Part shown: positions 1-64,000 of the stretch, in pieces | How positions within the stretch are numbered: position 1 is the first letter of the stretch | Layout of the letters: every line of letters begins with the position of its first letter | DNA from: an uncultured Gemmatimonadales bacterium | Lineage (GTDB): Bacteria; Gemmatimonadota; Gemmatimonadetes; Gemmatimonadales; GWC2-71-9 | Assembly (NCBI GenBank): GCA_963828735.1 | Contig: CAWHFW010000005.1 | Span: 2,016,001 to 2,080,000 of the forward strand | DNA length: 64,000 bases | Reading direction: 5' to 3' | The notes under the pieces: model-generated | What the model saw: the letters and a program-made list of their open reading frames with translations, nothing else | What the model was told of the DNA's origin: nothing | The model's database searches: none | Made by a program: the position numbers and the translations under genes

Positions 1-2488
<2,488 letters not shown>

Positions 2489-2637
2489 AGGGGGCCGGTA
2501 TGGGAAGTAGGGGAACTACATCACTATAGTAGAGCCGACGGGCGGCGGAGGGTAGCCATGGCCGCGCGAGCCTGGCACGTGGGCATGCCCCCGCCCGCTG
2601 CTCGCCTTGTCCTTTCCACGCGAGGCTGTGGATCGCT

Positions 2638-3033
2638 TCAGGGCCCGACCGTGATCGTCCCCACCATGTTCGGGTGGATCGCGCAGTGATAGCCGTAGGT
2701 GCCCGCCTGCAGTTGCACCAGGTATGTGGCCCCCGCCCCCAGCGGCTGCGAGGTGGCGAACGCCCCATTGTCCGAGGCAATCTGATGGGCCACCGCCGTG
2801 CCGCCGTACGCGCCCCCGCCGTCCGTGTTGACCCAGCGCACGGTCACGTCGGCCGCTTCGCCCAGGCTGAGCTGCTTGGGGTTGGGGCTGAACGCCGTCG
2901 TGGTGAGCTGAGACGCGCCCTTCACGATGTCGATGTCCCCCGGCGTGGGACTCGGTCCGGTGCTGTTGTCGGACCCGCAGGCGGCCGCGAGACCCAGGCT
3001 CAGCGCGTAGATCGCGATTGGCAGTCGGTGCAT
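2638..3033 (-). CDS. Cupredoxin/plastocyanin-like lipoprotein
   Basis: Lipobox LAAAC; C-terminal YHCAIHPNMVGTITV copper-ligand motif. Confidence 0.8.
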   Translation of the reverse strand: MHRLPIAIYALSLGLAAACGSDNSTGPSPTPGDIDIVKGASQLTTTAFSPNPKQLSLGEAADVTVRWVNTDGGGAYGGTAVAHQIASDNGAFATSQPLGAGATYLVQLQAGTYGYHCAIHPNMVGTITVGP

Positions 3034-3097
3034 CGTGCGTCATCCTTCCCGTTCGATGGTGGTCGTCGGCGATAATGATGCGCCGCACAGGCGCGCG

Positions 3098-3134
3098 GAT
3101 AGCTCTCCGCCGACAGCTCTCCGCCGATAGCTCC
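3098..3134. repeat. 14-bp tandem repeat (GAYAGCTCTCCGCC, about 2.6 copies)
   Basis: gatagctctccgcc gacagctctccgcc gatagctcc, directly after the stop of the MipA-like gene. Confidence 0.8.
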
Positions 3135-3974
3135 TTAGAACCGGTACCCCACCCCCGCTCCGCCCGCGACCTGCTCGCGGCGCCGCACCAACGGGCTGTT
3201 GGCGGCCGCGTCGGCAAGCCACTCCAATCCCCCGAATCCGATCAGAGACCAGCGAGGCGAAACGGAGTAGATGAGCGAGAGCCCGACGCCGAGGTGACGC
3301 AGTCCTCCGTCCGGCCGATACGGGCCGCTGTCGTCGGGTTCCAGTCGCCCGTCTCCCGCGTCGATGAGCGCCTGCCGCCGTGCCGCTTCGGCGTCGGTGA
3401 TCCCGAATTCCCGCCGCATCTGCTTGCCATCGGCGAGCGCCGCTCCGGCCCCGGCGACCAGCAAGGTTCTGCCGACCAGCCTGGTATAGACGATGCGCGT
3501 GGTCTGGATCAAGCCGGCGCCATCGTTCACGCCCTTCGACACGGCGACGATCCCCTCGAAGGCCCCGGTGCGATAGCTGAGGCTCGCGCCTGCGGTGGCG
3601 ACGGCGTCGCGGTCGTCCATCTCCGCGAGGGCATCCCCGCGTGACGCCGGGCGGCTGTCCTGCGCGCCGAGCTCGACGGCGAGCCTCACGTGCGACGTCC
3701 GGATGGGGTACGCGCCCAGCGCGAATCCGAGCCCGGTGCTGCTGGGGCCGAGATAGACTCGATCGCGGAAGCTCGCGCTGACCAGCGGGTACGGCACCAC
3801 CCGTGATTCGTCCGAGCCGGGATAGCGCGGGTAGGTGAGGACCCCCGCGCCCACGTTGATGTTCCAATCGGGAGCCGGAGGCTGTGAGTCCTGCGCCTGC
3901 CCGGCGCCCGACTCCTGTGCGAGGAGCCGGACCGGAACGGCCAGGGCGAGGACGATCGTGGGCCTGATTCGCAT
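3135..3974 (-). CDS. MipA/OmpV family outer membrane protein
   Basis: Signal peptide; PRYPGSDESRVVPYP motif; C-terminal GVGYRF beta-barrel signature. Confidence 0.85.
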   Translation of the reverse strand: MRIRPTIVLALAVPVRLLAQESGAGQAQDSQPPAPDWNINVGAGVLTYPRYPGSDESRVVPYPLVSASFRDRVYLGPSSTGLGFALGAYPIRTSHVRLAVELGAQDSRPASRGDALAEMDDRDAVATAGASLSYRTGAFEGIVAVSKGVNDGAGLIQTTRIVYTRLVGRTLLVAGAGAALADGKQMRREFGITDAEAARRQALIDAGDGRLEPDDSGPYRPDGGLRHLGVGLSLIYSVSPRWSLIGFGGLEWLADAAANSPLVRRREQVAGGAGVGYRF

Positions 3975-4046
3975 GCGCTGTTCCTGCGGCTCCGGAGAAC
4001 GAACTGCGCCACGCACGAGCGACTGTGCCGGCGCCGCGGACTCCGG

Positions 4047-6779
4047 CTACTGCGCGGCCAGCTTCTCGAACCGCGGATTCTTCCGCACCGGATCGAACGT
4101 GGGATCGATCCGGAGCCAGCCCGGCGTCAGGTGATACGGAATCCTGAGCAGCGGCTCGAGCTGATCGAGCGCCTTCTCCGGCTCCCCCACGAGCAGGTAG
4201 ATCCGGACCAGCTGCAGCTGAATGTACGGGCCGCCGAAGCCGTCCTTCGAGACCGGATTCAGCTCCACACCCCTGAGGCCCTCGCGGATGGCCTCGTCCT
4301 TCCGGCCGAGATAGGCGAGCACGATACCATGGAGTGAGTGGAGCTGCGCGTTGTCCGGCGTCGCCCGCAGCAGCGCCTCGAAGTCGATGCGCGCCGAGTC
4401 GGCGTACGCGCGGGCGCGAGACTGGTCCCCGCGGGCCGCGTAGACTTCGGCCAGCACGATCGCCCAGCTGGACCGACTGTTGTCGAACGCCCCGGGCGTG
4501 AGCCGGAGCAGGAGCTGCTGCTGATCGTCGTCCAGGATCCAGTACAGGTCGTCGTAGTTGGCGAAGAAGGCGACCAGCGACGCGGGCTCCACGACGCGCG
4601 GTACCGCGTGCATGACCCGCTGCGCGCCCGCGAGGTCTCCCTGCTGCAGGTAGATCTGCATCTTGCCCATCACCACGACCAGGTTGGACGGAGCCAACGC
4701 GAGCCCCCGGTCCGCCATGGCCAGGGCCTCGGGGTAGCGCCGCCGCCAGGCCAGCACCCGGGCCAGGCGCCGCGTCGTCGGCACTGAGCCTGGGTCCAGG
4801 GCCCGGGCTCGTTGGTAGTGCTCCTCGGCCGCGTCCCACCGGCCCAAGCGCTCCTCGACGAAGGCCTCCGCCGCGAGCAGGTCGGCGTTGTTCGGGGTGA
4901 CGCGTTGTCCCTGGGTGTATTGGTCCAGGGCGCGGGCGAAGTCGACGGCCGCGGTCTCATAGTACTTGCCCATGGCCAGGTGGGCCTCGGGACTCTGGGG
5001 CGCGAGCGCAACGACCCGCTGCGCGCCGGCCAGCGCCGCTTGGCCGTTCTCCGGCGTCGGCTCTCCCAGGACGTAGAGAAGGGAGTGTGCCTGGGAGAGC
5101 CGGGCCCACGCGAGCGCGAAGGTGGAGTCGAGCGCCACCGCCTGCTCGTAGTAGCCGAGCGCCCGGCGTAGCAGGACCGGGTCGATGACCGCGAGGCCGT
5201 TGGAGATCTCCTCCGCTTTCAGGTAGGCGTCGTAGGCCGCGAGATTCCTGGTCGGCTTCTCCTCGAGCGCCTTGCGCTCGCCCGAGCCGAGCGTCGCGCC
5301 GAGCGCCTGCGCCACCCGCGTGGCGACATCGGCCTGGACCTGGAACACGTCGGTCATCGAGGCGTCGAACGGCTCCTGCCAGCGGGTCCGCGGAGCGCTG
5401 CCCGACGAGACTTCGACCAGCTCGGGGCTCACCTGCACCCGGTTGGCGCCGCCCGCCCCCTTCTCCCATCGCACGGTGCCGGTCAGCAGGTAGCGTGCGC
5501 CCAGCTCGCGGGCGATCTGCTGCGGCGACTTGTCGGCCTTCTTGTACGGCACCGAGCTGCTGCGGGCGATCACCTGCACGCTGGGGATCGCGGCGAGCTT
5601 CCCCCGCACGGCGTCCGTCACCCCATCGGCGAAGTACTCGTCCTCGCTGGGACCCAGGTTCTCGAACGGGAGCACCGCGAGCACGGTCGAGCCGCCGGCC
5701 CCCGCGGCGGTCTCACCGCCGGAGTGCCGCCAGGCGAAGAGGATTCCGACACCGATGAGCAGCCCGACCACCAGCGCGGCGGCCGTGGCGGGGAATCGGC
5801 GGGTTCGTGCCGGGGGCACGACCGGAGCAGGGAAGGGGGCATCGGCGCGCGCCTCGGCGGGCGCAGGCGGAGCGACCGCGACAGTGGCCCCCGACGTCGT
5901 TCCGGTCGGCGCGGCCTGCAGCGCCTGGGCGAACTGGGCAGCGGTGGCAAACCGGTCCGCCGCGATCGGCGCCAGCGCGCGCCGAATCGCCTGGTCCACC
6001 GGCTCCGGCACGTTGGGCCGCACCGACCGCACGCTCGGCGGCGGCTCGGTCAGGCGCTTCACGATCATCGCCTGCGCCGTGGCGCCGGTGAACGGCGCCT
6101 CGCCGGCCAGCATCTCGTACAGCACCGCGCCCAGACTGTAGATGTCGGTGCGGACGTCGAGGCCCTTGTCCCCACTCGCCTGCTCCGGGCTCATGTAGGC
6201 CGGCGTGCCCACCACGAGGCCCGTCTCGGTGAGCCGCGCCTCGTCCTTCCCAGCCTCGAGCGCCCGCGCGATCCCGAAGTCGGCCACCAGGGTGTTGCCG
6301 TCCCGGGTGAGGAGGAGATTCTCCGGCTTGACGTCCCGATGAATCACACCAGCCTCGTGCGCGTACTGCAGCGCCTGCGCCGCCTCGCGCGCGATGCGCA
6401 AGGCGTCCTCCACCGGCAGTTGCCGCTCGCGCATGAGCCGGGCGCGGAGCGACTCGCCGTCCACATACGGCATGGTGAACCACAGCCGGGATCCACCCGC
6501 TTCCCGGGTACCCGCCTCGGCCGTCGTGGTCTGCCCCGAGTCCAGCACGGTCAGGATGTGGGGATGCTGCAGCCGGGCGGCCAGCCGGATCTCGCGCTGG
6601 AAGCGCTCCGGGCCGAGCACCTGGCCCAGCTCGGCATGGAGCACCTTGAGGGCGACGGGACGGTCGTGCTTGAGGTCGCGGGCGAGATAGACCGTGGCCA
6701 TGCCGCCGCGGCCGAGCTCGCGCTCGAGCACGTAGCTGGGGGCCAAGGATGCCTGGAGCTGCTCCCGCAAGTCGCTCAT
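4047..6779 (-). CDS. Ser/Thr protein kinase - TM - TolB_N-like - TPR receptor
   Basis: Intact Hanks motifs, TM, LAVLPFENLG, TPR repeats, C-terminal DPTFDPVRKNPRF. Start taken at MSDLREQ. Confidence 0.93.
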   Translation of the reverse strand: MSDLREQLQASLAPSYVLERELGRGGMATVYLARDLKHDRPVALKVLHAELGQVLGPERFQREIRLAARLQHPHILTVLDSGQTTTAEAGTREAGGSRLWFTMPYVDGESLRARLMRERQLPVEDALRIAREAAQALQYAHEAGVIHRDVKPENLLLTRDGNTLVADFGIARALEAGKDEARLTETGLVVGTPAYMSPEQASGDKGLDVRTDIYSLGAVLYEMLAGEAPFTGATAQAMIVKRLTEPPPSVRSVRPNVPEPVDQAIRRALAPIAADRFATAAQFAQALQAAPTGTTSGATVAVAPPAPAEARADAPFPAPVVPPARTRRFPATAAALVVGLLIGVGILFAWRHSGGETAAGAGGSTVLAVLPFENLGPSEDEYFADGVTDAVRGKLAAIPSVQVIARSSSVPYKKADKSPQQIARELGARYLLTGTVRWEKGAGGANRVQVSPELVEVSSGSAPRTRWQEPFDASMTDVFQVQADVATRVAQALGATLGSGERKALEEKPTRNLAAYDAYLKAEEISNGLAVIDPVLLRRALGYYEQAVALDSTFALAWARLSQAHSLLYVLGEPTPENGQAALAGAQRVVALAPQSPEAHLAMGKYYETAAVDFARALDQYTQGQRVTPNNADLLAAEAFVEERLGRWDAAEEHYQRARALDPGSVPTTRRLARVLAWRRRYPEALAMADRGLALAPSNLVVVMGKMQIYLQQGDLAGAQRVMHAVPRVVEPASLVAFFANYDDLYWILDDDQQQLLLRLTPGAFDNSRSSWAIVLAEVYAARGDQSRARAYADSARIDFEALLRATPDNAQLHSLHGIVLAYLGRKDEAIREGLRGVELNPVSKDGFGGPYIQLQLVRIYLLVGEPEKALDQLEPLLRIPYHLTPGWLRIDPTFDPVRKNPRFEKLAAQ

Positions 6780-6985
6780 CGGTGGGGTTGGTGTGGGGGG
6801 ATTGCCGTGCCACGCCAATAGTAGAGGAATGCGGCGGGTGGGGGAAGGTGATCGCGCGGTGGAACCCTCTCGCGGGTGTGAGGTTAGTCGCCGGCACCCG
6901 CACTCGGCGGTTCGACCCCGACGGAATGGCGGCCGCAAACGCCGGTTGCCATCGAGGTCGCGCCGCCCCGGAGCAAGGCGCCTGG

Positions 6986-8185
6986 TCACGGATGGCAGAC
7001 GATGTCCTGATCGTACTGGGTGATGTCGCCCGGGCCGACCTTGAGCCGCACCGTCTTCCGACCCCGGCCCGCCACGTTCTCCGGCAGCTCGTGCTGCATC
7101 GCGATGCCCTCTACCTGCCCGCCACCGTCGTCGTACCGGGTGATCTGGTGATCCGCGACCTCCGCCTCGTAGGGCTCGCCGGCAGGCGCACCGGTGGCCG
7201 GATCCACTGGCGTCAGGCGGAGGCGGCCCGAGGCGTGGAACTCACTCACGAGTGCGCCCGACGGATTCACCCGCACCTCCTTGCGCAGCTCGACCGGCCC
7301 CTGCGCGTGCAAATACTCATCGGCGCTCGCCGTGCAGAAAGGCCTGGGAATGATCTGGTCGAAGTTGATCACGAACTGCTGCGTCGTCCCGACTGCCGCT
7401 GGCGCGCTCCCGCCCAGGGCAAACCGGGTGGCCCGTCCGTCCGTGGCGATGCCGACCGGCCCGCTCACCTGGCCCGCGGGGCCGCCGATGAGGGCGCGCA
7501 GCTCCGGCGGCAGCAGGTTGTAGATGGTCGGGGGGATCTCGCGGAACGTGGGTGCTCCGTTGATCTGTGCTGTCGGTGCGGGCGCCGCCGCCAAGAGCCC
7601 GCTCCTCGCCAGGTCCGCCGTCACCAGTTGCTCCGCCAGCTCCCAGCTCAGCACCTGATGGTCCGTGGTGCCGGGAATGAGCAGCTCGAAGTGCGCGTTG
7701 CCGAGCGTGAGCGGGCCCGCCTGAAACAGGCGAACGTGGAAGCGCACGGGACCGAACACGCCGCACGCCAGCTGCACGGCGCTCCCGACCCAGCCGCGTT
7801 CGGCGCCATAGCCGGTCTGGAGATCACCGATCGCGTCAGTCCAGGTACAGGTGAACGGCGCGACCGACGGGAAGCCGAACGCGGTCCGGTCACCCGATAG
7901 CGCGAGGAGTGCGGCGCGGATGGCGCGAGGATCCGCCCGACCGCTGAAGACGAGGTTGATCGGATCCTGCGGTGTGCCCGAGAAATCGGCTCCGGTGTAG
8001 GGCCAGATCGCGAGGGAGCCCGGGTCGGCTGGAAGCGAGACCAGTGTAAGCGGTGGCGCCGCCTGCGCGCCTAGGGACGGACCGGCCGGGTCGGCAGGAG
8101 GCGTGTCGCGATCGCAGGCCGCGAGGGCGCACGAGAGCAGGAGTGCGGCGGCGACACGGCCGCGGAAGAACTGTGAAGGCTGCAT
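6986..8185 (-). CDS. Hypothetical lipoprotein
   Basis: Lipobox LAAC after a hydrophobic stretch; long ORF with typical codon usage; contains DPINLVF and FHVRLF motifs. Confidence 0.75.
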   Translation of the reverse strand: MQPSQFFRGRVAAALLLSCALAACDRDTPPADPAGPSLGAQAAPPLTLVSLPADPGSLAIWPYTGADFSGTPQDPINLVFSGRADPRAIRAALLALSGDRTAFGFPSVAPFTCTWTDAIGDLQTGYGAERGWVGSAVQLACGVFGPVRFHVRLFQAGPLTLGNAHFELLIPGTTDHQVLSWELAEQLVTADLARSGLLAAAPAPTAQINGAPTFREIPPTIYNLLPPELRALIGGPAGQVSGPVGIATDGRATRFALGGSAPAAVGTTQQFVINFDQIIPRPFCTASADEYLHAQGPVELRKEVRVNPSGALVSEFHASGRLRLTPVDPATGAPAGEPYEAEVADHQITRYDDGGGQVEGIAMQHELPENVAGRGRKTVRLKVGPGDITQYDQDIVCHP

Positions 8186-8228
8186 GGAGACGCTCCGGGC
8201 GATGGGGGAAGCCAGCGTGCGACGCGAA

Positions 8229-8260
8229 ATCCTGGCTTCCGCGGTCAAGCGATGGTCAAG
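8229..8260 (-). promoter_or_regulatory. 11-bp-period direct repeat plus -10-like hexamer (candidate BTAD/SARP site)
   Basis: Minus strand CTTGACC-ATCG-CTTGACC-GCGGAAGC-CAGGAT upstream of the lipoprotein gene. Confidence 0.55.
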
Positions 8261-8400
8261 TCAGGGGATCAGGAGGAACCGGCAGGCCCTGACGGTCGCG
8301 GGACGAGCGCCAGGCGAATCGCGCGGGCAGGCTGCCCGCTCGGACATGGGGCTTGTCCGGGAGTAGGCGCGAAGGTTGTAACGGAGGGCTCGAGCGGCGG

Positions 8401-10299
8401 TCAGGTATCCTCGTCGGCCGCCTCGAGCAGGCGCCGGCGTTGTCCCGGGGTGAGCATGTCCCGTTCGACCACCTGCTGGACGATGCGGGCCACGAACCCG
8501 TATCCGCGCGGCTCGGAGACGAGCCAGTGATGCCACTCGGCCTCGTCGAGCGCGCGGTGCACCGCATCGAGCGGCTCGCCAAGCGCCCTGGCGATACGGG
8601 TGGCGGCCACGCGGTCGCCCAGCACGGATGCCGCGGCGAGGACCCGCTGGGCCTCCGGTGAGCGCCGGCGGAACCCGATACGGATCGCTGCGACGACCGC
8701 GTCGGGCAGATCGCCGGGCAGGCTCTGATCGAGCGTGCGCTGCGGGTCGGGCCACGCACTCGACGTCGCCCCGAGGTCCAGCCCGAGGGCCACGGCCCGG
8801 AGCAGCTCGACGGCGATGAGCGGCAGGCAACCCGAATCAAGGGCCACCCGTCGGACGACGCGATCCAGCTGGACCGAGTCATACCCGGGCAACAGGCGCT
8901 CGGCGAGCTCGCGGAGCGCCGTCGTCGTGAACGGCGCCGTGTGGATGGCCGCACCGCCCAGGTCGCGGCCGATGCGGCTCCTGAGATCATCCAGGTCAGG
9001 TCTCGGCACGTGGTGAGAGAGCGTCAGCACCACGATCACAGGCGCCGCGGTCAGGTCGCGCAGCAGCGCCACGAGCGAGGCGGCAGAGTCGTCGTCGAGC
9101 CACTGGGCGTCGTCGACCGCGAGCACCACCGGCTGCTCCGCCGCGGCAGTCCGCGTCACCTCGGCGAGCGCTCGTCCCAGAGAGCACGGCGCCGCCGCCA
9201 CGGAGGAAAAGCGCTCGGCCCACTCCGGAAGCGCGGCCGCCAGGGCCGCGATGGCGTCGGGCGTCGCACCGGCGATCCCCGCGGCGTCCCGCAGCCCTCC
9301 GCGAGCGAGCACCAGCAGGCCGCTCCATGGCTGGGTTCGATCACCCTCGACGGCGCGCGCCGCCGAGACCGCCGCGCCGTCGAGACGCAGGCGGGCGAGC
9401 AGCTCGTCGGCGAGCCGCGTCTTTCCCGAGCCGATCTCGCCTTCGATGAAAAGCACCGCGGCGCGGCGCGTGGTGACCGAGGTGGCTGCGGCATCGAGCA
9501 GCCGCTGCAACTCCGTCGCGCGACCGGCGAGGGGCAGCCGGTCGAGCACGCCGGGCGCCTCGGCGAGGGGACCCGGTTCGGGACGCACCAGGTGCTGCTT
9601 CGCCACACGTTCGGCGAGATCGTCGGTGGCGCGTTCCGGGATGACATCGAGCTCCGCCAGGAGCGCGACGAACCGGGAGTGCTCCTCGAGCGCGGCAACG
9701 CGATCGCCGGCGAGCGCCAGGCTCCGCATGACCGCGCGCACGGCGCGCTCGGCGCGAGGGTCGAGCCGCAGGGCACGGCGCGCGGCCCACGCAGCCTCGG
9801 CGGCCTGGCCCGACCGGAGCAGGCTCTCCGCGTACTGGACCAGCACGTCCACCGAGCGCCCCCGCCAGTGGGTGCGCTCGGCGCCGAGCCAGTCCTCGAA
9901 CGCCGACGCGTCGTCGAGGCCGAAACCCTCGAGGAATTCTCCGGTCACCAGCGCGGCCGCGGCGCTCCAGTCCTCTCGGGCGGCTAGCGCCTCGAACTCG
10001 TCCAGGTCGAGACGGACGGCGTCGGGGCTCAGGCGCAGGAGCCCGCCCTCGCCGCCGATCGCCTCATTTCCCAGATGCCGGCGGATGTGCCCCAGCGCGA
10101 CGTTGAGCGAGTGCCTTGCTCTCGCTTCCTCGCTCTCCGCCCACAGCAGGCCGATGAGGTGCTCGCGCGTCCTGCCGCGGCGACCGGAGCGCGCCAGATA
10201 CACCAGGAGCGCCAGATGCTTCTTCCAGAGCAGCTCGGGCGGCGCCATCGCGCCGTCGAGGGTGAGCTCGACCGGGCCCAGTGTTCGGCAGCTCGTCAT
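8401..10299 (-). CDS. SARP/AfsR-like regulator: OmpR-type wHTH + BTAD + AAA (STAND-like) ATPase
   Basis: LALLVYLA...TREHLIGLLW wHTH; FEDWLGAER BTAD; Walker A GEIGSGKT; Walker B VLAVDDAQW. ATGA overlap with the upstream gene. Confidence 0.9.
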   Translation of the reverse strand: MTSCRTLGPVELTLDGAMAPPELLWKKHLALLVYLARSGRRGRTREHLIGLLWAESEEARARHSLNVALGHIRRHLGNEAIGGEGGLLRLSPDAVRLDLDEFEALAAREDWSAAAALVTGEFLEGFGLDDASAFEDWLGAERTHWRGRSVDVLVQYAESLLRSGQAAEAAWAARRALRLDPRAERAVRAVMRSLALAGDRVAALEEHSRFVALLAELDVIPERATDDLAERVAKQHLVRPEPGPLAEAPGVLDRLPLAGRATELQRLLDAAATSVTTRRAAVLFIEGEIGSGKTRLADELLARLRLDGAAVSAARAVEGDRTQPWSGLLVLARGGLRDAAGIAGATPDAIAALAAALPEWAERFSSVAAAPCSLGRALAEVTRTAAAEQPVVLAVDDAQWLDDDSAASLVALLRDLTAAPVIVVLTLSHHVPRPDLDDLRSRIGRDLGGAAIHTAPFTTTALRELAERLLPGYDSVQLDRVVRRVALDSGCLPLIAVELLRAVALGLDLGATSSAWPDPQRTLDQSLPGDLPDAVVAAIRIGFRRRSPEAQRVLAAASVLGDRVAATRIARALGEPLDAVHRALDEAEWHHWLVSEPRGYGFVARIVQQVVERDMLTPGQRRRLLEAADEDT

Positions 10300-13076
10300 G
10301 CCGCGCAGGCCCGGCCACCCGCGCGCGCCACGGCCGCGGCCTGCAGTGGCCGCATGTCGGCCTCGCTCCCGCTCCAGAGCTCGACCACTCTGCGGAGCGT
10401 GGCGCACCCGGCGACGGTGTCGGCGGCCGTCGCGCCGGATGTCAGGAGGGCCTCGCCACGCCGCCAGCGCACGTACGTGCCGAGTGCCGCGTCGATCTCG
10501 CCGGCTTGAGGCGCGCCCACGGGCCAGCCCTCGAAGTCCGATCCGTCGATCCAGCGCAGGTCCCGCTCGGCGGCGGCGACGTTGCCCCGCGCCATGTGCC
10601 AATCGGCGCGGAGCAGATGGTAGACCGCCCCGGCGAACGGATCGGGAGGCTGGTTCACGCTCACCGCGCCGCGAACCGAGTCCGAGACGTCGAGCGCCCG
10701 CGAGAGGTCACCACCCTTGCCGGCGATGACGGCGCGGAGCAGCACACCGAGCGGGGAGCCGGGCGCCAACTGCTCGAGCCGAGTCGCCTGGCCACGTGCG
10801 GCAGCCGTGTCGCCGGAGGCGACGTGTCCCAGCGCGAGGGCCCACCGGATCCGCGTCTCCAGGCGGGCGGTGGTCGTGTCCGCCAGCATCTGCTCCAGCG
10901 GCTCGCGCCAGCGAGGTGCGGACGCCGGAATGACGGAGAGCCCGACCAGCCGCGGGATGACCTCCCATTCGGCCCGCTGAAGGCGGACCTCGGGGGAGGG
11001 CCAGTCGGCGATGGACGAATCGAGCTGCGCGAGCGCCTCGGATGTCCGGCCCAGGGCCAGCAGCCCGATGGCAATGCCGTTCCGTGCGCTCGCGCGCGCC
11101 GAGTCGGTCGACGACTCACGATCGAGGAGGATGCGGCAGAGACCGATCTGAGCTCCGGGAATGTCGAACCAGGGAGCGCCGAGCCGTGCGACCTGCGACA
11201 CGCCGGCGAGCGTCGCGGAGTCGCCCGTGCGCTCGAGCCACCAGCGCGCGAGTCGGCCGCGCCACGGGCGGAAGCGCTCGTCATAGGCCAGCTTCATGAG
11301 CCGCACCTTGTCGAGGTCGCCCGGCCATGACTTGACCTCGATGGCTTGCCGGAGAGCGAGCGTGTACTGGGCGTGCTCTTTCCTCCCGGCGCGAAGATCC
11401 GCGGCGAAGATGTGGTTGTAAGGGTCGGCGAACGAGGAATCGAGCGCGATCGTCTCGCGCATGCCGCGAATGGCGAGCTCGATGTCCCGCCCGACCAGCG
11501 GTCCGCGGTGGAAGAGCTCGTGCGCGTAGAGATACTGCAGGTAGGCGTCGGGCCGTGCGTGCGACACCACCGAGTCGAGCCGCCGGAGCCGGCGGTCGAC
11601 GTCGGGCTCGAGGAACGCCTTCACGACCGCGCGGTCGGTCGGCCGAAGGCGATCCCCGAGGCGCCCGTCCAGCTCGCGCAGGTCCCCGAGATAGTCGTAG
11701 GGGCGCCGCTCCCAGTGCCTGACGTTGGCCAACCGCCAGCGTGCCAGCGCAAACGTGGAGTCGGCATCGATCGCGGCCTCGTACCGCTGCTCGGCGAGCG
11801 TCCACTCGTCCCGGTCGTACGCCGCCTCGCCCTGGAGAAAGCTCTTCAACGCCTCGAACGGCACGCCGGCGAAGTCCCGCAGCTCCCCGACTCGGGGCTC
11901 GAGCTCGGGCGCCACGATGTTGAGCACCGGCAACGACAGTCGCTCGGTGAGCCCGACGAGGTCGGCCACCGTGCCGGTCACCTCGACGTACTCCTTGGCG
12001 CCGCGCCAGGAGTAGAGGGTGAGGCCCACCCGCACGCGATCGCCCGACCGCCTCGCCTGCCCGTGCGCCACCCACTGCACGCCGAGGTCACGCGGGGCCT
12101 GATTCTGAATTCCGCCCGCGTCGTAGCCGGTCTGCGCCGCCCATCGCGCGATCCGGCGCGGCGACGTCATGTGGAGCCCCGAAACGTCACTCAAGGTCAG
12201 GGACAGCAGGTGGGCCATCGCGGTCCCGAGCGAATCTCCGGCCGGGCCTCCGATCGCTTCGAGCGGGAGCACGGCGATCTCGTTCGACGGCGGCCCGGGT
12301 GGCCGGCGCAGCCAGTGCCAGGCGGCCGCGCCCGTGAGGGTCAGTACCGTGAGGGCCAACAGCGCGAGCCCCGCCACCCTGATGGGCCCGCTCGCCAGGG
12401 TGAGCCTCCGGCGGAACGAGGCCGCGTGGGGGTCAGGCGCGAGCGCACATCGGAGGGCCGGCCGCAGGCGGAGCGGGACCGCCGCGAGCGCCTCGCGGCT
12501 CGTGCCTGCAGCCTCCCACCGTCGGCCCGTCACCGCCTGGTAGATGACGCGCGAGACCAGCACGAGTCCGGTGCGCTCGGTGCTCGAATCGGCTGGAGCG
12601 GCGCCAATGCCGTCGAGCACCAGGCGCCCGGGTTGTCGTACCACCGTGTCTGGCGACAGTTGGGGATGCGCGACGCCCCGCGCGCGCGACGCCTCGAGCG
12701 CCGCAAGCAGCTCGAGGCCGTAGCGTATGGCCTCACCTACAGGTACGGGCCCACTTGCCAGATGCTCGGCGAGCGGCTCCCCCGGCACGTGCTCCAGCGC
12801 GGCGTACGCGAAATCTCCGAAGGCGTCGGCCCGGTGGACTGAGCGGACGCCGGGATGACCGACGCGAGCGAGCAGGCGGATGCTCGCCACGAACGCCTCC
12901 GCGCGCGCCGTGGTGCGCTGGTCGGGAGCGAGCATCACCAGCAGGACCGCCCGGTCGAGCCGGAGATCCTGCGCCAGGACGCGCACGAGCCCGTCCTCCT
13001 CGCCGAGCACGCGCTCCAGCCGATATTCCCGGGCCAGGCCCGTGCGATCCCACGCCAGATGTTCGATGTCGATCAT
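10296..13076 (-). CDS. Receptor pseudokinase - TM - TolB_N-like - TPR
   Basis: Kinase-like N-terminus with catalytic motifs lost ([23 protein letters not shown]). Ectodomain paralogous to 13073-15913. Confidence 0.85.
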
Positions 13077-15913
13077 CGCCGGCACCAGTCCGCCACGGCG
13101 TGCAGCCGTGCGGTCGCGGGGAAGAATCCCGGCTCGGCATGCGACCACGCCTCCTCGAGACGCGTCGCATGGTCACACGCGGCCTCGCGCCGGTTTTCCC
13201 GCCGATCGAGCTCGGCTCGAAGCAGCCGCGCGTACGACCCGAGCGCCCAGTCGACGTCAGCCGGCTGCGCCTCCGCGCTGGGCCAGCCCACCGCGTCCGT
13301 ATTCTCGTACCAGAGCCAGCTGCGGTCGGCCTCGTCGGCTCGGCCGTTCAGGCCGCGCCACCACTGACCGCGCAGCAGGTGCAGCGTCGCACGAAAGAAC
13401 GGATCCGGCGCCGCGCCGGCCGAATCCACCGCGAGCGCCGGTGCCGAGAGGTGGAGGGCGGCAGGCGAATCCCCCTGAGCCGCGGCGCTCATCGCGGCGA
13501 GCAGCAGCCCGAGCGGGCCATCCTCGGGCTCCCGCTCGGTTACGACAGCCCGCCAGCTGTCTGCCTCGACCGCGTCGCCCCGGGCCAATGCATCCACGCC
13601 AAGCGCCCAGGCCGCGCGGGCGGTGGTGTCATGGTCGTTGAGCGTGACGAGCGCGCGCCGGCCTTCCTCGCGCTCGGCATCGGTGATCCCCGGTACGCCA
13701 AGCGCGGGCAGGAGCACCCTCCACTCGGCTGCCTGCTGGTGGGCCTCGCCGGGCTCGGGGAACAGGCCGGCGGCCGAATCGAGCTGCGCGAGCGCCCCGT
13801 GCGGCCGGCCCAGCGCTACCAGGGCGACTCCCTGCGCGAGATGCCCGCTCGCCCGGTCGATCGCGGTGGCCTCGTCGGGCGCCGTGAGCCGCCGGCCGAA
13901 TTCGAGCTCGAACGCCGGGAGGTCGAAGGCGAGCGCGCCGCGCGCGGCGAGCGAAAGCGCTTTGGGCGACGCGAGCAGCCCGCCAGCCGCGGGATCGAGC
14001 TTCCCGGGGCTGAAGCGCGCGGTCGAGGCGAGCCTCAGGAACTCCGGCAGGAAGATCTCGGACTCCTCGGGGCGGCCCGCCGTGCGCTCGAGCGAGTCGA
14101 GCGCCCGGGACGCTTCCTCCTTCCGACCGAGGCGAATGAGGGCCCAGGTAAGGTGCTCCCACGCCGGCGCCAGGCGCGGATTGGCCGCCGCGGCGCGCGC
14201 GAGCATGCGTGCGGCCTCCTCGAGCGGCCGGCCCGCGAGCGGGCCCCGGTGAAACAGCTCGTCACCGTAGAGCAGCATCGCCGTGGCGTTGGCGGTGTCC
14301 GAGGCGAGCGCGGACTCGTACGCGGCGAAGCGAGCGCCGCCGGACGGCGCGAATTGCGCGGCGATCAACAGGCTGTCGGTCCGCGGCAGGTCCCTGCCGT
14401 GCTGCGCGAACAGGTCGCGAAAGTTGTCGGGGAAGGGCGGCGTCGGACGGAGGGGCATCCAGCGCCGCGCGTTGCCCAGCCTCCAGGCGGCGAGCAGGAA
14501 CGTGGAGTCGATCGCCAGGGCATTGGCGTAATGGCGCTCGGCCGCGAGCCATGCGTCGTGCTCTACCGCCTCCTCGCCCTTCATGTACTCGAGGACCGCC
14601 GCACGGGAGAGCCGAATGCCCCCTCCGGGCATGAGCGGACCCAATCCCCTGCCCATGGTCGCGACGAGCAGTCCGCCCAGCGAATCGACGAGTGCGAAAT
14701 GGTCCCCCGAATCGCCGACGACGGCGGTGTCGAGCAAGGGCTTGCCGAGAGAATTCACCAGCGAGCCATGGATCTCGAGGCGCCCAGCGCTCCGCGTCAC
14801 GAAGCCGGAGACGCCAAAGGTGGCGCCCAACTCCGGTGTGAGGGTCCGAGATCGCATGGCCGTGGGCTCCCTCGATGCCCGCCAGGCCGTCGCGACCTCG
14901 GTGCTTGGCGGCATCCGGATCCCTGGAAGCGGCTCGAAGTACGACCGGGTTGCTCGGGTCAGCTCTCCGGCGAGACTCGTATCTCCGAGGGTCTCGTACG
15001 GGAAGACGACGACATCATACGCCGTGACCCGGCCCCACTTGTGGAGGTACACGGCCGCCACGACAACCAGCAGGGCGACCACGAGCAGCGACGGGAGCCC
15101 GAGAGGCGCTTGCCAGGTCGATGAGGGGCGTTCGAGCGAGACCAGGAATTCCTGGCCCGTGGACCACCGTTCCGCCGGATGGCTCCGAAGGGCCTTGGTC
15201 AGTGCCGCGCGGAGATGGCGAGTCACGCCCGGCCACTCCGCCTGCTCGACGCCGTGCAGCCGATCCCAGGGGTGACCGGTGGATGCCTCGTACAGGACCG
15301 CGCCAAGGGAGTAGAGGTCCGACAGCTTCGTGGCCTCCCGACCGGCTGCCTGCTCGGGGGCCATGTAGCGCGGTGTTCCCGGCAGCTCGTTCGGAGTGGT
15401 GAGCGTGTCATCAACGCTGTGGGGGACCGCCACGATCCCGAAGTCGCCGAGCAGGGCGCTGCCGTGCTCGAGAAAGATGTTGGACGGCTTGATATCCCGG
15501 TGGATGAAGCCCTGAGGATGCATCGCGCCGAGCGCCGACAGGACGTCCCGTGCGACGGCGATGGTCTCGGCCTCGGGGAGCCGACCATCGCGAAGGCGAT
15601 CCGCCAGCGTCCCCCCGTTCATCAGCGCCATGACGTAGTACGGGATGCCGTCCGCCACGTCGGCTTCGTAGACGGGGACGATGTTCGGATGGGTGAACCG
15701 CGCGGTGGTGCGCGCCTCCCGCAGGAATCGCTCGGCGAGGACGGCGGTCGCGCGCTCCGGCGGGAGGATCTTGATGGCCACCGGACGCTCGAGCACCGCG
15801 TCCCACCCCACGAAGACGATACCCATGCCGCCGGCGGCGAGCTCGCGCTCGACGACGATCCGCGGGGCAAGCGCGGCACGAAGGCGATGAAGGACCGACG
15901 GCGGTTGGCCCAT
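13073..15913 (-). CDS. Ser/Thr receptor kinase - TM - TolB_N-like - TPR
   Basis: [48 protein letters not shown]. Confidence 0.92.
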
Positions 15914-15986
15914 GAGCCCGGGAGTTGTCGAGTGGATTCCCCAATACTGCGTGTCGCCAGGCGTCCCGGCAACCGCGGCGACCCGC

Positions 15987-16018
15987 TTGAGGCCCAATTG
16001 ACCGCCGGGCGGCAGCTT
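15987..16018 (+). promoter_or_regulatory. TTGA-N7-TTGA direct repeat plus -10-like hexamer
   Basis: TTGAGGCCCAA-TTGACCGCCGGGCGG-CAGCTT upstream of 16045. Confidence 0.5.
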
Positions 16019-16044
16019 CGGTGCACCTGTCACCGGAGCCTCCC

Positions 16045-16431
16045 ATGTCGGTTCGCGCCCTACGTCGGCCCTGCCCACGCCGGGCTGCCACCCTCGTCCT
16101 CGTCCTGCTGGGCGCCTGCACCAGCTGGCGGGTGCAGCCCGTCGCCCCCGTGGAGCTGCTCGGCCAGTCCACGCCGTCCGAGGCGCGAGTGCGGCTCCAC
16201 GACGGCCGGAAGGTGATCGTCCGCCAGCCGCGGCTCCGCTCCGACTCCGTGGTGAGCGGGTTTCCGGGCGACAGCTCCGCGCTGGCCGTCGCCGGGATCG
16301 ACAGCATCGAGCTCAGAAAGGGTGACGCGGCGAAGTCGATCGGGCTCGTGCTGCTCATCGTCGGCACGCCAGCCATTCTCTGTGCCGCCACGTGCGAGTT
16401 CGGCCCCGACTTCTCCGCGCCCATCGAGTGA
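16045..16431 (+). CDS. Hypothetical lipoprotein with C-terminal hydrophobic segment
   Basis: GGAG RBS; lipobox LGAC; C-terminal TM-like stretch. Confidence 0.7.
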
Positions 16432-16439
16432 GTCGGCTC

Positions 16440-16471
16440 TTGAGTCATCCTTGACTGCTGCATGGCATCGT
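16440..16471 (+). promoter_or_regulatory. TTGA-N7-TTGA direct repeat plus -10-like hexamer
   Basis: TTGAGTCATCC-TTGACTGCTGCATGG-CATCGT upstream of 16513. Confidence 0.5.
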
Positions 16472-16512
16472 CTCTCGCGGGCGTTGGTCGACACCCCCCG
16501 AGCGGAGGAGCC

Positions 16513-17160
16513 ATGTCACGCACACCCCGAGTTCTTCGAACCGTCAGTCTCGGACCGAACCTCACCGGCCAGGGACATCCAAACCTGCGGATCCTGCTCG
16601 GCAGTCTGTGCCTGTTGGCTGTCACGCTCGGATCGCCACCCGCCGCGGCAGGCCAGACCTGCTTCCGTGGCCGACCGGAGCCAAGGTGCAGCGGCTTCAC
16701 GGTGTTGGAGTTCACAACCGCCATCCGCCTCAATCAAAAGCCCGCCCCGACGGACGAGGGCATGGTGTTGGGCTACTGGAGTGGCGGCTATCTGAGGAAC
16801 ATCGGCCAGCGATCCGCGTTGGGAGCGGCGTTCAAGCTCACGGGCGACACCGACGGCTACCGGTACGGGCCGGTGCTACGGTACCGTCGCTGGCTCAGTC
16901 CTACCTCCAGCATCGACTTCTCCCCGGGGCTCTTCGTGGCGGGGAAAGACAACTTCACCGCCTTGCGGTTCCCGAGTCCCACGGCCGACGTCGCCTTGAA
17001 TTATCGCGACTGGGTGGGGCTCGCTCTCGGCGTCGATGCGCTTCGGCAGGCTGACGGAGGTACCCATTGGCAGTGGCACGCGGGGATGCGGCTCGGCACG
17101 TGGCTCGCACCCCTCGCCACGCTCGGGCTCTTCGTCCTGGCGGCGGCAACGTACGACTAG
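16513..17160 (+). CDS. Hypothetical exported protein (beta-strand rich, possible small outer-membrane barrel)
   Basis: GGAGGAG RBS; signal peptide ending AAAGQ; amphipathic beta pattern; N-terminal Cys pair. Confidence 0.7.
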   Translation: MSRTPRVLRTVSLGPNLTGQGHPNLRILLGSLCLLAVTLGSPPAAAGQTCFRGRPEPRCSGFTVLEFTTAIRLNQKPAPTDEGMVLGYWSGGYLRNIGQRSALGAAFKLTGDTDGYRYGPVLRYRRWLSPTSSIDFSPGLFVAGKDNFTALRFPSPTADVALNYRDWVGLALGVDALRQADGGTHWQWHAGMRLGTWLAPLATLGLFVLAAATYD

Positions 17161-17254
17161 GCAGACGACAAGATGGGCGGACCGCTGCTACCAGGCGGCC
17201 AGGGTCCGGGGCTGAGTGTTCGCAAGACGCGATGATCTCATGCGGTGAGTTCAC

Positions 17255-17286
17255 TTGACGGCGCCTTGAGCGGACATGCACACCGT
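17255..17286 (+). promoter_or_regulatory. TTGA-N7-TTGA direct repeat plus -10-like hexamer
   Basis: TTGACGGCGCC-TTGAGCGGACATGCA-CACCGT upstream of 17343. Confidence 0.5.
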
Positions 17287-17342
17287 TGGGTCACAGCTGG
17301 GCCGGCACCCTGCCGGCCCCTACCCATGCCAGGAGGCTCTCA

Positions 17343-17765
17343 ATGCGTCGGCTCGCACTCGTTCTTGCTGGCCTCAGCTTCACTACCGGCTGTGTTCACA
17401 CGGGCGCTACGATGCTGAACGCGTCGGCGAAGCTTCCACCGATCTGCCCCGAGGGAGTTCAGTTGTTTACGGGCGCCGAAAAAGTCGGCCAGCAGTATCA
17501 CGAAATTGCCGTCCTCACCTCCAACGGGGACGCCGACATGACCTCCGCGGAGGGCATGGCCAACTCACAGCGGAAGAAGGCGGCAAAGCTCGGAGCCAAC
17601 GGCGTCATCCTGGGGGAGCAGAAGGATCCGAGCACCGGCGCGAGGATCGCCGATGCCTTCCTGGGCACGGGCGCCGTGCGGAAGGGCAAGTCAATAGCCA
17701 TTTACATCCCGGCTGACAGCTCTCGCGTCCAGGAAGCCTGCGGGGCGAAGGTTGCGAGGCGGTAG
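17343..17765 (+). CDS. Hypothetical lipoprotein (YbjQ-like fold possible)
   Basis: AGGAGG RBS; lipobox-like TTGC; RKKAAKLGANGVIL motif. Confidence 0.75.
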   Translation: MRRLALVLAGLSFTTGCVHTGATMLNASAKLPPICPEGVQLFTGAEKVGQQYHEIAVLTSNGDADMTSAEGMANSQRKKAAKLGANGVILGEQKDPSTGARIADAFLGTGAVRKGKSIAIYIPADSSRVQEACGAKVARR

Positions 17766-17862
17766 GCCGACAGTGCTTACCTGGGCCCGGCTCAAGGCCA
17801 ACCCGCGGTCCTGCGACCGGCCGCGGGCGGGTGAGTCGGCAACGGAGCCTTCGCTCCCTCTC

Positions 17863-17913
17863 CTCTTGACAATCTAGAGAAGACCCCGCATGGTCCCTCC
17901 AGTCTATCTGGAG
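17863..17913 (+). promoter_or_regulatory. sigma70-type promoter with two palindromic candidate PadR operators
   Basis: TTGACA(17866)-17 nt-CATGGT(17889); 17-mers CTCTTGACAATCTAGAG (17863) and CTCCAGTCTATCTGGAG (17897). Confidence 0.65.
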
Positions 17914-17920
17914 GACGACC

Positions 17921-18262
17921 GTGGCGACACCCGCCGATCTGCTCCCCGGCACCCTCGAGCTCCTGGTCCTGAAGGCGCTGTCCCTCGAGCCGATGCACGG
18001 CTGGGGCATCGGCCAGCGGATCGACCAGCTCTCCCGCGACGTGTTCAAGGTCCAGCAGGGCTCGCTCTATCCCGCGCTTCAGCGGATGCTCCGGAAAGGC
18101 TGGATCGGGTCCGAGTGGCGCGCGAGCGAGAATGGCCGCCGCGCCCGGTACTACGCCCTCACCGCACGCGGCCGGCGCCAGCTCGAGGCCGAAACCGCGG
18201 CCTGGCGACGCACCGCCGCCGCGGTGGACGGGATCCTCCGGGTCCGGCTGGCCGACCTGTGA
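17921..18262 (+). CDS. padR: PadR family transcriptional regulator (acidobacterial type)
   Basis: GTLELLVLKAL...HGWGI...GSLYPALQR...RRARYYALT. Confidence 0.93.
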   Translation: MATPADLLPGTLELLVLKALSLEPMHGWGIGQRIDQLSRDVFKVQQGSLYPALQRMLRKGWIGSEWRASENGRRARYYALTARGRRQLEAETAAWRRTAAAVDGILRVRLADL

Positions 18263-20881
18263 TCGCCGACCTCCTGGAGCGGCTCCGGGCGCTGCTCTTC
18301 CGTCGCCGGTGGCAGCGCGATCTGGACGAGGAGCTCCGCTTCCATCTCGAGCAGGACGAGGCCGCGCGCATCCGGGCCGGTGCCGACGCCGCGACGGCCC
18401 GCCGCGAAGCCCTGCTCGCGTTCGGCGGCGTCGAGCAGTGGCGCGAGGCCACTTTCGACGCGAGCGGTGTACGCCCGCTCCACGATCTCGCGGCCGACGT
18501 TCGCTTCACCCTGCGCGGCCTCCGGCGCAATCCCGGCTTCACCGCCACGGCGGTCCTGGTGCTCGCGCTGGCCATCGGCGCCGCCACCGCGGTGTTCAGC
18601 GTCGTGCGCACGGTGCTCCTGAGCGACCTGCCGTATCCCCACGCCGACCGGCTAGTGCGGGTGTACGAGCAGAACTCGCCGACCAACCGCTGGACCCTCT
18701 CGGTGGTGGACGTCCAGGCGATTCGCGAGCAGCAGCGGAGCCTCGATGCCTTCGGCGCCGCGCGCATGGGCGTGGCCGGGCTCGCGGGCGGCGGCGAGCC
18801 GGAGCAAGTCGCCGTCGCCTGGGTCACGTCCGGTCTCTTCTCAGCGCTCGGCACCACGCCGGCCGCCGGCCGCCTCATCGAGGCCGGCGACGAGCGCCCC
18901 GACGCACCGCCGGTGCTCGTGGTCTCCGCGCGGCTGGCGGCGGAGCGCCTCGGCGGCGTCCGGGCGGCGGTCGGCCGCACCCTGTCGCTCGACGGCGTGA
19001 GCCACACCGTCGTCGGCGTGCTGCCGCCCGGCCTGGACGAGCTCGCTGGCATGCAGGCCGCGGCGTGGCCGGTGCTCAAGACCTCGACGCCCACCCGGCG
19101 CGGGCCGTTCGGGCTCCGCGGCATCGGGCGGCTCAAGCCTGGAATCGCCCTCGACGACGCGGCCCGCGATCTCGCCGGGATCAGCGAGCGCATCTATCCG
19201 CTCTGGCGCGCCGGTTTTCGGGACAGCGTCGCCCGGCTCACCCCCTATTCGCTCCGCGACTCCATCGTGGGCGGCGCCACTCAACAGCTCCGGCTCTTTG
19301 CCGGCGCGGTGCTGCTGGTCCTGCTCGGCGCGCTCGCCAACGTCGCCACGCTCCTCTTGGTGCGGGTCTCGTCGCGCGGTCACGAGCTCGCGGTCCGCGC
19401 GACGCTCGGCGCGTCCCGGCCCAGGCTCGCGCGCCTGGTGCTCACGGAAGGGCTGGTGCTCGCGGGGCTGGCCACGCTCGCCGGCATCGGGCTCGCCGCG
19501 TTGGGACCCCGGCTGGTGAACGCGATCGCGCCGCAGCTGCCGCGCGCGCACGAAATCGTGCTGGACGCCCGCGCAGTCGCCGTTGCCGTGGCGCTCGGCG
19601 CGGCGAGCGGGCTCCTGGTGAGCCTCTCTCCGGTCGCGGCCGTGCTCGGCGGCCGCCTCGTGTCGCTGCGCGCGGAAGGGCGCCGAGCCGGAGGCACGCG
19701 GTGGACCGGTACGGTGCGGGGCGTCCTGGTGGCGGCGGAGTTCGCGCTGGCCATCCCGCTGCTCCTGGCCGCCGCGCTTCTGGCCAACAGCCTCCTGCGC
19801 TTGCAGCGGGTCGATCCCGGCTACGACGCCGGGTCGAGCTTCACCGTCTGGCTGGCGCCCCCGGCGGTACGCTATCCGGACACCACCGAGGTGCGGAAGT
19901 TCTGGCGCGGAGCGGTCGCCTCGGCGCTGGAGACGCCGGGTGTCGTCGCCGCGGGGCTCGCGACCTCGGCGCCACCCGACAACCAGGGCGACGTCAACAA
20001 CTTCAACCTGATCGCCCACCCGGTGGCCGAGGGCGGCGCCGAGCCGACCTCGCCGTGGTCGTCGGTCACGCCGGGCTTCTTCGCCGCGCTGGGCATCCCG
20101 CTGGTGGAGGGTCGACTCTTCGGCGATGCCGATTCCGCCGGCGCGCCGCCCGTGGCCGTCGTGAGCCGCTCGTGGGCCTCGCGTTACTTCCCGCGCGAGA
20201 GCGCGATCGGGCAGCAGATGGTGGAGGGCGGCTGCTACGAGTGCTCCCGAACGACGATCGTCGGCATCGTGGGCGACGTGAAGTACCAGGGTCTCGCCGG
20301 GAACGGCGAAGGCGTGTACACGCCGCTGCTGCAGTCGCAGTCCCGCACGGCGGCGTTGTTCGTGCGGACCGGCGCCGCGCCCGCAGAGCGTCACGGCTCC
20401 CGTGCTGGAGCGCCTCAGGGCTCTGGATCCCGAGTTGCCGCTCTCGGCCCGGCTCATGACCGACGAGCTGCGCCGCGCGCTCGCCGATCCGGCCCGGTGG
20501 ACGGCCGTGCTCTCGGCCTTCGGGGCGGCGGCGCTCGCGCTCTCGGCGTTGGGGATCTTCGGGCTGGTGTCCTACCTGGTGCGGCGACAGCGGCGGGAGA
20601 TCGGCGTGCGGCTCGCGCTGGGCGCCGAGCCGCGCGCCATCCTGCGGATGGTCCTCGCACGCGGCATGCGCTACGTGATCGCGGGAACCCTGGTCGGCCT
20701 CGTCCTTACGGTGGTGAGCGGGCGCTGGCTGGGCTCACTGCTCTACGAGGTGGGGCCGAACGATCCGCTGACTCTGGGCAGCGTCACGGCGATGCTGCTG
20801 ATCGCCGCGCTGGCGGCGTGCCTCGTCCCGGGCCTCAGGGCCGCGCGGATTCGGCCGGTCGAGGCGATGGCCGAGGAGTAG
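18259..20881 (+). CDS. ADOP/MacB-FtsX duplicated ABC permease (frameshift at ~20380)
   Basis: DLDEELRFHLE N-terminus, LRRNPGF, REIGVRLALGA, RAARIRP. One extra C in a C-run splits it across two ORFs. Confidence 0.9.
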
Positions 20882-20896
20882 CCGTCTGGGTCGCGC

Positions 20897-21502
20897 TCAA
20901 TCGGGCCGAAAGAAGTCCCACGTCTCGAGCCCCGGCGCGATCGTCGCCTGTCCCACCACCCGGTACCCCATGTGCCGGTACAGCGCCACGTTCCGCTCGC
21001 TCTCGGTGCTGAGCGTCACCCCGCGCGAATCCGCCCGATCCCGCGACATCGCATGCACCTTCTCCAGCAGCGTCCGCGCGAGCCCGCGCCTCTGATGATC
21101 GGGCACCACGGCCAGCATGTTCACGTGGATGTTCGGCTCGTCCACCCCGGTCGACTCCCACGCCCGCACGCAGTCGTCGAAGCGCGCCCGCGCATCCGCA
21201 CCGAGCGCGGCCCAGGTCCGCTCGCGGAGCGGCTCGAGCTCCGGCGGCTCGACCCCGCCGGGCAGGGTACACACCGCGGCGGCGACCAGCTCGCCGCCCT
21301 CCGAGATCCCCAGGATCGGGTCATCCTGCAGCACCCGCGCGCCGTGGAAGAAGCCGATGAGCGTGCGGTGCCGCGCGGCGTAGTCGCCCCGATCACCCAC
21401 GATGTAACGCATCACGGGGTAGTCGACGAAGGCCTCGCACAGCACGCGGACGACTTCGTCCGCGGTGGCTCGGCCGTCGAGCAGTCGGGGAGCGTCGGTC
21501 AT
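20897..21502 (-). CDS. GNAT family N-acetyltransferase
   Basis: LAVVPDHQRRGLARTLL acetyl-CoA motif; NVALYRHMGY. Confidence 0.88.
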   Translation of the reverse strand: MTDAPRLLDGRATADEVVRVLCEAFVDYPVMRYIVGDRGDYAARHRTLIGFFHGARVLQDDPILGISEGGELVAAAVCTLPGGVEPPELEPLRERTWAALGADARARFDDCVRAWESTGVDEPNIHVNMLAVVPDHQRRGLARTLLEKVHAMSRDRADSRGVTLSTESERNVALYRHMGYRVVGQATIAPGLETWDFFRPD

Positions 21503-21586
21503 GGAGAGGAAACTTAGACTCGCCAAGGGCCGTCGCACTCGCCCGCGCAGTGTACCGCAAGCCTCATCGACCGAACTGCGCCCGCC

Positions 21587-22207
21587 CTAGAAGCGGAATC
21601 CCAGGCCGACCCCGAGGGATATCGGGTCCATCTTCAGGCTGGCCAGCGGGGCTCCCCCGTTCTCGAGATCCGCCGTCATGCCGTTCCATCGGAGGTCCAC
21701 GTTCAGGAGCGCCGTGGGCGACAGCTCCCAGTCCGCTCCCAACTGCAAGGCCGGCCCGACGCTCGCCGGCATGTCCGTGGAGTCCAGCTCGCCGCTCTTC
21801 TCCCACGCCACGGTGAGGTTGACTCCTGCGCCGGCATAGGGGCGCAGCCTCCCGCTGGTCGGCAGCCGGAGCTGGACCAGGAGGTTCAGCGGCAACAGCT
21901 CCAGCGACCCGAGGCGGTGGTCCTCCCCGGTGGGAACGAGGGCGTCGACCTCGCGGGACTCGGTCCGGACGGTCAGCTCGGCACCGAGGACGCGGCTCAA
22001 GGTCCGCCGGAGCGAGGCCTCGAGCGTGATGGCACTGTAGACCTTGTAGCCGGTCGGCTCGGACTCGTCCGAGCTGCCGGTCGCCAGGACGCGAGTAGTG
22101 AAGGTCCACGCTGGGGCATCCGATGCTCGATCCTGGGCGGCGATCCGGGTGGGCGCGGCTCCGCCCAGGATCCCGGCCACCGCCACCCCGATCCAGCGAT
22201 GTAACAT
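21587..22207 (-). CDS. ompW: OmpW family outer membrane protein
   Basis: Signal peptide; RPYAGAGVNLT, GPALQLGAD and DPISLGVGLGFRF motifs. Confidence 0.85.
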   Translation of the reverse strand: MLHRWIGVAVAGILGGAAPTRIAAQDRASDAPAWTFTTRVLATGSSDESEPTGYKVYSAITLEASLRRTLSRVLGAELTVRTESREVDALVPTGEDHRLGSLELLPLNLLVQLRLPTSGRLRPYAGAGVNLTVAWEKSGELDSTDMPASVGPALQLGADWELSPTALLNVDLRWNGMTADLENGGAPLASLKMDPISLGVGLGFRF

Positions 22208-22441
22208 GGCGTCCTCCCCGATGCCTTGAGGCCGTCGGCCGGGCGAGCCTGATGGCTGCGCCGGTGTGGCGGTACTGGGCATTCTAGGCGCCGTCGGGTG
22301 AAGCGATGGTGAAGGCTGACGGAGGCCGGTCTCACGGAAACCCGATTCGCTGCGGTGCCGTTGACCCATCAGGGCGCGGTAGCAGTAACCCACCGGCCGG
22401 AATAGATTTAGCGCTCCAAAACCCCGATCCAAGGCAGCACG

Positions 22442-24977
22442 ATGTCGAAGCCGGACACCAAGACAACCGCTTCCACCACCGACCAGCCGGGCGCGGCCGC
22501 AGCGCCCGGCCCGGCAGCCGACGCCTACCATCCCGAGGCCGTCGAGGCCAAGTGGCAGGCCCGCTGGGACGAGCGCCACACCAACGAGCCCGACCTTGAG
22601 GGTGCGAAGCGGCCGTTCTTCAACCTCATGATGTTCCCTTACCCGTCGGCCGAGGGCCTGCACGTCGGGAACATGTTCGCCTTCACCGGCAGCGACACCT
22701 ACGGCCGGTTCAAGCGCCTCCAGGGCTACGACGTCTTCGAGCCCATCGGCTTCGACGCGTTCGGCATCCACAGCGAGAACTACGCGATCAAGGTCGGCAT
22801 CAACCCCGGCATCCTGATCCCGCAGAACATCGCCAACTTCCGCCGCCAGCTCCGCCGCATCGGCGGCATGTTCGACTGGCGCCACGAGCTCGCGACCACG
22901 GATCCCCGGTACTACAAGTGGACCCAGTGGATCTTCCTCCAGCTCCTAAAGGCGGGGAAGGCGTACAAGAAGGCGGCCGCGGTCAACTGGTGCCCGCACG
23001 ACAAGACGGTGCTCGCCAACGAGCAGGTCATCAACGGCCGCTGCGAGCGGTGCGACACGGTGGTGGAGCAGCGGACACTCGAGCAGTGGTTCTTCCGGAT
23101 CACCGAGTACGCCGACCGGCTGCTGGCCGACCTCGACGACAAGTCGAAGATGGACTGGTCCGAGTCCACCACGACGGCCCAGCGCAACTGGCTCGGCCGG
23201 TCGGAGGGGGCGGAGCTCGAGTTCCCGATCGAGGGCGGCGCGCAGGCCGACGGTGATGCGGGCGGCGAGGCGATCCGCGTCTTCACCACCCGTGCCGACA
23301 CGATCTTCGGCGCCACGTTCATGGTGCTGGCGCCCGAGCATCCGCTGGTGGACCGCCTGGTCTCCGCGGACCGGCAGAAGGCGGTGGACGCCTACCGCAA
23401 GGCCGCCGCGTCGCAGGACCTGGTCTCCCGCAAGGTGGGCGAGCGCGAGAAGACCGGCGTCTTCACCGGCGGCTACGCCACGAACCCGGCCACGGGGAAG
23501 CAGATCCCGGTCTGGATCGCGGACTACGTATTAATGGAATACGGCACCGGCGCCATCATGGCCGTGCCGGGTCACGACGAGCGCGACTTCGAGTTCGCGG
23601 AGAAGTTCGGGCTGCCCATCGTCCGCGTCGTCGCCGAGCCGGGAACCGACGCAGAGAAGAGGCTCGAGGCGCCGTACGTGGACAACGAGCAGGGCGTCCT
23701 GGTCCACTCGGCGCCGTTCGACGGGCTGACGGTGCCCGAGGCCCAGCGCGCCATCACCGCATGGCTCGCCGAGCGGGGCGCCGGCGAGGCGGTGGTCAAC
23801 TACCGCCTGCACGACTGGTGCATCTCCCGCCAGCGCTACTGGGGCCCGCCGATCCCGATCATCTATTGCGACCAGCACGGCGCCGTCCCGGTCCCCGAGA
23901 AGGACCTGCCGGTCGAGCTCCCGATCATCGAGGACTTCCGCCCGGACGACACCGGCATCTCGCCGCTCGCTCGCCACGAGGCCTGGTACCACGTCCCGTG
24001 TCCCATCTGCGGCAAGCGGGGCCGCCGCGAGACCGACGTGAGCGACACGTTCCTGGACTCGGCGTGGTACCACCTGCGCTACCCGAGCACGGACTTCGAC
24101 GACCGTCCGTTCGACCCGGCGCTGACGAAGAAGTGGCTCCCGGTCACGACCTACATCGGCGGGAACGAGCACGCCGTCCTGCATCTGCTGTACTCGCGAT
24201 TCATCACGATGGTGCTGAACGAGCTGGGCCATCTCGACTTCGACGAGCCATACAAGCGGTTCCGCGCGCACGGCCTGATCGTGAAGGACGGCGCCAAGAT
24301 GTCAAAGTCACGCGGCAACGTCGTCATCCCGGACGAGTACATCGCCCGCTGGGGCGCCGACACGTTCCGGATGTACCTGATGTTCCTGGGCCCGTTCCAG
24401 GAGGGCGGCGACTTCCGCGACGAGGGCATCAGCGGCCCGCGGCGGTTTCTGGACAAGGTGTGGGCGCTGGTGGGCGACGCGTGCAAGACGCACGCGGACG
24501 ATGAGGTGCAGCACGAGGTGCTGGTGAAGTACCACCAGACGGTGAAGCGGGTGACCGAGGGGATGGAGGAGCTGCGCTACAACACCAGCATCGCGGCGCT
24601 GATGGAGCTGGTGAACGCGCTCCGGGCCGACAGCTGCACGCATCGCTCGCTGGTGGAGGGGCTGGTCGATCATGCTCGCCCCGTTCGCGCCGCACTTCGC
24701 CGAGGAGAGCTGGGAGCGGCTGGGGCACACGACGTCGGTGTTCGACGCGCGCTGGCCCGAATGGAACGAGGCGCTGACGGTCGAGGACAGCGTCGAGGTG
24801 GTGATCCAGGTGAGCGGGAAGACGCGGTCGCGGGTGAGCGTGCCGAGGGATGCGGAGCAGGGGGCGGTGGTGGAGGCGGCGCAGCGGGATGCGGCGGTGC
24901 GGAGGTTTACGGAGGGGAAGGAGGTCCGGAAGGTGGTGTATGTGCCGAATCGATTGCTGAATTTGGTGGTGGGGTAG
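22442..24977 (+). CDS. leuS: Leucine--tRNA ligase (frameshift at ~24667)
   Basis: MFPYPSAEGLHVGN, GTGAIMAVPGHD, DWCISRQRYWG, KMSKS. The C-terminus (MLAPFAPH...RLLNLVVG) is in the next frame. Confidence 0.97.
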
Positions 24978-25018
24978 CACTCCTTTATTCCCGGGCAGCA
25001 AAACCAGCGCGCGACGCA

Positions 25019-25050
25019 CGACCTAGCGGCTGTATGCAGCCGTTAGGTCG
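25019..25050. terminator. Hairpin between convergent genes (terminator-like)
   Basis: CGACCTAGCGGCTG-TATG-CAGCCGTTAGGTCG, 14-bp stem with one G-U pair. Confidence 0.5.
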
Positions 25051-25070
25051 CACGACGTCCAAGCTGCGTA

Positions 25071-25934
25071 CTACTCGGCGCTCTGCAGCTCCGTGAAGGC
25101 TTTGGCGTCTTTGCCCGCTACCCGAATCGAACCGCCAATATACTGTCCAACGTTCAACTTCAGTTCGATGAGCTCGACACCGCTCGGAAAGAGTTGTACT
25201 CCCCCCGGCTTCGACTCCTGAAGCTTCTCGACCATCTTCCTGAAGGCTCCCTCGGCTGCGTCGGCTACGTCGCCAGCCCCCCAGCCACCAATGGCCATGG
25301 CTTCGCCCACCGGCGCTATGGCTCCTCCGTCATCAGCCGCTGCAGCTCCGTTGTCCTCAAAGGCGGCGTCCACGATTGCGGTGAACGTTTGCGACGCATC
25401 CGTGGGAATGAATGTCTTGACCACCGCCCTCGCATCACGGAGAGAGGTCGGCGTGCACTCCTCAATATCCTTGTCGAGCCTTGCCGAAGCGGTCTCCGGG
25501 ATCAAAACCTCCAACTGCACCCGGAACTCAACCTCCTTCTCTTTGCCGCGCTCGGCATCCTGGATGACAACCAGGTTGGGGATTTTCCGTCCCTTGGTCG
25601 GGCTTGTCGTCTCCCTGATGTTGTCATCGAAGGCATCAATGACGATTTGCTTGAACCTCTGTGAAGCTCCTGCTGCGTCGAGTCGATCCGTAACTATCTT
25701 TTTCGATTCTCCCAGCGAGGAGGCGGTCTTGTTCTTCAGATTGTGCTGCAGCTTGTCCCCTGCATCCTTCTCTTTGACGCGCACCTCCAACTGCACTCTG
25801 AATTCCACTTCCTTCGGATTCTGGGAATCCCGGATCACGACCAGATCCGGGAGTTTTCTTCCAAGTCGAGCCTTCCCACCAACGGGAGACAGCACGATGC
25901 GGGGCTTGGCGTCTAATACGGGGGGCTTGGACAT
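25071..25934 (-). CDS. Hypothetical protein with an internal tandem domain duplication
   Basis: 287-aa ORF in visibly lower-GC DNA; GGAG RBS; repeated RK.P.LVVI.D...KEVEFRVQLEV. Confidence 0.75.
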   Translation of the reverse strand: MSKPPVLDAKPRIVLSPVGGKARLGRKLPDLVVIRDSQNPKEVEFRVQLEVRVKEKDAGDKLQHNLKNKTASSLGESKKIVTDRLDAAGASQRFKQIVIDAFDDNIRETTSPTKGRKIPNLVVIQDAERGKEKEVEFRVQLEVLIPETASARLDKDIEECTPTSLRDARAVVKTFIPTDASQTFTAIVDAAFEDNGAAAADDGGAIAPVGEAMAIGGWGAGDVADAAEGAFRKMVEKLQESKPGGVQLFPSGVELIELKLNVGQYIGGSIRVAGKDAKAFTELQSAE

Positions 25935-26314
25935 GTGGCCACTCCGATCCTGGTATCAGGTGAGACAGCCAAATGGCTCGGTGTCCGATGACATACAGTC
26001 CGGTACAGGGCTTCGCAAGTAATGCCGCAGTTGTGCCTTGATCCGTAACCGCGCCGTGAGGATGCCGACTTCCGATGTCGGCAGTAAGGTGCCGGCTCTT
26101 ACCTCGCCCCCGTACCAGCGGTAGGTTCAGGTCCTTCCCCGACATGGACGGCACCCGGGAGCGTATGGAGTCACGCCCAGCGTTTGTAGTCGTTGCAGCC
26201 ATTCTGGGAGCCGCGGGAGTGATCATTTGGAGTGACCACGCCCTCGTACCTCATCCCTTCGATAGCCCCTACGAGCGCCCGCATGATTCCTGAAGCCTAG
26301 ACGGATAGAGACCG

Positions 26315-28680
26315 GTGTCCGGGACAGACGCGCTCCCCTACCTAGGCGACCGGTACGCGCTCTTGAGCCGCATCGGAGCCGGTGGAATGGGCTGCGTCTA
26401 CCTCGCCCAGGACACCAAGCACGAGCGTCGCGTGGCGGTGAAGGTCCTCGATCCGGTGTATGGCCGTGCGGTGGGCACTCAGCGCTTCGTCCGGGAAATC
26501 CGCATTGCGGCGATGCTCACCCATCCCAACATCGTTCCGCTCTACGATTCGGGTGAGTTCGAGGGCCAGCTCTTCTACGTGATGCCCCATATCGATGGAC
26601 AGAGCCTCAGGGATCGGTTGAAGCGCGACCTGATGCTCCCTCTTGGGCAGACCCTTCAATGGGCGGCGGAGATCGCGGATGCACTCGCCTTCGCCCATAC
26701 CCATGGAATCGTCCACCGCGACATCAAGCCGGAAAACCTCCTCATTCAAGGTGACCGCCTGGTCCTCGCGGACTTCGGAGTGGCTCGCGCCATCGACCTG
26801 GCCGCGGACGAAGACATCACGAGCGAGCAACTGGTCGTCGGCACTCCGCTCTACATGAGCCCCGAACAGGCAAGCGGATCGAGAGTAGATGGTCGCAGCG
26901 ACATCTATTCCCTTGGATGTGTCATTTACGAAATGCTGGTCGGTGAGCCACCGTTCACCGGCGCGACGCCGCAGGCGGTGACCGCCAAGAAGGCCTCGGG
27001 TCGTTACCCTGCAATGCGCGTCGTCCGTCCCACTGTGCCGCCCACGGTGGACGATACGGTGGCCCGCGCACTCGCGAGCATTCCGGCCGACCGGTTTGAG
27101 ACGGCGCAGGAGTTCGCGGCCGCACTCCGGGCTGGCGTGACCTCGCGCGGGAGGATGCGTTTCCTTCCTCTAGGACTGCTGGGGATGGTGGCAGTCGCCG
27201 CCGTCTTGGCCGCTCTCCATCCTTGGAAGCGCGAGCCGCCAAGCGCGAAACGTCAGCGAATCGTGGTAGGAGTGTTCGCCAATCGAACCGGGGACACGCG
27301 CAACGACGCTCTCGGAATCATGGCCGCTGACTGGGTCACCGAAGGGTTGCAACGGACTGGCGCCGTCGACGTCGTGCCAACGCTTACCGCACTCACCGCA
27401 GACCGCTTCCTTCGCTCTACGTCTGACAGCGCTGACCCGGTGCGAACCATGGCCCGCGAAACCGGCGCCAATCTGGTGGTCGGGCACGACTCGCCCTGAG
27501 CCCGACGCCCGGCAGACGGAGCGCCCGCCGACTTACGTCTGCCTATCAGGCTTCGTCAGCGAAGCGCTGGTGCCATGCGGGAGGAAGCTGCGAATCGTCA
27601 GCTCGCGCATCGCCGCCACCGCGTGCGCGATCTCAGGGGACTCGAGCTTTGTGCGGCGCTCTAGCCTCCTTCTGCCTGACCAACCACGAAATCCAGGCGG
27701 ACTCGGTACTCCGCATTGTCGCCGTTGCGGCGCGAGCGCGCTGAGCGACTACGGATCGCTACTGGCTTGACTACGAACGCGCCGAGCTCGCGGGAAACGA
27801 TGTCGACGCGCTTAAGGCAATCCGCCGTGCCGCCGAGCTGGCTCCCGCCTCGAAGGCCTCGTACAATTTCGCCGTCGTGGCCTTCGAAAGTCGGCAACCG
27901 TTCTCGGCCGAGAGTGCTCTTGGACGACTGTCCCCCGACATCGGATCGATGAGGGGCTGGCAACCCTACTGGGATGTGCTGGCGAGCGCACTGCATGCCC
28001 AGAGAAAGTACCGGCAGGAGGCGAGGACAGGTCGGGAGGCGCGGCGCCGGTTTCCGGGGCGAGTTGATGCGTACATGTCGGAGGCACGCGCCTACGCAGC
28101 TGAACACGACGCCGCGGAGCTCGAGCAACTGTGGAATGCCGTTGCGACCGTGCGTGATGCTAAGCCGGCGGAAGTCGGCACCCTCGCCCTCCAGATAGGA
28201 GATGAGCTCAGAGCGCACGGAGACTCGGGCGCATCGCACCAGTGGTTCGACCGTGCCTACAGAGCCGCGTCGCCGGATGAAGCCGCCGCTCGCTGGGTGA
28301 AGGCAAGGGCCGCAGCGCGCCTTGGCCGCTTGAGAGAGGCCGTAGGACTCGGCAAGTCCCTTGTCGGGGATGACCCGGCACAACGGGATTACTATCTCGG
28401 TTTCGTCGGCATCGTGTCCGCCCAGCTTGGAGATAGCGCCAGTGCACAGGAACTCTCGCGGCGGCTCGCGGACGATCAGCGCCCTTTCACCTTCGGAGAG
28501 CCGCAAGTCCAGGCGGCCCGGATTGCAGCCGTCCTTGGCGACACCTCGCAAGTCGCAAGGCTCCTGGAATCGGCTTATCGCAAGGGTTATCCATACGATC
28601 TAGAGTTTCATCGAGATCAGGCGCTCGCCAGCGTGCGGAGCCTGACGGCTGTGCGACAGCTCGACGTTCCCCTGGAATAG
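26315..28680 (+). pseudogene. Ser/Thr kinase - TM - TolB_N - TPR gene disrupted at ~27480-27810
   Basis: Intact kinase to 27499. A TPR tail (AIRRAAELAP...FHRDQALASVR) resumes downstream. The middle shows a deletion and several frame breaks, from decay or sequencing error. Confidence 0.75.
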
Positions 28681-28951
28681 GCCGTCGGGCGTAGGCCGGC
28701 GGTTCGGTGCCAACGCGGTCGAGAGCAAGGTGCAGCCCCACGTGGTCGCAGTCGAGAAGCAACCTTCACGAAGTGAGCGGCAAGATTGCCCGCCGCGGCC
28801 CATGCTCTGGCTCCCCCGTCAGCCCCCGTCCATATTCAATCGTTCCCAGCCAGGCGGCCCTGGCCCCCCGGCCGGGCATGTCCCGTGGGCTCCTTTCCTT
28901 CCTCGCCGCGGACTCCAACCCACCACCAATGATTGAAGCGACGGCCGCCTA

Positions 28952-31633
28952 GTGCCGCCCGACCTCGACCGCCTCCGCGCCGGTCTCATCGACCGCTACC
29001 GTCTCGAGCGCGAGCTGGGCCAGGGCGGCATGGCCACGGTCTACCTGGCCGAGGACCTCAAGCACAGGCGCAACGTGGCCATCAAGGTGCTGCGCCCCGA
29101 GCTGGCCGCCGTCATCGGGGCCGAGCGCTTCCTGCGTGAGATCCAGACCATCGCGACGCTGCAGCACCCGCACATCCTCGGCCTGATCGACAGCGGCGAG
29201 GTGAACGGCACCGCGTACTACGTCATGCCGTTCGTCGACGGCGAGTCGCTGCGTGACCGGTTGCGCCGGGAGAAGCAGCTGCCGGTGGGTGACGCGGTGC
29301 GCCTGGCCACCGAGGTAGCCGCCGCCCTCGACTACGCCCACCGGCATGGGGTCATCCACCGCGACATCAAGCCCGAGAACATCCTCCTGCACGACGGTGG
29401 CGCGCTGGTGGCCGACTTCGGCATCGCGTTGGCCGTCTCCAGCGCGGGTGGCGGCGACCGCATGACCGAGACCGGCATGTCGCTCGGCACGCCGTACTAC
29501 ATGTCGCCCGAGCAGGCCATGGGCGAGCGCGCCATCACGGCCCGCTCCGACGTGTACGCCCTCGGCGCCGTCACCTACGAGATGCTGGTCGGCGAGCCGC
29601 CGTTCACGGGGCCCACGGCGCAGGCCATCGTGGCCAAGGTGATGAGCGCCGACCCCGCCGGCCTGTCGGCCCAGCGCCGGAGCGTGCCGCCTGCCGTCGA
29701 GGACGCGGTCCTCACCGCGCTGTCCAAGCTGCCCGCCGACCGCTTCGCCAGCGCCGCCGAGTTCGCCGCCGCCCTCAAGGGCGACGCCGCGAGAACCGTC
29801 ACCGTCCGCCGTCCCGCGGCCACCGGCGCGCGGGCCCGCCCCTGGCTCGTGCCGATGCTCGGCGCCGTCGCCGCCCTCGCGGTGGCGGCGGCTGTCGTGC
29901 TGGGGCTCCGGCTGGCCCGCCGCCCCAGCGCGCCGGTCGCCCGCTTCTCGCTCGATATCCCCGACCTGCGGGTCAACTTCACCGGCTTCTACGGCATCTC
30001 CCTCGCGATCGCGCGCGACGGATCCCGCATGGCGTTCGTCACCCGGGCCGGGGAGACTGTCACCCGGCTCGCGGTGCGAGATCGCGGCGACCTCGAGGCC
30101 CGGCTGCTGCCCGGCACCGAGGGGGGCGACGCTCCGTTCTTCTCGCCCGACGGCCGGTGGCTCGGCTTCTTCGCGGGTGGCAAGCTGTACAAGGTGGCGG
30201 TCGCCGGCGGCACGCCGGTGCTGGTGGCCGACAATGCCCAGTTCGCGCTGCCGAGCGCCCTCTGGCTCGCCGACGGCCGGATCGTGTACGCCGGGGCGGA
30301 CTTCAAGATGATGGCGGTCGACGCGGACGGCGGGAACCCGGTGACGCTGGTCCCGGCCCCCAAGTCGGGCGCGCTGCGCTATCCGGCCGCCCTGCTGGAC
30401 GATCGAGTGCTGATCCTGACCCGGTGCGGCAACACCTGCGCCGGGCCGGCGCTCGTCGCGATCGACGTGCGGACGCAGGCCGAGGATACCATCCTCGTCG
30501 GCGCTACCGAGGCCGCGCTCCTGCCGGACGGCACCCTCGTCGCCGTGCGCGGCGACGGCACGGTCCTGGCCGCCCCGTTCGATGCTCGCCGGCACCGCCT
30601 CACCCGCTCGCCGACGCCGGTCCTCACCGGCGTCCAGGTCGAGATCGGGGTCATCCCCGAGTTCGCCGTCGCCGACGACGGGACCCTGGTCTATCTCCCG
30701 TCCAACGCCTTTGCCGGAGTGTCCACCGTGGCGGAGGTGGACCGCGCGGGGCACGCCCGGGTGCTCGATCCCGGGTGGGAGGCCCGCTTCATCAGCGCCG
30801 ACCTGTCGCCCGACGGAAGGCAGATCGCCGTGAGCACGCTGGAGGGTGCCGGCTCGACCCTGTGGGTCAAGCAGCTCGATGCCGGCCCGCTCACCCGGCT
30901 GACGTTCACCACTGGCGTCACCAACTACCGGGCCGCCTGGCTCCCCGACGGCCGCGCCCTGAGCTACAGCTCCGACCTGAAGGGCGGCACTCACCTGTAT
31001 CGCATCCGGGCCGACGGCAGCGACAAGGCCGAGCGCCTCTTTCCCGCCGACTCGGCCCAGATCGATGAGGCGAGCTGGTCGAGCGACGGGCGGTGGCTGG
31101 CCTACCGCACCGGCACGGTGCCGGGCCTCCGCGACGTCTATCTCCGCCGGGCCGCGGGCGACGGCCCGCCGATCCCGGTCGCCGCCGGCTCGGCCGACGA
31201 GTACATGCCGGCCGTGTCGCCCGACGGCCGCTGGGTGGCGTACGTGTCGATCGAGTCGGGGAGGGAGGAGGTGTACGTTCGTCCGGTGCTCGACGTGGAC
31301 CGCGCCCGCTGGCAGGTCTCGTCGGCCGGCGGCACCAGCCCCGTGTGGGGCTCGTCGAGCCGCGAGCTGTACTACGTCGCGCGGGGCGACACCATGGTGG
31401 CGGTCACGGTGGGCGGCACGACCGAGTTCCAGGTCACCGGACGCCAGGCGCTGTTTGGGACCGCGCCGTTTACCTTCACGCCCTGGCACCAGGGCTTCGG
31501 CGTCCGTCCCGACGGCCGGTCGTTCGTCATGCTGAGGCGCACCGACCAATCGGCCGGCCCCGAAGCGCGCCGGCTGGCGGTGGTGCTCAACTGGTTCACT
31601 GAGGTGCGGGCTCGACTCGCCAAGTCGGAATGA
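28952..31633 (+). CDS. Ser/Thr kinase - TM - TolB-like beta-propeller (PD40) receptor
   Basis: Hanks motifs; repeated SPDG motifs; C-terminal VVLNWFTE. Confidence 0.93.
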
Positions 31634-34184
31634 CCGCTCCGCTCGTACCGGACTCCCTGAGCGACGCCTTCCGCGGCCGCTACACCGTCGAACGCGAGCT
31701 TGGCCGCGGCGGCATGGCCACCGTCTACCTCGCCCACGACCTGAAGCACGACCGCAAGGTCGCCGTCAAGGTCCTCCGCCCGAGCTCGCCGCCGTCCTCG
31801 GCGCCGAGCGGTTCCTGGCCGAGATCAGGGTCACCGCCAACCTGCAGCACCCCAACCTGCTGCCGCTGTTCGACTCGGGTGAGGCCGGCCGTTTCCTCTA
31901 TTACGTCATGCCGTACGTCGAAGGCGAGACCCTGCGCGCCCGGCTCGAGCGCGAGCGCCAGCTCCCGGTGGACGAGACCGTTCGCCTGGTGACCCTGCTC
32001 GGCAACGCCCTGGCCTACGCCCACGCCCACGGCGTGATCCACCGCGACCTCAAGCCCGAGAACATCCTCCTCCAGTCCGGCCAGCCGGTGATCGCGGACT
32101 TCGGCATCGCGCTGGCCGTCGCCCAGGCCGGCGGACCCCGCGTCACCGAGACCGGCATCTCCCTCGGCACCCCGCACTACATGAGCCCCGAGCAGGCCGC
32201 CGCCGAGCGCGAGATCGACGCCCGGTCCGACCAGTACGCCCTGGCCGCCGTGACCTACGAGATGCTCTCGGGCGAGCCGCCCCATACCGGGCCCACGGCC
32301 CAGGCCGTCATCGCGCGGCTCATGACCGAGCAGGTCCGGAGCCTGCGCGCGACCCGGCCTGGCGTGCCGGTCGAGGTGGACCGCGCGGTCGCGCGCGCGC
32401 TGGCCAAGTCGCCGGCGGACCGGTTCGGCTCGGTGGCCGAATTCGTCGCCGCGCTCACGGGACCCGCCGATTCGGCACCGGGTCGGTCAGGCCGGCGCAC
32501 TTCGCGGTGGTTGATTCTCGCGGCCGCGAGCCTCGCGATCGCGCTGGCGATGTTCGGCATCAGCCGCCTGCGAGGCGGGGGTAGTGCGGAGACAGCCGCG
32601 CCGAGCGACAATCTCCGCGTGGTGGCGGTCCTCCCGTTCCGCAACCTCTCGCGAGACACCGCGCAGCAGTACTTCAGCGCCGGGATGACCGAGGAGATCG
32701 CCACCGAGCTCTCCCGTGTCGCCGCGCTGCGGGTGCTGAGTCGTGCCGCCACGGCGCAGTACGACACGGCGGGGGACCGGCTCAAGCGGATGTCGCGCGA
32801 GCTGGGCGTGGGCAGCGTCGTGGATGGCAGCGTGCGTCTGGCCGGCGACCGGGTCCGCATCGCCGTGGAGCTGACCAACGTGCGGACCGGCCAGTCGCTC
32901 TGGTCGGAGCAGTACGACCGGCAGATCTCCGATCTGTTCGCGGTGCAGGATGACGTCGCGCACAAGGTCACGGCGGCGCTCGAGGCCAGGCTCACCCCCG
33001 CCGAGGACAAGCGGGTCGCCCATGCCCCGACCTCCAACATGGCGGCCTACCAGCTCTACCTGCGGGCACTGGACCTCAACCCCACGCTGCGGACGGAGAA
33101 TCTCTCCGGCGGCGAGCTGCTGGGGCAGGCCACTCGGATGGATCCCGGGTTCGCCGCGGCCTACGCCCAGCTCGCCCGGAATCTGATGTTCCGGAGCGTG
33201 GCCGGGGAGCGGGCCTACACCGACTCCGCGTTCATCGCCGCGCGAAAGGCGATCGCGCTCGACCCGGAGTTGGCCGACGGCTGGTTTGCGCTCGCCGACT
33301 TGGAGAGCGTCGTCCTCAAGCTGTCCGATGCCCGGCGTTCGTACCTCAAGGCCCTGGAGCTCAACCCGAGCCACGGCGGCGCGATGGCCGACCTGGCCAA
33401 TGTGTACGTCACGCTCGGACGCTACGATGAGGCGCTGGACTGGTCCCTGCGCAATCAGCAGCTCAACCCCAATCTGCCGCATTCTCCCTACCACGTCTCC
33501 CTCGGCCTGATGCCGCTCGACGACGACTCGGCCACCGGACGCTTCCTGCTCGCCGCGGAGCGGCAGTTTCCGACCGAGCTCAGGATTCAGGGACTGCTGG
33601 CATGGCTGGACCTGAGGCGCGGGTTCAACCGGGCGGCCCTCGAGCGGGCCCGCCGCATGGTGCGGAACGCGCCCGACAATACCGAGGGGCCGCCGATCCT
33701 GGCCGAGCTGGCGGTGGTGGTGGGAGACACCGGCGCCGAGCGGCTCATCGAGCCGCTGGCCCGGCAGGATCCAGAGGCGGCCGGACAGATGTTTCCCGAA
33801 TCGCTCCGGTCGCTCTATGCCCTGACCCTGCAGCGTCAGGGGGACACCCGCCGCGCCGCCGAGCTGTGGCGGGCCTCGGCCGCGGCGGCGCACCGCAGCC
33901 TCGATGCCGGCGCGGAGAGCTACACGGCCCCGATGGAGCTGGCCGCGATCAGCGCCGTCGAGGGCCACACCGATGCGGCGCTCGAGTGGCTCGAGCGCGG
34001 CTACCGGGCCGGATGGAAGGACGCCCGGTTCCTCAATCTCGATCCCTTCTTCGCATCGGTGCGGCGGGAGCCGCGCTACCAGGCGCTGGTCGCCGCCATG
34101 ACGCAGGACGTGGCGGAGATGAGGAAGCGCGCGGCGGCCGCGCATCCCTCGCTGTTCAGTCAGGGGTCACCGGCAGAGCGCTGA
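31630..34184 (+). CDS. Ser/Thr kinase - TM - TolB_N - TPR receptor (frameshift at ~31779)
   Basis: ATGA-coupled to the upstream kinase; one C missing at [33 protein letters not shown]. Confidence 0.9.
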
Positions 34185-34363
34185 TTCGTCACTCCGGTGC
34201 CGCACCCGCCGAAGCTCGGACCACCTCTGGACCAGATCGCCGTCCCCCGCCCCAGCGTCGACCAGGTAGGAGTCGCCCTCACCGCTCTCGACGCGGCCCG
34301 CCGCGGCCTGCATCTTTCCCGAGCAGGTCACAGGCTGACAACCACCACCATCGGGGAGCGCCC

Positions 34364-34681
34364 ATGAAGTACGTGCTCAGCTGGTTCGAACGCCCGCAGG
34401 GCTCGCCGATCGAGTACGAGAATGCCCAGAAGCGCATCCTAGAGGTGTTCGGTCAATGGAAGGCGCCCGCCAACTTCAAGATCGAATTCTTCGTGATCCG
34501 CGTCGGCGAGTGGGGAGGGCACATGCTGGTCGAGTGCGACGATCCGGTGACCGTCCACAAGTTCTGTTCGATGCTGCCCGCGTTCGTCTTCGAGGCGCGA
34601 CCGGTCATCACGGTCGAGGAAGCCGTCCGCGGTGAGCTCGAGGTGATTGCCTGGCGGGACGGACTGAAGGGCAGAACCTGA
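34364..34681 (+). CDS. DUF3303-like small protein
   Basis: GGGAG RBS; MKYVLSW...GGHMLVECDD...FEARPV pattern. Confidence 0.7.
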   Translation: MKYVLSWFERPQGSPIEYENAQKRILEVFGQWKAPANFKIEFFVIRVGEWGGHMLVECDDPVTVHKFCSMLPAFVFEARPVITVEEAVRGELEVIAWRDGLKGRT

Positions 34682-34783
34682 GTCCTCGCCGCCAGGATCA
34701 TTGAGCCCAGTGACCTTCGCCAGGGCGAAGGCCATCACCACCGCCCGAATCCCTCCCTCCGCGTCGCCGTCGGGCACCAGCAT

Positions 34784-34848
34784 GACGGCGCCAAGATCTC
34801 CACGTCGCGCGGCAACGTCGTCATCCCCGACGAGTTGATCGCTCGCTG
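34784..34848 (+). repeat. Degenerate 65-bp copy of the leuS KMSKS region (24287-24351)
   Basis: Ungapped alignment, 57/65 identical by manual count. Confidence 0.85.
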
Positions 34849-34883
34849 AAGAACCCTTGCCCCGGCCCGCCGGTTAGTTCACC

Positions 34884-35888
34884 ATGTCTACCATGGTTCC
34901 CCTCTCCGTCCTCGACCTCGCCCCCATCGTCGAAGGCGGCGACGCCGCCGACGCGTTCCGCCGCTCGCTCGACCTCGCCCGCCACGCCGAGCGTCTGGGC
35001 TACCGCCGCTTCTGGCTCGCCGAGCACCACGGCATGCCGGGTATCGCGAGCGCGGCCACCGCGGTCGTCATCGGCCACGTGGCCGCCGGCACCTCCACCA
35101 TCCGCGTCGGCGCCGGCGGGATCATGCTGCCGAACCACGCGCCGCTCGTGATCGCGGAGCAGTTCGGCACCCTGGCCTCGCTCTTCCCCGGACGCATCGA
35201 CCTCGGGCTTGGCCGGGCGCCGGGGTCGGACCAGCTCACCACCCGCGCGCTGCGACGGAGTCCGCTGGCCGCCGAGACCTTTCCGGCGGATGTCGTCGAG
35301 CTGATGAGCTATTTCCAGCCGACCCATCCCCGACAGCTCGTGCGGGCCGTGCCCGGCGCCGGGCTCGACGTGCCGATCTGGATCCTGGGCTCGAGCCTGT
35401 TCGGCGCGCAGCTCGCGGCCGAGCTCGGCCTGCCGTTCGCCTTCGCCTCGCACTTCGCGCCGGCCGCGCTCGACGAGGCGCTCGAGCTCTACCGCGCCCG
35501 CTTCAAGCCCTCCGTCCAGCTCGAGCGCCCTCACGTCATGCTCGGTGTCAACGTCTTCGCGGCCGAGACGGACGATGAGGGCCGGCGGCTATTCAGCTCG
35601 CTGCAGCAGGCCTTCGTGAACCTGCGGCGCGGCCACCCAGGCAAGCTGCCGCCGCCCGACGCTGGGTTCGTCGAGCGGCTGCACCCGGGCGACCGACGGT
35701 TGCTGGATGAGATGCTGTCGTGCTCGGTGGTGGGGTCGCCCGCGACGGTGCAGCGCGGGCTGGAGGCGTTCGCCGCCCGCACCGGCGCGGACGAGCTCAT
35801 GGTCGCGTCGCAGATCTACGATCACGAGGCGCGGCTGCGTTCCTACGAGCTAGCGGCCGGTACTCCAGCCGCCGCCGTCCTGCCTTGA
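34884..35888 (+). CDS. LLM-class flavin-dependent oxidoreductase (luciferase family, YhbW-like)
   Basis: [36 protein letters not shown]. Confidence 0.92.
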
Positions 35889-35977
35889 GGCGATAGACCC
35901 CGTCACCAGCCGGCTCGTGGCGGCGGATCCTGAGCGGTATTCCGGTGCGGGTGAACTCACCTCACCCCCCCGCTCTC

Positions 35978-37363
35978 ATGGAGTTACCCTTTGATACCGC
36001 CATGATCCAACACCTGCTCGACACCTACGGGTACGCCGCCGTCCTGCTGCTTGTGGCGCTCGAAAGTCTGGGCATCCCGCTGCCCGGCGAGACCGCGCTC
36101 CTCACCGCCTCGGCCTATGCCGCCACCGGCCACCTTTCGATCGTGGGCGTCATCGCCGCGGCGGCAGCCGGCGCGGTGCTGGGTGACGCCGGGGCCTATT
36201 GGATCGGGCGGACCGGCGGGCTGGCCCTCATCCGGCGCTACGGGAAGCTGCTCGGCGTCGACGAGGCCAGGCTCGAGCGGGCCCGCGGGTTCTTCAAGCG
36301 CCATGGCGGCAAGACGGTGTTCCTCGGCCGCTTCGTGTCGCTGTTTCGCATGCTCGCCGCGCTCCTGGCCGGCGTGACCCGGATGCCCTACGGCCGGTTC
36401 TCGGCCTTCAACGTGGCCGGCGGGATCTGCTGGTCGGTGCTGTTCGGCAGTCTGGGCTATTTCTTCGGCCGCCAGCTGCCGCACATCGAGCATGCCATCG
36501 GACAGGCCGGCGCGCTCCTCGTGCTGCTGGGGGCACTCCTCGTCGGGCTGGTTCTCGCGGGCGGCTGGGTGGTGCGCAACGCCGCCGAAATCCGCGGGTG
36601 GGTCTCGCGGCTGATCCGGCGGGTCGGCGCCTCGCCGTTCATTCAGGGCGTGCGCGAGCGGCACCCCAAGGCGTGGTCGTTCGTGGCGCGGCGGTTCGCG
36701 GCCGGCGAGTACCTGGGCCTCCACCTGACTCTCGGCCTGCTGTTGAGCCTCGGCGCGCTGTGGCTGTTCGGGGGCATCTCGGAAGACGTCGTCCACCACG
36801 ATCCCATCACGCAGGTCGACCTCACGATCGCGAGCGCGTTGCACCGGCACGCGACCCCGACCGGCGTCGCGATCGCCAAGGGCTTGAGCTTCCTCGGCTC
36901 GCCGGGATTCGTCGCCGCCTGGGGACTCGGCCTCATCGTCGTCCTCCTCGTGCGTCGGCGACCGCTGCTGGCCGGTGGCTGGATCGCGGCGGTCGCGGGC
37001 GGCGGCCTGCTCGACCTCGCGCTCAAGCGGGTGTTCCACCGGACCCGACCCACCTGGGACGTGCCCCTGCTGACGGCTCGAGGATGGAGCTTCCCGAGCG
37101 GACACGCCATGGGATCGCTCATTGCGTACGGCATGCTGGCCTACATGCTGGTCCGGGATGCGGAGGGTCGCCGCCCGCGGATGGCGATCGTGGTGGGGGC
37201 CGTGCTGCTCGTCCTCCTCATCGGCCTCAGCCGGATGGTCCTCGGCGTGCACTACTTCAGCGACGTCCTCGGTGGCTATGCGGCCGGCGTGGTGTGGCTG
37301 GCGACATGCATCACGGGCCTCGAAGTCGCGCGGCGGATACCGCCGGGTACGCCCTCCTCATGA
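35978..37363 (+). CDS. Bifunctional DedA / PAP2 phosphatase
   Basis: ESLGIPLPGE and FLGRF (DedA); KRVFHRTRP, SFPSGH, SRMVLGVHYFSD (PAP2). Confidence 0.92.
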   Translation: MELPFDTAMIQHLLDTYGYAAVLLLVALESLGIPLPGETALLTASAYAATGHLSIVGVIAAAAAGAVLGDAGAYWIGRTGGLALIRRYGKLLGVDEARLERARGFFKRHGGKTVFLGRFVSLFRMLAALLAGVTRMPYGRFSAFNVAGGICWSVLFGSLGYFFGRQLPHIEHAIGQAGALLVLLGALLVGLVLAGGWVVRNAAEIRGWVSRLIRRVGASPFIQGVRERHPKAWSFVARRFAAGEYLGLHLTLGLLLSLGALWLFGGISEDVVHHDPITQVDLTIASALHRHATPTGVAIAKGLSFLGSPGFVAAWGLGLIVVLLVRRRPLLAGGWIAAVAGGGLLDLALKRVFHRTRPTWDVPLLTARGWSFPSGHAMGSLIAYGMLAYMLVRDAEGRRPRMAIVVGAVLLVLLIGLSRMVLGVHYFSDVLGGYAAGVVWLATCITGLEVARRIPPGTPSS

Positions 37364-38799
37364 GCGGCGCGAAAGGCAAGTCGGCCTTCCTGATCATCAG
37401 CCCTCGGCGGGGCAAGAACGTCGCCCGGCTCGCTGACCTGCTGGCCGTGCTCTCCGCGGCGGGCTGGAAGACCGACACCGCCCTCAAGGAGTTCGCCGGG
37501 CACACGATGGTCCTGGCGCGAGAGGCGGCGGAGGCGGGCTACGATCTCGTGATCGGCTACGGGGGAGACGGAACGCTCAATCAGGTCGTCAACGGTGTCA
37601 TGGCCGCCAAGCGGGGGCGGAGTGTCGTCGGTCTCATCCCCGGTGGGACCGCCAATGTCTGGGCCCACGAGATCGGGCTGCCGGACGACCCGGTCAAGGC
37701 CTCGCTCCTCCTCATCAACAGCGACGGACGCAAGGTCGACCTGGGACACGTCGGGGTGGACGCGCTTCACCTCCCGTCCACGAAGAACGGACCGCCGGGG
37801 AAGCCCCCGTCCGGCCGCCGGCATCATTTCCTCCTCATGGCGGGCCTGGGCATCGATGCCGCCGTCATGCGCCGGGTCTCCGCGCCGCTCAAGGAGAGGA
37901 TCGGTCAGGCGGCCGTTGCGCTCGCGGCGGCAAAGGAGCTGCCCTTTCAGCACGCCTTCCCGATCGAGATCGCGTCTTCGGTCCCGGGCGAGGAGAGGGC
38001 CGTGCTCTGGAAGGGCGACGCGCTCCAGGTCATCGTCGGCAACACGCGCAGGTACGGCAACATCGCCGAGGTGACCGGGGACGCCCACATTGATGACGGG
38101 CTGCTGGACATCGGCATCATTACCGCGGGGGATCCGCTTTCCACCATGGAGCAGGTCCTCGCGGCTCTGCTGCATCGCGAGCCGGCCCACGGCCGGTCGG
38201 AATATTTTCGCGGCCGACGCTTCTGGATCACGGCGCCCGCCTCCGTCGGCCTGCAGGTGGACGGGAGCCGGGTGAAGCTCAAGGACTACCTGGCGGGCCT
38301 GGATCGGGCGGCACTCGGAGGGGCAGAGCATCCCGAGGCGGTACTCGTGACCTACCGGTTCGACGCGATGCCAAAGGCGGTGCATCTGGCCATACCGCGC
38401 TCCTACGACGGCGCGCTGTTCGAGGGCAGAGCGGGGAAGGAAGGTGAGCGGGAGGACGGCGTTGGGGGCGACACGCTTGGATCGGAAGGCGGCCGACAGG
38501 CTGAGCCGGTCGACGCGCTGCTGGAGGAGGGACGGAAGATTACCGTGGTCGCGGTCGGCCCGAACCCGGAGCGCAAGGCAACCTGGATCGTTGCCGGCGC
38601 GACCCCGGACAAGGACACCGGGGAGTCCAAGCCCGTCGCCGTGCGCATCGACCGCGACACCAGGCTGGTCACGCCTGACGGAGAGTCGCTTCCGCCGGCC
38701 GCCGTGGCGAAGCTTTCGGAGGGAAGCGCGATCGTGGTGGAAGGGAAGCGAAGCAAGCGCGGGGTGATCCGGGCGAAGCGAGTCGTCGTGGTGAGCTGA
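37360..38799 (+). CDS. Diacylglycerol/lipid kinase family protein (YegS-like) with an extra C-terminal domain
   Basis: GGDGTLNQVVNG, IPGGTANVWA, GLGIDA, QVDG; ATGA-coupled to the DedA-PAP2 gene. Confidence 0.88.
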   Translation: MSGAKGKSAFLIISPRRGKNVARLADLLAVLSAAGWKTDTALKEFAGHTMVLAREAAEAGYDLVIGYGGDGTLNQVVNGVMAAKRGRSVVGLIPGGTANVWAHEIGLPDDPVKASLLLINSDGRKVDLGHVGVDALHLPSTKNGPPGKPPSGRRHHFLLMAGLGIDAAVMRRVSAPLKERIGQAAVALAAAKELPFQHAFPIEIASSVPGEERAVLWKGDALQVIVGNTRRYGNIAEVTGDAHIDDGLLDIGIITAGDPLSTMEQVLAALLHREPAHGRSEYFRGRRFWITAPASVGLQVDGSRVKLKDYLAGLDRAALGGAEHPEAVLVTYRFDAMPKAVHLAIPRSYDGALFEGRAGKEGEREDGVGGDTLGSEGGRQAEPVDALLEEGRKITVVAVGPNPERKATWIVAGATPDKDTGESKPVAVRIDRDTRLVTPDGESLPPAAVAKLSEGSAIVVEGKRSKRGVIRAKRVVVVS

Positions 38800-38811
38800 C
38801 GTCGCCGAATC

Positions 38812-40140
38812 TCACAACTGTTTCCGCAGCACTCCCGCCATCCGTTCCTCGACCCGCTCCAGAAGTGACCGATGCCGCCATGCCTCGGCCGTGATCTCGC
38901 GCGACCGGGCCCGGTCCTTCGTGAAGGCCGCCGCCTGGGCAGCGCCGAATGCGGGGTCGTAGACGTTGAGGTTGGCCTCCTGATTGAGCCGGAACGAGCG
39001 GTCGTCGAAGTTGGTCGAGCCGACGGAGCACCAGATATCGTCCACCACCATCACCTTGGTGTGGTACATCGTCGGCTGATACTCGAAGATTTTCACGCCG
39101 GCGTCGAGCATCGGCCCCCACATCAGGCGCGACGCCCTGCGGACCACCTGCGCGTCCAGAATCGGACCAGGCACGATGATCTCGACGTCCACGCCGCGCC
39201 GGCGGGCTGCGACCAGCATGTCCACGGTCGTCTGGTCGGGCACGAAGTAGGCGTTCGCGATCAGAATCCTCCGGGTGGCCGCGGCGATGGCGAGCAGAAA
39301 CATGACGCGAAGGTTGCCGTTGCCGCCCTTGGGCGAGCTCCAGAACACCTGGCCGAGCTGCCCGCCCTCGCGATCGAGGTCCGGGTAATAGCCGGGCCCA
39401 TCGAGCATCACGCCCTGGGTCTCGAACCAGTCGTCCATGAACGCGGCCTGGAGCTGAGCGACCACGGGTCCTTCGACCCGGAAGTGGGAGTCGCGCCAGT
39501 GCTCCGAGTCCTGGGCGTGGCCCAGCCACTTGTCGGCCACACCCATGCCGCCGGTGAACCCCAGGCGCCCGTCCACGATCAGCAGCTTCCGGTGGGTGCG
39601 ATGATTGAGGTGGTCGAGCTGGTAAAAGTGGAGCGGACGGTAGAACACGACCTCGACGCCGGCCTGCCGAAGCCGCTTGATGTCGTCCTTGTCGACTTTC
39701 TGGGACCCCGCCCAGTCGATCATAACGTGCACATGCACGCCGGCCCGGGCGCGCTCGGTGAGCGCGGCGGTGAACTGGTGTCCGATCGCCGATGACCAGT
39801 AGATGTAGCTCTCGAAGGTGATCGTCCGGCGCGCCGAGCGGATGGCCGCGAGCATGGCCGGGAAGGCCTCGTCGCCGTTGTAGAGCGCGGTGACCCGGTT
39901 GCCGGCGACGAAAGCGGGGCCGAGCAGACTCCCCATCGTGCGCACGAACTGCGAGTCGGTGGCGGCGTAGCTGTGGGGGAGGGGGTGCGCGACCTTGCGC
40001 TCGGAGCTCGCCAGGTTGGCGTACAGGAACGCGATCACGAGCACGGCGCCCACCGCCAGGGCGATCTCGGCGGCGCGGAGTCGCCGCCAGCGCTCGGCCA
40101 GATCCTTGACGTCTTTGAACACCGATCGCTTCGCCGGCAT
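38812..40140 (-). CDS. cls: Cardiolipin synthase / phospholipase D family
   Basis: Two HKD motifs (HRKLLIVD, HTKVMVVD); GSTNFD. Confidence 0.9.
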   Translation of the reverse strand: MPAKRSVFKDVKDLAERWRRLRAAEIALAVGAVLVIAFLYANLASSERKVAHPLPHSYAATDSQFVRTMGSLLGPAFVAGNRVTALYNGDEAFPAMLAAIRSARRTITFESYIYWSSAIGHQFTAALTERARAGVHVHVMIDWAGSQKVDKDDIKRLRQAGVEVVFYRPLHFYQLDHLNHRTHRKLLIVDGRLGFTGGMGVADKWLGHAQDSEHWRDSHFRVEGPVVAQLQAAFMDDWFETQGVMLDGPGYYPDLDREGGQLGQVFWSSPKGGNGNLRVMFLLAIAAATRRILIANAYFVPDQTTVDMLVAARRRGVDVEIIVPGPILDAQVVRRASRLMWGPMLDAGVKIFEYQPTMYHTKVMVVDDIWCSVGSTNFDDRSFRLNQEANLNVYDPAFGAAQAAAFTKDRARSREITAEAWRHRSLLERVEERMAGVLRKQL

Positions 40141-40173
40141 GCCGGGACGTCCCGTGGAAGAGGCGTCCTTGAT

Positions 40174-41031
40174 CTAGCCCCTTCCTTCCGCCTTGGCCAG
40201 CCCAGCGCTCCCGGTGGCCTCGGGCACGACGACGGCCCACACCGGACGGTGGTCGCTCGCGCCGCGGGTCTCGTGCAGCACCCCGGCCCGCCCTGGACCG
40301 GCCGGCACAAGCCGCCGGACGAAGATGTGGTCCCAGGTGAAGATCGAGATGGTCGGGTCGATGTGGCGCGTGAGCCAGCGATATCCGTTGCGCTCGAGGA
40401 AGGGGCCGATCCCGTAGCTGTTGAAGTCGCCCGCGATCACGACGGGCCCGTCGAAGCGGCCAGCGTCCGCGAGGATCGTCCGCACCTGGTCTTCCCGCGC
40501 CCGGTCCGACCCTCCGGACGGCGTCTCCAGGTGGACCCCATAGACCCGCATCCTGACACCCCGGACGACCACCTCTGCTGCGGTCGCGTTCCGTCGCTGG
40601 TGGCGGGTGCGGCTTGCGTGGGGCAGCAGCACCTTCCAGCTGCGCGCGATCGGCCAGCGGGAGAGCACGGCGGGGCCGAAGTACTTGTGGTCGGTCGGGT
40701 GGATCGAGCCGGGGTAGTAGACGTAGTTGAGGTCGAGCGCCCGGGCGATGCGGTCCACGCCGCGGTCGTCCATCTCTTCCAGGGTGACGATATCGGCGCC
40801 GCGAAGACTGTCGCTCCGCAACACCTCGATGGCGCGGTCGATCCGGCGGGCGAGCTTGATGTTGAAGGTGACGATCCGGATCGGACCGGTGACTCGGGAA
40901 TCATTGCCGAGCAGCGCGTACTCGCCCGAGAACCGTGGCGAGGCGGGATCGAGCAGGTTGGTCGTGCGGGCGCAGCCGGCCAGGAGGGCGGCGGCGAGCA
41001 CGGTTCGGAAGGCGAGATCGGACACGGTCAT
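40174..41031 (-). CDS. Endonuclease/exonuclease/phosphatase family lipoprotein
   Basis: Lipobox LAGC; TFNI, AGDFN, DHIF, SDHRPV. Confidence 0.88.
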   Translation of the reverse strand: MTVSDLAFRTVLAAALLAGCARTTNLLDPASPRFSGEYALLGNDSRVTGPIRIVTFNIKLARRIDRAIEVLRSDSLRGADIVTLEEMDDRGVDRIARALDLNYVYYPGSIHPTDHKYFGPAVLSRWPIARSWKVLLPHASRTRHQRRNATAAEVVVRGVRMRVYGVHLETPSGGSDRAREDQVRTILADAGRFDGPVVIAGDFNSYGIGPFLERNGYRWLTRHIDPTISIFTWDHIFVRRLVPAGPGRAGVLHETRGASDHRPVWAVVVPEATGSAGLAKAEGRG

Positions 41032-41041
41032 GGAGTAAATG

Positions 41042-41176
41042 CTAGCTCGACGGCGCGGGCCTGGAGGCGCGTGGCGGGACCTTCGCAAGCACCCGTGCCA
41101 CCGCGGCGCGGAGTCGCTCGAGTTGCAGCGCCTCCATTCGTTCGCGGGTAAGGCTCTCGACCTCAGGTTTCCACAT
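41042..41176 (-). pseudogene. paaK: Truncated phenylacetate-CoA ligase N-terminus
   Basis: MWKPEVESLTRERMEALQLERLRAAVARVLAKVP, then a stop after 44 aa; overlaps the aminotransferase stop at the end of the paa operon. Confidence 0.75.
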
Positions 41177-42431
41177 CCAGCCGCTCGAGCGCCCCTCGCA
41201 ATCGAACCAGCAGCTCTCCGATGGCGCTCTCCGACACGCTGCCGACCGAGAGCCGGAACCACCCTGGCTCACCGTCGAAGCCGAAGGCCTCGAACGGCAC
41301 CACGGCAAGGCCGGCTTGCTCGAGCAGGTAGCACCGCATGACCTCCGTGGAATCCAGGGCCTGACCTCCGGTGCCACGCCCCTTCGGCGGGCCGAACCGC
41401 ACGCTGAGATACATGCCGCCCGAAGGTGCGACCACCTCGACGGGCAACCCGTCTCGCCGCATCGCCAGCATCCCGGCATGCAGCCGGTCGAGCCGCTGTG
41501 CGAGACCGGTCTGCATCGTGCGACGGGCCGCGGCGACCGCCTCCGCATCGGCCAGCATCTCTGCCGTGCCAACCTGCGCCGGCCGCGGAGCCCAGGCGCC
41601 TACATGACCCAGAAAGGCGTTGAGCTGGCCCGAGAGATCCGCTGGCGCGCAGATCCAGCCAACCCTGAGACCGGTCGCCGCGAACACCTTGGAGATGCCG
41701 TCCACCAGAATCGTGTAGGGCGCCACCTCCGGGCAAAGCACCTGTGGCACCACGTGCTCGAGCCCGTGGAAGGTCAGCATCCAGTACACTTGGTCATACA
41801 GCAGGTAGAGCGGCGGCTCGTCCGGCGACCGCCGCGCGTTCTCCGCCACGACCGCGTCGCAGATGGTCCCCAGGGTCGCCGCGTCGAACGCGGTGCCAGT
41901 GGGGTTGACCGGGGAATTGAGCACCAGGAGTCGCGCACCCCGGAGGGCGGGTGCCAGCATGTCCGCGGTCGGAAGGAAGGCGGTGTCACTGCCACACTGG
42001 ATCGGAACCGCGGTGGCTCCGGCCAACTCGCAGTAGCTGTCGTTGTTCCAGGAAGGTACCGGGAACACGACTCGATCGCCTGGTTCGATCGTGAGCTGAT
42101 ACGCGGCGAACAAACCCGGCCGGGAGCCGCCGGTGATCACGATCGAGCTGGCGGGAATCGCGAGGCCGAGCTCGCGGGCGTAGAGCGACGAGACCTGCTC
42201 CCGGAGCGCCGGGATCCCCACCGACGGCGGGTAGTTCGTCTCTCCGCGGCGAAGCGCGGCCTCGATGCGCTCGAGCAGCAGCGGCGGAATCGGAAACTCG
42301 CGCGGGTCGAAGTCGCCGATGCTCAGGTTGCAAATCTGCCGCCCGCCGGCCTGGAGCGCCCGAACCTCGTCGGCGATCGCCAGAATGCGCGACCCGACCA
42401 GGCCGGCGAAGCGGCGGCGGGTCGGGGTCAC
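41163..42431 (-). CDS. Class I/II PLP-dependent aminotransferase
   Basis: NSPVNPTG, DQVY, DGISKVFAATGLRVGW; GTGA-coupled to paaZ. Confidence 0.9.
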   Translation of the reverse strand: MTPTRRRFAGLVGSRILAIADEVRALQAGGRQICNLSIGDFDPREFPIPPLLLERIEAALRRGETNYPPSVGIPALREQVSSLYARELGLAIPASSIVITGGSRPGLFAAYQLTIEPGDRVVFPVPSWNNDSYCELAGATAVPIQCGSDTAFLPTADMLAPALRGARLLVLNSPVNPTGTAFDAATLGTICDAVVAENARRSPDEPPLYLLYDQVYWMLTFHGLEHVVPQVLCPEVAPYTILVDGISKVFAATGLRVGWICAPADLSGQLNAFLGHVGAWAPRPAQVGTAEMLADAEAVAAARRTMQTGLAQRLDRLHAGMLAMRRDGLPVEVVAPSGGMYLSVRFGPPKGRGTGGQALDSTEVMRCYLLEQAGLAVVPFEAFGFDGEPGWFRLSVGSVSESAIGELLVRLRGALERLDVET

Positions 42432-44473
42432 GCCGCGGAAGACCGCTTCACGAGCGTGAGGATGGTGTAGACGGCGACCGGCTCGGCGCTCTGGTTGGTC
42501 ACCTCCACGTCCCACGCGACGACTCCCTGCGGCACCTGCCCGTCAACGGTATCTTTCGCCGTCTTCTGCTTGCAGGTGAGCCGGGCACGGATGGTGTCGC
42601 CGGGGTAGACCGGCTTCACGAAGCGGAGATTGTCCAGCCCATAGTTGGCCAGGACCGGTCCAGGCGCGGGATCCACGAAGAGCCCAGCGGCGGCGGAGAG
42701 GACGAAGTACCCGTGGGCCACGCGCCGCTCGAACAACGAGGCCTTCGCGGCGACATCGTCCATGTGGGCGTAGAAGAAGTCGCCGCTGATGCCGGCGAAA
42801 TTGACCACGTCCGCCTCGGTCACGGTCCGGCTGTGGGTCAGCCAGGTCTCCCCGATGCGCAGCTCCTCGAAGTGCTTGCGGAACGGATGGACACCGTCGC
42901 TCAGCTCGGGGCCGCCCTGGACCCATTGGCGCCCGACCGCCGTGAGTGTGGCGGGGGTCCCTTGCAGCGCGGAGCGCTGCATATAGTGAAGGACACCCCG
43001 GACGCCGCCCATCTCCTCACCGCCTCCGGCGCGCCCGGGCCCGCCGTGGATCAGAGGGGGCAGCGGCGAACCGTGCCCGGTGGACTCCTTCGCGTTGTGG
43101 CGATTGAGAACCATGAGCCGGCCGTGGTACGCGGCGGTGCCCAGCACGACCTCGCGGGCCACCACATCGTCCGCCGTGACGACCGACCCGCAGAGGCTGC
43201 CGCGGCCCAGCTTGGCGAGCGCGACCGCCTCGTCCAGCGTGCGGTATGGCATCACCGTGTTCACCGGACCAAACGCCTCCACGTCGTGCGGCTCGGTCTT
43301 CCCGAACGGCGCGTCACAGTAGTAGAGCAGCGACGGGAAGAAGGCGCCCTTCGCCGCGTCGGCGCCCACCACCTCGAAGTGATCCGGGTCGCCGTAGACC
43401 CGCTCGCACGACGCGGCGATCAACGCCGCGCTCCCGCCGACCTCGCCCACCTGGGCCCGGCCGGCCAGCGGCCCCATCCGGACCCCGTCCTTCGAGGGGT
43501 CGCCCAGCGTGGCGCCGGCAAGCCGCTTTGAGAGCGCCCGGACCACGTCTTCGGTCATCCCCTCGGGCACCATGGTGCGCCGGATGGCGGTGCACTTCTG
43601 CCCCGCCTTCACGGTCATCTCCTTCGTCACCTCTTTGACGAAGAGATCGAACTCCTCCGAGCCCGGCGCGGCATCGGGCCCGAGGATGCAGTAGTTGAGT
43701 GAGTCGGCCTCGAGGTTGAACCGGACCGATTCGGCGATCACGCGCGGGTGGCTCTTGAGCTTGCGGCCGGTTCCGGACGAGCCGGTGAAGGTGACGACGT
43801 CCTGGCAGGTCAGGTGGTCGAGCAGGTCGCCCACGCCGCCGCAGATGATCTGGAGCGCGCCCTCCGGGAGGATTCCCGCGCTCACCATGCTGCGCACCAT
43901 TCGCTCGGTGAGGTACGACGTGACGGTGGCCGGCTTGACGATGGCCGGCATGCCTGCGAGGAAGGTGGGCGCGAGCTTCTCCAGCATGCCCCAGCAGGGG
44001 AAGTTGAAGGCGTTGATGTGGACCGCCACCCCCTCGAGCGGCACGCATATGTGCCGGCCGAGAAAGCTGCCCCCCTTCGAGAGCCGCTCCACCGAGCCGT
44101 CGACGTAGAAGGTCTCGTCGGGGAACTCGCGGCGACCCTGGCTGGCATACGCGAAGAAGGTGCCGATGCCACCCTCGATGTCGATCCAGGAATCGGCCTT
44201 GGTCGCCCCCGTGCCGGCCGAGACCTGATACAACTCCTCTTTCCCGGCCATGAGATGCTGGGCCATCGCCTTGAGCATCCGGGCTCGCTGGTGGAACGTC
44301 ATCGCCCGCAGCTTGGGCCCGCCCACCCGGCGGCTGTACTCCAGCATGCCCTTGAAGTCGAGGCCCTCGCTGGTCGACTCCGCGATTTTCTCCCCGGTCA
44401 CCGCGTGAAACAGCTCGGTCGCCCGGCCGGTCCCGGTGACCCACTCACCCTGCGCGTAACTCTGCAGTCGCAT
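42428..44473 (-). CDS. paaZ: PaaZ oxepin-CoA hydrolase / aldehyde dehydrogenase
   Basis: [29 protein letters not shown]-terminal MaoC domain. Confidence 0.96.
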
Positions 44474-44476
44474 GCC

Positions 44477-45097
44477 TTACTCTCCGTCGGCCGGTGCCGC
44501 TGGTCTGGTCTCGTGCCACGTCTGGTATGACGCCTGCTGCTCGGGGCGGTCCGGCGGGATCTGGCGGAGCGGCTCGCTCGGCTGGAGCGACCGGTGCAGC
44601 CGTTGCGGCAGTCCCTGGTAGAGCCGGGTGCCCTCGGTCTTCCACTGGAGCATGGCGTCCGACACTTCCTTTACCACTCGGGCCGGATTTCCCGCGACGA
44701 CCGAGCGCGGCGCGATCTGCATATCGGCCGGGACAAAACAAAGGGCGCCGACGATCGATTCCGCGCCCACCACCGCCCGATCCATCACCACGGCGTTCAT
44801 CCCGACCAGCGCGTTCCGTCCGATCCGGGCCCCGTGTACCACCGCACCGTGGCCAATGTGCGCACTGGCCTCGAGCACGACGGTCACGCCGGGGAACATG
44901 TGAACGGTGCAGTTCTCCTGGATGTTGCAGCCGTCCTCGATGACCACACCGCCCCAGTCACCCCGAATCGCCGCGCCCGGCCCCACGTACACGTCCCGCC
45001 CGATCACGACGTTGCCGGTCACCGTGGCATTGGGATGAATGAAGGCCGACTCGTGGACCACGGGGATGAAACCTTCGAACGCGAAGACGTTGGGCAC
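44477..45097 (-). CDS. paaY: PaaY-like gamma carbonic anhydrase / hexapeptide repeat protein
   Basis: AIRGDWG, NIQENC, HIGHGAVVHGA, WKTEGTRLYQ. Confidence 0.88.
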   Translation of the reverse strand: MPNVFAFEGFIPVVHESAFIHPNATVTGNVVIGRDVYVGPGAAIRGDWGGVVIEDGCNIQENCTVHMFPGVTVVLEASAHIGHGAVVHGARIGRNALVGMNAVVMDRAVVGAESIVGALCFVPADMQIAPRSVVAGNPARVVKEVSDAMLQWKTEGTRLYQGLPQRLHRSLQPSEPLRQIPPDRPEQQASYQTWHETRPAAPADGE

Positions 45098-45102
45098 GAG
45101 CC

Positions 45103-46320
45103 CTACACCCGGGCGATGATCGTCGCCATGCCCTGTCCCACTCCGACACACATGGTGCAGAGCGCGTACCTCTTGCCGGTTTCCTTGAGCTCGTGGGCCG
45201 CGGTGAGCAGCAGCCGGGCGCCGGACATTCCGAGCGGGTGCCCGAGGGCGATGGCGCCGCCGTTGGGATTGACTCGGGGATCCCGGTCGTCGAGGCCGAG
45301 CTGCCGGACACAAGCGAGCACCTGGGCCGCGAAGGCTTCGTTGAGCTCGATGACGTCCATGTCGGGAAGGGTGAGCTTGGTCTTGGCCAGGATCCTGCGC
45401 GTCGCGGGAACCGGCCCGAGTCCCATGGTCCGGGGCTCGACGCCCACGACCGCGCTCGCGACGATGCGCGCCAGCGGCGTGAAGCCGAACTCGCCCACCG
45501 CGTGCTCCGAGGCCAGCAGCAAGGCGCACGCGCCGTCGTTGATCCCCGACGAGTTGCCCGCGGTGACGCTCCCCTTGCCGTCGGTGCGGAACGCGGGTTT
45601 GAGCTTGCTGAGCTTCTCCAGGGTCGAGTCCGGGCGGGGGAACTCGTCCTGCGCGAAGAGGCGGCCTGGCTCGCCCCTGGAAGCACCGGGCACTGCGACA
45701 GGCACGATCTCACTCTGGAATCGACAGCGCTGCTGGCTGGCGGCGGTCTTCTGCTGCGACCACAGGGCGAACTGGTCCTGGTCCGCCCGATTGACCCTGA
45801 GCTCCGTTGCCACGTTCTCCGCGGTCTCCCCCATGGAGTCCACGCCGTAGAGCTCACGCATCTTGGGATTGACGAAGCGCCAGCCGAGGCTGGTATCGAA
45901 CAGCTCCGCATTCCGGGCGAACGCCTGACTCGACTTGGACAGCACGTAGGGCGCCCGGGTCATCTGCTCGACGCCGCCGGCGATATAGAGGTCGCCGTCA
46001 CCCTCGCGCATGGCTCGGCTCGCGTTTGCCACCGCGCTCATGCCGCTGGCGCACAGCCGATTGACGGTCTCGCCGGGCACCGAGACCGGAAGCCCCGCAA
46101 GGAGTAGCGCCATCCGGGCGACGTTGCGGTTGTCCTCCCCCGCCTGGTTGGCGCACCCGAGCATGACATCGCTGATGCGCTCCCGATCCAGACCCGGGTG
46201 ACGATCGAGCAGCTTGGCGATCACGTGCGCCGCCAGATCGTCGGCCCGCATGTGGGCCAGGCTCCCGCCAAAGCTGCCGATCGGCGTACGCACGCCGTCG
46301 ACGAGGTATACGGGCTTCAT
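45103..46320 (-). CDS. paaJ: 3-oxoadipyl-CoA thiolase (PaaJ/PcaF)
   Basis: NQAGEDNRNVAR, NRLCASG, NEAFA, GHPLG, CVGVGQG. Confidence 0.93.
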   Translation of the reverse strand: MKPVYLVDGVRTPIGSFGGSLAHMRADDLAAHVIAKLLDRHPGLDRERISDVMLGCANQAGEDNRNVARMALLLAGLPVSVPGETVNRLCASGMSAVANASRAMREGDGDLYIAGGVEQMTRAPYVLSKSSQAFARNAELFDTSLGWRFVNPKMRELYGVDSMGETAENVATELRVNRADQDQFALWSQQKTAASQQRCRFQSEIVPVAVPGASRGEPGRLFAQDEFPRPDSTLEKLSKLKPAFRTDGKGSVTAGNSSGINDGACALLLASEHAVGEFGFTPLARIVASAVVGVEPRTMGLGPVPATRRILAKTKLTLPDMDVIELNEAFAAQVLACVRQLGLDDRDPRVNPNGGAIALGHPLGMSGARLLLTAAHELKETGKRYALCTMCVGVGQGMATIIARV

Positions 46321-46388
46321 GGGCAGTCACGTAACGTGGTCATCGGAACTGAATTATAGACGGATGAGCGGGAATGAACCACGGAGGG

Positions 46389-46561
46389 AATTCACCACGG
46401 AAGCACGGAGGACACGGAGGTCGGACGGAGTTCTTAGCGACGTACTTCTCATGCTCTGATGTGTACTTGGGGTGCCCCGCCACGCCACACCAAAAACATT
46501 GCTGCAGTGACCTTGCAGTTTCCGTGCGGCCTCCGTGTCCTCCGTGCTTCCGTGGTGAATT
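46389..46561. repeat. MITE/REP-like element with 41-bp terminal inverted repeats
   Basis: 46389-46429 versus the reverse complement of 46521-46561: first 32 nt identical, 2 mismatches overall; arms built from 9-bp-period ACGGA units. Confidence 0.85.
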
Positions 46562-46676
46562 TGTTGTTCCAAGCTGTGCACCGGGGTACCCCCCAACCTC
46601 ATCAGCGAGGTGGTGTTACTACGGTCGCCGTTCCGATGTATTATCCACCCTCGCCAACGCGTCGAGAGGACCATCG

Positions 46677-47462
46677 ATGGCCTATCGGTTCATTCTGTTC
46701 GAGGTCGATCAGGGCGTCGCGCGCATCACCTTGAACCGACCCGACGTCCTCAACAGCATCCACACCGCGATGTCGGCCGAGATCCAGGAAGCCCTGGCGC
46801 ATGCCGCACAGGAGCCCGAGATCCGCGCCGTGCTCCTGACTGGCGCGGGACGCGGCTTCTGCGCAGGCCAGGACCTGGACGAAGTTCGCCCCGGCGCCAC
46901 CGTGAATGACTTCGCGGCCCACGCCCGGAAAGCGTACACGCCGATAGTCCGCACGCTTCGAGCGCTCGAGAAGCCGGTGATCTGCGCCGTCAACGGGGTT
47001 GCCGCCGGAGCCGGGGCGAACCTGGCCCTCGCGTGCGACCTGGTCCTGGCCGCGGAGGATGCTTCCTTCGTGCAGGTGTTCGCGAAGATCGGCCTGGTAC
47101 CGGACACGGGTGGGAGCTTCTTCCTGCCCCGGCTGGTGGGACTGGCGCGGGCGACGGCGCTCGCGATGTTGGCCGAGAAGATTACGGCGGCGCAGGCGGT
47201 GGAGATCGGGCTGATCTACCGGGCGTGCCCGGCCGCCTCCCTCGCCGAAGAGGCATCGAAGCTCGCCCTCCACCTTGCCGCCCAACCGACGGTCGGCCTC
47301 GGCCTCACGAAGCGGCTGCTGAACGCCGCCTGGGGCAACGACCTGGAGACGCAGCTCGAGCTCGAGGCTGAGTGCCAGGGCACCGCCGGACGCAGCGCGG
47401 ACTACGCCGAGGGAGTGGCGGCGTTCCTCGCGAAGCGGAAGCCGATCTTCACCGGACGGTGA
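46677..47462 (+). CDS. paaG: PaaG-like 1,2-epoxyphenylacetyl-CoA isomerase (crotonase family)
   Basis: GFCAGQDL, VNGVAAGAGANLALACD, GLVPDTGG. Confidence 0.9.
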   Translation: MAYRFILFEVDQGVARITLNRPDVLNSIHTAMSAEIQEALAHAAQEPEIRAVLLTGAGRGFCAGQDLDEVRPGATVNDFAAHARKAYTPIVRTLRALEKPVICAVNGVAAGAGANLALACDLVLAAEDASFVQVFAKIGLVPDTGGSFFLPRLVGLARATALAMLAEKITAAQAVEIGLIYRACPAASLAEEASKLALHLAAQPTVGLGLTKRLLNAAWGNDLETQLELEAECQGTAGRSADYAEGVAAFLAKRKPIFTGR

Positions 47463-47465
47463 CGC

Positions 47466-48654
47466 GTGCCAGCCTCGGACTCTGAGACCGCTTGCGTGGG
47501 TGTCCTCGGGGCGGGTCCCATGGGCAGCGGGATCGCCCAGGTCGCCGCCGTAGCGGGACATCCGGTCGTCCTGCAGGACCTCGACGAGGGGGCGATCACC
47601 CGGGCGCGCGCCGGGATCGAGAAGGCGCTCGCTCGGGAGACCGAGAAGGGCCGCTTGACCCGCTCGGCCGCCGAGGCGGCGCGGGGGCGCGTCCGGTACG
47701 TGGTGGGCGGCGATGTGAGCGGGTTTGCATCCTGTCAGCTCGTCATCGAGGCGATCGTCGAGCGGCTGGGGCCCAAGCGCGAGAGCTTCGCCGCGCTCGA
47801 GCGGGTGGTCGCGCCGGACGCGATGCTCGCGACCAACACCTCCGCCCTGTCCATCACCGCCATCGCTGCCGCGTGCCAGCGCCCCGAGCGGGTGGTCGGC
47901 CTGCACTTCTTCAATCCCGCGCCGATGATGCCGCTGGTGGAGGTGGTCCCGCGGGCACGCGACGCCGGGCGCCCTGGTCGATGCCGCCTGCGCTCTGGTG
48001 CAACGCTGGGGCAAGACCACCGTCGTCGCCGCGGATACCCCGGGCTTCATCGTGAACCGGATCGCCCGACCCTTCTACGGCGAGGCGCTCCGGATCCTTG
48101 ATGAAGGCATCGCCGATTGCGCTACCATCGACTGGGCCATGCGGACGCTCGGCGGCTTCAGGATGGGACCCTTCGAGCTCATGGACCTGATCGGCAACGA
48201 CGTGAACTTCGCGGTGACGTTGGCGGTCTACGAGGGGCTCTTTTTCGATCCGCGCTACAAGCCCTCGCTCACGCAGCGACGGCTGGTCGATGCCAATCTG
48301 CTCGGACGGAAGACCGGCCGGGGCTACTACGACTACGGCGACGGTGCGGTCCGACCGGCACCGAGGGAGGATCCGGCCCTCGGGCGATCGATCCTGGAGC
48401 GGATCCTGACGATGCTGATCAACGAGGCGGTCGACGCCGTCTTCTGGGGCGTCGCCACGCCGGCGGACATCGACGTCGCGATGGTGAAGGGAGTCAGCTA
48501 CCCCAGAGGGCTCATCGCGTGGGCCGAGGAGCTCGGGTATCCGTTCGCGCTCGAGCGCCTGGAACACCTGCAGGCGGAGTACGCGGAGGATCGCTACCGG
48601 CCGAGCCCACTGCTCCGGCGCCTTGCCGCATCCGGTGGAACGCTCCGCGGGTGA
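47466..48654 (+). CDS. paaH: 3-hydroxyacyl-CoA dehydrogenase PaaH (frameshift at ~47951)
   Basis: GAGPMGSG, HFFNPAPMMPLVE; continues DTPGFIVNRI, MGPFELMDLIG in the next frame. Confidence 0.9.
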
Positions 48655-49106
48655 GCTCCCTGCCGGCTGACCCCGAGCTGCGCGCGGCGGCCATCGTCCG
48701 CCACATGCTGGAGCATGACGCCTTCAGTCAGTGGTTGGGCGTGGAGATCGTGGAATTGAGGCCGGCTCGGGTGACCCTTCGCATGGCCGTGCGCCAGGAT
48801 ATGACCAACGGATTCGGGGTGTGCCACGGCGGGGTCACGTTCGCCTTCGCCGATAGCGCGCTGGCCTTCGTCAGCAACACCGGCGGAAAGGTGACGGTCA
48901 GTATCGAGAACAGCATGACGTACCCGGCGGCCGTGCGGGTCGGCGACCTGCTGCTGGCCGAGGCGGAGCGGGAGGCGAGCAGCCAGCGGCTGGCGTATTA
49001 CCGAGTGCGAGTCACCAGGGGGGATGGCGCCGTGGTCGCACTCTTCCGCGGCACGGTGTTCCAGACAGACCGGGAGCACGACGTGGGGCGAGATGGGAGT
49101 GAGTGA
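48651..49106 (+). CDS. paaI: PaaI thioesterase
   Basis: DAFSQWLG, NGFGVCHGG, FADSALAF. Confidence 0.9.
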   Translation: MSSLPADPELRAAAIVRHMLEHDAFSQWLGVEIVELRPARVTLRMAVRQDMTNGFGVCHGGVTFAFADSALAFVSNTGGKVTVSIENSMTYPAAVRVGDLLLAEAEREASSQRLAYYRVRVTRGDGAVVALFRGTVFQTDREHDVGRDGSE

Positions 49107-51198
49107 AGCGCGGGCGCCCGGCGCCGCCGGGGTCGACCCCAGGATCGACTGGAAGCGGGTGCTCTACTTGAGCCTCGCCTCGCGGGCGCTGGATGACATC
49201 GAGGAGACCCGTCTCGTCCCCGAACAGAAGGTGCTCTACCAATTCTCTGCTCGCGGGCACGAGATGGCGCAGGTCATCCTGGGCAGCCTGTTGGACCACC
49301 CGCACGATGCCGTGGGCGCCTACTACCGGTCGCGACCGATGCTCCTGACGCTCGGCCTCTCGCTGGAGGACGCGTTCGCGGCCCCCATGGGAAAGTCGGG
49401 CGGCTTCAGCAACGGCCGGGACATCGGAGTGGTGTGCAATCTGCCGAAGGCGGACGGCCCCATCGTGCTCCCGATGTCCGGGGACGTCGGCTCCCAGTAC
49501 ACGCCGGCGGTTGGGTGGGCACAGGGCGTTACCTACCATCGTGACGTACTGGGCGACAGCGGCTACGACGGCTCGATCGCCGTGGTGCTGGGCGGCGAGG
49601 CCTCCGTCGCGACCAATGGCTTCTGGTCGGCGCTGACGATCGCCACGACCCTCACCCTGCCGCTGCTCTTCTATATAGAGGACAACGGCTACGGCATCTC
49701 GGTGCCGTCCAGCTTCCAGACGCCGGGCGGCGACATCGCGGCCAACCTCGCCTCGTTCCGAAATCTTCTCGTGCGGAACGGCGACGGCTCCGAGCCCAGC
49801 GAGGCGGCTCGTCTGCTCCAGGAGACGGTGACCCACGTTCGGGCGGGCAAGGGCCCCGCCTTGCTCCGGCTCGCCGTGCCGCGGTTGAGCGGGCATTCGG
49901 CGCAGGACACCCAGGCGTACAAGAGCCAGGAGCGCCTGGCCCAGGAGCAGGCCAGCGATCCGCTGCCCAAGCTGTATCAGCTCCTTCGGAGCGGGACGCT
50001 GTCGGAGTCGGCCATCGCGGCGGTCGAGGCGCAGGTCAAGGCTGACGTGGACAGGGCCCTCGGAGCCGCGCTGGCGCGGCCTGAGCCCGAGCCGTCCGAT
50101 GTGACCAGGCACGTGTATGCCGCCACCCGGCCCGATGGTACCACGGAGCTTCAACTGGTTGGCGGGCTCGCTCCGGCTGGACACCGATTCCCTCCGGGCA
50201 GCGAGGTAGCGCGACCCGAGCCCACTCGCATCAACCTGCTCACCGCCATCCGGCGGACGCTGGAGCACGAGCTCACGACGAACCCCAAGATGCTGCTCTT
50301 CGGAGAGGACGTGGGCCCCAAGGGTGGCGTGCACGCTGCGACCATGGGGCTGCAGGCGGCCTTCGGGGAGCGACGGGTATTCGACACCAGCCTCTCGGAG
50401 GAGGGCATCATCGGTCGCGCGGTCGGCCTGGCGCTCTCTGGTCTCCTGCCCGTCGCGGAGATCCAGTTCCGCAAGTACGCCGATCCCGCCACCGAGCAGC
50501 TCAACAACTGCGGCACGATGCGCTGGCGGACGCACAACCGCTTCGCCGCCCCCATCGTCGTGCGGATGCCGGGCGGGTACGCGCCGAAATGCGGGGATCC
50601 ATGGCACAGCGTCTGTGGCGAAGTGCTCTGGGTGCACGCCACCGGATGGCAGGTCTGCATCCCGTCGAACGCGGAGGACGCCGTGGGTCTCCTTCGTTCG
50701 GCGCTCCGGGGCAACAACCCGACGATCTTCTTCGAGCACCGGGCGCTGCTCGATGGGGCATCGGCCCGACGGCCGTACCCGGGCGACGACTTCGTGCTTC
50801 CGCTCGGCAAGGCCAAGGTCGTCCTCGACGGCGAACGGCTCACGGTGGTCACGTGGGGCGCCATGGTGGAACGATGCGAGCGCGCCGTGCGCGAGCTCGA
50901 GGAGTCGATCGAAGTGCTCGACCTCCGCACCGTGGCGCCATGGGACCAGACTGCGGTGCTCGCCTCGGTCCGGAAGACCCGGCGCTGCCTGATCGTCCAC
51001 GAAGACACCCTCACGGCCGGATTCGGCGCGGAGGTCGCCGCGGTGGTCGCGGAGCAGGCGTTCCTGAGCCTCGACGCGCCGATCTCCCGCCTCGCGATTC
51101 CGGACGTGCCGACGCCGTACAACCTCGGACTGATGAACGCCGTACTTCCCAGTGTCGAGGGGATCGCGGCCAAAATGCAGGAACTGCTCGAGTTCTGA
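49093..51198 (+). CDS. 2-oxoacid dehydrogenase E1, fused alpha/beta (BCKDH-like)
   Basis: GHE, YYRS, TPP motif GEAS...DNGYGIS, GEDVG, DTSLSEEGIIG, EIQF. Confidence 0.92.
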   Translation: MGVSEARAPGAAGVDPRIDWKRVLYLSLASRALDDIEETRLVPEQKVLYQFSARGHEMAQVILGSLLDHPHDAVGAYYRSRPMLLTLGLSLEDAFAAPMGKSGGFSNGRDIGVVCNLPKADGPIVLPMSGDVGSQYTPAVGWAQGVTYHRDVLGDSGYDGSIAVVLGGEASVATNGFWSALTIATTLTLPLLFYIEDNGYGISVPSSFQTPGGDIAANLASFRNLLVRNGDGSEPSEAARLLQETVTHVRAGKGPALLRLAVPRLSGHSAQDTQAYKSQERLAQEQASDPLPKLYQLLRSGTLSESAIAAVEAQVKADVDRALGAALARPEPEPSDVTRHVYAATRPDGTTELQLVGGLAPAGHRFPPGSEVARPEPTRINLLTAIRRTLEHELTTNPKMLLFGEDVGPKGGVHAATMGLQAAFGERRVFDTSLSEEGIIGRAVGLALSGLLPVAEIQFRKYADPATEQLNNCGTMRWRTHNRFAAPIVVRMPGGYAPKCGDPWHSVCGEVLWVHATGWQVCIPSNAEDAVGLLRSALRGNNPTIFFEHRALLDGASARRPYPGDDFVLPLGKAKVVLDGERLTVVTWGAMVERCERAVRELEESIEVLDLRTVAPWDQTAVLASVRKTRRCLIVHEDTLTAGFGAEVAAVVAEQAFLSLDAPISRLAIPDVPTPYNLGLMNAVLPSVEGIAAKMQELLEF

Positions 51199-51212
51199 TC
51201 GAGGAATCCGGA

Positions 51213-52397
51213 ATGGCAGAGCTGATTCCGATCGCGGCGCCGGCCGACCAGGCCGAGGGGACCGAGATGGTCGTGGGGACGTGGCTCAAGAACGTGGGCG
51301 AGTCCGTCACCCAGAACGAGCCGGTGCTCGAGATCACTACCGACAAGGTGACGGTGGAGATCGCCGCACCCGCCACCGGCATCCTCCGTGAGATCCTCAA
51401 GTCGGCGGATCAGTCGATCCAGGCCGGTGAGGTGCTGGGCCGCATCGAGGTGGGTGGGGCTGCGGCTGCTGGGCCCACTCCGGCGCGCGAGCCCACCTCG
51501 AGGGCCGAGCCCACCCCGACCGGCGGGCCCGCGTCCACGAGCGCTGAGCTGACCCCGGCCGTCCGCCGGCTGCTCGCCCAGCATGGTCTCGAGGCGTCGA
51601 CCATCAGCGGCACGGGCCGAGGCGGGCGGATCACGGTGCAGGACGTCGAGGCGCACATCGCCTCGCGCCCGACGACACCTGCCAACGCCGAGCCGGGCGC
51701 CTATCCCAGCCGCAAGGTGCCCCACACCGGGATGCGCCGCAGCATCGCCCAGCACATGGTGCAGAGCGTCGCGGTGGCGCCGCACGTCACCACGGTCTTC
51801 GAAGCCGATCTCTCCGCGATCGTCTCTCACCGTGAGGCCCACCGCGCTGCCTTCGAGGCGGACGGGGTCAAGCTCACCTATACCGCCTATTTCATCCGCG
51901 CGAGCGTCGCCGCGCTGCAGGCCGTGCCGGAGGTGAACAGCCGGTGGCATGACGACGCGCTGGAGCTGTTCGGCGACTGCAACATCGGCGTCGCCACCGC
52001 GCTCCCGCAGGGTGGCCTCATCCTGCCCGTCATCCACCGCGCCCAGACGCTCGACCTGCGGGCCACCGCGGAGCGTCTGCATGACCTGACCCAGCGCGCC
52101 CGAAGCGGCACCCTCGCGCCGAGCGACGTGCAGCACGGCACCTTCTCGATCTCCAATCACGGCGTGAGCGGCAGCCTCCTCGCGGCGCCGATCGTCATTC
52201 CGCAGCCGCAGTCGGCGATTCTCGGCGTCGGCAAGCTGGAGCGGCGGCCGGTGGCGCGGGAGCAGGGCGGGAAGGATGTGGTGGAGGTGCGGCCGATGTG
52301 CTACGTGACGCTCACCATCGACCATCGCGTGCTCGACGGCTATCAGGCGAACGCGTTCCTGGCCCGCTGGGTGGAGGAGATCGAGGGTTGGCGTTGA
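51213..52397 (+). CDS. 2-oxoacid dehydrogenase E2 dihydrolipoamide acyltransferase
   Basis: Lipoyl TDKV; GTGRGGRIT; DHRVLDG. Confidence 0.93.
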   Translation: MAELIPIAAPADQAEGTEMVVGTWLKNVGESVTQNEPVLEITTDKVTVEIAAPATGILREILKSADQSIQAGEVLGRIEVGGAAAAGPTPAREPTSRAEPTPTGGPASTSAELTPAVRRLLAQHGLEASTISGTGRGGRITVQDVEAHIASRPTTPANAEPGAYPSRKVPHTGMRRSIAQHMVQSVAVAPHVTTVFEADLSAIVSHREAHRAAFEADGVKLTYTAYFIRASVAALQAVPEVNSRWHDDALELFGDCNIGVATALPQGGLILPVIHRAQTLDLRATAERLHDLTQRARSGTLAPSDVQHGTFSISNHGVSGSLLAAPIVIPQPQSAILGVGKLERRPVAREQGGKDVVEVRPMCYVTLTIDHRVLDGYQANAFLARWVEEIEGWR

Positions 52398-52656
52398 TGT
52401 AGCTGCATGGTTTACCTGGCGTCGGCCGGGCTGTTTCCCTTTTGGAGCAGCCCCTGGTTCGTTGCTGCAGCTCGACCGCTGCTGCGGTCACCCACCGATT
52501 CAGGTTGGGCTTGCCGGAAAGTGATGGGTTGCCCCTTTCTCTGATCCGCGCCCCGCAGGATTCCCCCCATGATGCCGATCCGACCACCAGGATGGGAGCT
52601 TGGCGGCAGCGGCCGCTGGTCCCCACAAGAGACTGACCCACAGCGAGTTGCCCCTC

Positions 52657-52698
52657 GTGATTCCCAGGTGATTCGGGCGTGACCGCCGGCCGTATACT
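52657..52698 (+). promoter_or_regulatory. Three 11-bp-period GTGA repeats plus TATACT -10 box
   Basis: GTGATTCCCAG-GTGATTCGGGC-GTGACCGCCGGCCG-TATACT upstream of 52762. Confidence 0.65.
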
Positions 52699-52761
52699 GA
52701 CCGCGTCAATGAAGCCGGCACCCGAACTCACGCACCGGGATTACCCTCCCGAGGAGAAACA

Positions 52762-53784
52762 ATGCTGTTCCCCAACTGGCAGTACCCAATGGTCCGGTCG
52801 TTCCGCTCCATGCTTCCTCGGCTGCTCGTCCTCGCAGGCGCCGCGGCGTTGGCGGGGTGCGACAGCACCGAGAGCCCGCTCGATCCGGCGAGCGAGACCG
52901 CCCCGATCGAGGCGCCCGCCGATGCCGTGGCACCCGCCGATGGCCTGGCGGCGCTCACCACGTCACGAATCGCCTTCACCTCGTACTCTGGGATGCTTGG
53001 CGACATCTACCTGATGGACGCGCAAGGGAACAACCGCACCCGCCTCACGACCTGGGCCAGTACCGAGTTCGCTCCGAGCTGGTCCTACGACCGCAAGCGG
53101 GTCGCGATGGTGCGATTCCGGACGGACGCGACCAACGCTCAGCACTACGACATCTACGTGATGAATGCGGACGGGACCAACAAGCACTGGGCGAAGTCCT
53201 ATACCTCCGCGTTCCACATCATGGATCCATCCTGGTCGCCCGACGGATCGCGTCTGGTGGTGACCGTCGTCCTGCAAAACCTCCCCTACGTGGCCACCCT
53301 GAACCTGGCCACCGGCCAGCTCGCGCTCGTCTGGGCCACGGGCGGCAGCTACATGCAAGGTGAGGATCCTTCGTACGACCCGACGGGCCAGAAGATCATC
53401 TACGTGGGCCCCTCACACAACACCGTGGATCTCGTCGTTCCGGGTGGGCCGCACACTGTCCCCGTGTCGGGGGACATGCGGGTGGGCGATCCCACCTTCT
53501 CACCGGATGGGAAGAGGATCGCCTACAGCCGGATCGCGACCGGCACCTTCAACAACTACGAGGTCTACGTGAAGACCCCCGCCACGGGGGTGGTCACGCG
53601 GCTCACCAATAACGGTCACCATGATGGCGAGCCGAGCTGGTCGCCGGACGGAACCCGGATCGCGTTCTCGAGCGATCGGTCGGGCAGGCCGCAGATCTGG
53701 ACCATGAACAGCAGCACGGGTGGGAGCCTCGTCCGGATCACGAACAGCTCGAGGGACGAAGTGGAGCCGGCGTGGTACCATTAG
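52762..53784 (+). CDS. TolB-like beta-propeller (PD40) lipoprotein
   Basis: GAGGAG RBS; lipobox LAGC; repeated PSWSPDG. Confidence 0.88.
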   Translation: MLFPNWQYPMVRSFRSMLPRLLVLAGAAALAGCDSTESPLDPASETAPIEAPADAVAPADGLAALTTSRIAFTSYSGMLGDIYLMDAQGNNRTRLTTWASTEFAPSWSYDRKRVAMVRFRTDATNAQHYDIYVMNADGTNKHWAKSYTSAFHIMDPSWSPDGSRLVVTVVLQNLPYVATLNLATGQLALVWATGGSYMQGEDPSYDPTGQKIIYVGPSHNTVDLVVPGGPHTVPVSGDMRVGDPTFSPDGKRIAYSRIATGTFNNYEVYVKTPATGVVTRLTNNGHHDGEPSWSPDGTRIAFSSDRSGRPQIWTMNSSTGGSLVRITNSSRDEVEPAWYH

Positions 53785-53809
53785 GCCGGCGGGTGGCGGC
53801 GCTCGACGA

Positions 53810-53842
53810 GTCATCCTGAACCCTCGCTTCGCCCAGGGTGAC
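53810..53842. repeat. GTCATCCTGA-type REP-like palindrome
   Basis: GTCATCCTG...CAGGGTGAC inverted repeat with an internal CTTCGC. Confidence 0.5.
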
Positions 53843-53921
53843 TCGCTCGGGGCGTCGCAGGCTCGGGGTACGATCGTGAACGTCGGTGCGCCGGGCGGTC
53901 GGCCATCGCGCTGAGCCTGAG

Positions 53922-53956
53922 GCTTGACTGCCGCCAGTCGGGTTCTTCTTATGTTC
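53922..53956 (+). promoter_or_regulatory. Orphan copy of the dinB upstream element with GTTC-N7-GTTC (candidate LexA box)
   Basis: 30/35 identical to 60141-60175; exact GTTC-TTCTTAT-GTTC. Confidence 0.65.
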
Positions 53957-53971
53957 TCTTGTAGAATCTTT

Positions 53972-54128
53972 CGCGCCGTGGCGCGATGGGACCAGGCTGC
54001 GGTGCTCGCCTCGGTCCGGAAGACCCGGCGCTGCCTGATCGTCCACGAAGACACGCTCTTCGAAGTGGCTGGCGTTGATATGGATGCATGGCTTACCTGC
54101 CGTCGGCCCGGGCTGCTTCCCTCCGGAG
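53972..54128 (+). repeat. Chimeric duplicate of 50926-51012 and 52381-52447
   Basis: 83/87 match to the E1 3' region, fused to a more diverged copy of the E2 stop and downstream region. Confidence 0.9.
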
Positions 54129-54290
54129 TTGCTCCGCTGGATTTTCGAGGTTGACCCGCTCGCCCGTCCCCGGTGCCGGGGCCCGATGCGGATGGTGGCG
54201 GTGATTACGGATTCCGGGGTGATCAGCCGGATCCTCGCCCAGCGGGCCTGGGTCCGGGATGGCGCCCCCCGATCCCGGAGTCCCCCGCCG
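54129..54290 (+). mobile_element. IS91-like transposase C-terminal remnant
   Basis: [38 protein letters not shown]...RSPP resembles the DPLxCPxCxxxM...IL...R(A/S)PP tail. Confidence 0.6.
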
Positions 54291-54377
54291 CGCCAGTGTC
54301 GGATGTCGATTTCGCAAAGCGTGGTTCGACGTATAGGTAGGGGCCAGCCAGTCACTCCAGCACCTGGACGCACGCTC

Positions 54378-56822
54378 ATGCTCATCTCGGACCTACGCTA
54401 CGCCGTACGCAGCCTCTCCCGCGCGCGCGGGTTCACCCTCGCCGTGGTGCTCACCCTCGGCCTCGGTATCGGCGCAAACACCGCCATCTTCAGCGTCGTT
54501 CGCGGCGTGTTGTTGCGCCCCCTGCCCCACAAGGACGGCGAGCGGCTGGTCTATCTGCGGCATTCCCTACAAGGTCCGGGCGGAGAGAACGTGAACTTCT
54601 CCGTCCCCGAGATCAATGACTTCCGCGAGAGCGCCAAGAGCCTCGCCGGCATCGCCGAGTACTCGGGGATGATCTACACATTGCAGGGGAAGCCGGACGC
54701 GGTTCGCATGACCGTCGGCCTCGTCACGGGCAACTACTTCAACGTGATGGGGCTGTCCGCCGTCGCGGGTCGGTTGCTGACCGACGCCGATGATGGCGTG
54801 AACGTCCCGCCGGTCATGGTCCTCACGCACGAGTACTGGATGAAGCGCTTCGGCGGTGATCGGGGGATCATCGGCCAGCACGTTCGGCTCGGCGGTAAGT
54901 CGGTCCAAATCGTCGGCGTCGTGCAGCCGGCCCCGTACTTCCCGCGCCCGATGGATGCGCTGCTCAACATGGTCATGAGCGAGCACCACACGAGCGCCCT
55001 GATGGTGCAAGGCCGGAGCCATCGCATGACCGAGATGGTCGCGCGACTCGCACCCGGCGCGACCGTGGACCAGGCGAAGGTCGAGGCCGCGACGATCAAC
55101 GCCCGCGTGGTGAAGGCGTATCCTCAGGACTACGATCCGGGGTCGCGGTACGAGATCTCCGTCCTCCCATTTCAGGAAGTCCTCGGCGAGAAGGCAAGGC
55201 TCACGCTGTGGTTGCTCATGGGCGCCGCCGCGTTCGTCATGATCATCTCGAGCGCCAATGTCGCGAATCTGACGCTCATGCGAGCGGTCCGACGCGAGCA
55301 CGAGCTCGTGGTTCGCGCGGCGCTCGGCGCGGGGACCGCTCGGCTCCGCCGCTTGCTGCTCGTCGAGAATCTTGTGCTCGCGTTGACGGGCGCGGTGGTG
55401 GGTCTGCTGATCGCGATCGCTGGCGTTCGGCTGCTCGTCTCGCTGGCCGAGCGCTATTCCCCGCGCGCGAACGAGATTCGGCTGGACGGCATGGTGTTGG
55501 GCTTCACGCTGCTGCTCTCGGTGCTCGTGGCGGTGCTGCTCGCGTTCGCGCCGACGCTCGCCAAGGAAGGATCGTTGGGAGCATGGGTCGCCGCGGGCGC
55601 GAACCGAATGAGCGGTGGTGTCCGCGGTCAGCGCCTGCAACGCGGCCTCGTCGTCGCGCAGATCGCCGTATCGGTCATCCTGTTGACGGGTGCGGGGCTG
55701 CTCACACGCACGATGCTTCAGCTCTCAGAGGTGGACACGGGCCTCACCACCGAGCGGATCCTGACCATGGAAGTGCCGTTCGACTTCGAGGCGCGGAAGG
55801 ACGAGGACGCGAAGGCGCTGTTCGAGCGGATGCAGCTCGAGGTCGCGGCGATTCCGGGAGTGCGCGAGGTCGGCATCGGCTCGACGATGCCGCTCCGTGC
55901 GACCGAGGCCGTGCTCGAAGTGAAGGCGGAAGGACGAGCGCTCGCCAGCGGTGAGGCCATTCCGCGAGCCGATTACCGAACGGTCAGTCCTGGATTCTTT
56001 CATGCGGCCGGCATCCCGTTGATGCAGGGACGCGAGTTCGCGGAGACCGACACGAAGCAGGCGGCGCGAGTGGTGATCCTCAACAAGACGCTCGCTTCCA
56101 GGCTCTTTCCGAACCGCGACCCGATTGGACAGCGCGTGGCGTGGACGGGCGAGGTGCTCAAGTTCATCGGCCTGAGCGACGAGTGGCGTACGGTGGTCGG
56201 CGTGGTCGGTGACACGAAAGACGGCGGACTCGACGCCGCGCCCCGCGGCGCGCTGTTCCAGCCAATGAAGCAGGAAGCGATGTTCGGCGGCGGTCTCGTG
56301 ATTCGCTCAGAGCGTGATCCGGCCACACTCGCGCCGGCCGCGACTCGCATCGTGCGGAGCATCGTGCCGAACGATCCGATCGAGAACGTGCTCACCATCG
56401 GCCAGATCAAGGATCAGAGCGTCGCCCCTCGGCGACTGAATGCGGTGCTGGTGTCGTCGTTCGGCGTCCTGGCGGCGATCATTGCGGCAGTCGGCATCGC
56501 CGGCGTGCTGGCGTTCTCGGTGAGCGCGCGGACGAACGAGATCGGCATCCGCATGAGCCTTGGCGCGGACAGCGCGCGGGTGCAGCGCATGGTATTGGCG
56601 GAGGGCGGGATCCTGCTGGTCTATGGCTTGGTGCTGGGGGTCGCGGGCGCCCTGACCGGCACCCGGCTGATCCGCGGACTACTGTTCGGCGTCGCGCCGA
56701 ACGACCCGATCACGCTGGTGGCCGTGGCATTGATGATGGTGGTGGTGGGGGTGGCGGCGTGCTGGCTGCCGGCGGTTCGCGCGGCTCGGATCGATCCTGC
56801 GGTGGCGATCAGAAGGCAATAG
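54378..56822 (+). CDS. ADOP/MacB-FtsX duplicated ABC permease
   Basis: [44 protein letters not shown]. Confidence 0.92.
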
Positions 56823-56880
56823 AATGCACGGCGGGAGCGGCGGGATTGGTTGAGCGTGCCGTAGAGGACCGGCGGTAAAG

Positions 56881-56968
56881 GGGCGGGGGCGCTGACGCGC
56901 CGGCGGGAGCGGACCTCCAAGCGCCACCCCGCCGGGCGCGGCCCCCCGCCGGGCGCAGCCCACCCGCC
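56881..56968. repeat. GC-rich REP-like element (family also at 58005, 60097, 61432)
   Basis: GGCGGGGGCGCTGACGC and GCCGGGCGCAGCCCACCCGC modules shared with 61432-61542. Confidence 0.75.
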
Positions 56969-57006
56969 GCCCCATTCCTGGATTCGGCGCGCGCGAGACT
57001 TGAGCC

Positions 57007-58071
57007 TCAGGGCACGCGCCCCTCGAGGATCGTCGCCAGCCGCGCCGGATCGAGGTTGCCGCCCGAGACGACGCAGACCACCGGGCCCTCCGGGCGCGGC
57101 ACGGCCGCTCCGCCCGGGCCCGTGGCCGGGCGGCCGGCGAATGCGGCGGCCAGCGACGCGGCTCCCGCGCCCTCGGCGACAACGCGCGCCCGCGTGACGA
57201 GGAGGCGGATCGCGGCGGCGATTTCCTCGAGCCCGACGACGAAGCTTCCGGCGAGCAGGGTAGAGGCGAGCGGCCACATCTCGGCGAGGATGCCGCGCCC
57301 GCCGATGCCGTCGACGAAGCTCGGCCGGTAGTCGATCGCGGTGGGCGCGCCGGCGGCGAGCGCGGGCGCCAGCGGGGCCGCGGTCTCGACTTCGCAGGCG
57401 AACGTCGGGGCGGTGGATCCGGTCGCGCGCACACCGGCGGCGATGCCGCTCGACAGCCCGCCGCCGCCGTACGGCACGAGGACGCTCGCGACCGCGGGGA
57501 GGTCCTCGAGGATCTCGAGCCCGATCGTCGCGTTGCCCGCGATCACGGCCGGGTCACTCACCGGGTGGATGAAGCGCCCCGTCATGCCCTCGTAGCCCCG
57601 CTCGACCAGCACCTGCCACCAGCGCTCGAACGGCACCGGAACGATGCGCGCGCCGAGGCGCTCGATCGCGTCCAGCTTGGCCCGCGGCGCGTGGTCGGGG
57701 ACGACGACGGCGCACGGCACGCCGGCCGCGCGGGCGCACCAGGCGACCCCCTGGGCCATGTTGCCGGCGCTCGCGGTGTAGACGCCGCGCGCCAGCTCGT
57801 CGCGCGGGATCAGGCCCATCGCGCTGGCGGCGCCGCGGATCTTGAACGAGCCGATCGGCTGGAGCGTCTCGAGCTTGAGCCAGGTCTCGGGTTCACCCGG
57901 CTCCGGCGGAAGGCGGAGCAGCGGCGTGCGCAGGGCGATGCCCTGGATGCGCCCGCGGGCGGCGAGGACCTCCTCGCGCGTCGGTGGATGGAGCACGGGC
58001 GGTAGCCCACCCGCCGGGCCCCGCCCACCCGCCGGCGCAGCCCCCGCCCGGTCCGGCGGCGCGGGCGTCAT
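57007..58071 (-). CDS. Threonine/serine dehydratase family PLP enzyme
   Basis: KLETLQPIGSFKIRGA, SAGNMAQG, GGGGL, SGGN. Alternative GTG start at 57996. Confidence 0.9.
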   Translation of the reverse strand: MTPAPPDRAGAAPAGGRGPAGGLPPVLHPPTREEVLAARGRIQGIALRTPLLRLPPEPGEPETWLKLETLQPIGSFKIRGAASAMGLIPRDELARGVYTASAGNMAQGVAWCARAAGVPCAVVVPDHAPRAKLDAIERLGARIVPVPFERWWQVLVERGYEGMTGRFIHPVSDPAVIAGNATIGLEILEDLPAVASVLVPYGGGGLSSGIAAGVRATGSTAPTFACEVETAAPLAPALAAGAPTAIDYRPSFVDGIGGRGILAEMWPLASTLLAGSFVVGLEEIAAAIRLLVTRARVVAEGAGAASLAAAFAGRPATGPGGAAVPRPEGPVVCVVSGGNLDPARLATILEGRVP

Positions 58072-59072
58072 GCGAGATCCGCCGGGCCGCCCCACTCGAG
58101 CCACGTTCCGCCGCCGGAGGTGACCGCGCTCCGGTGGATGTAGTGCGCCGCGGCGAGGTCCTCGATCGCGATGCCGAGCGACTCGTAGACCGTGATGTCG
58201 TCGCGCGACACCCGCCCGGGGACCTTGCCGAGGAACACGTCGCCCATCTCGCCGAGCAGGTGATCGTCGCCGATCGCGCCCTCGGCGCGGGCGAGCCGGA
58301 AGTCGCCGGACTCGTTGAGGCACGACTCGCGGCAATCGGTGAAGACGCGCGCCCGGCGGACGGCCTCGGTGTCGAGCTCGCGGCTGGACGGGAAGCACGC
58401 GCCGACCGCGTTGACGTGGGCACCGGGCGCGAGCCACGCGCCCTCGAGGATGGGCTCGCGCGCCGCGGTCGTGGTGCAGACCAGGTCGGCGTTGCGCACG
58501 GCGTCCTCGGCGCGGCCCGCCACCTCGATCGGGATGCCTGCGCGCGCGCTCTCCTCGCGTGCGAAGTGCTCGGCGTGGGCCCGCGTGCGGCTCCACACGC
58601 GGACGCGGCGCAGCGGGCGCACGTTGCGCATCGCCGCCAGGTGGCTGCGCGACTGCGTGCCCGCGCCGAGGAGCGCCAGGTCGCCGGCATCGTGCCGCGC
58701 CAGCGCGTCGGTGGCGGCGGCGGACGCCGCGGCGGTGCGGATTGCGGTGATCGCCGTCGCGTCGATGATCGCCAGCGGCTCGCCGTGCGCGATCCCGAAG
58801 AGCATCACGACGCCCTGGTGCGAGTCGTACAGCGTGCCGTGGTTGCCGGGCATGACCGAAACGACCTTCAGGCCGAAGCTCTGCGGCGCGCCGAGGTAGC
58901 CCGGCATGAGCCCGAGGAGGCCCGAGCCGTCGGGCAGGCGCAGCATGCTGCGCAGCGGCTGCACCGCCTCGCCCCGGGCCAGCGTGGCAAGCGCCTCGCG
59001 CATGAGGAGGATGCACATCTCCATGGGGAGGAGCTCGCGGACGCCCGCCTCGTTGACGAACAGGACCTTCAC
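58068..59072 (-). CDS. Ornithine cyclodeaminase / mu-crystallin family
   Basis: GLKVVSV, ITAIRTAAASA, GAGTQ, HVNAVGA, SLGIAIEDLAAA. Confidence 0.92.
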   Translation of the reverse strand: MKVLFVNEAGVRELLPMEMCILLMREALATLARGEAVQPLRSMLRLPDGSGLLGLMPGYLGAPQSFGLKVVSVMPGNHGTLYDSHQGVVMLFGIAHGEPLAIIDATAITAIRTAAASAAATDALARHDAGDLALLGAGTQSRSHLAAMRNVRPLRRVRVWSRTRAHAEHFAREESARAGIPIEVAGRAEDAVRNADLVCTTTAAREPILEGAWLAPGAHVNAVGACFPSSRELDTEAVRRARVFTDCRESCLNESGDFRLARAEGAIGDDHLLGEMGDVFLGKVPGRVSRDDITVYESLGIAIEDLAAAHYIHRSAVTSGGGTWLEWGGPADLA

Positions 59073-60049
59073 GCCCGTGTCTCCGCCGCGCCCGGCGCGA
59101 ACAGGGCGAGCACGCATTCGGGATCGACGTTGCCGCCGGAGACGATCGAGACGACGCGCGTCCCGGCGGGCAGCTTCACGCGGCCGGCGAGCAGTGCGGC
59201 CGTCGCCGCGGCACCCGAGCCCTCGACATACAGCTTGGCGCGGACGAGCAGTGCGCGCATCGCCTCGCGGATCTCCTCCTCGGTGACCAGCACGACCTCG
59301 TCGAGCACGTCGCGCGCGACCTCGAGCGGGATCGCGCCGACGAACGGCGGCGTGAGGCCGTCGGCGATCGTCCCCGCGGGACGGGGGACGGGCACCGCCT
59401 TGCCGGCGGCGAGCGACGGGGTCATGCCCGGCCCGGCCTCGAGCTCGACGCCGACGACCCGGCAGCCGGGCACGAGCGCCTTCACCGCGCAGGCGACGCC
59501 GGCCATCAGCCCGCCGCCACCGATCGGCACGATCACGCACTCGACGTCGGGCACCTGCTCGACGATCTCGAGGCCGACCGTTCCCGCCCCAGCGAGCCCG
59601 ACCGGGTCGTCGAACGGGTGGACGAACGTCGCTCCGGTGCGGGCCTCCTCCTCGCGGAGGCGGTCGAACAGCGTCGCGCGATCCGCGTGGGCGACGATCG
59701 TCGCGCCGTAGCTGTGGACGGCATCGGTCTTCGAGCGAGGTGCGTCTGCCGGCATGACGACCGTCGCCGGCACACCGACGACGCGCGCCGCCCACGCGAC
59801 GGCCTGCGCGTGGTTGCCGGCCGACACGGTGACCAGGCCGCGCGCGCGCCGCGCCTGGTCGAGCGACAGCACGACGTTGAGCGCCCCGCGCGGCTTGAAC
59901 GAGCCGGTCTTCTGGAAGCTTTCGCACTTGAGGTCGAGGCGCACGCCGGCCCGCTCCCCGAGGGTGCGCGAGGAAAGCATGGGCGTGCGGTGGAGGTGCG
60001 GCGCAGTGCCGGCGGCGGCTTCGCGAATGGCGTCGAGCGGGATGCGCAT
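59069..60049 (-). CDS. Threonine/serine dehydratase family PLP enzyme
   Basis: KCESFQKTGSFKPRGA, SAGNHAQA, GGGGL, SGGN. Confidence 0.92.
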   Translation of the reverse strand: MRIPLDAIREAAAGTAPHLHRTPMLSSRTLGERAGVRLDLKCESFQKTGSFKPRGALNVVLSLDQARRARGLVTVSAGNHAQAVAWAARVVGVPATVVMPADAPRSKTDAVHSYGATIVAHADRATLFDRLREEEARTGATFVHPFDDPVGLAGAGTVGLEIVEQVPDVECVIVPIGGGGLMAGVACAVKALVPGCRVVGVELEAGPGMTPSLAAGKAVPVPRPAGTIADGLTPPFVGAIPLEVARDVLDEVVLVTEEEIREAMRALLVRAKLYVEGSGAAATAALLAGRVKLPAGTRVVSIVSGGNVDPECVLALFAPGAAETRA

Positions 60050-60140
60050 GGTGCGGCGAAGCTGGCAGGCGGTGGCGACGGTGTCAAGGCGAAAAAGCGG
60101 GGGCGCTGACGCGCCGGCGCAGCCCCCGCCCATGCCCGCC

Positions 60141-60175
60141 GCTTGACAGCCGCCAGTCATCTTCGTCTTATGTTC
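60141..60175 (+). promoter_or_regulatory. dinB promoter region with candidate LexA box
   Basis: TTGACA at 60143; CTTC-N7-GTTC at 60161-60175, just before the ATG. Confidence 0.6.
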
Positions 60176-60178
60176 GCC

Positions 60179-61423
60179 ATGGACACGGCCACAATCCTTC
60201 ACGCGGACCTGGACGCGTTCTACGCCTCCGTCGAGCAGATGCTCGATCCGTCCCTCAAGGGCAAGCCGATCGCAGTCGGGGGCGGCGTGGTGCTCGCGGC
60301 GTCCTACGAAGCGAAGGCCTTCGGTGTCCACGGCGGCATGCCGGGTCGGCGGGCGCGAGAGCTTTGCCCCGACCTGGTCTTCGTCGGGGGGCACTTCAAG
60401 GAGTACCAACGGCTCGGCGACGCCGCGATCAGGGTACTGGGCGACTTCACGCCGCTGGTCGAGCGGATCTCGATCGACGAGGCGTTCGCCGACGTCGCAG
60501 GCTGCACGCACCTCTTCGGCACGCCGGCCGAGATCGCCGGAGCGATCCGCCGACGCGTGCGCGACGAGCTGGCCCTTCCCATCTCCGTCGGCGTCGCCAG
60601 CACAAAACACCTCGCCAAGATCGCCTCGCAGGTCGCCAAACCTGACGGGCTGGTTGTCGTCGACCCGGGGACCGAGCTCGCCTTTCTTCATGTTTTGCCG
60701 GTGGAGATGATGTGGGGCGTCGGCCCGGCGACGAGGGCGCGACTCGCCGAACGCGGCATCGCTACCATCGGCGACCTGGCGAAGAGCTCCCCAGGCGCGA
60801 TTGCCAGCCTTCTCGGCCCTGCCGCGGGCGAGAGGCTGGCCGCCCTCGCCTGGAACCGCGATCCTCGCGCCATCCGGACCCATGTCCACGCCCACTCGGT
60901 TGGAGCGCAATCGGCGCTCGGCCGAAGGCCCGTCGAGGACCCGGTCATCCGCCCCGCGCTCCGCCACCTTGCCGACCGGGTCGGCTCGCGCCTCAGGGCG
61001 AAGGGCAAGTCCGGGCGGACCGTGACGGTGCGGGTGCGCTTCGGCAACCTCCGCTCGGTGACACACGCCGTGACGCTGCCGCAACCCGTCGCCGCGACGG
61101 CCATCCTGGCGGAGATCGCCGAGGACCTGGTGCGAGCTGTCCTCAGGAGCCATCCCGAAGAGCGCGCGATCTCCCTGCTTGCCATCTCGGTCTCGCATAT
61201 CGAGGAGCAGCCGGTGGTGCAGCTCGATCTGCCGCTCGGCCTCGCGGACGAGGCCCGGCGCCCGGGCGCCACGAGAGGAATGGCGCACCTCCTCGCGGAC
61301 CGCGCCATCGACGCTATTCGCGACCGTTTCGGCTGGGAATCCGTCGGATATGCCTCGGTGGCGCTGGATGCCAGGCGCTCGGTTCCCGACGCGTTTCGGG
61401 AGCTGGCGGAGAGGGAGTTGTAG
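60179..61423 (+). CDS. dinB: DNA polymerase IV
   Basis: ILHADLDAFYASVE, AASYEAK, SIDEAF, AKIAS...KPDG. Confidence 0.95.
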   Translation: MDTATILHADLDAFYASVEQMLDPSLKGKPIAVGGGVVLAASYEAKAFGVHGGMPGRRARELCPDLVFVGGHFKEYQRLGDAAIRVLGDFTPLVERISIDEAFADVAGCTHLFGTPAEIAGAIRRRVRDELALPISVGVASTKHLAKIASQVAKPDGLVVVDPGTELAFLHVLPVEMMWGVGPATRARLAERGIATIGDLAKSSPGAIASLLGPAAGERLAALAWNRDPRAIRTHVHAHSVGAQSALGRRPVEDPVIRPALRHLADRVGSRLRAKGKSGRTVTVRVRFGNLRSVTHAVTLPQPVAATAILAEIAEDLVRAVLRSHPEERAISLLAISVSHIEEQPVVQLDLPLGLADEARRPGATRGMAHLLADRAIDAIRDRFGWESVGYASVALDARRSVPDAFRELAEREL

Positions 61424-61431
61424 GGAGGTCG

Positions 61432-61542
61432 GGCGGGGGCGCTGACGCCCCGGCTGGAGCGGCGGGGAACGGCCACCTCCAATTAGCACTCCGCCGTTCC
61501 CGCCGGGCGCAGCCCACCCGCTGGCGCGTCAGCGCCCCCGCC
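61432..61542. repeat. REP/MITE-like element with perfect 17-bp terminal inverted repeats
   Basis: GGCGGGGGCGCTGACGC (61432-61448) and GCGTCAGCGCCCCCGCC (61526-61542). Confidence 0.85.
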
Positions 61543-61590
61543 GTGTCGGCTGCCACCTCCGGCGCCCTCGGATCGCGATAGCTTCGCCGG

Positions 61591-64000
61591 ATGACCACTC
61601 ACGACGGCTTCGTCCACGTCCGCGGCGCCCGGGTCCACAACCTCAAGAACGTCGACGTCCGGATCCCTCGCGACGCCCTGGTCGTCTTCACCGGCGTCTC
61701 AGGCTCGGGCAAGTCGTCGCTCGCCTTCGGCACCCTCTACGCCGAGGCGCAGCGGCGCTACCTCGAGTCCGTGGCGCCGTACGCGCGGCGGCTGTTCCAC
61801 CAGGTGGCCGTGCCAGAGGTGGACGGGATCGACGGCCTCCCGCCCGCGGTCGCCCTCCAGCAGCAGCGCGGTGCGCCGACCACCCGCTCCTCGGTCGGGA
61901 GCGTCACCACGCTCTCGAACCTCCTTCGCATGCTGTACTCGCGCGCGGGAGACTACCCCCGCGGCCAGGGCATCATCTACGCCGAGGGCTTCTCGCCCAA
62001 CACCGTCGAGGGCGCGTGCCCGCGGTGTCACGGGCTCGGCCGGATCTACGACGTCACCGAGCGGAGCATGGTGCCGGACGACACGCTCACCATCCGCGAG
62101 CGGGCGATCGCCTCCTGGCCGCCGGCGTGGCACGGCCAGAACCAGCGCGACATTCTCGTCACCCTCGGCTACGACGTGGATCGGCCATGGCGCGAGCTGC
62201 CCAAGGAGGACCGCGACTGGATCCTCTACACGGAGGAAACGCCCACCGTCCCGGTCTACGCCGGCTACACCCCGGCCGAGACGCGCCGAGCCCTCAAGCG
62301 GAAGGAGGAGCCGAGCTATATGGGCACCTTCTCCGGCGCGCGGCAGTACGTGCTCGAGACCTTCGCCAAGACCGAGAGCGCCCAGATGAGGAAGCGCGTC
62401 TCGCGCTACATGGTGAGCACCGAGTGCCCCGTCTGCCACGGCAAGCGCCTCCGGCCAGAGGCGCTTGAGGTCAAGTTCGCCGGCCTCGACATCGCCGACA
62501 TGTCCCGCCGGCCGCTGAAGCGTATGGCCGAGATCTTCGCACCGTACGCGGCGGAGACGGCGCCCGGCTTCCAGCGGCTCAAGGAGGAGCACCCGGAGAA
62601 GGCGATGGTCGCCTGCCGGATCGCGAAGGATCTCGTCGCCCGGCTCGAGGTGCTGATGGAGCTGGGCCTCGGCTACCTCTCGCTCGAGCGCAGCACGCCC
62701 ACACTCTCGCCCGGCGAGCTCCAGCGCCTCCGGCTCGGCACGCAGGTCCACAGCAACCTCTTCGGCGTGGTCTACGTGCTCGACGAGCCCTCGGCGGGCC
62801 TGCACCGGTTGGACACCGAGGCGCTGCTCCGGACGATCGATCGCCTCAAGGCCGCGGGCAATACCATTTTCGTCGTCGAGCACGAGCTCGACGTCATGCG
62901 CCACGCCGACTGGATCGTGGACGTCGGGCCGGACGCCGGCCAGCACGGGGGCGAGGTGCTCTACAGCGGGCCGGTCGAGGGGCTCCGCGAGGTGAAGGAG
63001 TCGCGCACCCGCGAGTACCTCTTCGGCGAGCGCCGCCCGGCGCCGCGCGAGCCGCGGCAGCCCAGCGGCTGGCTCCGCCTCGAGGGCGTCACCCGGAACA
63101 ACCTGCGCGACCTGCACGTCTCCTTTCCGCTCGGCGTGTTCACCACGGTGACCGGGGTCTCGGGCTCGGGCAAGTCGAGTCTGGTCAGCCAGGCGCTGGT
63201 GGAGCTGGTCCAGCGACACCTTGGGCACGAGGTGGAGTCGCCGGAGGACGAGGCCCCGGAGCTGGAGCGTGGCCCGGTCGAGCCGACGGGCGGCCATATA
63301 GTGGAAGGGATGGAGGGCATCCGCCGGCTGGTGATGGTGGACCAGAAGCCGATCGGCCGCACCCCCCGCTCCAACCTGGCGACCTACACTGGCCTGTTCG
63401 ACGGTGTCCGGAAGCTCTTCGCCGCGACCAGGCAGGCGCGGTCGCGGAAGTACGATGCGGGGCGGTTCTCCTTCAACGTCGCCAAGGGCCGATGCGAGAC
63501 CTGCGAGGGCGAGGGCTTCGTGATGGTCGAGCTCCTCTTCCTGCCGAGCGTGTACGCCCCGTGCCCGACGTGCCACGGGTCGCGCTACAATGCGCGGACG
63601 CTCGAGGTGAGGTACAAGGAGCGGAACATCGCCGAGGTGCTGGCGATGACGGTGGACGAGGCGGCGGCGTTCTTCGCGGAGGCGGCCGGGGTGAGCCGGT
63701 CACTGGCGATGCTGCGGAGCGTCGGCGTCGGCTACCTGCGCCTCGGCCAGCCGGCGACGGAGCTGTCCGGCGGCGAGGCCCAGCGGATCAAGCTGGCCAC
63801 GGAGCTGCAGCGCCCCGCCCGCGGTGACACGCTCTACATCCTGGACGAACCGACCACGGGGCTGCATCCGGCGGACGTCGAGAAGCTGGTGGCGCAGCTC
63901 GATGGGCTGGTGGAGGCGGGGAATTCCGTGATAGTCGTGGAGCACGACATGTCGGTCGTGGCGCAGAGCGACTGGGTGGTCGACGTGGGGCCGGGGGCGG
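61591..64000 (+). CDS. uvrA: Class II UvrA-like protein (DrrC-like), runs off the window end
   Basis: Manual translation: [29 protein letters not shown] twice, [20 protein letters not shown]. Missing from the ORF track because it has no stop in the window. Confidence 0.93.

Follow-up and report, generated by a model that had tools for sequence, protein, structure and literature searches.

Within a window of 64,000 nucleotides (the whole stretch of DNA analysed), three adjoining genes of a Gemmatimonadales bacterium encode an intact receptor kinase (gene 1, type A, hereafter A), a paralogous receptor pseudokinase (gene 2, type B, hereafter B) and a transcriptional activator without a C-terminal sensor domain (gene 3, the regulator), and this triad points to a bacterial equivalent of the receptor pairs in animals and plants in which one member is active and the other dead. 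Sequence analysis shows that the triad is conserved, that B has lost its catalytic motifs under purifying selection while keeping residue Leu40, and that there is a threonine motif in the regulator and a DNA box linked to lipoprotein genes. The observation, made in an earlier note, is real as a whole, the intact kinase, the decayed paralogue and the sensor-less wHTH-BTAD-STAND regulator all being seen in three open frames on the minus strand:

13073–15913, minus strand: gene 1 (type A), intact receptor Hanks kinase, 946 aa, from motif set, Pfam and orthologues; kinase at about residues 15–262, transmembrane (TM) helix at 272–290, TolB-N-like plus TPR ectodomain, two C-terminal Cys
10296–13076, minus strand: gene 2 (type B), receptor pseudokinase, 926 aa, architecture as gene 1 (kinase–TM–TolB-N–TPR), from alignment, model and orthologues
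12387–13055, minus strand: pseudokinase domain of gene 2, residues 8–230, with Leu40 (12957–12959) and Arg42
10299–12290, minus strand: gene 2 ectodomain, TolB-N fold (about 140 aa) then TPR solenoid, predicted periplasmic from structure model, charge bias and Cys pair
8401–10299, minus strand: gene 3, wHTH-BTAD-STAND ATPase activator, 632 aa, no C-terminal sensor domain, from Pfam and profile matches
8704–8754, minus strand: regulator motif WPxPxxTLxx[TS]LP (Thr522, Ser/Thr526), candidate phospho-acceptor site, from conservation

The ATGA overlaps said to join the genes were both found (13073–13076 and 10296–10299). They are not special, an A/G/T-TGA junction occurring at the end in 39 of 42 single-kinase relatives. 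The triad arrangement and the decay of gene 2 are nevertheless more than chance, because both recur in many relatives. In two RNA runs, which look like one data set, 6% of words were present and only short, scattered contigs aligned.

An intact kinase and its decayed paralogue

Gene 1 has the features of a Hanks-type receptor Ser/Thr kinase, with complete motifs, one TM helix and the kinase predicted inside, a placement supported by Lys and Arg being commoner before the TM helix than after it in 79 of 105 A proteins. It matches Pfam Pkinase (E 6.5e-37), and its motifs include GTPRYMAPE and a run of 15 residues (letters not shown). The claim that all Hanks motifs are present holds for the catalytic set, although the first Gly-loop glycine is Ala; the full motif set is kept in 103/105 orthologues.

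Gene 2 can be aligned with gene 1 end to end (28% of 943 columns, E 6e-69) and found no kinase match in the Pfam search. The model of its kinase domain matches PknB (1mru) with a Z score of 20.1, an rmsd of 2.2 over 223 residues and a TM-score of about 0.7. As the earlier note had claimed, it lacks the Gly loop, the beta-3 (VAIK) Lys, the HRD Asp, the catalytic-loop Lys and Asn, the DFG Asp and the activation segment in an unbroken frame, and the alpha-C Glu and alpha-F Asp are missing as well. A pseudokinase has been defined by lack of the beta-3 Lys, HRD Asp or DFG Asp (PMC12599244, accessible part); the modelled kinase fold is retained and all three residues are missing, so gene 2 is a pseudokinase by fold and missing residues, and its inactivity is predicted.

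The loss is graded and ongoing, each catalytic residue having undergone at least 2–4 state changes on the tree. None of the 75 full-length B orthologues, with identities down to 36%, has the full catalytic set, and at least one of the three residues is missing in 66. The expectation that these orthologues lack intact motifs is only partly borne out, however, since the remaining nine keep the Lys/Asp/Asp triad and may have some residual activity. The alpha-C Glu is kept in fewer than half, the activation-segment Glu column is gapped in 55/75, and the two-Trp segment of the family (alphaF–alphaH) has no Trp in 27/75 B proteins, against 0/105 A proteins and 0/43 single kinases. No Ser/Thr column in the cytoplasmic domain reaches 75% in the B alignment, and phospho-docking on B of the MviN type was rejected for want of a conserved Ser/Thr. 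The GLW and DYD motifs were looked for in B and not found; as the accessible part of their description has it, a TM helix with TolB-N/TPR is not among the architectures of the seven described bacterial pseudokinase families (ActPs1–3, GLW, CP1, DYD and DLHK), a comparison made with those descriptions.

The gene 2 ectodomain was modelled with a pLDDT of 93.6 and resembles TolB (1c5k; Z 13.7, rmsd 2.5, 128 aligned residues). Searches with it gave no clue to a ligand, Foldseek returning only generic TPR solenoids and ESM Atlas only TPR clusters. A CadC-like ectodomain was our own presumed lead; CadC is not among the best 50 matches listed, which excludes nothing.

Conservation of the triad had been named beforehand as a test, and it held. 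The triad is conserved within one Gemmatimonadales genus, an A-type kinase lying upstream of B in 28/28 resolvable loci and the regulator downstream in 30/30; A is followed by B in all 18 resolvable genomes of the genus and is never alone there. The proposed dN/dS check likewise pointed to purifying selection on the B kinase domain, at about 0.2 (0.217, range 0.17–0.25), equal to that of the B ectodomain; values were 0.12–0.49 in all 18 B pairs, by NG86 throughout and alongside YN00, which gave no value for several divergent pairs. There is next to no chance that an assembly error or a gene in decay explains B: one genome does carry B in two pieces, and the gradual loss of catalytic residues could be read as decay, but neutral decay is rejected by dN/dS, a frameshift or assembly error by the 75 full-length orthologues, and the fold is confident. 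The remnant reading is thereby refuted in substance.

The triad is derived from a widespread module of a single kinase plus regulator, in which 41 of 42 resolvable loci have no pseudokinase. The subtrees of A and B are largely congruent. As an origin of the pair, simple tandem duplication is doubtful: an AU test gave p 0.007 against A and B as sisters (one model; reduced set, 33 of 95 rows), and the simple sister duplication was rejected on that test. The ectodomain of B, like the regulators of the triads, falls in with single-kinase modules from the same kin, and the regulator may thus have had B as its original partner. The kinase-domain tree is uninformative on the origin of B because B is a long branch.

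The putative contact between A and B

Leu40 and Arg42 are the only invariant residues of the kinase domain among the 75 B orthologues, and they align with Leu33 and Arg35 of PknB. According to the accessible part of a recent report, wild-type PknB is stimulated by a kinase-dead copy, an effect that is lost with L33D (bioRxiv 10.64898/2026.10.08.757607). B has the same fold and the Leu33 equivalent as this back-to-back dimer, in which the dead protomer activates through Leu33, but the PknB pair is a homodimer with an engineered dead mutant, whereas B would be a natural, separately encoded receptor. The alpha-G region is also shorter by about 16 residues in the A/B family. The position of PknB Asp76 is variable there, so an A/B interface would not be identical to that of PknB. 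Of 88 canonical kinases in the same genome, only 23 have Leu at the Leu40 position, whereas in A and in single kinases this Leu is near-invariant.

We tentatively favour, at slightly less than even probability, a heterodimeric co-receptor in which the dead copy, B, activates the live copy, A. In the pathway that we infer, A and B would sit in the inner membrane and expose their TolB-N/TPR ectodomains on the outside, a signal from the periplasm or envelope would bring them together, and the dead kinase domain of B would dock back-to-back on the N-lobe of A via the Leu33 equivalent, turning A on. A would phosphorylate the sensor-less STAND activator, most likely at the Thr motif 522/526, and the activator would bind TTGA-N7-TTGA boxes over the −35 region and switch on genes for lipoproteins and other exported proteins. 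Against this, the Leu40 equivalent, being near-invariant in A and single kinases too, could serve B–B homodimers or an inhibitory contact, and the single-kinase modules do without any pseudokinase; the variable Asp76 position, the nine B proteins with Lys/Asp/Asp and the non-exclusive box (see below) weigh on the same side.

Conservation shows that A and B are partners but not the sign of the partnership, and B could be an inhibitory partner or decoy that, by binding A (or the ligand), keeps A inactive until the signal comes, with the rest of the pathway unchanged. Such a role is compatible with the frequent loss of the alpha-C Glu, so an active-like N-lobe is not needed, and inhibitory pseudokinases such as IRAK3 are known in animals. 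We consider it unlikely: the dead, Leu33-bearing protomer of the PknB experiment is reported to activate, and a dependence of A on B would explain at least as well why no lone A occurs in the 18 resolvable genomes.

The earlier note had proposed an allosteric partner or scaffold, of which the first half gains the invariant Leu33 equivalent and the second emerges weaker. As a scaffold or sequestering dock, B would present the STAND protein to A or free it on signal; B is always the gene adjoining the regulator, and its possible original partnership with it fits this role. B has lost the substrate-side surface, however, as seen in the gapped Glu column and missing Trp residues, and has no cytoplasmic Ser/Thr column at 75%; one regulator copy sits with an unrelated kinase-Ig protein and therefore needs no B. 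A scaffold is, on this evidence, distinctly improbable.

Little probability attaches, lastly, to B acting as a homodimer or solely through its ectodomain (to capture a ligand or receive a second input), its kinase-like domain being a folded anchor without contact to that of A. Most of what is conserved in that domain is shared with A and single kinases, as expected of a structural core; at one locus the TPR part of A is lost and B is whole; and the MviN pseudokinase is reported to homodimerise back-to-back (PMC12599244). Yet no core residue is conserved as strictly as the Leu and Arg on the surface, the domain evolves at the dN/dS of the ectodomain, and it is kept in all 75 full-length B proteins aligned, much shorter forms lying outside the reach of the search.

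The regulator, its candidate DNA box and predicted targets

Gene 3 was rightly described as SARP-like: an N-terminal OmpR-type wHTH is followed by BTAD (Pfam Trans_reg_C E 4e-5, below cut-off; BTAD E 3.5e-12; AAA_16 E 3.9e-20), and its closest natural solved relatives are EmbR (E 2.9e-12, the best) and AfsR (E 4e-8). It has the STAND ATPase of large SARPs, and across 60 sequences the GxGKT and DD motifs hardly vary. The AfsR-type C-terminal TPR sensor domain is not present in the gene 3 family, 65 of 67 collected regulators having 606–657 aa (one read-through frame aside) and stopping after the ATPase module. The Thr522/Ser526 motif, with Ser or Thr at both columns in 65/65 regulators, is a candidate phospho-acceptor site; among the ORFs of this genome it is confined to two regulators of the gene 3 subfamily, gene 3 and a second member. 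The regulator adjoins a kinase gene in 33/40 cases. By gene linkage and the conserved Thr motif, A and gene 3 are a candidate kinase–SARP pair, in which A would phosphorylate the regulator.

A SARP-spaced box, TTGA-N7-TTGA-N11-YANNNT, flanks the operon, and the genes behind it are the predicted targets:

8229–8259, minus strand: TTGA-N7-TTGA box followed after 10 nt by CAGGAT (−10-like), ahead of the downstream lipoprotein gene
6986–8185, minus strand: predicted target, lipoprotein-like, 399 aa, no Pfam family
15987–16018, plus strand: TTGA-N7-TTGA-N11-YANNNT box before the divergent lipoprotein gene
16045–16431, plus strand: predicted target, lipoprotein-like, 128 aa, no Pfam family
16440–16471, plus strand: TTGA-N7-TTGA-N11-YANNNT box
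16513–17160, plus strand: predicted target, 215 aa, signal-peptide-like N-terminus (by eye), no Pfam family
17255–17286, plus strand: TTGA-N7-TTGA-N11-YANNNT box
17343–17765, plus strand: predicted target, lipoprotein-like, 140 aa, weak DUF4156 match (below cut-off)

TTGA-N7-TTGA occurs four times in the 64-kb window, always flanking the operon (p 5e-7). Box counts by spacing were 11 at N11 against 0–2 at other spacings, and genome-wide the box precedes 9/220 lipoprotein-like ORFs against 6/5513 others. The triad probably turns on surface lipoprotein genes. SARP sites are expected to have direct repeats with an 11-bp period over the −35 region and a short fixed distance to the −10; the box has such a layout, and gene 3 may bind it. 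AfsR is reported to bind direct repeats over the −35, 8 nt upstream of the −10 (PMC11301090, PMC10972967), and the box is spaced in a way compatible with AfsR-type promoters (PMC11301090). Its reading as a plain sigma-70 −35 element was rejected, neither TTGA lying 17 nt from the −10. The box is also found in 36/37 family genomes without a regulator match (mean 3.8 sites, against 6.4 where the regulator is present), and one family has it in 15/16 genomes and the regulator in 2/16; the box is therefore not exclusive to the gene 3 regulator. A wHTH-only search did not explain its presence in genomes without a match. The second regulator of the same genome could be the source of some sites.

Relation to known systems

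HER2/HER3 and plant CORYNE are eukaryotic pairs of active and dead receptor kinases; their ectodomains are unrelated to those of the triad and their origin is separate, so the analogy is one of logic only, with pairing here predicted. AfsK–AfsR of Streptomyces coelicolor likewise combines a Hanks kinase with a wHTH-BTAD-STAND activator, AfsR being phosphorylated by AfsK (PMC10972967, PMC11301090), but AfsR (993 aa) has a C-terminal TPR domain where gene 3 ends with its ATPase module and has a Thr motif peculiar to its family; the two systems also differ in phylum, box sequence and predicted targets, and the accessible accounts describe no paralogous pseudokinase. In Mycobacterium tuberculosis the receptor kinase PknH is reported to phosphorylate EmbR, a SARP activator of envelope genes (PMC4601284); unlike gene 3, EmbR docks via an FHA domain and has no STAND module, and its dead partner EmbR2 is a substrate mimic, not a receptor. 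MviN (ActPs3) and EssB/YukC are, like B, membrane-bound, with three catalytic motifs lost and a shortened activation loop, and MviN keeps the back-to-back interface (PMC12599244), but they are homodimers, either joined to a flippase or belonging to a secretion machine, with no adjoining paralogous active receptor and transcription factor in the accessible description. Roles given there for bacterial pseudokinases are scaffolds, secretion parts and repurposed enzymes, an active/dead receptor pair not being among them (PMC12599244), and the literature searched yielded no description of a triad of kinase, pseudokinase and regulator.

A fuller scenario, possible but rather doubtful, is that a foreign paralogue settled upstream of a resident kinase–regulator pair and took over catalysis, the resident becoming an obligate allosteric co-receptor whose orthologues grade from nearly intact to fully dead. 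The result would be a natural heterodimer on an undescribed two-component-like signalling class of Gemmatimonadales: by phosphorylating a conserved Thr loop, a receptor Ser/Thr kinase would stand in for the sensor of a STAND activator and command a lipoprotein regulon via TTGA-N7-TTGA boxes.

If the co-receptor model holds, the triad would be nature's version of the experiment with engineered kinase-dead PknB, and would parallel HER-type pairs in bacteria. With soluble domains, the graded orthologue series allows a direct test of how an active enzyme turns into an allosteric pseudoenzyme. The triad would also offer a candidate way to control a STAND protein without a sensor domain, and an input-to-output map (receptor, candidate phospho-site, DNA box and target class) for a kinase-rich, mostly uncultured lineage.

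Architecture and conservation of the operon

The operon comprises three genes:

13073..15913 (-): gene 1 (A), receptor Hanks kinase, 946 aa
10296..13076 (-): gene 2 (B), receptor pseudokinase, 926 aa
8401..10299 (-): gene 3, regulator with wHTH-BTAD-AAA_16 domains, 632 aa

The description in the earlier note holds for all three genes, for how long they are and for the two ATGA overlaps, as it does for the Hanks motifs of A and the absence from B of the Gly loop, β3 Lys, HRD Asp, DFG Asp and activation segment; the αC Glu and αF Asp are missing from B as well. B aligns with A end to end (28% identity) and has a kinase fold (model pLDDT 91; PknB match with Z 20.1). Each receptor has a single hydrophobic stretch C-terminal of the kinase. 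Lys/Arg are commoner before this stretch than after it in 79/105 A, 60/75 B and 38/42 single-kinase relatives (one receptor kinase plus regulator), and two Cys lie within the last 60 residues in 103/105, 75/75 and 39/42, respectively. The charge bias and C-terminal Cys pair point to a cytoplasmic kinase and a periplasmic ectodomain in both receptors, the ectodomain consisting of a TolB-N fold (Z 13.7, rmsd 2.5, 128 aligned) and then a TPR solenoid. In one locus (L051:2500-3870) the A-type gene ends just past the TolB-N subdomain (~430 aa) with the TPR part gone, next to a complete B and regulator; this single case reflects either genuine loss or an error of assembly.

Titled relatives are from Gemmatimonadota, for the most part Gemmatimonadales. 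Scanning with the B alignment turned up 45 loci, 27 from genomes and 18 from metagenomes, of which 32 have a B-type gene. The triad that the earlier note had seen in one genome proved conserved, with an A-type gene immediately upstream of B in 28/28 resolvable loci (four begin within B) and the regulator as the next gene downstream in 30/30 (two end within B). Across the genus (102 genomes, an unpublished one omitted), 19 genomes have a B-type match, one with B in two pieces, and 19 an A-type match, A preceding B in 18/18 resolvable cases; this query gave no B-type match beyond the genus in 300 family genomes (three candidates scored per genome).

The source genome is rich in kinases: Hanks-type domains spanning 150 columns or more number 92, and 88 domains have Lys/Asp/Asp intact. 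Two further kinase-like domains lack HRD and DFG (G000:C5:2145186-2146679 and G000:C5:1982640-1988129), the second being fused to an ATPase-like region that recalls the CP1 family as outlined in PMC12599244. The first half of the window holds four further Hanks kinase genes (926-2488, 4047-6989, 26315-27499 and 28952-31633), one with TPR and one with PD40 repeats.

Probable origin, decay and selection of the pseudokinase

A lone intact receptor kinase built in the same way is common in the family (81/299 genomes match at E 1e-40), and the same regulator lies downstream of it in 41/42 resolvable cases among 45 single-type loci picked from best hits and long contigs. Judged by sequence comparison, the triad is a derivative of this widespread two-gene module. 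In the tree, the 21 A rows make up one group and the 31 B rows another, with largely matching internal branching. Holding the two together as sisters is rejected (AU p 0.007; LG+G4, 33 of 95 rows), so they are probably not sisters. The B ectodomain clusters with single kinases of the same genus such as that of L094, whose regulator clusters with the triad regulators. The simplest reading of these quick trees is that B would be the resident partner, decayed once a more distant paralogue arrived upstream. Separate tandem receptor-kinase pairs precede the regulator at L091:5911-11845 and L101:7123-12790, with Lys/Asp/Asp intact in both copies and HCD instead of HRD in the downstream copy of L101; they are possibly early stages of the same path. 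In L150 and L151 two kinase-regulator modules adjoin, one tandem and one divergent.

The full catalytic set, scored on Lys, the two Asp, the third Gly, the P+1 Thr and the Lys and Asn of the catalytic loop, is complete in 103/105 A, in 42/43 single kinases after removal of one cut locus, and in 0/75 B. Lys/Asp/Asp is retained entirely in nine B, and one, two or all three residues are missing in 10, 26 and 30. These graded losses, with two to four state changes per catalytic residue on the tree, indicate stepwise and partly parallel decay. As befits the functional partner proposed in the earlier note, the B kinase domain evolves under constraint, with dN/dS of 0.12-0.49 in 18/18 pairs (NG86). 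The pooled value over eight non-overlapping close pairs is 0.217 (0.17-0.25, 40 bootstraps; YN00 0.17), equal to that of the B ectodomain (0.217) and slightly above that of active kinases (0.164, six pairs). We are nearly certain that the unit includes B as a functional component kept by selection; that so degraded a kinase is a mere remnant is extremely improbable.

Retained surfaces and the proposed role of B

Leu40 and Arg42 are the only invariant kinase-domain columns across the 75 B sequences, and align with PknB Leu33 and Arg35 (numbering anchored on the D76A entry). According to a 2026 preprint (10.64898/2026.10.08.757607), PknB Leu33 inserts into the partner N-lobe, and kinase-dead PknB boosts wild-type autophosphorylation, an effect abolished by L33D; in StkP, back-to-back contacts matter in vivo too (PMC13434768). 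Of the 88 canonical kinases of the source genome, 51 have His and 23 have Leu at the equivalent position, so the fold does not require Leu. Caution is due, as the same Leu is near-invariant in A and single kinases, the PknB Asp76 position is variable in this receptor family, and MviN homodimerises through the same surface (PMC12599244). That B acts as a homodimer, or by its equally constrained ectodomain alone, is quite unlikely.

The substrate side of B is eroding. The activation segment is missing in most B, and the short two-Trp segment that stands in place of the αG region in this receptor family has no Trp in 27/75 B, compared with at least one in 105/105 A and 43/43 single kinases. This erosion makes a putative partnership of B with A more likely than docking of the regulator on B; a scaffold for the regulator, which B directly precedes, is accordingly rated quite unlikely. 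We hold it to be unlikely that B is an inhibitory partner; dead PknB activates through Leu33.

We tentatively postulate, as the likeliest mechanism and at something short of even confidence, that a signal outside the cell would pair A with B, that B would switch A on by back-to-back contact, that the regulator's Thr loop would then be phosphorylated, and that boxed lipoprotein promoters would be activated. For the A-B step, the closest known system is the PknB allosteric dimer; the output is nearest to that of AfsK/AfsR and PknH/EmbR, and of the bacterial pseudokinases MviN and EssB come closest.

The regulator and its predicted regulon

The regulator retains Walker A and B and stops after the ATPase module, without the TPR domain of AfsR. 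In 65/65 regulator sequences a Pro-rich motif, WPxPxxTLxx[TS]LP, carries Ser/Thr at each of its two such positions, and among the source genome's ORFs the motif occurs only in the two regulators of this subfamily; it is a candidate phospho-acceptor that would replace a sensor domain. As the motif also occurs in regulators without a kinase neighbour, it may have a structural role or be phosphorylated in trans. Among 40 regulators from 38 loci chosen from regulator matches, a kinase gene lies within ~2 kb upstream in 33 and is absent there in seven; L135, L137, L152, L153, L156, L163 and L164 carry Thr-motif regulators for which the available upstream DNA showed no kinase gene. The regulator is found in 74/111 family genomes, and in 0/53 and 0/37 genomes of two other families, f2 and f7 (unpublished genomes excluded). 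The second source-genome regulator (L001:5877-11166, 60% identical) lies behind a different kinase with a zinc ribbon, kinase and Big_2 repeats, and has a box upstream on the opposite strand; it nests among triad regulators in the tree, indicating an activator re-wired to another receptor.

The DNA flanking the operon contains a box, TTGA-N7-TTGA, with YANNNT 10-12 nt further on. Downstream of the regulator, 14/25 triad and 7/40 single loci have TTGA-N7-TTGA within 400 nt (other spacings 0-1). The source genome has 31 copies (6-14 at other non-codon spacings), and 11 with YANNNT at 11 nt (0-2 at others). All four window copies fall within 8.2-17.3 kb (Poisson p 5e-7, interval picked post hoc). 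By crude gene calls, the box precedes 9/220 lipoprotein-like and 6/5513 other ORFs of the source genome, and none of four control spacings precedes either class. The full pattern occurs in 110/111 family genomes versus 31/111 for the control spacing, and in f2 in 16/53 versus 15/53 (unpublished genomes excluded). Its geometry appears to fit SARP promoters, in which 11-bp repeats over the -35 lie 8 nt upstream of the -10 (PMC10972967, PMC11301090).

Three findings argue against an exclusive link between box and regulator: family genomes lacking a regulator match average 3.8 boxes (37 genomes) versus 6.4 with one (74), these kin not being independent; family f6 has the box in 15/16 genomes and the regulator in 2/16; and the second source-genome regulator also has a box beside it. 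wHTH-BTAD proteins other than this regulator probably recognise the box. A degenerate box (8387-8404, -) overlaps the regulator stop codon; a perfect one starts at that codon in 8/25 triad loci, and in several of these, as judged by eye, a hydrolase-like exported protein follows. Upstream of gene 1 (15930-15975, -), relatives share a sigma-70-like TTGCCG/TTGCAC with an AT-rich hexamer ~17 nt on (by eye), which suggests that the operon is not box-driven.

The 2025 review PMC12599244 describes seven pseudokinase-rich families and, through its Discussion, no active/dead receptor pair; 'Gemmatimonad', 'TolB' and 'heterodimer' are absent from the main text of a kinase atlas preprint (10.1101/2025.01.12.632604) as far as consulted. 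Our literature search, made at the level of titles and abstract openings and covering mostly papers outside subscription, found no published description of the kinase, pseudokinase and regulator arrangement. The triad is real, conserved and under selection, and to known kinase-SARP signalling it adds a receptor pseudokinase, together with a candidate phospho-site and a regulon that is predicted.
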